Position numbers and translations under genes: made by a program
Notes under the pieces: generated by a model
The model's database searches: none
Seen by the model: the letters and a program-made list of their open reading frames with translations, nothing else
Told to the model about the DNA's origin: nothing
Part shown: positions 1-43,997 of the stretch, piece after piece
How the letters are laid out: each line of letters opens with the position of its first letter
Numbering within the stretch: the first letter of the stretch is position 1
Source of the DNA: an uncultured Jannaschia sp.
Lineage (GTDB): Bacteria; Pseudomonadota; Alphaproteobacteria; Rhodobacterales; Rhodobacteraceae
Assembly (NCBI GenBank): GCA_937916365.1
Contig: CALFSY010000249.1
Span: 1 to 43,997, forward strand
DNA: 43,997 nt
Direction: 5' to 3'

Positions 1-575
1 CCTTTATCACCGCCCATTTCCCCGCGTTTGTGACCGAGGTCTGCGGGCCGATCACGCCGGGGTCTGTGCTGCATTCCATGGGCATCACCACCACCTCTGC
101 CCTAGGGGCCTGGGCGATTTCGTTGATCGGTATGGCCAACATCGCGGGCACGATATTTGCCGGGTGGCTTGGTGCGCGGTTTCCCAAAAAATATATCCTA
201 ACGGCCATTTATGCGGGGCGCACCTTGGCGGCGTCGATTTTTATTCTAACCCCGATCACCCCATTGACCGTGGTTGTTTTTTCCATCGTGATGGGATCGT
301 TGTGGTTGGCGACTGTGCCGCTGACCTCTGGGTTAATCGGATATATTTACGGCCTGCGTTACATGGGCACACTTTACGGCATCATTTTCTTTAGCCATCA
401 GTTGGGCGGATTTTTGGGCGTATGGTTAGGGGGCTGGATGTATGATTTATACGGCAGCTACAATGCCGTTTGGTGGATCGGTGTTGGTGTGGGCGCGATT
501 TCGGCCATCGCACATTTGCCAGTGAATGAAAAACCACTGGCCGAACGGGCGCAAGGCGTGCCAATCACCGGTTAA
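1..575 (+). CDS. MFS transporter, C-terminal fragment (5' end outside the window)
   Basis: The frame is open from nt 3 to TAA at 573-575. The product is TM-rich and hydrophobic (…LGGFLGVWLGGWMYDLYGSYNAVWWIGVGVGAISAI…), typical of the last helices of MFS permeases. Confidence 0.7.
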   Translation, partial: FITAHFPAFVTEVCGPITPGSVLHSMGITTTSALGAWAISLIGMANIAGTIFAGWLGARFPKKYILTAIYAGRTLAASIFILTPITPLTVVVFSIVMGSLWLATVPLTSGLIGYIYGLRYMGTLYGIIFFSHQLGGFLGVWLGGWMYDLYGSYNAVWWIGVGVGAISAIAHLPVNEKPLAERAQGVPITG

Positions 576-583
576 AGGTGGTG

Positions 584-1090
584 TTAGGGGTAAGTCGCGG
601 TCAAATCTTTCCACATGATATAGGCATCGACATACCCATGGGCCGGGTGTTGAAACGCCTGCGGAATGCGCCCCACGATTTCAAACCCCGCCCTTTGCCA
701 AAGCCGTATGGCAGGGGCATTTGAAGATACGACAAAGTTAAACTGCATCGCACGATACTGTTGTGCACGGGCTTGATCCAAAGAATGTGCCAACATGGCC
801 CGCGCCACACCCTGCCCACGTGCGGCGGTGGCCGTCACATAGCCGCAGTTGCACACATGCGCCCCACCGCCGCCTTGGTTCCGGCGCAGATAATATGTGC
901 CTAAAATTGTTTCATCACGTTCTGCAACATGCACAATATGGTCGGGCGCGCACCAATACTTTATGGCGGCCTCATCGGTGATGCCTGGATCAATGGCATA
1001 GGTGTCCCCGGCCTGAAAGACCGGCCTCAAAATTGAAACCAACGCCTGTCCATCGACGGCGGCAAATGGGCGGATTGAAATCCCGGTCAT
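584..1090 (-). CDS. GNAT family N-acetyltransferase
   Basis: 168-aa ORF. It has an acetyl-CoA-binding-like core (…YVTATAARGQGVARAMLAHSL…) and a typical GNAT C-terminal beta-strand region (FNFVVSSNAPAIRLWQRAGFEIVGRIP). Confidence 0.8.
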   Translation of the reverse strand: MTGISIRPFAAVDGQALVSILRPVFQAGDTYAIDPGITDEAAIKYWCAPDHIVHVAERDETILGTYYLRRNQGGGGAHVCNCGYVTATAARGQGVARAMLAHSLDQARAQQYRAMQFNFVVSSNAPAIRLWQRAGFEIVGRIPQAFQHPAHGYVDAYIMWKDLTATYP

Positions 1091-1222
1091 GGACGATGTG
1101 CCCTACCTTGCACAGTGTTACACATAAAATGTCGTTGCCTAATGTTACGTCAATCGTGGGCCAAGTTATCATTGCATACTATAATTTTACATCGCTCTTT
1201 TGTATGGTAGATTACAAAGGTG

Positions 1223-1507
1223 ATGGTCCAAGCCCTTATGATATTATTAACCGCGCTCACGCTAATCGCGTGTCAGGCGGATATACCCGATGCATCGCGT
1301 GTTATTGGGTCTGGGCCCGATCCATGTGGCGCGGCGGGGTGGGCACATCTGGTGGGGCAAACCCGCGATGTGTTGGCGGGCATAACATTGCCTACGCCCA
1401 CACGGGTGATAGGGCCAAACGATGCCGTAACAATGGATTATTCCCCAACCAGATTGAACATATCGTATAACGAACATGACGTCATTACCCGCGTTCGATG
1501 CGGGTAG
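1223..1507 (+). CDS. Peptidase inhibitor I78 family lipoprotein
   Basis: It has a signal peptide with a lipobox (LTLIAC). The C-terminal domain CGAAGWAHLVGQ…RVIGPNDAVTMDYSPTRLNISYNEHDVITRVRCG matches the I78 inhibitor pattern. ATG 1223 sits just after GTG 1220 and is preceded by aaagg. Confidence 0.7.
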   Translation: MVQALMILLTALTLIACQADIPDASRVIGSGPDPCGAAGWAHLVGQTRDVLAGITLPTPTRVIGPNDAVTMDYSPTRLNISYNEHDVITRVRCG

Positions 1508-1626
1508 GGCCAAATCAATCGGTCCGGCGTGCGTATGAAAATGCCTTGCATTGATCGTTTACGTTATCTAAATGGAATATAACAGCGGCGTGTTGGGGCT
1601 ATAACCTAACATTCCACCGGAAATGC

Positions 1627-1650
1627 AACGGGCCGCGTGCCCGTTTTTTT
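1627..1650 (+). terminator. Intrinsic-terminator-like hairpin plus T7 tract, immediately upstream of the rimP start
   Basis: Stem AACGGGC (1627-1633) pairs with GCCCGTT (1639-1645) around loop cgcgt. The T run covers 1644-1650. The structure ends 8 nt before ATG 1659. Confidence 0.45.
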
Positions 1651-1658
1651 GTGCCAAG

Positions 1659-2228
1659 ATGATGACAAGCCTGATCGCCAAAACCGCCATGGACAAAAGA
1701 TTGGCCGAAATCTTGATCCCTGTGATTGAAAACATGGGGTTCGAGGTCGTGCGTATCCGCGTGCAGGGTGGTAAAACCAAAACGTTGCAAGTCATGGCCG
1801 AACGCCCAAGCGGCGGCATAGAGGTAGAGGACTGCGCCGCCATTTCCACCCAGATCAGCGCAATCTTAGATGTCGAAGACCCGTTGGACGATGCCTATGT
1901 GTTAGAGGTTTCAAGCCCTGGTATTGATCGGCCCCTAACCCGGCAAAGGGATTTTGAGGTGTTTGAAGGATATGAGGTGAAACTGGAAACGACGGAAATG
2001 ATTGATGGGCGGCGCCGGTTCAAAGGTATGCTGGCCGGCGTGCAGGATAACGAGGTGTTGTTGAACATTGACGCAGGCACCATCGGCCTGCCATTTGACT
2101 GGCTAAGCGATGCAAAGCTGGTGCTGACTGACGATTTGATAAAAGATATGCTGCGCCAACGTAAAAATACCCAAAATTCCCCATCCTCCCCTTCGGACGA
2201 ACATGATCCGATATTACAGGGGAATTAA
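1659..2228 (+). CDS. rimP: Ribosome maturation factor RimP
   Basis: The N-terminus [38 protein letters not shown]… and the motif [12 protein letters not shown] are characteristic of RimP. It sits directly upstream of nusA. I chose the start at the ATG pair 1659/1662 rather than the ORF-track start at 1623. Confidence 0.85.
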
Positions 2229-2283
2229 AAAATGCCAAACATACAACAAACCCCACAACCCGTTGACATAGGAAAGTGACCCC

Positions 2284-3909
2284 ATGTCCATCACATCTGC
2301 AAACCAATTAGAATTGTTGCAAACCGCCGAGGCCGTCGCGCGCGAAAAAATGATTGATCCCGCGCTAGTCGTCGAAGCGATGGAAGAAAGCCTCGCCCGG
2401 GCTGCAAAATCACGCTATGGGGCCGAGCTTGACATCCGCGTATCAATCGATCGCAAAACCGGTCGTGCCACCTTTACCCGCGTGCGCACCGTGGTCGATG
2501 ACGAAGAATTCGAAAACGAAAAGGCACAGTTGACTGTCGAACAGGCCAAACAATACTTGGAAAATCCCGCCATCGGCGACACATTGATTGACCAAGTGCC
2601 CCCCGTAGATATGGGGCGGATTGCCGCCCAATCGGCAAAACAGGTGATTTTGCAAAAGGTGCGCGAGGCCGAACGCGACCGTCAATACGAAGAATTCAAA
2701 GACCGCGTCGGCACCATTATTAACGGGGTGGTAAAACGCGAAGAATACGGCAACGTCATCGTCGACATCGGCCGCGGTGAGGGCCAAGTGCGCCGCACCG
2801 AAAAAATCGGACGCGAAGCTTATCGCACCGGTGATCGTATTCGTGCCTACATCAAAGATGTGCGCCGTGAACAACGCGGCCATCAAGTGGTGCTAAGCCG
2901 CACCGCCCCTGAATTTATGGCCGAACTGTTCAAGATGGAGGTGCCCGAAATCTACGACGGGATCATTGAAATCAAGGCCGTCGCGCGCGACCCAGGCAGC
3001 CGCGCAAAAATCGCCGTAATCTCGTATGATACCTCCATCGATCCCGTTGGTGCCTGTGTGGGGATGCGTGGGTCGCGCGTGCAGGCGGTGGTCAATGAAT
3101 TGCAGGGCGAAAAAATCGACATCATCCCCTGGAACGAAGATGCACCCACCTTTCTGGTCAACGCTTTGCAACCGGCCGAGGTGTCAAAAGTGGTCTTGGA
3201 CGAACAGGCCGAAAGAATCGAAGTTGTTGTGCCGGACGATCAATTATCGTTGGCCATTGGTCGCCGTGGGCAAAACGTGCGGTTGGCCTCGCAATTAACG
3301 GGGCTTGATATTGATATTCTGACCGAGGAAGAGGAATCAAAACGCCGCCAGGCAGAGTTCGAAGACCGCACGCGGTTTTTCATGGATACCTTGGATTTAG
3401 ATGAATTTTTCGCCCAACTGCTAGTGGCCGAAGGATTCACCGCGTTGGAAGAGGTCGCCTATGTCGATCAAAACGAGTTGTTGACCATTGACGGCGTAGA
3501 CGAAGCAACCGCCGATGAATTACAGGCCCGCGCCCGCGACTACCTACAAGAACAAAATAAAAAAGCATTGCAAAAAGCCCGCGAATTGGGCGTGACCGAC
3601 GCCTTGATTGATTTCGAAGGTCTATCGCCGCAAATGTTGGTCGCTTTGGGTGAGGATGGTATCAAAACATTAGAAGATTTTGCCACCTGTGCCGATTGGG
3701 AATTGGCCGGCGGTTGGACAACTGTAGATGGTGAACGTGTCAAAGATGAAGGTTTGCTTGAAAATTTTGATGTAAGCCTGGAAGAAGCCCGCAACATGGT
3801 CATGACGGCCCGCTTACACCTGGGCTGGATCACGCAAGAGGAACTAGAAGCACAGCAAAACGACATATCCACCACCCTTGATGACGCAGACGCGGAAAAC
3901 AACGATTAA
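2284..3909 (+). CDS. nusA: Transcription termination/antitermination factor NusA
   Basis: 541 aa. S1 and KH regions are recognisable (…GVVKREEYGNVIVDIGRGEGQ…, …IDPVGACVGMRGSRVQAVVNELQGEKIDII…), as are C-terminal acidic HhH repeats. The rimP-nusA-infB gene order is conserved. Confidence 0.97.
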   Translation: MSITSANQLELLQTAEAVAREKMIDPALVVEAMEESLARAAKSRYGAELDIRVSIDRKTGRATFTRVRTVVDDEEFENEKAQLTVEQAKQYLENPAIGDTLIDQVPPVDMGRIAAQSAKQVILQKVREAERDRQYEEFKDRVGTIINGVVKREEYGNVIVDIGRGEGQVRRTEKIGREAYRTGDRIRAYIKDVRREQRGHQVVLSRTAPEFMAELFKMEVPEIYDGIIEIKAVARDPGSRAKIAVISYDTSIDPVGACVGMRGSRVQAVVNELQGEKIDIIPWNEDAPTFLVNALQPAEVSKVVLDEQAERIEVVVPDDQLSLAIGRRGQNVRLASQLTGLDIDILTEEEESKRRQAEFEDRTRFFMDTLDLDEFFAQLLVAEGFTALEEVAYVDQNELLTIDGVDEATADELQARARDYLQEQNKKALQKARELGVTDALIDFEGLSPQMLVALGEDGIKTLEDFATCADWELAGGWTTVDGERVKDEGLLENFDVSLEEARNMVMTARLHLGWITQEELEAQQNDISTTLDDADAENND

Positions 3910-3939
3910 GGTGTCATTGATTTGTATCAAGACATAACC

Positions 3940-4578
3940 ATGACCCGCGGCGGGCAGAATAAAAAATGCGATAATGGGGCCATGCGCCGCTGCATCGCGA
4001 CAGGTGCGGTGCAACCAAAACATAGGCTTATCCGTTTTGTTGTGACGCCCGATGGAGATATTGCGCCCGATCTACTTGAAAAATTGCCCGGACGTGGCAT
4101 TTGGATAAGTGCAGACCCCGAGGCGTTTGAAAAGGCGATCAAGCGCAACCTTTTTGCCCGCGCTGCCAAAACGCGGGCCATCGCTGCATCCGACCTGACC
4201 GAAAAGGTCGAAACAGGTCTTGTGTGGCAGGTGACACACCTTATCGCCCTGGCCCGCAAGGCAGGGCAGGCCGTGGCCGGGTTTGAAAAGGTCAAAGATT
4301 GGCTTGCCTCTGATCGCGCTGTCATCTTGTTTCAGGCAATGGATGGATCGCAGCGTGGCAAATCTAAATTGCGCCCCCCCCAAAGCGCGCGGTATTTTAA
4401 TGTTTTGACATCCGCAGAATTGGGTTTGGCATTCGGACGGCACAGTGTGATACACAGTGCGCTTGCCGCTGGTGGTTTGGCCCACCGTGTTGTAGAGGGT
4501 GCTATGAAATTGCAAGGCTTGCGTGCAATCGACGCAAGCGGCGGCCAAGCCGCCGGAAAGGACGAAAACAGGGTATGA
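3940..4578 (+). CDS. YlxR/DUF448-type RNA-binding protein with an L7Ae-like C-terminal domain
   Basis: The motif [24 protein letters not shown]…[10 protein letters not shown] is the DUF448 signature. It sits between nusA and infB. Its stop overlaps the infB ATG (ATGA at 4575-4578). The start is ATG 3940, though TTG 3922 is possible. Confidence 0.8.
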
Positions 4579-7058
4579 GCGACCAAGACGGCAAAAAAAC
4601 CCTTGGCTTATCCGATGGGGCCCGCAGCGGGCGCGTGAACCAAAGTTTTTCACGTGGACGAACCAAAAGCGTTTTGGTGGAAACCAAACGCAAACGGGTG
4701 TTGACCCCAAAACCTGGTGCGAAATCCGCCGCTGCCAAATCGGCCGAAGGCAATAAGCGCGAAAAAACGGTGCCTGATGCCGAACTGGAACGCCGTGTAA
4801 AAGCCATCCAAGCTGCAAAGGCCCGCGAAGCCGAAGAAGAAGAACGCCGCAAGGTTGAAGCCGCCAACCGTGAGGCCGAACGCGCCCGCCGTAAAGCCGA
4901 ACAAGAAGCCCGCGAACGCGAAGAAGCGTTAAAAGCACAGGCCGAAGAAGAGGCGCGCCAAGCCGCATTAAAAGCCGCGGCAACAAAACCAGCCCCGTCA
5001 AAATCCACCGCCGCACCTGCCAAAAGCGAGGCAGAACGCCCGGCCCAACAAACCCAACCCGGCACAGGACCGCGGAGCGGTAAATCCGCCCCCAATCGCC
5101 GCAACGACCAAGACCGCGAAGATAAAACAGGACGTGGGCGCGGCGAACGCGAAGGCCGCCGCTCCGGGAAATTGACAGTGAACCAAGCGCTTGCCGGTGG
5201 GGAAGGCGGGCACCAACGATCGCTTGCCGCCATGAAGCGCAAACAAGAACGCGCGCGGCAAAAGGCGATGGGCGGGGGCGAGGCGCGTGAAAAAATCGTG
5301 CGCGACGTGCAGGTGCCCGAAACCATTGTTGTGTCGGAATTGGCGGGGCGCATGGCCGAACGGGTGGCTGATGTGGTCAAAGCGTTGATGCAAAACGGCA
5401 TGATGGTCACACAAAACCAATCCATAGACGCCGACACGGCGGAATTGATTGTCGAAGAATTCGGCCATCGCGTGCAACGGGTCTCAGACGCCGATGTCGA
5501 AGACGTTATTGATACCGTCGAAGACGCCAGCGTAGATTTACAACCCCGTCCACCGGTCGTCACCATCATGGGCCACGTCGACCATGGTAAAACCTCGCTT
5601 CTGGATAAAATTCGCCGGGCTAATGTTGTGTCGGGTGAAGCGGGCGGTATCACGCAACATATCGGCGCCTATCAGGTAAAAACCGAAGGCGGCGCGATTT
5701 TAACCTTTCTTGACACACCGGGCCACGCGGCCTTTACCGCCATGCGCGCGCGTGGGGCGCAGGTGACCGATATTGTGGTGTTGGTTGTCGCCGCTGATGA
5801 TGCGGTGATGCCGCAAACGGCCGAGGCGATCAACCATGCCAAGGCGGCCCAAGTGCCCATGATTGTGGCCATCAACAAAATCGATAAGCCAGAGGCCAAC
5901 CCCCAAAAGGTGCGCACAGATCTTTTGCAGCACGATGTGATTGTCGAAGATATGTCGGGCGAGGTGCAGGATGTAGAGGTTTCGGCCCAAACGGGCCAGG
6001 GTTTGCCCGATTTGTTGGAATCGATTGCTCTACAGGCCGAAATCCTGGAACTAAAGGCCAACCCTGATCGTGCCGCGCAAGGCGCGGTGATCGAAGCGCA
6101 GCTTGACGTGGGCCGCGGCCCCGTTGCCACTGTATTGGTGCAAAACGGCACCTTGAAACAGGGCGATATTTTTGTTGTGGGTGAACAATGGGGTAAGGTT
6201 CGCGCGCTTATAAATGACCAGGGCGAACGTGTAAAACACGCCGGCCCATCGGTTCCCGTCGAAGTGTTGGGTTTGAACGGCACGCCCGAGGCCGGCGATG
6301 TGTTAAATGTGGTCGATACCGAGGCACAGGCGCGTGAAATCGCCGCCTATCGTGCGCAGGCGGCCAAAGATAAACGCGCCGCGGCGGGGGCGGTTGCCAC
6401 GCTTGACCAACTTATGGCCAAGGCCAAGGCCGATGAACATATTGCCGAATTACCCATTGTGGTAAAGGCTGATGTGCAAGGATCGACCGAGGCGATCGTG
6501 CAAGCATTGGAAAAAATCGGCGATGATCAAGTGCGCGTGCGTGTTATCCACCACGGCGTGGGCGCAATTACCGAAAGCGATATTGGCCTGGCCGAGGCCT
6601 CGGGCACCTCTGTCATAGGGTTTAATGTGCGCGCAAACGCCCCGGCCCGCACGGCGGCCAACCAAAAGGGCGTAGAATTGCGGTATTATTCCGTAATCTA
6701 TGATTTAGTTGACGATGTGAAAGCCGCCGCATCAGGCCTTTTGGGTGCCGAAATCCGCGAAAATTTCATCGGATATGTCGAAATCAAAGAAGTATTTCGC
6801 GTCTCGGGCGTGGGCAACGTTGCGGGGTGTCTGGTGACCGAGGGCGTGGCCCGCCGGTCGGCAGGTGTGCGTTTATTGCGCGATGATGTGGTTATCCACG
6901 AAGGCACCCTAAAAACGTTGAAACGTTTCAAGGATGAAGTGCGCGAAGTGCAGTCAGGCCAAGAATGTGGGATGGCGTTCGAAAACTACGACGACATTCG
7001 TGCAAAAGATGTGATCGAAATTTTCGAACGTGAAGAGGTCGAGCGCACCTTAAATTGA
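4575..7058 (+). CDS. infB: Translation initiation factor IF-2
   Basis: 827 aa. It has a charged E/A/R/K-rich N-terminal region and the GTPase motifs [17 protein letters not shown] and NKID. Confidence 0.97.
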
Positions 7059-7094
7059 TGTAATTCGATTCAATTTGAAAAGGTGCTTTTGTAC

Positions 7095-7271
7095 TTAGGT
7101 GTCCAGTTCTTCGACCTTTGCCTCGGCGGATTTTTGCACCAATGTTACTGCGTGCAAACAATCCCTGCGGTTTTTGTAGCCTTCGCCACTACCGGCGATG
7201 ATCTGCCCGTTTGAGGCGCGAAGACGCCAGCGCCATTCGCTGGCCTTATCGCGGTATACTTGGAATTTCAT
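7095..7271 (-). CDS. DUF1508 (YegP-like) small protein
   Basis: The 58-aa product MKFQVYRDKASEWRWRLRASNGQIIAGSGEGYKNRRDCLHAVTLVQKSAEAKVEELDT matches the YegP/DUF1508 repeat pattern. ATG 7271 is preceded by aaaggat. The ORF-track extension to 7424 has no support. Confidence 0.7.
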   Translation of the reverse strand: MKFQVYRDKASEWRWRLRASNGQIIAGSGEGYKNRRDCLHAVTLVQKSAEAKVEELDT

Positions 7272-7533
7272 TTTTAATCCTTTCTGGGATACGCCCGTTT
7301 GAATGTGTGCGCCGTGTAGCGCATTATTATTGTTTATGATTTTTCCAAACAACATCCCGATCAGATTGCCTTTGGCATTGCAGGGCCAAACGGCAACAAC
7401 GATTATGGGCGCGTATGGGGCCATCCGTTCGCACCCATACCCTTATACGATATTTGTCTTTAGGTCCACCGATCTGTGAATATGTTGGGTTTATTGCCCA
7501 CCTATCTACAAAATGGATGCTTTTGCCCCAAAA

Positions 7534-7998
7534 TTATTCTGGGTTGCGGCGCCAGATTGAAATATTCAGCGCCGCAGCCAAAGTGACCCAAATAAGATAT
7601 GGCACAAACAAAAGTCCCGCGATTGTGTCGAGTTGGAAAAAGCTAACCATTGTGCCGCACACCGCGGCCCAAAGCCCCCCCATAACGCCCAATGCCGCCC
7701 GTATTCGATGTAGGCCGAAAAAAACTGGGCTCCACAGTGTGTTAAATGCAATCTGCATTCCCCAAAAGGCCATGGCATAGGCGTTGTTGTCTAGGTTGGC
7801 CACCCGCGCGGCAGCGACCGCCGCAGATATGTAAAGAAACGTCCACACAACCGGAAAGACCCCGTTGGGCGGCGTCCATGCCGGTTTTGAAAGTGCGCGA
7901 TACCACGACCCCGGCGCAAACCCTGCACCTGTCGCCGCCGCAGCCCCACACGCCAACAGAAAAATTACAAATACACCCCAATCCATGGCCCGTGCCAT
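7534..7998 (-). CDS. tspO: Tryptophan-rich sensory protein TspO (CrtK)
   Basis: 154 aa. The N-terminus M(ARA)MDWGVFVIFLLACGAAAATG…WY…LSKPAWTPP…VFPVVWTFLY…AFNTLWSPVFFG…VPYLIWVTLAAALN is collinear with Rhodobacter TspO. The start is 7998 or 7986. Confidence 0.9.
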   Translation of the reverse strand: MARAMDWGVFVIFLLACGAAAATGAGFAPGSWYRALSKPAWTPPNGVFPVVWTFLYISAAVAAARVANLDNNAYAMAFWGMQIAFNTLWSPVFFGLHRIRAALGVMGGLWAAVCGTMVSFFQLDTIAGLLFVPYLIWVTLAAALNISIWRRNPE

Positions 7999-8050
7999 AC
8001 CACAGTAGAATGGCCAAGGTCCATTCAGATCCGAAAGGTTATTTTGAAAG

Positions 8051-8094
8051 TGTATATTTAAGTTGACATTCTATAGTGTCAGGATAGGCTTACA
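8051..8094. promoter_or_regulatory. Tandem PpsR/CrtJ-type operators (TGT-N12-ACA, 8-bp spacer, TGT-N12-ACA) overlapping a sigma70-like -35 box of the bchC promoter
   Basis: The first palindrome is TGTatatttaagttgACA at 8051-8068. The second is TGTcaggataggcttACA at 8077-8094. They are separated by 8 bp (ttctatag). A TTGACA box at 8063-8068 lies inside palindrome 1. A possible -10 TAGGCT at 8085-8090 (16-nt spacer) lies inside palindrome 2. The element sits in the tspO/bchC divergent intergenic region. Confidence 0.7.
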
Positions 8095-8171
8095 TTTACA
8101 TGCGCATACATTGGCCAAAGATTCTTGACCAACCCTGACCCGCGCAATGATGATGACGAGGAAAACACAAG

Positions 8172-9113
8172 GTGCATTCAACCGCTGTAATCTTTGAAGG
8201 TGCCCAAAAACTCACCCTTGGTGCGGTGGGTCTTTCGGTGCCTAAAACACACGATGTGGTGGTGGATGTGCGGTATTCGGGCATTTCAACCGGCACCGAA
8301 AAACTGTTTTGGGCCGGGCGTATGCCACCGTTTCCTGGCATGGGCTATCCATTGATCCCCGGGTATGAGGCGATGGGCGAGGTTGTGGAGGTCGGCGCCG
8401 AATCTGGATTTTCGGTCGGCGACACAGTATTTGTGCCTGGTGCAGATTGTTATCGCGATGTGCGGGGATTGTTCGGGGCGGCGTCCCAGCGGATGGTTGT
8501 GCCCGGTGATCGAATCATTGCCATTGATCCCACGTTGGGGGCCGAAGGCGCGCTTTTGGCGTTGGCGGCCACAGCGCACCATGGGTTAACGGCCCCGCAC
8601 GCACGATTGCCCGATTTGATCGTCGGTCATGGCGTTTTAGGGCGGCTATTGGCGCGCTTAACGTTGATCATGGGCGGATCACCCCCCACTGTTTGGGACA
8701 TTGATGCCCAAAGACAGGGCGGTGCCGAAGGTTATCGTGTCATTCACCCCGATGACGATGTGCGCCGCGATTATCAATGCATTTATGATGCGTCCGGTGA
8801 TGCGGCGGTGCTTGACCAACTTATCGCGCGCCTGGGTAAGGGGGGCGAGGTCGTTTTGGCGGGCTTTTATTCGGCCCCAGTGCAATTTGCCTTTCCGCCC
8901 GCGTTCATGCGCGAAGCGCGGCTGCGCATCGCCGCCGAATGGACGCAAGACGATCTGACCGCCACGCGCGATTTGGTCGGCGACGGTGTGTTAAACCTTT
9001 CAGGTCTTATCACCCACAGCGCCCCGGCGCATCGGGCCGAACAGGCATATCACACAGCATTCGAAAATCCCGCCTGTCTAAAGATGATTTTAGAGTGGGA
9101 GGGCATTGCATGA
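8172..9113 (+). CDS. bchC: Bacteriochlorophyllide a dehydrogenase BchC (2-desacetyl-2-hydroxyethyl bacteriochlorophyllide a dehydrogenase)
   Basis: 313 aa with a GTG start preceded by gagga. It is a zinc-ADH-like protein with the BchC-type N-terminus ([17 protein letters not shown]…[30 protein letters not shown]). It sits upstream of bchXYZ. Confidence 0.93.
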
Positions 9114-10114
9114 GCCTTGATACACCCCCGAACTTAAAAGGGTATGACCAAACCCTACGGCAAGAGGCGGCGGCGCCCACATTAGAGGTGCCGCAAGCCG
9201 AGCCCACAAAAAAAACCCAGATCATCGCGATCTATGGCAAGGGTGGTATCGGTAAATCCTTCACCCTTGCAAACCTAAGCCATATGATGGCCGAACAGGG
9301 CAAGCGTGTCTTGTTAATTGGGTGCGATCCGAAATCAGACACAACATCGTTGCTTTTCGGGGGGCGTGCCTGCCCCACAATCATCGAAACCTCAACGGCT
9401 AAAAAATTAGCCGGTGAAGAGGTTAAGATCGGGGATGTGTGTTTCAAACGCGGTGGTGTGTTTGCCATGGAACTTGGCGGCCCCGAGGTTGGGCGCGGGT
9501 GCGGCGGGCGCGGGATCATCCATGGTTTTGAATTGTTGGAAAAACTGGGCTTTCACGATTGGGATTTCGATTACGTTTTGCTCGATTTTCTCGGTGATGT
9601 GGTGTGTGGCGGGTTTGGTTTGCCCATTGCGCGGGATATGGCGCAAAAGGTTATTGTTGTAGCATCCAATGACCTACAATCGCTTTATGTGGCCAACAAT
9701 GTTTGTTCGGCGGTCCAGTATTTCCGCAAACTTGGCGGTAACGTCGGCGTCGCAGGGATGGTCATTAACAAAGATGACGGCGGCGGGCAGGCCCAGGCCT
9801 TTGCCCAATCTGTTGACATTCCGGTGTTGGCCGCCATTCCCGCAGATGAAGATTTGCGCCGTAAATCAGCAGGCTATGAAATTGTGGGCACCAATGCGAC
9901 ACGTTGGGGCGCGTTATTTTCGGATTTGGCGGACAATGTGTCCAAAGCGCCGCCTACGCATCCTGCCCCCTTAACGCAAGATGGGCTTTTGGCGTTATTC
10001 GACGGCAAAGATACCGGCGCCGATTTTGTGTTGGATCCCGCGACTGAGGCCGACATGCGCGGGGCAAACGCGGCCTTAAAACCATCCCTAGAAGTTATTT
10101 ATGATACGGTATAG
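9110..10114 (+). CDS. bchX: Chlorophyllide a reductase iron protein subunit BchX
   Basis: It is a NifH/BchL-like ATPase with the P-loop [13 protein letters not shown] and CGGFG cluster ligands. ATG 9110 overlaps the bchC stop (ATGA). The upstream part of ORF 8939-10114 lies inside bchC and is not coding. Confidence 0.95.
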
Positions 10115-10117
10115 CAC

Positions 10118-11698
10118 ATGACCGAACCGTTGGCGGGCATAAAACACGATAGCGTCCAAAACACAGATGATACTGTAAATAACGCCCCGCGCGTCGCGAA
10201 CGGGTTACATATGGCATCCGATGGGCAAGGCGGATGTCATGCGGGGGCTGCGGCAATGGACCATGCCGCACGGCAGGCCGGTAAATCCGACATTCTTGAC
10301 CAATACGCCCGCGATTATCCGCAAGGGCCCCACGATAAACCGCAATCTATGTGCCCGGCCTTTGGATCGTTGCGCGTGGGGCTGCGCATGCGGCGCGTGG
10401 CCACAGTTTTGTCTGGTTCCGCGTGCTGTGTGTATGGGCTGAGCTTTGTCAGCCATTTTTACGGCGCGCGACGGTCTGTGGGGTATGTGCCGTTCGATTC
10501 TGAAACGTTGGTTACCGGTAAACTGTTCGAAGACATCCGCGATGCCGTTCACAATATGGCCGATCCTGATCGGTATGACGCGATTGTTGTCACAAATCTG
10601 TGCGTGCCCACCGCATCGGGCGTGCCTTTGCGTTTGTTGCCCAAATCTATTGATGGTGTGCGCGTCATCGGCATTGATGTGCCAGGTTTCGGTGTGCCCA
10701 CCCATGCCGAGGCCAAGGATGTCTTGGCCGGTGCCATGCTTGATTTCGCCCAGCAGGAGGTGCGGGCAGGCCCCGTGCAAGCGCCTGTTACGGGCCGTTC
10801 AGACCGTCCAACAGTAACACTGTTGGGCGAAATGTTCCCTGCGGATCCAATCGGGATCGGAGGGATGCTCGCGCCGCTCGGTCTGGCGGCAGGTCCGGTC
10901 GTTCCCTGCCGTGAGTGGCGCGAGCTTTACGCAGCTTTGGATAGTGATGTGATCGCGGCGATACATCCGTTTTATACCGCAGCCATTCGTGTGTTTGAAA
11001 CCGCAGGGCGTACAATCGTGGGGTCCGCCCCCGTTGGCCATGATGGGGCCGCCGAATGGTTGCGCGCCATTGCGGCGGCCTATGGTGTTTCCAATGCCCG
11101 GGTGGGGCAGGCGCACAATGCGTGCCTGCCCGCCATTACCGCCGCGTTGGCGGCCCATCCCATAAAAGGCACAATCACCCTTTCCGGGTATGAAGGATCA
11201 GAGCTTTTGGTGGCGCGTCTTTTGATCGAAAGCGGGGCACAGGTGCCTTATGTTGGCACCGCTTGTGCAAAAACGCCGTGGTCCACACCCGATCTTGATT
11301 GGCTAACGGCGCGCGGGGTTAAGGTGCAATTCCGCGCTGCGTTAGAGGATGATTTTGCCGCATTAGCAGCCATCAAACCCGATTTGGCCATTGGCACCAC
11401 GCCTGTTGTGCAAAAGGCCAAGCAAATGGGTGTTCCGGCCCTTTATTTTACAAACCTTATTTCGGCCCGCCCCTTGATGGGTGTGGCGGGCGCCGGCGCG
11501 TTGGGGCAAATCATCAATGCTGCCATGGCCAACAAAGATCGCATGGACCGCATGAAAACATTTTTCGCCGATGTGGGTGATGGCGACACAGCGGGCATAT
11601 GGGAAGGCGCTCCAAACATGCGCCCCGATTTTCGCGCGCAGCACCAAAAAAAGCTGGATAAACAAGCCCGTGCCACCAAAGCACAGGAGATGCTGTGA
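10118..11698 (+). CDS. bchY: Chlorophyllide a reductase subunit BchY
   Basis: 526 aa, NifD/BchN-like, in the conserved bchX-Y-Z order. The motif …[30 protein letters not shown]… is typical of BchY. Confidence 0.95.
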
Positions 11699-13179
11699 TG
11701 TTGATCCAAGACCATGATCGCGCCGGGGGCTATTGGGGGGCTGTTTACGCATTTACGGCAATCAAGGGGTTGCAAGTTATCATTGATGGGCCGGTGGGAT
11801 GCGAAAATCTGCCCGTCACATCAGTGTTGCATTACACCGATGCACTCCCCCCGCATGAATTGCCCATCGTGGTGACCGGCCTAGGCGAAGAAGAGCTGGG
11901 CCGTGATGGAACCGAGGGCGCAATGAAACGGGCGTGGGGCACGCTTGACCCCGCATTGCCCAGTGTTGTGGTCACCGGCTCAATCGCAGAAATGATCGGC
12001 GGGGGCGTCACCCCGCAAGGCACATCAATTCAGCGATTTCTGCCCCGCACCATTGATGAGGATCAGTGGCAAAGCGCTGATCGTGCCATGACATGGATTT
12101 TCACCGAGTTTGGGATGACCAAAGGCCGAATGCCGCCCGAACGCAAACGCGCGCCCGATGATGCGCCGCGCGTCAATATCTTAGGGCCGATGTATGGCAC
12201 ATTTAACATGCCATCGGATTTGGCGGAAATTCGGCGCCTGGTCGAAGGCATAGGGTGTGATGTCAATATGGTGATGCCCCTGGGCGCCCATGTGGCCGAT
12301 ATGCGCAATCTTGTGAACGCGGATGTCAACATTTGTATGTATCGTGAATTTGGCCGTGGTTTGGCCGAGGTGTTGGGCAAACCCTACCTACAGGCCCCCA
12401 TCGGCATGGACAGCACAACGAAATTCCTGCGCACCTTGGGGGATTTAACGGGCCTAGACCCCGAACCCTTTATCGCACGTGAAAAACATTCCACCCTCAA
12501 ACCTGTGTGGGATTTGTGGCGTTCCGTCACACAGGATTTTTTCGCCACGGCGAATTTCGGAATTGTCGCCAATGAAACCTATGCGCGTGGGGTGCGGCAT
12601 TTCCTGGAAACCGACCTGGGTTTTCCCTGTGCCTTTGCCGTGAGCCGATGCGCCGGTCAAAAAACCGATAATGATAAGGTGCGCACCCTTATCGAAGACA
12701 CCAAACCATTGGTGGTCATGGGATCCATCAACGAAAAAATGTATTTGGCCGATATGGTAGGCGGGCATGGGCCAAAGCCTGCGTTCATCCCCGCCAGTTT
12801 CCCTGGCGCTGCAATCCGGCGCGCGTTGGGAACACCCTTCATGGGGTATGCAGGCGCCACGTATATCTTGCAAGAGGTGTGCAATGGCCTGTTTGATGCT
12901 TTGTTTCACGTTTTGCCGCGCGCGGCGGATATGGACAGTGCCCAAGCAACACCCACAACGCTGCGCCGGGATTTCCCGTGGGACCCCGAGGCGCAAACCA
13001 TGTTGGACCGGATTGTGGCACAACACCCCGTTTTAACCCGTATTTCGGCGGCAAAAACCCTGCGCGATGCCGCCGAACAGGCCGCATTGAACGACGGGGC
13101 CGACAAGGTGCGCAAGGATAACGTCGCCGCACTTGCAGGATTTGACATCAACGACACCGAAGAGGGAGGATCAGAATGA
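11695..13179 (+). CDS. bchZ: Chlorophyllide a reductase subunit BchZ
   Basis: 494 aa. The N-terminus (M)[40 protein letters not shown] is BchZ-like. The start is GTG 11695 or ATG 11698 and overlaps the bchY TGA. Confidence 0.95.
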
Positions 13180-13397
13180 CGGATGTAACTGCCCATAATA
13201 CCCCCACCACACGTATCAGAACACCCAAAACAGAATTTATGATTTATTTTGGGATTATTTTCCTAGCCGCGTTGCCGCTTGCAACATTGTCTTGGGTATG
13301 GGCCGCGACCACATCGCGCCCCACCCACAGGCAAGGTCCAATCGCACGTGCATGGAGCCAGGCGCGCATCATTACACCGATGATTTTCGCAGCCTGA
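13176..13397 (+). CDS. pufQ: PufQ (bacteriochlorophyll biosynthesis/assembly factor)
   Basis: 73 aa with a single TM segment. The pattern [26 protein letters not shown]…[18 protein letters not shown] parallels Rhodobacter PufQ (…PEFALYFSLILIVAVPFALVGWV…GPFARAW…ITPEIF). Its ATG overlaps the bchZ TGA, and it lies directly upstream of pufBA. Confidence 0.85.
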
Positions 13398-13615
13398 ACC
13401 GCGATTTTTCCACCCGCAACACCCGCACAATCGGCGGATGGGGGAAAGATCGCGCATAAAATACCCTCGGCGCGACGACCGGAGCCGAGACTGAAGTTTC
13501 CCGCATCAGGGCCATTTGGCATTTGGCGTGGGGAAAGGCCGGCAGGGCAATGAGGTTCTGTCGGGGCCCCGCCGCGGGGTGCGCGGCATCAGTCGAAACG
13601 TTCCGGAGGAAAGTA

Positions 13616-13765
13616 ATGGCTGACGATTCCGAGCTGTCCTTCACGGGTCTTACCGACGAACAGGCGCAGGAACTGCACGAGGTGTATATGGCTGGGCTTT
13701 ACCTGTTCGCGATTGTCGCGCTGGTTGCCCATATCGCCACGTATATCTGGGCGCCCTGGTTTTAG
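13616..13765 (+). CDS. pufB: Light-harvesting 1 (B870) beta polypeptide
   Basis: The 49-aa product is [50 protein letters not shown] ggagga SD lies 6-11 nt upstream. The BChl-ligand His sits in AHIATY. The ORF-track start at 13523 is an in-frame upstream extension. Confidence 0.93.
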
Positions 13766-13782
13766 GAAAGGATCCCAAGACA

Positions 13783-13947
13783 ATGGCTAAATTCTATAAG
13801 ATCTGGCTCATCTTTGACCCACGTCGCGTGTTTGTGGCGCAGGGTGTGTTCTTGTTCCTGCTGGCGGCGATGATCCACCTGGTGGTGTTGTCCTCGGGCA
13901 TGAACTGGTTTGAATCCGCCGCAATGACCATGGGTTTTGGTAACTAA
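13783..13947 (+). CDS. pufA: Light-harvesting 1 (B870) alpha polypeptide (not in the supplied ORF track)
   Basis: Hand translation gives [54 protein letters not shown], with a TAA stop at 13945-13947. It is near-identical in pattern to Rhodobacter PufA ([28 protein letters not shown]…IH). An SD aggaaagga lies upstream. Confidence 0.93.
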
Positions 13948-13979
13948 CCATCATCCACTGTTTATGCGGAGACCGACAA

Positions 13980-14013
13980 GGTTGCGGGCGGTGCGCCTGT
14001 ATCGCCCGCAACC
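13980..14013 (+). promoter_or_regulatory. pufA-pufL intercistronic stem-loop (candidate mRNA decay barrier or partial terminator)
   Basis: A perfect 11-bp stem pairs GGTTGCGGGCG (13980-13990) with CGCCCGCAACC (14003-14013) around a 12-nt loop. It lies 33 nt after the pufA stop. The position is the same as the hairpins that stabilise the pufBA segment in Rhodobacter. Confidence 0.6.
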
Positions 14014-14079
14014 AACACTAAAAATGATACGGACGGCTGACCTAAACGGAACCAAGCCGCCTAACGCGGAGACAGACGC

Positions 14080-14979
14080 ATGGCTTTGCTAAGTTTCGAA
14101 AAAAAATATCGCGTCCGCGGTGGGACGTTGATTGGCGGTGATCTGTTCGATTTTTGGGTGGGCCCGTTTTACGTGGGTTTTTTCGGGGTCACGACCGCCT
14201 TTTTTGCCTTATTAGGAACAATCTTGATTTTTTGGGGCGCGGCCATGCAGGGCACGTTCAACCCTTGGATCATCAACATCGCCCCGCCCGACCTAAGCTA
14301 TGGTTTGGGTCTTGCCCCGTTGATGGAGGGCGGGTTGTGGCAAATCATCACCATTTGCGCGATCGGGGCGTTCGTATCCTGGGCCCTGCGCGAAGTGGAA
14401 ATTTGCCGCAAACTGGGCATGGGGTATCATGTGCCGTTTGCGTTTAGTTTTGCGATTTTGGCCTATGTGACATTAGTGGTATTTCGCCCGTTATTGATGG
14501 GGGCATGGGGACATGGGTTTCCCTATGGTATTTTTAGCCACCTTGATTGGGTGTCAAACGTGGGGTATTCTTACCTACACTTCCACTATAACCCTGCACA
14601 CATGATCGCGGTGACGTTCTTTTTCACCACGACCCTGGCGTTGGCGTTGCATGGTGGATTGATCCTATCGGCGGCCAACCCCGAAAAGGGGGAAGAGGCC
14701 AAAACCCCCGATCACGAAGACACGTTTTTCCGCGATTTCATTGGGTATTCGATCGGCACTTTAGGCATTCATCGCCTGGGTTTATTGCTGGCGTTGAATG
14801 CCGGATTTTGGAGCGCGGTGTGCATCATCATCTCTGGCCCGGTTTGGACGGCCGGTTGGCCGGAATGGTGGAATTGGTGGCTAACCCTGCCGATTTGGCC
14901 GGACCAAGGGGTTATTTATGACAGCACGGGGTTGACCACGTATGGCACCAACGCGCCCATATTAATTGGGGGGGAATAA
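14080..14979 (+). CDS. pufL: Photosynthetic reaction centre L subunit
   Basis: 299 aa. [37 protein letters not shown]… is collinear with Rhodobacter PufL, and the ligand histidines are present (…HYNPAHM…, …GIHRLG…). It has about 17 extra C-terminal residues compared with the 281-aa R. sphaeroides L. Confidence 0.96.
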
Positions 14980-14984
14980 GACCG

Positions 14985-15986
14985 ATGGCTTATTTAGAAT
15001 ATCAAAACATCTTTACCCAAGTCCAAGTGCAAGGCGCGCCCGAAATGGGTATGGACAACGAAAACAACATGGCCGCCGAGCGCACAACATCGGCGCGGTT
15101 TTCAACGTTGCTGGGCTGGATCGGCAATGCGCAGATCGGCCCGATTTACCTAGGCTGGGCGGGTATTGTTGGATTGGCGACGGGGCTTTTGTGGTTCAAC
15201 ATCGTTGGCTTTAACATGTTGTCACAGGTCGGATGATCGATCCCAGAATTCATTCGACAGTTATTCTGGCTGGCGTTGGAACCACCCGGGCCAGAATGGG
15301 GCCTGTCGTTTCCGCCGTTAGACGAAGGCGGGTGGTATATTATCGCCAGTTTTTTCTTGTTGATTTCGGTGATGTCATGGTGGCTTCGGACATATCTTTT
15401 GGCTGAACAGCACAAAATGGGCAAACACATCGCCTGGGCATTTTTGGCCGCGATTTGGCTTTTTTTGGTGCTGGGGTTGTTTCGCCCGATCTTGATGGGA
15501 AGCTGGTCTGAGGCTGTGCCTTACGGTATTTTCCCGCATTTGGATTGGACGACCGCCTTTTCAATCCGGTATGGCAATCTGTATTATAATCCGTTCCATT
15601 GTCTTTCTATTGTCTTTCTATATGGGTCTGTTTTGCTATTTGCCATGCACGGGGCGACAATTCTAGCGGTGTCGCGGTATGGCGGGGATCGCGAATTAGA
15701 ACAGATCTATGATCGCGGCACGGCATCGGAACGTGCGGCACTGTTTTGGCGCTGGACGATGGGTTTTAATGCCACAATGGAAGGGATCCACCGTTGGGCC
15801 TGGTGGTTTGCGGTTTTAACACCCATTACCGGCGGAATCGGCATTTTGCTAACCGGAACGGTGGTCGATAACTGGTTCATCTGGGCCGTCGAACATAACT
15901 TCGCGCCCGAATACCTTGAACCCTATGGCTATGAAGCCCATGGCGGATACGAGGCATTCGGCGGGCTTACCCCGGAAGGAGAATAA
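14985..15986 (+). pseudogene. pufM: Reaction centre M subunit gene with a single in-frame TGA at 15234-15236 (otherwise intact, 333 codons)
   Basis: ORFs 14985-15236 and 15276-15986 are in the same frame. The 13 codons between them ([13 protein letters not shown]) continue PufM. The full product is MAYLEYQNIFTQVQVQGAPEMG…[32 protein letters not shown]…[20 protein letters not shown]…VVDNWFIW…. The confidence value refers to gene identity; true pseudogene status is uncertain (see findings). Confidence 0.85.
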
Positions 15987-15989
15987 ACC

Positions 15990-17132
15990 ATGTTGCCCAA
16001 ATGGTTTAATGATTGGAACAGGAAAAACCCCACCAATGTTTTTGGGCCTGCCATTGCGGTGGCCGCTGTGGGCGGGGCGGTTTTCGTTGCCGTGATGATT
16101 ATCGCCTGGGGTCAACCTTATGCGACGGAATCTATGCAAACCGGCCCACGTGGAACGGGCATGCATGTGGCAGAATTCGCGGCCGATTTGGACAGTGGGG
16201 ATCCCACGATCCTTGATTATTACCAAGATGAACCTTTTATCCCGGAAGATGGGGAACCACTGGCCGGTGACGTATATGAAAATGTCCAGGTTTTGGGGAA
16301 TCTAACCGAGGCGAATTTTACCCGCTTGATGAACGCAATCACGCTATGGGTGGCCCCAGATCAGGGGTGCACTTATTGTCATGCGGGGGCGAATGACGGC
16401 AATTATGCCGATGACGACCTTTATACCAAGGTTGTGGCGCGCTCGATGATCCAGATGACGCAAAACATCAATCAAAACTGGGCCGCCCACGTGCAAGCCA
16501 ACGCCGAGGTGGGGGTGACGTGTTATACCTGTCATCGCGGACAAAACGTGCCAAACAACATTTGGTTCCAGGTGGGGCCGGTCAACGCGGCCACCAATGG
16601 GTGGCCTGCAATCCAAAATCGGGCAACGATGGTATCGAATTTCACGTCGTTACCATCCGATTATTTGGAACATTATCTGCTACAGGCCGAAGATGGCACA
16701 TACCCGCAAATTGCGGTGCATGATTTGGCATCCCGTGTGCAGCAAAACCCGGGCGATCCATTGATCCAACAGGCCGAACGCACCTATGCGTTTATGAACT
16801 ATATTGCGAATTCATTGGGGGTGAATTGTGTGTTTTGCCATAATTCCCGCGCGTTTTACGATGCTGCACAGGTTACGCCACAATGGGCCACTGCGTCGCT
16901 CGGAATTGTGATGGTGCAGGAAATCATCGCCGATTACCTGCTGCCCTTGCAAAATGTGTATCCGCCTGAACGGTTGGGGCCGATCCATGGCGATGCGCCC
17001 TTGGCGGCATGTCGGACCTGTCATCAGGGGTATCAACGCCCGATGCAGGGGTTGAACGTGATTCGCAATTATCCGGAATTGGCGGTTGTGGACGGTGCGC
17101 CGGATTATTCGGTTTTTGAAACGGCAGAATAG
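15990..17132 (+). CDS. pufC: Reaction-centre-bound tetrahaem cytochrome c subunit
   Basis: 380 aa with four CXXCH motifs (CTYCH, CYTCH, CVFCH, CRTCH). An N-terminal hydrophobic segment (VFGPAIAVAAVGGAVFVAVMIIAW) has no Cys or lipobox. The gene immediately follows pufM. Confidence 0.95.
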   Translation: MLPKWFNDWNRKNPTNVFGPAIAVAAVGGAVFVAVMIIAWGQPYATESMQTGPRGTGMHVAEFAADLDSGDPTILDYYQDEPFIPEDGEPLAGDVYENVQVLGNLTEANFTRLMNAITLWVAPDQGCTYCHAGANDGNYADDDLYTKVVARSMIQMTQNINQNWAAHVQANAEVGVTCYTCHRGQNVPNNIWFQVGPVNAATNGWPAIQNRATMVSNFTSLPSDYLEHYLLQAEDGTYPQIAVHDLASRVQQNPGDPLIQQAERTYAFMNYIANSLGVNCVFCHNSRAFYDAAQVTPQWATASLGIVMVQEIIADYLLPLQNVYPPERLGPIHGDAPLAACRTCHQGYQRPMQGLNVIRNYPELAVVDGAPDYSVFETAE

Positions 17133-17181
17133 GGAACGGGTGGGCGTGCATCCATCCTCTCATGTTTTCGCAAAGATAGGC

Positions 17182-17228
17182 GCGCGTGCGGTGTGATTGT
17201 TGTTACGGATTGCGTGCGCTGTCTTTTC
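17182..17228 (+). terminator. Weak candidate puf operon terminator
   Basis: GCGCGTGC (17182-17189) can pair with GCGTGCGC (17212-17219). That gives 8 bp including 2 central G-U pairs and a 22-nt loop, followed by tgtcttttc. The structure is imperfect. Confidence 0.3.
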
Positions 17229-17273
17229 ACATTCTTGGTTGCGCCCACGACGTAGGCGTAAAACAACTGCGTC

Positions 17274-17879
17274 TTAAACCAATGTTACACCTGCGGCGTG
17301 CATATCCGATGTGGCGGCGCGTAGCGACCCATTAAGATCAATCGCGCGCGTTAGCGTTGTATGCACATCTACCGCAAATCCCAGGCCTGCCGCATCACGC
17401 GCCGAATAATTCACGCAGAAATCGGTGGCCAGACCAACAAACGTCAGCGCTTCAAACCCCCGCGTGCGCAAATACCCCTCTAACCCTGTGGGGGTGGTTT
17501 TGTCATTTTCAAAAAACGCGGAATAGCTGTCGACCCCACGCCGAAACCCTTTGCGCAGGACTAAATCCGCGCGATGCACATTCAAATCGGGGTGAAACGC
17601 TGCGCCGTAGGATCCTTGCACGCAATGATCGGGCCACAAAATTTGCGCACCATAGGACATTTCGATCATGTCCATCGGGGCTTTGCCTGGATGTTGGCTG
17701 GCAAAACTTTGATGATCGGCGGGGTGCCAATCTTGGGTCAGAATCACCGCCGCAACTGTATCCATCATGGCATTGATACCAGGCACGATCTCATCCCCGT
17801 CGGGCACGGCAAGCGCACCACCAGGGCAAAAATCGTTTTGCACGTCGATAACAATAAGGGCGTGGTTGGCATTGCGCAT
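17274..17879 (-). CDS. pncA: Nicotinamidase/pyrazinamidase (isochorismatase family)
   Basis: 201 aa. It carries ALIVIDVQNDFCPGGALAV, WPDHCVQGS and the catalytic Cys context (LTFVGLATDFCV), all typical of PncA. Confidence 0.88.
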   Translation of the reverse strand: MRNANHALIVIDVQNDFCPGGALAVPDGDEIVPGINAMMDTVAAVILTQDWHPADHQSFASQHPGKAPMDMIEMSYGAQILWPDHCVQGSYGAAFHPDLNVHRADLVLRKGFRRGVDSYSAFFENDKTTPTGLEGYLRTRGFEALTFVGLATDFCVNYSARDAAGLGFAVDVHTTLTRAIDLNGSLRAATSDMHAAGVTLV

Positions 17880-17955
17880 ACGAAACTCCGGTCTAGGTCA
17901 CATAATGTCTTATCTATGGGTTGAGCCGCGCGGCACAACGTTTTATCGCGCAGGT

Positions 17956-18864
17956 ATGATAATCATCGCCGCATTATATAAATTCGTGCCTTTCCCAAAT
18001 CCCGCCGACCTCTGCGGGCCATTGGCCAGGCTATGCGCGCAGCAGGGCGTGAAAGGCACGCTTTTGTTGGCGGATGAGGGAATAAACGGCACAATCGCGG
18101 GATCGCGGGCAGACATCGACGCAGTTATGGCGCATATCCAGGCCTTTCCCGGGTGCGATAATTTAACATGGAAAGAAAGCCAAACCGCAACCATGCCTTT
18201 TGGCCGGATGAAGGTGCGCCTGAGGCCCGAAATTGTAACCATGGGGGTGCCCGGCACGAACCCCAGCAAAGATGGGGGAACGCATGTTGCGCCTGTGGCA
18301 TGGAATGCTTTGATCCAAGCGCCCGATGTGGCCGTGATTGATACACGCAATGCGTATGAGGTTGCCATCGGCACATTTACGCGCGCTATTAACCCCGAAA
18401 TCGACACCTTTCGCGATTTTCCCGCTTGGTGGCAGGCCAACAAGGTGCGTTTTCATGCAAAAAAAATCGCAATGTTTTGCACCGGCGGCATTCGATGCGA
18501 AAAATCAACCGCCTATTTGAAAATGCAAGGCGTTGAAGAGGTATATCAACTTAGCGGTGGCATTTTGAAATACCTTGAACAGGTGCCCGCGGATCAAAGC
18601 CTGTGGAAAGGCGGATGTTTTGTGTTTGACCGCCGCGTGGCCGTGACCCATGGGGTGGTGCCGTTGCCGTATACATTATGCCATGCCTGCCGCGCACCGT
18701 TGACACCACAAGATCGGCAGAGACCTGAATTTGAAGATGGAGTGCAATGCCACCGGTGCATTGATTCTTATTCATCGGCCGACCGTGCGCGGTTTCGCGA
18801 ACGGCAGCGACAGATGATTTTGGCCCGGGCGCGGGGAAAACCCCACATTGACGGTATTTCATAA
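17956..18864 (+). CDS. trhO: Rhodanese-domain tRNA U34 hydroxylase TrhO (YceA/UPF0176)
   Basis: The N-terminus MIIIAALYKFVPF…GTLLLADEGINGTIAG is TrhO-like. It has a rhodanese active-site loop (FCTGGIRCEKS) and a C-terminal Cys-rich tail. The ORF-track start at 17767 overlaps pncA and was rejected. Confidence 0.85.
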   Translation: MIIIAALYKFVPFPNPADLCGPLARLCAQQGVKGTLLLADEGINGTIAGSRADIDAVMAHIQAFPGCDNLTWKESQTATMPFGRMKVRLRPEIVTMGVPGTNPSKDGGTHVAPVAWNALIQAPDVAVIDTRNAYEVAIGTFTRAINPEIDTFRDFPAWWQANKVRFHAKKIAMFCTGGIRCEKSTAYLKMQGVEEVYQLSGGILKYLEQVPADQSLWKGGCFVFDRRVAVTHGVVPLPYTLCHACRAPLTPQDRQRPEFEDGVQCHRCIDSYSSADRARFRERQRQMILARARGKPHIDGIS

Positions 18865-18913
18865 CCCACCAATATATGCTTTTGCCCCTGCACATGCCGT
18901 GCGCGTTTAGGCG

Positions 18914-19999
18914 TCACGACGGGTGGTGGTGCTCCAACAAATTCTTATAAATGGCGTTGATGGCGGCGACCTCCCCCGCAATGGGGAAATTTTTGGTGAT
19001 GTGCGCGCGTGCGGCGTCGGCCCGCCGTGCGCGTTCGGCGGGGTTATCAAAATAATATGCCGCTGCGGTGGTCATCGCGGCCACGTCCCCGGGTGGAACC
19101 AACGCGCCGGTTACACCATCAATCACCAATTCCTCAAACGCGCCCACGCGCGTGGCAATCGTAGGCACGCCGCAGGCCATGGCCTCTAACGGGGTTAGCC
19201 CGAACCCCTCCCACCGTTGGGGGGCAATAAATAAGTCTAACGCGCGATACCAATCGGCGACGGCGTCCACCGGCACTTCGGGGACGAACCGGATGCGGTG
19301 TGCCATCCCATGATCGGCCACCTTGGCCTGCAGATCTTTTTCAAAGCGCCGGTGCCCTTCGGTTGCGCGCCCCATGACGATGGCCGTGACATCGGGTCGG
19401 TCGCGTAAAACGTGTATCATAGCATCAACAAATACATCCGTTCCCTTTTGGGCCCGTATGCGCCCAAAACATCCCACCAACAGCCCGGGCGGCATGTTTA
19501 AGGCCGATTTTATCATGGCCCGATTAGCAGGCGGCGAAAACTGTTCTATATCAATGCCATGCAGAATTACTGTTGAGGGCCGTTTCAGGTATCGGGCGGT
19601 GTTAGCGGATGTGGAAATCACCGTGTCCATTTGCCCGATTAACCATTTTGAATATGCCGTATGGTCGCGTTGCGAGGCAGATGTGAACAGAAGTTTTAAG
19701 TTTTTACGCAAGATATATTTTAAGATGATGCCAACCAGCATTTCGGAATTTCGCCGCGCATGCCAAACACGCGCGCCTGAGGGGCCATTGCGCGACATGG
19801 CAATAACATCGCGCATCTTTATGTGTGGCACATGGGGGGGTAAATTGGGCGCAACCACAGCGATTGCCATCGTCGCGTGTTGCAGTGGCACCAGGCGCAC
19901 GATGGTGGCTGTTACACCGGATAAGCGACGTTTGAAATTTGGTGCAATAATGTCAATCTGACCTGCATTCAAATTATCCATAAATCTAAACCTTGACAT
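18914..19999 (-). CDS. Glycosyltransferase family 4 / group 1
   Basis: 361 aa. The C-terminal GT-B signature is present (…LFIAPQRWEGFGLTPLEAMACGVPTIATRVGAFEELV…). Confidence 0.8.
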   Translation of the reverse strand: MSRFRFMDNLNAGQIDIIAPNFKRRLSGVTATIVRLVPLQHATMAIAVVAPNLPPHVPHIKMRDVIAMSRNGPSGARVWHARRNSEMLVGIILKYILRKNLKLLFTSASQRDHTAYSKWLIGQMDTVISTSANTARYLKRPSTVILHGIDIEQFSPPANRAMIKSALNMPPGLLVGCFGRIRAQKGTDVFVDAMIHVLRDRPDVTAIVMGRATEGHRRFEKDLQAKVADHGMAHRIRFVPEVPVDAVADWYRALDLFIAPQRWEGFGLTPLEAMACGVPTIATRVGAFEELVIDGVTGALVPPGDVAAMTTAAAYYFDNPAERARRADAARAHITKNFPIAGEVAAINAIYKNLLEHHHPS

Positions 20000-20222
20000 C
20001 CTGCATTTTTGGAATGACTTTGCTTAAAGTAAATCTAGTATTAACTACACCCTAAAACCCATACAAATGGTGTCTATATGTCAAAAAATTGCCTGTATCA
20101 TTGTTTGAACAAGATCACTTGTACTACGCAATATACCATATAATTAACCGCGAAAACGCCTTAGTTTAGTCAAATTTACTCTTTACACCTCTAACCACAA
20201 CTAAATCTACCCGAGGCTAGAC

Positions 20223-20813
20223 ATGAACAGAAACATATCACTTTTGGCAATGGTTTTTGCCTTTTTGGCCGGTCCGGTCTGGGCGGCAGGTGCGATTCGC
20301 CCTGCGGCAAGCGACCCCGTCGTTATTCCACCCCCGGTCAACCTATCCACCTCTGATTGGACTGGTTTTTCAACCGGTCTTCAGCTTGGTTATGGTAACG
20401 CTGACGCAAGCGGCGCAGTAACCGCAGATGGGGATGGTCCCCTTTATGGTTTGCGCGGCTATTATGACTACGATTTCGGCAATTTCGTGTTGGGTGGTGG
20501 CCTTCAATTTGATGGTGCAGACATTGATGTTGGATCTGCAACAACGATCGAATCTGTTCTGCGCTTGGCCGCACGTGCCGGTGTCGACCTAGATCGTAAC
20601 TGGCTTTACGGCACATGGGGTGCCGCACGCGCGAGCACATCAACAGTAGGTGATTCTGTAGGTTACTTCCTAGGTGCAGGGTATGAGGTTTTCCTCGGTC
20701 AGTCCCTGACCGCAGGGGCAGAGGTGTTGTATCATCGCTTTGAAGATTTCGATCTGAACAACCTAGATGTAGAAGCAACAACTGTTGGCCTATCGTTGAA
20801 CTATCGCTTTTGA
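20223..20813 (+). CDS. Outer-membrane beta-barrel protein (OmpA-like/Omp25-porin family)
   Basis: It has a signal peptide (MNRNISLLAMVFAFLAGPVWAAG). The sequence shows alternating Gly/aromatic beta-strand character and a C-terminal …LSLNYRF with terminal Phe. Confidence 0.75.
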   Translation: MNRNISLLAMVFAFLAGPVWAAGAIRPAASDPVVIPPPVNLSTSDWTGFSTGLQLGYGNADASGAVTADGDGPLYGLRGYYDYDFGNFVLGGGLQFDGADIDVGSATTIESVLRLAARAGVDLDRNWLYGTWGAARASTSTVGDSVGYFLGAGYEVFLGQSLTAGAEVLYHRFEDFDLNNLDVEATTVGLSLNYRF

Positions 20814-20854
20814 TGGGGGGGCACTATGCCCTAGTCATAAGCCTATCACATAAA

Positions 20855-20893
20855 AACGCCTTTTGGATGATGAATCCGAAGGGCGTTTTTTTT
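20855..20893. terminator. Bidirectional rho-independent terminator between the OMP gene and hemE
   Basis: A 13-bp stem (20855-20867 pairing with 20875-20887, with 2 G-U pairs) closes a 7-nt loop. It is followed by T8 on the + strand and preceded by A5 (T5 on the - strand). Confidence 0.6.
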
Positions 20894-20938
20894 AAGGTAT
20901 GAAGCCGCTTTGACGTGACCAAATCTCATAAGGTGGTT

Positions 20939-21985
20939 TTAACGCCCCCGAAGTGCGTCCAACAATGTATGAACATGATCCGGGTTCGCATCGGGCGTAA
21001 TACCATGGCCAAGATTAAAAATATGTGGTCCACTTTTAAGTGCATCCATAATAGCCCTTGTTTCATCCACCAAAGCCTGCCCACCGGTTACCATATGTTT
21101 GGGGTCTAAATTCCCCTGCACGCAGCTATCGGGTTGCAAATAATCGGCCGCCCACGTGGGGTTGATTTTGGCATCTATGGCCACACATTCCACCCCTGTT
21201 GCCCGCGCAAATCCGATGTAAGCATCCCCTGCCTCGCGCGGGAATGCAATGATCGGTAAATCCGGATGGCGCGATTTTAATGTGGCGACAATGCGTTTCA
21301 CCGGCTCCATGGCATAGCGCCGAAAATCATCCCCCTTTAGCGATCCTGCCCAACTGTCGAACAGTTTGATGATTTCTGCGCCCGCTTGCACCTGTTGGTC
21401 CAGGTATTCGATTGTCGCATCGGTTAATAGGTCGATCAGAGCGTTGAATGTGGCCACATCCGTTTGGCGCAAGGTGTGGGCAGGGCCTTGATCAGGGGTG
21501 CCGCGTCCGGCGATCATATAAGTGGCGACAGTCCATGGCGCGCCGGCAAAACCAATTAATGCCGTGTCAGCAGGCAATTCGTTCGATAAGGTGCGCACGG
21601 TGTCGTAAACCGGGGCAAGGTGATCGTGAATATCATCTTTCCCCTTTAGTTGTGCCACATCAGACGCGGTTGTTGTGGTTGACAATCGTGGCCCTTCGCC
21701 TGTGACAAACCATAAATCTGCGCCAAGTGCATGGGGCAGCAAAAGAATATCTGCAAACAAAATTGCCGCATCAAATCCATATCTGCGGATGGGTTGCAAT
21801 GTAACCTCAACCGCCAAATCGGGGGTGTAACATAGCGATAAAAAATCGCCGGCCTGGGCGCGCGTGGCGCGGTATTCCGGTAAATATCGCCCCGCTTGGC
21901 GCATCAACCACACCGGCGGTGTATCCATGGATTCCCCCGCCAGGCTACGCAGAATTTTTTTGGTTTTGGGCATAGTTTGGGCCAT
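20939..21985 (-). CDS. hemE: Uroporphyrinogen decarboxylase
   Basis: 348 aa. It carries the …[17 protein letters not shown]… signature and is HemE-like over its full length. Confidence 0.95.
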
Positions 21986-22045
21986 TTCAACAAAGACAAC
22001 AGGCCGTATAAAGGCCCCGCATCATCGGTGATACGCAAACCTAAT

Positions 22046-22063
22046 TGTCACGTGTCATGGACA
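22046..22063. promoter_or_regulatory. Single PpsR/CrtJ-type palindrome TGT-N12-ACA in the hemE/hemC divergent region
   Basis: TGTcacgtgtcatggACA lies at 22046-22063 and ends 17 nt before the hemC ATG. A single copy of a 6-base motif could arise by chance. Confidence 0.4.
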
Positions 22064-22079
22064 CATATACAAGGGCAAT

Positions 22080-23030
22080 ATGGCCTTTGATCTACCCACA
22101 CCCACACACCCCCTAAAGATTGGCACACGTGGATCGCCCCTGGCCCTGGCCCAGGCGCATGAAACCCGCAATCGTTTGGCCACCGCGTTTGATTTGCCTT
22201 TTGAGGCATTTGATATTCAGATCATTACAACCAGCGGCGACCGTATTTTAGATAAACCTTTGAAAACGGTGGGGGGTAAGGGGCTTTTCACCAAAGAAAT
22301 CGAAGACGCGCTTTTGTCCGGCGATATTGATATTGCCGTGCATTCGATGAAAGACATGCCAACGATGCAACACCCAGGATTGTTATTGGATTGTTTTTTA
22401 CCGCGCGAAGACCCCCGCGATGGTTTTGTGTCGCTGACCCATACGACCCTGTCCGATATGCCGCCGGAGGTATGCATCGGCACATCCAGCCTTAGGCGAC
22501 GCGCACAAATTTTGGCGCGGCGGCCCGATTTACGGGTGGTGGAATTTCGCGGGAATGTGCAAACGCGGCTGCGAAAACTGTCTGATGGTGTGGCGCAGGC
22601 AACGTTTCTTGCCATGGCAGGGTTGCGCCGTTTGGGGATGGCACACGTCGCAAAAACCGCCATTGCGGTTGACGATATGTTGCCCGCCATCGCCCAAGGG
22701 GCCATCGGGCTTGAACGCCGTTCACAGGATCATCGTGCCGCAATGATGTGTGAGGCGGTCCAACACTCCCCCACGGCACAACGCCTGGCGGCGGAACGGG
22801 CGTTTTTGGCAGGTCTTGACGGATCATGCGAAACCCCCATTGCCGGATTGGCAGAATTGTCCGGCGGCACCCTGCGGTTGCGGGGGGAAATCCTGCGTCC
22901 CAATGGATCAGAGGTATTGTCAGACGACCAAACAGCCTCGGTTGAAGATGGCGCCACACTTGGCGCGGTCATGGCGCACGATTTGCGCACCAAAGCGGGG
23001 CCTAGGTTTTTCGATTGGATTACGGCGTAA
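22080..23030 (+). CDS. hemC: Hydroxymethylbilane synthase (porphobilinogen deaminase)
   Basis: 316 aa. It carries [14 protein letters not shown]… and later …[11 protein letters not shown]… (the dipyrromethane cofactor Cys region). Confidence 0.95.
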
Positions 23031-23031
23031 C

Positions 23032-24093
23032 ATGAAACTATTGGTCACAGGGGGGGCGGGATTTATCGGATCCGCCGTTGTGCGATTGGCCGTAGCGCGT
23101 GGGCATAGGGTGGTCAATGTTGACGCCCTAACCTATGCCGCATGTTTGGATAATGTCGCGTCGGTGGCGCAAAGCTCGCTTTATGCCTTTGAAAAGGCTG
23201 ATATTCGCGACCGCGCAGCGATGGATCGGGTGCTTACCACCCATCGGCCCGATGCGATCTTGCATCTGGCCGCCGAAAGCCACGTTGACCGATCCATTGA
23301 TGGCCCGGGAACGTTTATCGACACCAACATCACCGGAACCTACACGTTGTTAGAGGCCGCGCGCACCTATTGGGCAAACGCAGGCAGCCCGCCGGATTTT
23401 CGGTTTTTGCACGTATCAACGGACGAGGTGTATGGATCGCTTGGCCCAACGGGCTTTTTTACCGAAGATACGCCCCATGCCCCGAACAGCCCATATTCCG
23501 CGTCAAAGGCCGCGTCGGATCATTTGGTGCGGGCATGGTTTGAAACCTATGGGTTGCCCACACTTATCACCCACTGTTCCAACAATTATGGGCCATATCA
23601 GTTTCCCGAAAAATTGATTCCCGTGGTGATTTTGCACGCATGTGCGGGGCAGTCTATTCCGGTTTATGGGGATGGTTTGAACATCCGCGATTGGCTGTTT
23701 GTAGAAGATCACGCCAAAGCGTTGTTGTTGGTGTGTGAACGCGGTGCGGTTGGCGGGCGCTACAACATTGGGGGGCACAACGAAATGCGCAATATCGACC
23801 TGGTGCGCACAATTTGTGGCGTTTTGGATGACCGCAGGCCCACCATGACACCGCATGATCGGCTGATCACGTTTGTGGCCGACCGCCCCGGTCACGACCA
23901 ACGCTATGCCATTGATGCACAACGTATTCACCAAGACCTTGGATGGATGCCATCGGTCACTGTGGCCGAAGGTTTGGCAAAAACCGTCGATTGGTATTTG
24001 GAACATGAACCCTGGTGGCGCGCGCTGCAAAATCGCGATGGGGTTGGCGCACGCTTGGGCCAAACCCAGGGGCAGGCGGGTGGTGCGGGATGA
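23032..24093 (+). CDS. rfbB: dTDP-glucose 4,6-dehydratase
   Basis: The sequence [17 protein letters not shown]…[17 protein letters not shown]… shows the GxxGxxG and YxxxK motifs. ATG 23032 lies 1 nt after the hemC TAA. The ORF-track start at 22750 lies inside hemC. Confidence 0.95.
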
Positions 24094-24977
24094 CACTTTT
24101 GGTGTTCGGTAAAACGGGGCAAGTGGCCACCGAATTGGGCCTGGCGGCCGCCGATCATATCACAGCGTTGGATCGCACAGAGGCCGATTTGACCGATCCT
24201 GCGGCCTGTGCGGCGGCGATACGGCGCATCGCGCCCCGCGCCGTCATTAACGCCGCCGCCTATACAAATGTCGATCAGGCAGAGGATAAAGAAGACCTTG
24301 CCACACGCATCAACGCCGCCGCCCCGGGCGCAATGGCTGCGGCCTGCGCCGATCTTGGCATTCCATTGGTTCATCTTTCCACGGATTACGTTTTTTCCGG
24401 CGCAGGCACGGCCCCCTGGCCGCCAGAGGCCGCGATCGCACCCATAGGCGCTTATGGCCGATCCAAAGCAAAGGGCGAGGTGGCGGTGCGCACCGCAGGC
24501 GGGGTTCATGCGATTGTGCGCACGTCTTGGATCGTATCGGCCTACGGCAAAAATTTTGTCAAAACGCTTTTGCGTTTGGGGCCAACACGCGTGGCGTTGC
24601 CCGTTGTGGCCGATCAAACGGGTGGCCCCACCCCGGCACGCGCCATCGCACAGGCATGTCTTAACATTGCGGCGCAACTGATCGTCAGCCCCAATAAAAC
24701 CGGCACCTATCATTTTGCGGGGGCGCCTGATACATCATGGGCCGATTTTGGGCGCGCCATTTTTCGACAGGCCGGTGTGCCATGCGACATTACCGATATT
24801 CCAAGCGCGGCTTATCCCACCAAAGCGATCAGGCCATTAAATTCGCGCCTAGATTGCCGCACAACCGAAGATAAGTTTCAAATTACCCGCCCCGATTGGC
24901 GCGTGCATCTGGCCCATATCCTGACACAGGTACGCGGCACAGATACACATTCATCCATTGCCCCGCCCCCACTTTGA
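24090..24977 (+). CDS. rfbD: dTDP-4-dehydrorhamnose reductase
   Basis: The sequence [16 protein letters not shown]…[13 protein letters not shown]…STDYVFSG…YGRSKAKGE is RfbD-like. Its ATG overlaps the rfbB TGA (ATGA). Confidence 0.9.
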
Positions 24978-24991
24978 AATAGGACTTGGTT

Positions 24992-25876
24992 ATGACGCAC
25001 CCGCATTCCGGCCCGCGTAAGGGCATCATTTTGGCGGGCGGGTCGGGCACCCGGCTGCATCCAATCACCATCGGGGTGTCAAAACAGCTTTTGCCGATTT
25101 ACGACAAACCTATGGTTTACTACCCGCTAAGCGTGTTGATGTTGGCAGGTATCCGCGACATCGCCATCATCACCACCCCCCACGATCAAGATCAATTCCA
25201 ACGCACGCTGGGCGATGGGGGGCAGTGGGGCCTGTCGCTAACCTATATCACACAGCCCAGCCCGGACGGTTTGGCACAGGCCTATATCCTGGCCCAGACG
25301 TTTTTGGGCGGTGCCCCATCGGCGATGATTTTGGGCGACAATATCTTTTTCGGTCAGGGTTTGCCCGATATGATGGCCCGCGCCGATCGCAAAACCACGG
25401 GCGGCACGGTGTTTGGCTATCGCGTGGCCGATCCGGAACGATACGGTGTGGTGGAATTTTCCGACAACGGATCGGTGCGCGCCATTATCGAAAAACCCGA
25501 AATCCCCCCATCGAACTTTGCCGTAACAGGCCTTTATTTTTTGGATCATACCGCGCCCGAACGGGCAATGGCGGTGCGGCCCTCGGCCCGGGGGGAACTT
25601 GAAATAAAATCCGTTTTAGACAGTTACCTGGCCGAAGATGCGCTAGACGTGGCCGAAATGGGGCGTGGGTATGCGTGGTTAGACACCGGCACCCACGCCA
25701 GCCTGCTGGACGCGGCAAACTTTGTGCGCACATTACAAGAACGCCAAGGCCTACAAATCGGTAGCCCCGATGAAATTGCCCTAACCCAAGGGTGGATTTC
25801 AACCGAAGCTCTGGCCGAACGCGCCCATATGTTCGGCAAAACCGCCTATGGCCGATATTTGAAATCGTTACTGTGA
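24992..25876 (+). CDS. rfbA: Glucose-1-phosphate thymidylyltransferase
   Basis: It carries KGIILAGGSGTRLHPIT…SKQLLPIYDKPMVYYPLS…, the canonical RmlA signature. ATG 24992 lies within the ORF called from TTG 24986. Confidence 0.95.
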   Translation: MTHPHSGPRKGIILAGGSGTRLHPITIGVSKQLLPIYDKPMVYYPLSVLMLAGIRDIAIITTPHDQDQFQRTLGDGGQWGLSLTYITQPSPDGLAQAYILAQTFLGGAPSAMILGDNIFFGQGLPDMMARADRKTTGGTVFGYRVADPERYGVVEFSDNGSVRAIIEKPEIPPSNFAVTGLYFLDHTAPERAMAVRPSARGELEIKSVLDSYLAEDALDVAEMGRGYAWLDTGTHASLLDAANFVRTLQERQGLQIGSPDEIALTQGWISTEALAERAHMFGKTAYGRYLKSLL

Positions 25877-25902
25877 CACGATCGCGGGCGTGGTATTTTG
25901 AT

Positions 25903-26955
25903 TTATCCCCTCATCCGTGCGCCGGTTTCGGGGTGAAAGAACAGCACGTGCGCCGGATCGACGTGCAGGCCAACGCGGGTTTTGGGGGGCGGGGTGGCTT
26001 GATCATGGGCCTCAACACTTAGGCGGGTGGTATCGGGGGCGGTCAGGTAATGGTAACTCACCCCGCCCAGGTGTTCGGATAAATCAACGATATGCGTGGT
26101 GCCCTCAACGATCGTCATGTGATTGGGGCGCAGGCCGATTGTGACCGCCCCATCAGGGATTGCCGGCGCGGGCAGCATCACATTGCCAAGCGCGGGCACA
26201 CGCACTTGCCCGCCTGTGACTGTGCCGTCCAGGAAATTCATCGCCGGACTGCCGATAAACCCAGCCACAAACCGATTGTCAGGGTCGTTATAAAGATCCA
26301 ACGGGCGACCCACCTGGGCAATCCGCCCCGCATTTAGCACAACGATTTTATCGGCCAGCGTCATCGCCTCGGTCTGGTCATGGGTGACATAGATCATTGT
26401 GGCGCCGATTTCTTTGTGCAATCGCGCGATTTCCACCCGCATACCAACCCGCAGCTCGGCATCCAGGTTTGATAACGGTTCGTCGAACAAAAATACCTCT
26501 GGCCCGCGCACGATGGCCCGCCCGATGGCCACGCGCTGTCGCTGTCCGCCGGACAGGGCCTTGGGTTTGCGATTAAGATAGTCGTCGAGTTTTAGGATAT
26601 GCGCGGCCTGGGTGACCTTTTCGTCGATCGCGGCCTTGTTGTGCCCCGTCATCCGCAGGCCAAAGCCCATGTTTTGCGCCACCGTCATATGCGGATAAAG
26701 TGCGTAGGATTGAAACACCATGGCAACCCCACGATCAGAGGGATCAAGATGCGTCACATCGCGGGTGCCGATGGAAATTTTGCCCTGGGTCGTTTGCTCC
26801 AACCCCGCGACCATGCGCAACAACGTGGATTTGCCGCACCCCGATGGGCCGACGAACACGCAAAATTCGCCGTCGTCGATGTGCAAATCAATGCCATGGA
26901 TGACCTGGGTTGCCCCGTATCGTTTGACCACCTGATCAAGGTGCACGCCTGACAT
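25903..26955 (-). CDS. Sugar ABC transporter ATP-binding protein (MalK/UgpC type)
   Basis: Walker A (GPSGCGKST), the [14 protein letters not shown] signature and Walker B ([10 protein letters not shown]) are present, along with a C-terminal MalK-like regulatory domain. ATG 26955 is preceded by aagga. GTG 26970 is an alternative start. Confidence 0.9.
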
Positions 26956-27111
26956 GGCCGTTCCTTTCACGTTTGCCGTTTTACGGTATACTGCATCAAT
27001 ACCGTGACTTTCCCTTCGTGTTGGGTGTTGACAAGCCTATGCAGACCCTTGCAACGATTTCAATATCAGAAAACGAAGGTTCCGCTTATGGAACCGGTTA
27101 GGGAGGATACA

Positions 27112-28374
27112 ATGAATTTCATTTCCAAAACCGGCGCGGCGGCGTTGGTGGCGGCCCTGGTCCCCATGGGCCCGGCGCTGGCCGATGGTCACGATGCGCT
27201 GACCGGCACGTTGCGCATATTCTCGGACATGTCGAACCCTGCCCCCCGCGCGATTATGGAGGGGTTGGCGGCCGAGTTTGACGCAATGCACCCCGATTTA
27301 ACGGTCGAGCTGCAAGTGGTGGATCGTGAGGCCTGGAAAACTCAGATCCGCAACGTTTTATCGGCCGATCCACCCGATGTGGTCAACTGGTATGCCGCCA
27401 ACCGCATGGGCCCGTATGTGAACGCAGGGCTGTTTATGGACATCACCGAATGGTGGGATGCGGGCGATTTTGAGGGCCTTGAATCCGTGCGCGGCGCGAT
27501 GACTATGAACGATGCCGTGTGGGGCGTGCCCTATACCTATTACCAATGGGGCATCTATTACCGTGAGGATATTTTCAACGACCTGGGCCTAAGCGAACCC
27601 GAAACGTTTGAGGAAGAGATTGCAAATTGTCAGGTTATCGTTGATTCGGGCCGCGCCTGTTATGCCATTGGATCGCGGTTTTTGTGGACAGCAGGCGGAT
27701 GGTTTGATTACCTGAACATGCGCACCAACGGGTTCGAGTTTCACATGGCGCTCGCGCGCGGTGAAATCCCGTGGACCGATGATCGTGTGCGTGACACATT
27801 TGCCAACTGGCAACGCCTGATCGACATGGGCGCCTTTATCGAAGATCACCAAACCTATAGCTGGCAAGAGGCATTGCCGTTTGTCGTGAATGGGCAGGCC
27901 ACGGCCTATCTGATCGGTAATTTCGCGGTGCCGCACCTGCGCGATGCGGGGTTAACCGACGATCAGCTTGATTTTTATCAATTCCCCATCATCACCGCTG
28001 GTTTGCCCCAGGGCGAAGATGCGCCAACAGATACGTTCCACGTGGCCAGCGGCGCACAAAATGTCGAGGCCGCGCGCGCGTTCCTACAATTCGTCACCTC
28101 GGCCGAGGTGCAGGGCCGCATCAACGGGCCCGATGGGTTGGGGCAGTTGCCGATCAACGCAAATGCGTCTGTCGCCGATGATGAGTTTATCCAGCAAGGG
28201 TTTGAAATGCTGTCAACCAACGCCCAGGGCGGCATTGCACAGTTTTTCGACCGTGACTTTCCCGCCGAAATGGCATCGGTCGGGATGGAAGGTTTGCAGG
28301 AGTTCATGGTGTTTCCCGAAAACCTGGACGATATTTTGGACCGGTTAGAGGCCGCGCGGCAGCGCATTTATTAA
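27112..28374 (+). CDS. ABC transporter extracellular sugar-binding protein
   Basis: It has a signal peptide (MNFISKTGAAALVAALVPMGPALA) and an SD gggagga. It is a family-1 SBP-like protein placed upstream of two permease genes. Confidence 0.85.
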   Translation: MNFISKTGAAALVAALVPMGPALADGHDALTGTLRIFSDMSNPAPRAIMEGLAAEFDAMHPDLTVELQVVDREAWKTQIRNVLSADPPDVVNWYAANRMGPYVNAGLFMDITEWWDAGDFEGLESVRGAMTMNDAVWGVPYTYYQWGIYYREDIFNDLGLSEPETFEEEIANCQVIVDSGRACYAIGSRFLWTAGGWFDYLNMRTNGFEFHMALARGEIPWTDDRVRDTFANWQRLIDMGAFIEDHQTYSWQEALPFVVNGQATAYLIGNFAVPHLRDAGLTDDQLDFYQFPIITAGLPQGEDAPTDTFHVASGAQNVEAARAFLQFVTSAEVQGRINGPDGLGQLPINANASVADDEFIQQGFEMLSTNAQGGIAQFFDRDFPAEMASVGMEGLQEFMVFPENLDDILDRLEAARQRIY

Positions 28375-28382
28375 GCACATCT

Positions 28383-28417
28383 CTACCCCGCGCCGTGGAC
28401 GTTGAGGTGCGGGGTAG
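28383..28417 (+). promoter_or_regulatory. Intercistronic hairpin after the binding-protein gene
   Basis: CTACCCCGC (28383-28391) pairs with GCGGGGTAG (28409-28417) as a 9-bp stem around a 17-nt loop. A weak T tract (atgtttt) follows downstream. Confidence 0.35.
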
Positions 28418-28488
28418 ACCTCAAATGTTTTCGCCACCAAGTGCCCAAAATATCGTAGGCACGTTCGCACAATAACAAAGGCCCGCCC

Positions 28489-29418
28489 ATGGCCACCACC
28501 GACACACCATTGGCTGTTGATCCACGCACAACCTGGTTTGCGCGCCACCGCATGGTGGTGACGCCACTGTTGTTTTTGGCGCCTGGTGTTTTGTTTTTTG
28601 CGGTCTACGTTATTGTGCCCATTTTCCAATCCATCGGGATTTCGTTTTACGAATGGGATGGGTTGGGCGATGCCACCTATGTGGGGTTGCGCAATTATCA
28701 GGAATTGGTGACGGACCGAAACTTTGAAATATCGCTTTGGAACAACCTAAAATGGCTGTTGCTGTATTTGCTGGCCATTCCGGCGGGGCTATTTATGGCG
28801 TTGTTCTTAAATCAAACGGTTATGGGCATTCGCCTGTATAAATCATTGTTTTTCTTTCCTTTTGTCCTTAGCCAAGTCGTGGTGGGGTTGGTGTTTTCGT
28901 GGTTTTATTTACCGCGTGAGGGGCTTTTGAACGGGGTGTTGGGGATGGTTGGTTTGGGCCCCGTTAATGTGTTGGGCGACCCGGCCCTGGCCACCTATGG
29001 CATTATTGTCGCCGGTCTCTGGCCGCAAACGGCCTATTGTATGATCCTTTATTTAACCGGGCTCAACGCTGTTGACCCCGAACAGATTGAGGCTGGGCGC
29101 CTTGACGGGGCAAAGGGGTGGAACATGTTGTGGCACGTGGTGTTGCCGCAACTGCGCCCTGCGACATTCATCGCCTTTGTGGTCACGATCATCGGCGCGC
29201 TGCGGTCGTTTGACCTGATCTCGATCATGACAAATGGCGGGCCGTTTGGATCCACCCGGGTGCTGAGCTTTTATATGTTTGAAAAAGCGCTAAGCGAATT
29301 TGGCTTTCGCATGGGCTATGGATCGGCCATTGCGGTGGTGTTGTTCTTGATCATGTTGGTTTTTATCGGATATTTCCTCTACGCCATGTGGCGCGATGAG
29401 GGGGAGGCGCGGCGATAA
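28489..29418 (+). CDS. Sugar ABC transporter permease (MalF/UgpA-like)
   Basis: 309 aa with 6 predicted TM segments and an EAA-like loop (…DPEQIEAGRLDGAKGWNMLWHVVLPQLRPA…). Confidence 0.88.
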   Translation: MATTDTPLAVDPRTTWFARHRMVVTPLLFLAPGVLFFAVYVIVPIFQSIGISFYEWDGLGDATYVGLRNYQELVTDRNFEISLWNNLKWLLLYLLAIPAGLFMALFLNQTVMGIRLYKSLFFFPFVLSQVVVGLVFSWFYLPREGLLNGVLGMVGLGPVNVLGDPALATYGIIVAGLWPQTAYCMILYLTGLNAVDPEQIEAGRLDGAKGWNMLWHVVLPQLRPATFIAFVVTIIGALRSFDLISIMTNGGPFGSTRVLSFYMFEKALSEFGFRMGYGSAIAVVLFLIMLVFIGYFLYAMWRDEGEARR

Positions 29419-29420
29419 CC

Positions 29421-29780
29421 ATGACCGATGATTCGTTTCGTGCCTCCATCAACGACATCTGTGCGGGCCTGCCAGGCGCCGAATGGTCCGACCCGTGGGG
29501 CGGGGGGCACGATGCGTGGAAGGTGGGCGGCAAAATGTTTGCCTGCATGGGCGCGGTGTATCCGGGCGTATCGGTCAAAACCCCCGATGTGGAAACCGCG
29601 GCAATGTTGATCGAGGCCGGCGTGGCCCGCAAAGCGCCCTATTTCCACCGGTCTTGGGTGAACCTGCCCGAAGATGTCACGGCAGAGGACCTGCGCCACC
29701 GTATTCTTACCTCATATGACATCATGCGCGCGAGCCTAACGAAAAAGGCGCAGGCGGCCCTGCCCCCGCGCAAGGATTAG
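29421..29780 (+). CDS. MmcQ/YjbR family (DUF419) protein
   Basis: 119 aa and soluble. The pattern …LPGAEWSDPWGGGHDAWKVGGKMFA…YFHRSWVNLP… matches the YjbR fold family. It is wedged between the two permease genes, with 2-nt and 4-nt spacers. Confidence 0.7.
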   Translation: MTDDSFRASINDICAGLPGAEWSDPWGGGHDAWKVGGKMFACMGAVYPGVSVKTPDVETAAMLIEAGVARKAPYFHRSWVNLPEDVTAEDLRHRILTSYDIMRASLTKKAQAALPPRKD

Positions 29781-29784
29781 GTCG

Positions 29785-30633
29785 ATGTTTCCCACCCCCA
29801 TCCAAAACCGCCCGCAAATGGCGCAGATCACCTATCAGGCGCTATTGCCCGTGGCGTTAATTTTGTGGTTGCTACCATTGATCGCGGTGATGTTGTTTTC
29901 CATCCGCCCGTTTACGGATTTCACCGCCGGCAATTATTGGGGCTTGCCATCGTCATTCGACATGGTCTCCAATTACGGGCGTGTCTTTTTTGACTCGGAC
30001 ATGCCGCGATACTTGTTAAACTCAGTGCTTATCACTGTGCCCACCGTATTCGGCGCCGTTGCGTTGTCATGTATGACGGGCTTTGCCCTGGGCCTTTATC
30101 GGTTTCGCGGCAACCTTTTGATTTTCTTTATGTTCATCGCGGGCAATTTTGTTCCCTTTCAAATCCTTATGGTGCCGGTGCGCGATTTGACGGTGGGCCT
30201 GGGGCTGTATGACACAAAACTGGGTCTGGTGTTGTTTCACACCGCCTTTCAAACCGGGTTTTGCACGCTATTCATGCGCAACTTTATCCGCGCCTTACCG
30301 TTTGAGTTGGTCGAGGCGGCGCGCGTTGAAGGTGTGGCCGAATGGCGCATTTTCTGGTTTATTGTTCTGCCGCTGATGCGTCCGGCGATTGCCGCGCTTT
30401 CGGTATTGATTTTTACCTTTATTTGGAACGATTATTTTTGGGCCGTGGTGCTAACCCAAGGCCCCGGTGCGCAGCCGGTGACGGCGGGCATCACCGCGTT
30501 TAATTCACAATTCGTGGCACAATACCATTTGATGAGCGCGGGGTCGATCGTTGCTGCGATCCCGCCTGTGGCGATCTTTTTCCTGCTGCAACGCCATTTC
30601 ATTGCTGGGCTGACATTGGGGGCTGTGAAATGA
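29785..30633 (+). CDS. Sugar ABC transporter permease (MalG/UgpE-like)
   Basis: 282 aa with 6 TM segments and an EAA loop (…ELVEAARVEGVAEWRIFWFIVLPLMRPA…). Confidence 0.88.
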   Translation: MFPTPIQNRPQMAQITYQALLPVALILWLLPLIAVMLFSIRPFTDFTAGNYWGLPSSFDMVSNYGRVFFDSDMPRYLLNSVLITVPTVFGAVALSCMTGFALGLYRFRGNLLIFFMFIAGNFVPFQILMVPVRDLTVGLGLYDTKLGLVLFHTAFQTGFCTLFMRNFIRALPFELVEAARVEGVAEWRIFWFIVLPLMRPAIAALSVLIFTFIWNDYFWAVVLTQGPGAQPVTAGITAFNSQFVAQYHLMSAGSIVAAIPPVAIFFLLQRHFIAGLTLGAVK

Positions 30634-31973
30634 CCATCAAACTGGCCTTTATTGGGGCGGGATCCACGATTTTTATGAAAAACATCGTGGGTGATATGTT
30701 GCATTTCCCCACATTGTCTGACGCCAACATCGCGTTGATGGATATTGACCCCAATCGTTTGGCCGATTCTGCGCTGGTGGCGCGCAAAATGATTGCCACC
30801 ATGGGCACCAACGCCACAGTCATGACAACGACCGACCGCGCGCGCGCTCTGGATGGTGCCGATTTTGTTATCGCGGCGTTTCAAATCGGTGGGTATCGCC
30901 CCGCCACGGTGATAGATTTTGACATTCCCAAAACCTATGGGTTGCGGCAAACAATCGGTGATACCCTAGGCGTGGGTGGCATTATGCGGGGGCTGCGCAC
31001 CGTGCCGCACCTGTGGGCGTTAGCCGGTGATATGGCGCGCCTATGCCCCGATGCGATGTTGTTGCAATATGTCAACCCGATGGCGATCAACACCTGGGCG
31101 TTGGCAGCGCGTTACCCTAACCTGCGTCATGTGGGCCTGTGCCATTCGGTGCAAAACACCGTGGCCGAGCTGGCCCATGATCTGGACCTGGCTGTGGGTG
31201 ACATCCGCCACCGTGTGGCGGGGATCAACCATGTGGCGTTTTTTTTGGACCTGTCGCATCAGGGCCAATCGCTCTATCCCCGTTTGCGGGCGGGGTATCG
31301 CGCGGGGCATTTGCCCAAAACCCCGTTGGAACGGCCCCATTGCCTTAACAAAGTGCGGTATGAGGTGATGGAACATCTGGGTTATTTTTGCACCGAAAGC
31401 TCGGAACATTTGGCCGAATATGTGCCGTGGTTCATCAAAGATGGGCGCGATGATTTGATCGCGGCCTTTGGCATCCCGCTTGATGAATACCCCGCGCGGT
31501 GTGCGGCACAGATGGCCGATTGGGCCACACAGGCCGCCGCGTTGCGCCACACCGGCACGGTTGAAGTTGCGCAATCGCACGAATTTGCGGCCGCAATCAT
31601 GAACGCCATGCTGACCAATGTGCCGATCACGATAACCGCGAACCTGCCCAACACTGGCCAAATCCCGCAGCTGCCCCCGGGGGCGGCGGTGGAAACCCCC
31701 ACGGTGGTCGATGCGAATGGGTGTCAGCCTACGGTTGTGGCGGACATTCCGCCACAGTTGATCGCGTTGATGCGCACGCAAATCAATGTGCAAGAGCTGG
31801 TGGTGCGCGCCCTGATGGATGAAAACGTCGATCACATTTACCATGCCGCGTATATGGATCCCCACACCGCCGCCGAACTTGATCTGCGCCAAATCCGCAG
31901 TTTGGTAAGCGATCTGTTGGTCGCCCATGGGGATTGGGTGCCACCTTGGGCACGGGGGCGGCGGGCGGCATGA
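30630..31973 (+). CDS. melA: GH4 NAD+/Mn2+-dependent alpha-galactosidase
   Basis: 447 aa, collinear with E. coli MelA. Shared segments include KLAFIGAGSTIFMKNIVGD…IALMDIDPNRL…AFQIGGY…YVNPMAINTW…VGLCHSVQ…GINHVAFF…TESSEHLAEYVPWFIK…VYHAAYMDPHTAA. Its ATG overlaps the permease TGA. Confidence 0.9.
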   Translation: MTIKLAFIGAGSTIFMKNIVGDMLHFPTLSDANIALMDIDPNRLADSALVARKMIATMGTNATVMTTTDRARALDGADFVIAAFQIGGYRPATVIDFDIPKTYGLRQTIGDTLGVGGIMRGLRTVPHLWALAGDMARLCPDAMLLQYVNPMAINTWALAARYPNLRHVGLCHSVQNTVAELAHDLDLAVGDIRHRVAGINHVAFFLDLSHQGQSLYPRLRAGYRAGHLPKTPLERPHCLNKVRYEVMEHLGYFCTESSEHLAEYVPWFIKDGRDDLIAAFGIPLDEYPARCAAQMADWATQAAALRHTGTVEVAQSHEFAAAIMNAMLTNVPITITANLPNTGQIPQLPPGAAVETPTVVDANGCQPTVVADIPPQLIALMRTQINVQELVVRALMDENVDHIYHAAYMDPHTAAELDLRQIRSLVSDLLVAHGDWVPPWARGRRAA

Positions 31974-32734
31974 TGGCAACTTTTCCCGATCTTGCGGGCC
32001 GGTCGGTGTTTATCACCGGTGGCGGGTCTGGCATTGGCGCCGCGTTGACCGAGGCATTTTTGCGCCAAGGGGCCAACGTGGCCTTTGCACAGCGGTCCGA
32101 GGCCGGTGCATTTGTTGATTCTATGGCCGATCAAACCGGCAATCGCCCGCTGTTTGTGCCCTGCGATATTACCGATATTCCTGCGTTAAAGGCCGCGCTG
32201 GCGACCGCCGCCGCGGCCCACGGCCCGATCACCGCGTTAATCAACAACGCCGCCAACGATCACCGCCACACCACCGAAGAAGTTAGCGAAGAATTTTGGG
32301 ATTGGGCGCAAGCGATCAACCTAAAGGCATACTTTTTCGCCTGTCAGGCCGTGATTGCGGGGATGCGCGCGGCAGGCGGCGGTGCGATTATCAATGTCTC
32401 GTCAATCGCCTACATCATGGGCAACGCGGGCTATCCCGCCTATACCACCGCCAATGGCGGCATCACGGCATTGACCCGCAGCTTGGCGCGCGAATTTGGC
32501 CCCGATAACATTCGCGTCAACGCGCTGTTGCCCGGGTGGGTGATGACGCAAAAACAACGCGATCTTTGGGCCACACCGCAGGCTTTGGCCGACCATCTGG
32601 ATCGGCAATGCCTAAAAACCCATCTTACGCCCCAGGATATAACCGGCGGTGCGTTGTTTTTGGCCTCAGACATCTCAACCATGATGACGGGCCAGGCGTT
32701 GGTGATCGACGGCGGTGTGGTGGTGACGGGATGA
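31970..32734 (+). CDS. SDR family oxidoreductase (candidate D-galactose 1-dehydrogenase of the De Ley-Doudoroff route)
   Basis: It carries TGGGSGIG, NNAA and the YxxxK-like context (YPAYTTANGG). It is translationally coupled to melA upstream and dgoK downstream. The substrate assignment rests on context only. Confidence 0.8.
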   Translation: MMATFPDLAGRSVFITGGGSGIGAALTEAFLRQGANVAFAQRSEAGAFVDSMADQTGNRPLFVPCDITDIPALKAALATAAAAHGPITALINNAANDHRHTTEEVSEEFWDWAQAINLKAYFFACQAVIAGMRAAGGGAIINVSSIAYIMGNAGYPAYTTANGGITALTRSLAREFGPDNIRVNALLPGWVMTQKQRDLWATPQALADHLDRQCLKTHLTPQDITGGALFLASDISTMMTGQALVIDGGVVVTG

Positions 32735-33651
32735 ACGCCAAAGGATTTGCTGATTGGGTCGCGGTGGATTGGGGCACCACGCATCTGCGGGCCTGGGCCA
32801 TGGCGCACGATGGCACGGTGCAGGCACAGGCCGGATCACAGGATGGCATGGGCCGATTGGCCCGGCATGAATTTGAACCTGCACTTTTGGCGCTAATCGA
32901 CGATTGGATCGGGCCGCGCCCAACGCCCGTTGTTGCGTGCGGCATGGTGGGCGCGCGGCAAGGGTGGGTTGAGGCCCCCTATACCCCCGTGCCTGTGGCG
33001 CCGCACACCTTGCGCCCCGTGCCGGTGCCCCATGTGGGCGACCCGCGGGTGCGATTGTGGATTGTGCCGGGGTTAAGCCAAACAAAACCGCCCGACGTCA
33101 TGCGCGGCGAAGAAACCCAAATTACCGGTTTTTTGGTGGCACAGCCCACGTTCGACGGGGTGTTGTGCCTGCCTGGCACACACACAAAATGGGTGCGGAT
33201 CAGCGCGGCCGAGGTGGTTAACTTTCAAACCTACATGACGGGTGAGGTGTTTGACCTTTTGGCCCATCAAAGCGTGCTGCGCCATGACGTGGCCAAAGAG
33301 GGCGCGATGGATCACTTGGTTTTTCAGGCGGCCGTGGATGACGCACTGTCGCGCCCCGAACGGATGGCGCAGAGGTTGTTCGCGCTGCGGGCAGGGGCGA
33401 TTTTGGATGGCACCACCCCTGCCGCCACCCGCGCGCGGCTGTCCGGCACATTGATCGGGGCCGAACTGTCTGCGGCCCGCCCCTATTGGTTGGGGCAGGA
33501 TGTTGTGGTGGCCGGGGCGCAAGGTTTGGCCCATCTTTATGCGCACGCTTTGCGGGGGCAGGGCGCCCAAACCCAAACCATCGCCGATGATGTGCTCACG
33601 CAAACTGGCCTTACACATTTTTATACGTCACAGATACAAGGCGTTTTTTGA
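32731..33651 (+). CDS. dgoK: 2-dehydro-3-deoxygalactonokinase
   Basis: The sequence MNAKGFADWVAVDWGTTHLRAWAM…MRGEETQI…LPGTHTKWV… is the DgoK pattern. Its ATG overlaps the SDR TGA. The ORF-track start at 32536 lies inside the SDR gene. Confidence 0.85.
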   Translation: MNAKGFADWVAVDWGTTHLRAWAMAHDGTVQAQAGSQDGMGRLARHEFEPALLALIDDWIGPRPTPVVACGMVGARQGWVEAPYTPVPVAPHTLRPVPVPHVGDPRVRLWIVPGLSQTKPPDVMRGEETQITGFLVAQPTFDGVLCLPGTHTKWVRISAAEVVNFQTYMTGEVFDLLAHQSVLRHDVAKEGAMDHLVFQAAVDDALSRPERMAQRLFALRAGAILDGTTPAATRARLSGTLIGAELSAARPYWLGQDVVVAGAQGLAHLYAHALRGQGAQTQTIADDVLTQTGLTHFYTSQIQGVF

Positions 33652-34273
33652 TATTACCCATCGCCCCCTGATTGCCATTTTGCGTGGCCTACCGCCCCAG
33701 GATGCCGCCGCCATTGGGGCCGCGTTGATTGCGGCCGGGATCACGCAGATCGAGGTGCCGTTGAACTCTCCCGATCCGTTCAAAAGTATTGAGGTTTTGA
33801 CCGCTCAATTCGGGGCGCAGGCGTTGATTGGGGCGGGCACGGTTTTAACAGTGGAGGACGTGCAGGCCGTCGCCGAATGTGGCGGGCGTTTGATTGTGTC
33901 GCCAAACATTGATCCGGCGGTTGTGGCAGAAACCAAGCGGCGGGGGCTGCACAGTATGCCGGGCGTTTTGACGCCGTCGGAATGTTTCGCGGCGGTGGGG
34001 GCCAGGGCCGATGGGTTGAAAATATTTCCGGCGCACCTGTTGGGGGTTGCGGGGTTAAAGGCCTTGCGTGCCGTGTTGCCCCCGGCGATGCGGGTGTTCA
34101 TGGTGGGCGGTGTTGGCCCCGAGACATTTGCCGAATGGCTGGCCGCGGGGGCCGATGGGTTTGGGATGGGCACCGCGTTGTATCACCCCGGGGCGGCGGC
34201 AGATGATGTGCGCTGCCGGGCACAGCGCATGGTTGCGGCCTATGACACCGCCGCCAAGGGCCCTATGGCATGA
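33590..34273 (+). CDS. dgoA: 2-dehydro-3-deoxy-6-phosphogalactonate aldolase (start uncertain)
   Basis: The sequence …PLIAILRGLPPQDAAAIGAALIAAGITQIEVPLNSPDPFKSIEVL…ALIGAGTVLTVEDV…LIVSPN…PGV.TPSE…LKIFPA… is collinear with E. coli DgoA. The only canonical starts (ATG 33587 and 33590) overlap dgoK by about 62-65 nt. Confidence 0.85.
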   Translation: MCSRKLALHIFIRHRYKAFFDITHRPLIAILRGLPPQDAAAIGAALIAAGITQIEVPLNSPDPFKSIEVLTAQFGAQALIGAGTVLTVEDVQAVAECGGRLIVSPNIDPAVVAETKRRGLHSMPGVLTPSECFAAVGARADGLKIFPAHLLGVAGLKALRAVLPPAMRVFMVGGVGPETFAEWLAAGADGFGMGTALYHPGAAADDVRCRAQRMVAAYDTAAKGPMA

Positions 34274-35148
34274 CGCCCGCCACGGCCACGGTGTTTGATG
34301 ATCACCCCTGTCTTTTGGGCGAAGGCGCGTTGTGGCACCCGCGGCGAAACTGCCTGTTTTGGTTTGATATTATGGGCAACCGGCTTTTGATGCGTGGGGC
34401 GGGTCAGGCGCAGACGACGCAGGGTTGGTCGTTTGATTGCCATGTCTCGGCCGCTGGATGGGTGGATGACACCACCCTGCTGATCGCAAGCGAAACAGAT
34501 TTGATGCGCTTTGACATTGAAACCGGCGCGACCGTCCCCATGGTGGGGCTAGAGGGCGATACCCCCACCACGCGTTCAAACGATGGGCGGGCGGACCCAT
34601 GGGGCGGGTTTTGGATTGGCACCATGGGCAAACAGGCCGCGCGCGGGGCCGGCGCGCTGTATCGGTATTATCAGGGCGCGGTGCGGCGGTTGCGCGGCAA
34701 CATCACGATCCCCAACGCCATATGTTTTGCGCCTGATGGGCAGGTGGCCTATGTCGCCGATACCGCCGAACACATCGTGTGGCGGGTCGCGCTGGACCCT
34801 CAGGGGTGGCCCGTGGGCGATTGGCATGTTTGGTTGGACCACCGGCAAAACGGGCGAAACCCCGATGGGGCGGTGGTGGACGCCCAGGGCCGATTTTGGT
34901 GCGCCGAGTGGGGCGCGGCGCGGGTGGCGTGTTATGCGCCCGGTGGCGCATTGGTCCACACCATCCCGTTGCCCGTGCCGCAGCCCACCTGTCCGGCGTT
35001 TGGAGGCGCGGACCTTACGACGCTATACATCACTACCGCCCGGCAGGGGTTGACGGTGGCGGATATGCAGGCCACGCCCCTATCGGGGCAAACGTTTCAG
35101 ATTGCTACCCAAACCCAAGGGCAGGCGGAACATCGGGTGATCCTGTGA
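34270..35148 (+). CDS. SMP-30/gluconolactonase/LRE-family lactonase (candidate galactonolactonase)
   Basis: 292 aa. It carries …LGEGALWHP…NRLLM…RSNDGRADPWGGFWIGTM…PNAICF.PDG…ADT…NPDGAVVDAQGRFW…, a beta-propeller lactonase pattern. There is an ATGA overlap with dgoA. Confidence 0.8.
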   Translation: MTPATATVFDDHPCLLGEGALWHPRRNCLFWFDIMGNRLLMRGAGQAQTTQGWSFDCHVSAAGWVDDTTLLIASETDLMRFDIETGATVPMVGLEGDTPTTRSNDGRADPWGGFWIGTMGKQAARGAGALYRYYQGAVRRLRGNITIPNAICFAPDGQVAYVADTAEHIVWRVALDPQGWPVGDWHVWLDHRQNGRNPDGAVVDAQGRFWCAEWGAARVACYAPGGALVHTIPLPVPQPTCPAFGGADLTTLYITTARQGLTVADMQATPLSGQTFQIATQTQGQAEHRVIL

Positions 35149-37055
35149 CACCACGCAAACGCACATTAGGCACCTGTTATTACCCCGAACATTGGCCTGA
35201 AACTCTTTGGGCCGATGATGCCAAACGCATGGCTGATTTGGGACTGACATGGGTGCGGGTGGGCGAATTCGCTTGGTCCCGTTTGGAACCACAGCCCGGG
35301 GTGTGGCAGTTCGATTGGCTGGACCGCGCGATTGCGATGTTGCGCGATCATGGCCTTTTCATCGTGTTGGGCACCCCCACGGCCACGCCCCCGCGGTGGA
35401 TGCTGGACAAATACCCCGATATGTTGCCGGTGGATGCCGCGGGCCGCACGCGCCGGTTCGGATCGCGGCGGCATTATTGTTTTTCCCACGATGGATACCG
35501 GCAAGAGGCCGCGCGCATCGCTGATGTTTTGGCACAACGATACGGCCATATCGTGCAGGCCTGGCAAATTGATAATGAATATGGGTGCCACAACACAACC
35601 TACAGTTATTCCAAGGCTGCGCGCGGGGCATTTCGCACCTGGCTGGCACAAGAATACGAGGGCATTGCGGCGCTCAACCACGCATGGGGCAATGTATTTT
35701 GGTCGATGGAATACAGCACGTTTGACCAGATTGATTTGCCAAACCTTACGGTCGCCGGGGCCAACCCCGCCCATGTTTTGGATTTCCGGCGGTTTTCGTC
35801 CGCCCAAGTGGCGCGGTTCAACGCCGCCCAGGTCGCGGCCATTCGTGCCCATTCCCCCGCCCCGATTAGCCACAATTATATGGGCCGCAGCACCGATTTT
35901 GACCATGTTGTTTTGGCACGCCAAATGGACATCGCCACGTGGGATAGTTACCCCCTAGGGTTTTTGGAAGATCGGCTTGAAACCACCGCCGCCCATAAAC
36001 GCGCCTATGCCCGCCAGGGTGATCCGGATTTTCAGGCGTTTCATCACGATCTTTATCGCGGTATGGCGGGGCAGGGCCGGTGGTGGGTGATGGAACAACA
36101 ACCCGGCCCCGTCAACTGGGCCCCTCACAACCCCGCGCCGTTGCCCGGGATGGTGCGATTATGGACGTGGGAGGCCTTTGCCCACGGTGCCGAATGCGTC
36201 AGCTATTTTCGGTGGCGCCAGGCGCCGTTTGGCCAAGAACAATACCACGCAGGCCTGCTGCGCCCCGATCATGGTGTGACACCAGGGTTGACCGAGGCCG
36301 CCCACGTGGCCCGTGAGATGGCAACGATGCCCGATGTCGAACACACACAGGCCCCTGTGGCATTGGTGTTTGATTATCCGTCTGCCTGGGGGTGGGATAT
36401 TCAACCCCAAGGCGCGGGTTGCGATTATTTTCGTTTGGTGTTTGATTTCTACTGCGGCTTGCGAAAACTGGGCCTGTCGATTGATATTATCCCGGCTGAG
36501 GCCGCGGCGTTGACGGGGTACAAAATTGTTCTGGTGCCAGGTGTGCTTCGCCTGTCGCCGGCGTTTATCGCCACGCTGGCGCAAACACAGGCGCAGGTGA
36601 TCCTGGGGCCACGCACCAATGCGAACGCGCCCACGTTTCAGATACCTGTGCCGTTGCCCCCGGCGATCCCGGGGTGTGATGTGCGTGTTACGCATGTTGA
36701 AACACTACGCCCTGATATGCCGGTCGCGGTGGCGGGCGGCGGGCATGTGATGTTTTGGTATGAGCATTTGGATGGTCGCGTGCAGGTGATCGACCAAGAT
36801 GATACGGGTGCCCCGATCATGGTGCGGGCGGGCCATTTGCATTACCTGGGCGGATGGCCCGATGCGGCCTATCTAACGCGCATTCTAATGCGCCTGACGC
36901 AACAGGCGGGTGTAAAAACCTACACGTTGCCTTCGGGCGTGCGGATGCGCGAAACGGGTAAAACGCGATTTATTTTTAACCACACAAAAACGCCCGTGTG
37001 TTTTAACGGCACAACAATGCACCCCGCAGGGGTGTTTTGGGAAAGATTACAATAA
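35145..37055 (+). CDS. GH42 beta-galactosidase
   Basis: The N-terminus (V)TPRKRTLGTCYYPEHWPETLWADDAKRMADLGLTWVRVGEFAWSRLEPQPGVWQFDWLD…GTPTATPPRWM… and the W.IDNEYG catalytic acid/base region identify GH42. GTG 35145 overlaps the lactonase TGA. The ORF-track start at 34779 lies inside the lactonase gene. Confidence 0.88.
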   Translation: MTPRKRTLGTCYYPEHWPETLWADDAKRMADLGLTWVRVGEFAWSRLEPQPGVWQFDWLDRAIAMLRDHGLFIVLGTPTATPPRWMLDKYPDMLPVDAAGRTRRFGSRRHYCFSHDGYRQEAARIADVLAQRYGHIVQAWQIDNEYGCHNTTYSYSKAARGAFRTWLAQEYEGIAALNHAWGNVFWSMEYSTFDQIDLPNLTVAGANPAHVLDFRRFSSAQVARFNAAQVAAIRAHSPAPISHNYMGRSTDFDHVVLARQMDIATWDSYPLGFLEDRLETTAAHKRAYARQGDPDFQAFHHDLYRGMAGQGRWWVMEQQPGPVNWAPHNPAPLPGMVRLWTWEAFAHGAECVSYFRWRQAPFGQEQYHAGLLRPDHGVTPGLTEAAHVAREMATMPDVEHTQAPVALVFDYPSAWGWDIQPQGAGCDYFRLVFDFYCGLRKLGLSIDIIPAEAAALTGYKIVLVPGVLRLSPAFIATLAQTQAQVILGPRTNANAPTFQIPVPLPPAIPGCDVRVTHVETLRPDMPVAVAGGGHVMFWYEHLDGRVQVIDQDDTGAPIMVRAGHLHYLGGWPDAAYLTRILMRLTQQAGVKTYTLPSGVRMRETGKTRFIFNHTKTPVCFNGTTMHPAGVFWERLQ

Positions 37056-37192
37056 ATTATTTCCTAATCTTAGGGTGATTACAGCCTAAGATCACGAATC
37101 CCGCCGCAATATTGCCGGATGTAAAAAAAGCCCACGGCGTGCATCGGTGCGGTTATTGTGTTGTTTGAGGTGGCCCTCAAACCCACAAAGGC

Positions 37193-38011
37193 TTAATGCC
37201 CCAAAATTTGGCTAAGAAACAGTTTCGTGCGATCGGATTTTGGGTTCGAGAAAAATTCCTGTGGTTCGTTTTCTTCGACAATCTGGCCTTCGTCCATGAA
37301 AATCACGCGGTCGGCCACCTGTCGCGCGAAGCCCATTTCATGGGTGACGCACAACATTGTCATGCCTTCTTCGGCCAGTTGGATCATCGTGTCTAAAACT
37401 TCCTTTATCATTTCTGGATCAAGCGCCGAGGTCGGTTCATCAAACAACATAATGCGCGGGCGCATGCACAACGATCGGGCGATGGCCACGCGCTGTTGTT
37501 GGCCGCCCGACAGTTGACCGGGGTATTTGTATGCTTGATCGGGGATTTTTACTTTTTCCAGAAAATGCATCGCGGTTTCTTCGGCCTCTCTTCGGGCGGT
37601 TTTGCGCACCCAAATTGGCGCCAACGTGCAGTTTTCCAAAATGGTTAGGTGTGGAAACAGATTGAAATGTTGAAAAACCATTCCAACCTCGGATCTGATT
37701 TTATCAATGTTTTTAATGTCGTGGGACAATAATGTGCCGTCAACGACGATTGATCCTTTTTGATGATCTTCTAACGCATTGATGCACCGGATTAGCGTCG
37801 ATTTCCCAGACCCCGAAGGCCCGGCAATGACAATCCGCTCGCCCTGGTGCACAGTCAGGTCAATGTCGCGTAGCACGTGAAATGTGCCAAACCATTTGTT
37901 CATCCCCTGAATTTCAACGGCAATTTCACCGGACCGTTCAATGTGCGAACGGCCTGCATCACCGTTTTTCATAGGGGACGGCGTTTGCGTTCCAACCATT
38001 GCGTCATTCAT
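37193..38011 (-). CDS. aapP: General L-amino-acid ABC transporter ATP-binding protein (AapP/BztD type)
   Basis: Walker A (GPSGSGKST), [15 protein letters not shown] and Walker B ([11 protein letters not shown]) are present. It is the last gene of a J-Q-M-P order operon. Confidence 0.9.
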
Positions 38012-38022
38012 GGTGCATTCCT

Positions 38023-39333
38023 TTAGTGATGGTCGGTGCTTAGTTTGCGTTCAAGGTATTGAGAATACTGAGACATTGAATAACAGCATACGAAAAAACA
38101 TAACCCAATAAAAATGAACAATTCCCAATAAACGCCATTCCATTCGATACTGGCCCGAACGGCGGAGGCAACATTAAGGGGGTCAAACAACCCAATAAAC
38201 AACAATAACGTGGTATCTTTGAACAATCCTATAAACGTGCTAACAATACCCGGGATTGAGATTTTCAAAGCCTGCGGCAAGATGATAAGCCGCATGGATT
38301 GTCCATACGTTAACCCCAAACTATCGGCACCTTCATATTGGCCACGGGGTAGGGCCGCCAAGCCGCCGCGAATAACCTCGGCGATATAAGCCGATGAAAA
38401 CAGGGTCACCATAATGACAACCCGCATTATAATATCAAATTCCGTGCCCGGCGGCAAGAAATAATTCAAAAGCAAATAAGCCGTGAAAAGCCAAACAATC
38501 AATGGCACCCCGCGAATAACCTCAATAAAAAAAACGGTGCTCGCGTTGATGATAAACATATTGGATTGACGCCCCAGCGCCAAAGCAATGCCCAACGGTA
38601 GCGATAGAATGATACCGGATATGCCAACAACAAATGATAACATGAACCCGCCGAAATTATCGGATGCCACAGAGACCAAACCAATGGGCACAAGCGTGTT
38701 AAGCGATGTGGCCAAGGCACCTGCGGCAAATATCCAATACAGGATCGGTGCTACAATAGCGGCAATCGTGGCAATCAACGTTCCCATACTATCCGAACCA
38801 TAGGTTAAAATGGCCCATCCAATTACAAAGCCAAACAAAACAACGATCGGCCCCCACAATGTGCCCCCCCATAAAAGAAAGAAAATGATGAATGGGGATA
38901 ATGCCGTGAACCACAGTATCGACCGTGGCAATGTATTGAATAGAACCGGCGTAACGGCGGTAAGAAAAACGATCAACGCCATAATGGGGCGCCAATACAA
39001 CTCTTGCGGATAAAATCCGAACAAGAGTTGATGCCAACGCTCCCCCAAAACCGCCCAACACGCGGCCGAAACACCGTCACCATACAGATTGTCACGAATT
39101 GTGCGGCATTCGGTTAACGACCCCGCATCCCAAATACCGCGGACCATCCACGGCAAAATATGCGACAAGACCGCATAAATTAGGAACAAAGAGGCAAGGG
39201 TTAGGGCCGCATTCACCCACGATGAAAACAAATTTTCCCGCAGCCATTTCATAAGGCCCTGTTGGCTTGGCGGGGGGGATGCCTGGGGCAACATTTCCGT
39301 GCGCACATACGCGGGTGATTTTGGGGCGGTCAT
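38023..39333 (-). CDS. aapM: Amino-acid ABC transporter permease (AapM/BztC type)
   Basis: 436 aa, polytopic, with the polar-amino-acid permease signature (…[14 protein letters not shown]…, …[26 protein letters not shown]…). Confidence 0.88.
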
Positions 39334-39334
39334 C

Positions 39335-40552
39335 CTAACGCTCCTTCAATTTTACGGACGAATTGTAAACATTCATCGCCCCTGAAATGATGAGAGAAGT
39401 CACAAGATAAAAAATCCCTAACAAAAGCATGCCTTCAAGTTCGCGCCCTGTTTGGTTGACTGTGATCCCCCCTAGGGTAGATCGGGCATCCATGTATCCC
39501 ACGGCAATGCCCAATGATGAATTTTTCGTCAGATTCAAAAACTGCGAAATCAATGGTGGGATAATAACCCGCAACGCTTGGGGTAGGATGATAAGGTTCA
39601 TGGTGCGACTTGGGCGCAGGCCCAAGGCATGTGCGGCCTCGGTCTGACCTTTTGAGACGGCAAGAATACCTGCCCGCACGATTTCGGCAATAAAGGCGCC
39701 CGTATAAAGCGATAGCGCGAACCAAAGGGCAATCAATGGATTGCGAAGCTGTATCCCCCCCGAAAAATTGAATCCGCCCAATGTTGGATAATCAAGTGTG
39801 ACGGGTCGCCCAAGGACGAAATACACCAACAACGTGGGTAAAACCAAAATCGCGATGGATACCGATAAAACCGGCAACTGTTCACCCGTTTTAATTTGTG
39901 TGTGTCTGGCATGGCGCCGATAGGCCCATATGCCGACAAGCGATAAAATAAAAACAAAACCCAGGATCAGCGCCCCATCCCCCCACACTGGCGCGGGGAT
40001 AAAAATGCCACGGTTTGTGATGGCGACACTGTCGAAAAGAATCATTGATGCCTCGGCGTCCGGGCCACGAAAATCGCGCGGTTGCGGGGTGGCCTCGGTC
40101 ATGACGGCGAAGATGATGACGATCCACAACAACAAGGGAATGTTGCGAAACCCCTCCACATAAACGGCCATAAGACGGGCAACCAACCAATTTTTAGAAA
40201 GGCGCAGGAAACCGGCAAAAATGCCTAGGATCGTTGCGGTGATGCAGCCCAGAAATGCAACCAAAAGCGTGTTAAGGATGCCCACAAGTGCCGCGCGGCC
40301 GTGGGTTGAATCGCTGGTATATTCAACCAAACGCTGATTTATGTCATATCCGGCGCGGTTGCCCAGAAACCCAAAATCAATGTCTTTTCCCAATGCGTTC
40401 AAATTATAAACTGTGTTCCCTGCAATTTCCCAGAGACCCAACATGATAAGGATAAACGCAACGACCTGAATTGTGAGTGATCGGTAACGTGTGTCATAGA
40501 TCAACTGGCTAAGGCGAAACACTTCGGGTGGCGTTTCAGATATGGCTGCCAT
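39335..40552 (-). CDS. aapQ: Amino-acid ABC transporter permease (AapQ/BztB type)
   Basis: It is polytopic, with …FIAEIVRAGILAVSKGQTEAAHALGLRP…IILPQALRVIIPPL…. I chose ATG 40552 (MAAISETPPE…). The ORF-track start is 40603. Confidence 0.88.
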   Translation of the reverse strand: MAAISETPPEVFRLSQLIYDTRYRSLTIQVVAFILIMLGLWEIAGNTVYNLNALGKDIDFGFLGNRAGYDINQRLVEYTSDSTHGRAALVGILNTLLVAFLGCITATILGIFAGFLRLSKNWLVARLMAVYVEGFRNIPLLLWIVIIFAVMTEATPQPRDFRGPDAEASMILFDSVAITNRGIFIPAPVWGDGALILGFVFILSLVGIWAYRRHARHTQIKTGEQLPVLSVSIAILVLPTLLVYFVLGRPVTLDYPTLGGFNFSGGIQLRNPLIALWFALSLYTGAFIAEIVRAGILAVSKGQTEAAHALGLRPSRTMNLIILPQALRVIIPPLISQFLNLTKNSSLGIAVGYMDARSTLGGITVNQTGRELEGMLLLGIFYLVTSLIISGAMNVYNSSVKLKER

Positions 40553-40658
40553 AAATGTTTTCCTTGGTTCAGGGTGCGTTAAGGGCGGGCCCGTGTGCAG
40601 CAAATTCTACGAAAAGATGCGAAAAATCTGGGGGTCATATAACCCTATAGCCGGATGG

Positions 40659-40692
40659 AAAAAGGGCGCGGGTATGTGTATGCCCGCGCCCC
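40659..40692 (-). terminator. Rho-independent terminator/attenuator between aapJ and aapQ
   Basis: On the minus strand, GGGCGCGGG pairs with CCCGCGCCC (9-bp GC stem, plus-strand coordinates 40664-40672 and 40683-40691) around a 10-nt loop. TTTTT follows (plus-strand A run 40659-40663). It lies 14 nt after the aapJ stop. Confidence 0.6.
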
Positions 40693-40705
40693 GTTTTAAT
40701 TTGCC

Positions 40706-41722
40706 TTACCGGAATGGTGGCGAATACAGCAATCCACCATTGGTCCATTGGTCATTGAGACCGCGGGCCAGACCAATCGGTGTTTCAACGCCGATGTTGC
40801 TTTCAAAAATTTCGCCATAATTGCCGCCCGCCGCAATCGCGTGGACCGCCCAATCGGCGTCAAGACCCAACATCGCGCCCAATTCGCCCTCAGACCCTAA
40901 CAAACGGTTGATTTCTGGGTTGTTGGTGCCGGCCGCCATTTCGGATAAATTTTCCGAGGTCACGCCCAATTCTTCGGCCGAGATCAGCGCATTCAATGTC
41001 CACCGCACGATGTCGCCCCATTGGTTGTCGCCGTGCCGGACAAGCGGGCCAAGTGGTTCTTTTGATACGATTTCGGGCAAAATAACATGCGCATCGGGGT
41101 CTTCAAACGTGGCGCGCGTGGCGGCCAAACCGGATGCATCGGTCGTAAATACGTCGCATGCCTCTGCCAGGTATTGTTGTTGGGCCTCGGCAACGGTTTC
41201 GATCGGAACTGGTTCATAGTTCATGTTGTTTGAGGAAAAGAAATCGGCCAGGTTCAATTCGGTTGTCGTGCCGGTTTGGATGCACACAGTTGCACCATCA
41301 AGTTCCAGCGCCGATGAAACGCCCAAATCCTGCGGCACCATAAACCCTTGCCCATCGTAATAATTCACACCGGCAAATTCGAGGTTCAAATCCACATCAC
41401 GGCTGAACGTCCAGGTCGTGTTGCGCGACAGCATGTCAATTTCACCCGACGACAATGCGGTGAACCGCACCTGATTGGTCACGGGCACAAATTCGACCGC
41501 GGTTGGATCGCCAAATACGGCGGCGGCAACGGCGCGGCACACGGCCACATCGAACCCTTGCCATTCGCCGTCTGCATCGGGTGCGGAAAACCCGGCCAAA
41601 CCGGTGGATACACCACAATTCAGGTGGCCGCGTTCGCGCACCTCGTCAAGTGTTTGCGCAGACGCAAAACCGGCGGTCAGACCGGCCATGGCAAGTGCAC
41701 CAAAAAATACGGATTTTTTCAT
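40706..41722 (-). CDS. aapJ: General L-amino-acid ABC transporter substrate-binding protein (AapJ/BztA type)
   Basis: 338 aa with a signal peptide (MKKSVFFGALAMAGLTAGFASA). It is a family-3 SBP and the first gene of the aap/bzt-type operon. Confidence 0.9.
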   Translation of the reverse strand: MKKSVFFGALAMAGLTAGFASAQTLDEVRERGHLNCGVSTGLAGFSAPDADGEWQGFDVAVCRAVAAAVFGDPTAVEFVPVTNQVRFTALSSGEIDMLSRNTTWTFSRDVDLNLEFAGVNYYDGQGFMVPQDLGVSSALELDGATVCIQTGTTTELNLADFFSSNNMNYEPVPIETVAEAQQQYLAEACDVFTTDASGLAATRATFEDPDAHVILPEIVSKEPLGPLVRHGDNQWGDIVRWTLNALISAEELGVTSENLSEMAAGTNNPEINRLLGSEGELGAMLGLDADWAVHAIAAGGNYGEIFESNIGVETPIGLARGLNDQWTNGGLLYSPPFR

Positions 41723-41888
41723 GTTGACCTCTTTTTAATGGACCGCCCCCCACAGTCGTTTTGGGAAGTCCGATTGGCAAAACAGTAATGGGTGAACAAC
41801 CACAGATTGCTCACATTCCATAATGTGCGCAAATCCATCGCGTTTGGTCAAGGTTATGCAGCATGTTTTTGAAACGGCACCCTAAATA

Positions 41889-41911
41889 TTTTGCCTATTT
41901 ATTAGGCAAAA
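41889..41911 (-). terminator. AT-rich perfect hairpin downstream of the ATP12 gene (candidate terminator, or an operator upstream of aapJ)
   Basis: TTTTGCCTA (41889-41897) pairs with TAGGCAAAA (41903-41911) as a 9-bp stem around a 5-nt loop. On the minus strand it is followed by tattt. It lies 39 nt after the ATP12 stop and about 170 nt upstream of the aapJ ATG. Confidence 0.4.
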
Positions 41912-41949
41912 GCCCAAAATTTCACCACTTTAGCAATATTTTGGGATGC

Positions 41950-42675
41950 TCAAGCGCCTTGATCGGGGTTTGACAGCCGAAAAAATCGACAGGCCGTTAC
42001 AAATTGAGCTTTGCGCGCGCGCATTGCGGTCTCTGCCTCTGTGTCATTGCCCCAATGTTCGATTTGATATTCTTCATCGATTCGGGATAAATCAAAGGCT
42101 ACATCGGGCGTTAACCGCCCGTGTGCGGCGGCTAATCCTAGAATCAAAGAGCCCGCCACCATGACCATATCGCGCAGCGCGGCCAACGGAAATGTATCGG
42201 TTTTATCAATCTGTGCATGTAAATTGCGGATCGCGTTTGGTGGTTGTGTGATGGGTTGCACGCCCGTTGTGGGCAAAAGTTGGGCGTCAAATGCGCCCGC
42301 GGCCCATGTTAATATGGGATCCCACCCGGTTATTTGCCGTTGGGATAATTCCGGCGGATACGCGGCGCGATAACACAAAAGATCCGTTTCGCCATAGGCT
42401 GCCAATTTGGCCGCTACCTCTGCACGGTTTGGGACAATGTGATCGATGGCGATGGTAACCAAACGGGTAATGGGCATGGTGGCGGGGGCGATGGTATCGG
42501 CCTGCGCGGCCCATTCGGCGGCCATTGCATCCGCCATCGCGCGGTTTGGTAATGCCGCCAATGTTTTGCCAGGGGTGTGCACGGGGCGCCCATCAAGATG
42601 CACCTGATACCCATCGCCCACGTTGGCAACCTTAACGTCGGTCCAAAACCGTTTTGCCGCCCATGTTTTTATCAT
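41950..42675 (-). CDS. ATP12 family F1-ATPase assembly chaperone
   Basis: The sequence MIKTWAAKRFWTDVKVANVGDGYQVHLDGRPVHTPGKTLAALPNRAMADAMAAEW… is the ATP12 pattern. ATG 42675 overlaps the stop of the upstream pseudouridine synthase gene (ATGA). Confidence 0.8.
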   Translation of the reverse strand: MIKTWAAKRFWTDVKVANVGDGYQVHLDGRPVHTPGKTLAALPNRAMADAMAAEWAAQADTIAPATMPITRLVTIAIDHIVPNRAEVAAKLAAYGETDLLCYRAAYPPELSQRQITGWDPILTWAAGAFDAQLLPTTGVQPITQPPNAIRNLHAQIDKTDTFPLAALRDMVMVAGSLILGLAAAHGRLTPDVAFDLSRIDEEYQIEHWGNDTEAETAMRARKAQFVTACRFFRLSNPDQGA

Positions 42676-43724
42676 GGCATCGTGGCAAACGGGTTTTCGG
42701 GAGCATCTGTGGGTTGCCATGCAAACGTATTCCAGGTGCGCTGCATATGATCGGGCAGGGCGGCGGTCAACGACAGGGTCGCCCCCGTTACGGGGTGGGG
42801 TAGGATCAATGATCGCGCATGTAGATGTAAATTGCGGCTGACATCCCCACCCAGATGTGCGCCCCAGCCGTTGCCCGGGTTATCCTGTCCCGAACCGCCG
42901 TATTTGCCATCCCCTACAATGGGATGGCCCAGGGCCGCCATGTGCGCCCGCAACTGATGCGTGCGCCCTGTGATCGGGCTTAGCGCGCACCATGACACCC
43001 GCGTGCCCATTGCCGATAACACGATGTAATCTGTGACGGCACGCTTTGCCCCTGGTGTGGTTGCAACGGCATCATAGGGCACAATGCGCATTTTTTCGCC
43101 TGCGCCGGATGCGCCATGCGCCGCTGCTTTGATCAGGCCCAGGCGGATTGTGCCGGCGCGCGGTTTCGGCACACCGGCCACGGCGGCCCAATAGATTTTG
43201 CGCGTGGTGCGTGCCCTGAATGTGGTGGTCAACGCTTGGGCAATGCGTCGATTGCGCGCCAAAAGCAAAACGCCCGATGTATCTTTGTCTAACCGGTGAA
43301 CCAGGCGCGGTTTTTCCTGAGCGCCGTATCGCAAGGCGGCGGCCAATCCATCAATGTGCAGCCGTTGTTTTGATCCGCCCTGCGTTGGTATGCCGGGCGG
43401 TTTGTTCAACGCGATCAGATGATCGTCCTTAAAAATCACCGCTCGCCGGATCATGGCGATGTGTTCATCGGTGATCTGCGCCTCTTTCAGTGGATCGGTG
43501 GGCAAAGACGCCGGTCTATCTGGCAGGGGCGGCACCCGCACGGATTGCCCACTGGTAAGTCGCGTTGCCGCCTTGACCCGCCCACCATCGACGCGAATTT
43601 CACCTTTGCGGCACATCCGTTCAACGCGACCTTGCGTTACATCCGGAAACCGCCGCCGAAACCACCGGTCCAGCCGTTGGTCCGCCTCATCCGCCGTTAT
43701 GGTAAGGATTTGCGCGCCTGTCAT
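42672..43724 (-). CDS. RluA-family 23S rRNA pseudouridine synthase (RluC/RluD-like, with an N-terminal S4 domain)
   Basis: 350 aa. It has an S4-like N-terminus (QRLDRWFRRRFPDVTQGRVERMCRKGEIRVDG) and the catalytic motif HRLDKDTSGVLLLA. Confidence 0.88.
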   Translation of the reverse strand: MTGAQILTITADEADQRLDRWFRRRFPDVTQGRVERMCRKGEIRVDGGRVKAATRLTSGQSVRVPPLPDRPASLPTDPLKEAQITDEHIAMIRRAVIFKDDHLIALNKPPGIPTQGGSKQRLHIDGLAAALRYGAQEKPRLVHRLDKDTSGVLLLARNRRIAQALTTTFRARTTRKIYWAAVAGVPKPRAGTIRLGLIKAAAHGASGAGEKMRIVPYDAVATTPGAKRAVTDYIVLSAMGTRVSWCALSPITGRTHQLRAHMAALGHPIVGDGKYGGSGQDNPGNGWGAHLGGDVSRNLHLHARSLILPHPVTGATLSLTAALPDHMQRTWNTFAWQPTDAPENPFATMP

Positions 43725-43734
43725 GGGAATAAAG

Positions 43735-43997
43735 TCATGCTAAGACCCCGCGCCCCAAAACCATTCCCGCCATTAGCCCACCAATGGATAACCCAACCGA
43801 CGCCGCAATGTACAGTGCCGCGTGCCCAACATCGCCCCGTTCGTAAAGTGTAACAGCCTCTAAAGAAAAGGCAGAAAAGGTTGTGAACCCGCCCAACACG
43901 CCGGTCATCACCAAAGGCGACAAATGGCCAAGCCCCCTGTGCGCCGCGATGACAGCAAACACCCCCATCAAAAATGATCCAACCACATTTACCGTCA
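43735..43997 (-). CDS. crcB: Fluoride channel CrcB/FluC, C-terminal part (start outside the window)
   Basis: The reading frame continues to the window edge (…TVNVVGSFLMGVFA…GVLGGFTTFSAFSLE…). The GGFTTFS motif is diagnostic for CrcB. Confidence 0.85.
   Translation of the reverse strand, partial: TVNVVGSFLMGVFAVIAAHRGLGHLSPLVMTGVLGGFTTFSAFSLEAVTLYERGDVGHAALYIAASVGLSIGGLMAGMVLGRGVLA

Follow-up and report, generated by a model that had tools for sequence, protein, structure and literature searches.

The photosynthesis island and its genes

The window, by which we mean the whole stretch of 43,997 nucleotides analysed here, encodes tspO, bchCXYZ and pufQBALMC in a 9.6-kb island (7534-17132) located between infB and pncA/trhO (Table 1). 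In this island, pufM is part of a contiguous row of plus-strand genes in the order pufQ, pufB, pufA, pufL, pufM and pufC. The photosynthesis cluster had been described in an earlier note on this DNA as intact apart from pufM. This holds for the genes of the bchCXYZ-pufQBALMC stretch, which are full length relative to their NCBIfam profiles, but not for a photosynthesis cluster as a whole, since the contig has only the tspO-bchCXYZ-puf module. There are no crtCDEF genes between tspO and bchC, and neither pncA nor trhO follows pufC in any of the 80 relatives that we compared (0/80). The photosynthesis cluster is split or rearranged in this species.

The products of the genes that flank pufM are well conserved in the same-species contigs described below, where PufC is identical and PufL has an exact match. 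The C-terminus of PufL is about 20 residues longer than in most members of its 90% cluster (274-290 aa), and the length of 299 aa is also found in the same-species contigs. One of these contigs (L081) aligns with the window without gaps through pufC, up to about position 17206.

The intergenic region between tspO and bchC contains two tandem TGT-N12-ACA palindromes (8051-8068 and 8077-8094). We take this motif to be of the PpsR/CrtJ type, which makes the two palindromes candidate repressor sites. More such sites occur at 20094-20111 and 22046-22063, one between hemE and hemC and one between a gene for a GT4 glycosyltransferase and an unannotated ORF at 20223. Altogether the motif was found 17 times in the window, when 8.8 occurrences were expected, and none of 100 shuffled sequences reached this count.

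Table 1. Features of the photosynthesis island, with positions in the window.
Feature	Position	Strand	Remarks
tspO	7534-7998	-	Divergent from bchC
bchC	8172-9113	+	Full length relative to equivalog profile
bchX	9110-10114	+	Full length relative to equivalog profile
bchY	10118-11698	+	Full length relative to equivalog profile
bchZ	11695-13179	+	Full length relative to equivalog profile
pufQ	13176-13397	+	Intact; NCBIfam profile, gene calls in L081 and L082
pufB	13616-13765	+	Intact; NCBIfam profile, gene calls in L081 and L082
pufA	13783-13947	+	Intact; NCBIfam profile, gene calls in L081 and L082
pufL	14080-14979	+	Intact, 299 aa; exact protein match in same-species contigs
pufM, reaction-centre M subunit (PF00124, Photo_RC)	14985-15986	+	333 codons and TAA, broken at codon 84
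Coding part of the predicted cut-short product	14985-15233	+	83 residues: N-terminal segment and transmembrane helix A only
Premature opal stop TGA, codon 84 of pufM	15234-15236	+	Ancestral TGG (Trp); derived base A at 15236
Rest of pufM, codons 85-333, predicted to be untranslated	15237-15983	+	Helices B-E, His185, His205, His222, His269; perfectly conserved
TTG ORF, 236 aa	15276-15986	+	No Shine-Dalgarno-like sequence upstream; ORF-calling artefact
pufC, tetrahaem cytochrome subunit	15990-17132	+	Intact; has a ribosome-binding site of its own (GGAGA), 4 nt downstream of the pufM stop

The reading frame of pufM is interrupted by a TGA

Codon 84 of pufM is an in-frame TGA, which can be read directly in the sequence (15231-15239 is GGA TGA TCG). 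When positions 14985-15989 are translated in one frame, they give 333 codons and a TAA terminator, with codon 84 as the sole internal stop. In the list of ORFs the gene is consequently cut in two, a piece of 83 aa (14985-15236) and a piece of 236 aa called from a TTG. The earlier note had given these coordinates and this start correctly, and was also right that the two pieces share a single frame and that PufM continues after the TGA: there is no frameshift in pufM, and the translation with the stop masked (333 aa) matches the M chains of solved reaction centres from end to end (E = 1.7e-195). The alignment with chain M of 9lts is ungapped over PufM residues 5-327. Since the match extends over the whole length of the protein, the two ORF pieces are one gene in one frame. 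The masked protein is 84-90% identical to its closest relatives, among which Rhodophyticola porphyridii is the closest named one (90%), and 70-83% identical to the remainder. The 13 codons directly downstream of the TGA agree exactly with those of most close relatives. The deposited pufM thus lacks the uninterrupted frame, with five transmembrane helices and ligand histidines, that characterises the gene, and it is a disrupted allele.

The downstream piece could in principle be expressed on its own. We checked 18 in-frame start codons after the TGA and found a Shine-Dalgarno-like sequence before none of them, and the TTG ORF is for this reason an artefact of gene calling. A public protein collection has a 189-aa call from an ATG at 15417 in its place, with NCBI and ENA as sources and no protein accession. 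We rejected re-initiation at the TTG or at the downstream ATGs on the same grounds (0/18 starts), and because the product would be devoid of helix A.

Codon 84 is TGG in the closest relatives and in the same species

Among 80 related loci, taken from genomes that represent their species, motif extraction allowed us to score the aligned codon in 53. The codon is TGG in 35 loci, TAC or TAT in 13, and TTC in 5, so that the position is occupied by Trp (35), Tyr (13) or Phe (5) and never by a stop (0/53). A comparison with the closest relatives, which the earlier note had proposed, gave TGG in all 12 of them, and its claim that the TGA lies at a conserved Trp or aromatic position, one transition away from TGG, is confirmed by both the relatives and the contigs of the same species.

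The species is rare in public data: we found only three further contigs, originating from two samples and belonging to other strains. They align to the window without gaps at 99.4-99.7% identity. Two of them span pufM and were recovered by an exact look-up of the PufL of the window. The first, L081 (ENA ERZ780647, 11.5 kb, with a coverage of about 3.5x according to the contig name), is 99.64% identical to positions 11080-17206 over 6.1 kb. The second, L082 (a 4.8-kb contig of the Logan assembly of SRR19658996), is 99.69% identical to positions 11875-16666 over 4.8 kb. The third, L164, covers positions 26255-41973 at 99.42% identity. In pufM itself the DNA is 99.1-99.3% identical to that of L081 and L082, again ungapped. 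Both contigs have a G at 15236 and therefore TGG at codon 84 (0/2 with a stop), and both encode an intact PufM of 333 aa, which in L082 is the same as the PufM of the window apart from Trp84. The presence of TGG in two same-species contigs and in the relatives implies that the TGA is derived by one G-to-A transition, and the outgroup states confirm this.

The TGA allele was found nowhere else. Neither the 83-aa N-terminal fragment nor the 236-aa TTG fragment gave a match in exact look-ups; a 24-nt pattern that allowed either purine (R) at the variable site had no match in JGI metagenome contigs, and a protein-guided scan of the same contigs found nothing closer than 89%. Internal stops in pufM are rare in general, with one case among the 161 other loci fetched, at a different codon. 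This case is an unrelated 2.6-kb metagenome contig (MDTD01052679.1) in which the match to pufM covers positions 80-994 and the stop takes the place of a Tyr aligned to residue 242. Literature searches for pufM with a premature stop codon returned no relevant paper, those for a pufM pseudogene no described case, and those for the sample accessions no mention in searchable papers.

The frame was under purifying selection at least until very recently

The three-way comparison between the window, L081 and L082 over bchY-bchZ-pufQBALMC revealed 27 variable sites, of which 22 are synonymous, 3 intergenic, 1 a Ser/Ala replacement and 1 the stop. Downstream of the TGA, the differences in pufM that are private to the window consist of 5 synonymous and no non-synonymous changes. 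Had pufM been a pseudogene for any length of time, most of the changes gathered in it should be non-synonymous. The pufM frame was therefore under purifying selection until very recently, unless this selection continues and the base is an error. The locus has one feature of nonsense pseudogenes, i.e., a stop that stands where orthologues have a sense codon and differs from it only at the third base, and shows no sign of relaxed selection downstream of the stop, which is the mark of older pseudogenes. Judging from these substitution patterns, the event that produced the TGA would be either very recent or not real.

Of the 10 differences that are private to the window in the three-way comparison over 4.8 kb, six lie within 574 bp of pufM (15236-15809), from the TGA on. 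The other five of these six are synonymous and, when polarised with outgroups, are a mixture of ancestral and derived states. The cluster may be a small recombination tract or may have arisen by chance.

TGA functions as a terminator in the window

That the UGA lies at a position of Trp, as in organisms using code 4, would fit a genome-wide reassignment to this amino acid. Yet TGA ends 19 of the 43 genes delimited in the window, including infB, bchC, bchY, bchZ and pufQ, and the lengths of these genes fit the NCBIfam profiles from end to end. Moreover, codon 84 of pufM is the sole in-frame TGA in the 44 kb. We thus rejected the reassignment of UGA to Trp, in agreement with the earlier note. 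Selenocysteine was rejected too, because we found neither a SECIS-like hairpin nor an Rfam match and because the orthologues never have Cys or Sec at this position. Recoding in either of these two forms is so improbable that we give it practically no weight. We also rejected A-to-I editing of the mRNA (UGA to UGI). The A is placed here within GAUCG; the known bacterial editing sites of this kind require a tRNA-Arg-like UACG loop.

A more specific alternative is that the UGA is real and is decoded efficiently as Trp, because the tRNA-Trp is unusual, a suppressor is present or the context is leaky, in a way that yields enough M for phototrophy and is perhaps regulated. Read-through would insert the ancestral residue and produce the exact wild-type protein. 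UGA is the leakiest of the stops, tRNA-Trp(CCA) reads it at rates of 1e-3 to 1e-2 in E. coli and Salmonella (PMC4989110), and variants of tRNA-Trp with a 4-bp anticodon stem, found in diverse bacteria, have raised UGA read-through (PMC13092985). The sequence context does not point in this direction. The base following the premature stop is a T, as it is at six genuine TGA terminators of the window (including those of infB and bchY). The predicted fold of the 67 nt from 15234 to 15300 is no better than that of shuffled sequences (z = -0.64), and Rfam gave no match downstream of the TGA at E-values up to 10 and none in the whole window at gathering thresholds. Efficient decoding would also extend the 19 genes of the window that end at TGA. 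Programmed read-through is unsupported because the stop is kept in none of the 53 relatives and in neither of the two same-species sequences. The window contains no tRNA genes and no prfB. We therefore regard decoding at a useful rate, for instance by a tRNA-Trp(CCA) with a 4-bp stem and with a reaction centre that is reduced or depends on conditions, as very unlikely. If it did occur, it would be a natural leaky stop that tunes phototrophy in an aerobic anoxygenic phototroph. The earlier note had offered three explanations for the TGA, among which a recent mutation and a sequence error survive; the third, low-level read-through by tRNA-Trp, is something that UGA codons show in general and does not count as an explanation of its own.

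A genuine allele or an error in the consensus

Two readings must then be weighed, a nonsense allele carried by the strain and a wrong base in the contig of an organism that has TGG at codon 84. For an error in base calling or in the consensus, a single substitution suffices. The 249 codons downstream are flawless and the protein is identical to a same-species copy, as one would expect of an intact gene. Both same-species sequences have a G at this site. The window is an entire contig of a draft or metagenome-type assembly that was deposited without annotation, and the same-species contigs, which come from such assemblies, have a coverage of only about 3.3-3.5x according to their names. The purifying selection on pufM in the species is very strong, so that the survival of a null allele is less probable from the outset, and only two same-species pufM sequences are available for comparison, neither of which has the TGA.

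The quality of the rest of the contig speaks against an error. There are no other frameshifts or internal stops in its approximately 43 genes, which argues against a noisy assembly, and there are no indels relative to 21.8 kb of same-species sequence. The differences are rich in transitions (79/91 relative to L164, 19/22 to L081 and 15/15 to L082) and mostly synonymous (62 synonymous and 23 non-synonymous relative to L164), with no excess of GC-to-AT changes of the kind that DNA damage leaves. Judging by this spectrum, they look like natural polymorphism and not like noise. To enter a short-read consensus, a substitution must be repeated as the same error in several reads, and a random substitution gives a stop in only about 4-5% of cases; we counted both points against an error. 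The indirect evidence hence favours a clean assembly. We consider an error possible but less likely, and we infer with moderate confidence that the base is real and that the strain carries a genuine, very recent nonsense allele of pufM.

The comparison with L164 revealed a second gene of interest, dgoA (33653-34273). It has ATT at the start where L164 has ATG, and the nearest in-frame alternative is an ATG at 33500, inside dgoK. There are 4 non-synonymous and 4 synonymous differences in its 621 nt, and the replacements include G118R, R188C and L204P. The first of these affects a conserved glycine, also present in DgoA of E. coli, that lies five residues before the lysine of the LKIFP motif, presumably the catalytic Schiff-base lysine of the DgoA aldolase family. 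Together with the lost ATG, these replacements form a second set of changes that are probably damaging, and decay in this lineage may thus extend to dgoA as well. Real decay in the lineage explains such clustered changes more easily than random errors in base calling.

A gene on the minus strand for an amino-acid ABC permease has three substitutions relative to L164 within 7 nt (38427-38433), resulting in L301I, M302I and L303M. One event that hit several nucleotides, a micro-recombination or a local error in one of the two contigs might explain this triple change in adjacent codons.

Expected consequences for the reaction centre

The hydrophobic segments of PufM span approximately residues 51-79, 112-134, 153-171, 209-227 and 276-302, and the histidines of the motifs FPHLDW, NPFHCLS, FAMHGAT and EGIHRW are residues 185, 205, 222 and 269. 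We take these to be the equivalents of M182, M202, M219 and M266 of Rhodobacter sphaeroides, which bind the iron as well as the accessory and special-pair bacteriochlorophylls. Four of the five hydrophobic helices and all cofactor-binding histidines are therefore encoded downstream of codon 84.

Under the nonsense allele that we favour, a G-to-A transition at 15236 would have turned the Trp codon TGG into an opal stop very recently, and release factor 2 would end translation after 83 residues according to the standard bacterial code. The product would have helix A only, and would miss helices B-E together with the histidines for the special-pair and accessory bacteriochlorophylls and for the non-haem iron. 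From the established biochemistry of reaction centres, no L-M-H(-C) complex should assemble from such a product, so that no reaction centre is expected beyond what trace read-through of the UGA would provide. Near-cognate decoding by tRNA-Trp would yield at most about 0.1-1% of full-length M if the rates of E. coli and Salmonella apply. Polarity of the Rho type may also lower the expression of pufC. The strain would then live as a heterotroph whose bacteriochlorophyll-based phototrophy has only just disappeared, or nearly so, unless a second puf operon is encoded elsewhere in the genome. Two such operons, pufLMX and pufLMC, occur in some Roseobacter genomes (PMC12661815).

Comparison with known systems

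Whether the TGA in pufM is a nonsense point mutation or one wrong base, events of this kind are ordinary and do not amount to a new mechanism of coding or regulation. The TGA shares with the codes that read UGA as Trp (tables 4 and 25) and with selenocysteine that it stands in frame where the protein requires a residue. It differs from them because TGA is a regular terminator of genes in the window, and because SECIS elements and orthologues with Cys or Sec were not found. With the near-cognate read-through of UGA by tRNA-Trp(CCA) in bacteria it has in common the codon and the amino acid that would be inserted (PMC4989110, PMC13092985), and this process sets an upper limit on the residual amount of M. 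There is here no conserved stop and no stimulatory context, and nothing indicates a level above the background. In either reading, the locus adds nothing to what is known of the genetic code or of the biology of reaction centres. If the base is an error, it illustrates that internal stops in draft and metagenome contigs need checks at the level of the reads.

Close analogues are the pseudogenes that one nonsense mutation creates in individual strains (termed "internal stop" in the annotation of bacterial genomes), in which one base creates a stop while the rest of the gene and the orthologues of the same species are intact. Older pseudogenes show relaxed selection, as opposed to the absence of non-synonymous changes, next to five synonymous ones, downstream of the stop in pufM. 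If the base is real, it also calls for caution when surveys take the presence of pufM as a sign of phototrophy.

Phototrophy is patchy in the Rhodobacteraceae and the Roseobacter group, with losses and horizontal transfers of the photosynthesis gene cluster (PMC6052148). If real, the TGA would mark the beginning of such a loss in a lineage of aerobic anoxygenic phototrophs, and a small but concrete data point on the origin of this patchy distribution. The losses described in that study are absences of the whole cluster that were deduced from the phylogeny, whereas here a point mutation affects one structural gene, and bchCXYZ, pufQBAL, pufC and the candidate repressor sites are intact. A marine phototroph of the Roseobacter type would thus have been caught at the moment of losing light harvesting, with the gene for M put out of action by one base and the genes for pigments, antenna and cytochrome, as well as the candidate repressor sites, left untouched.
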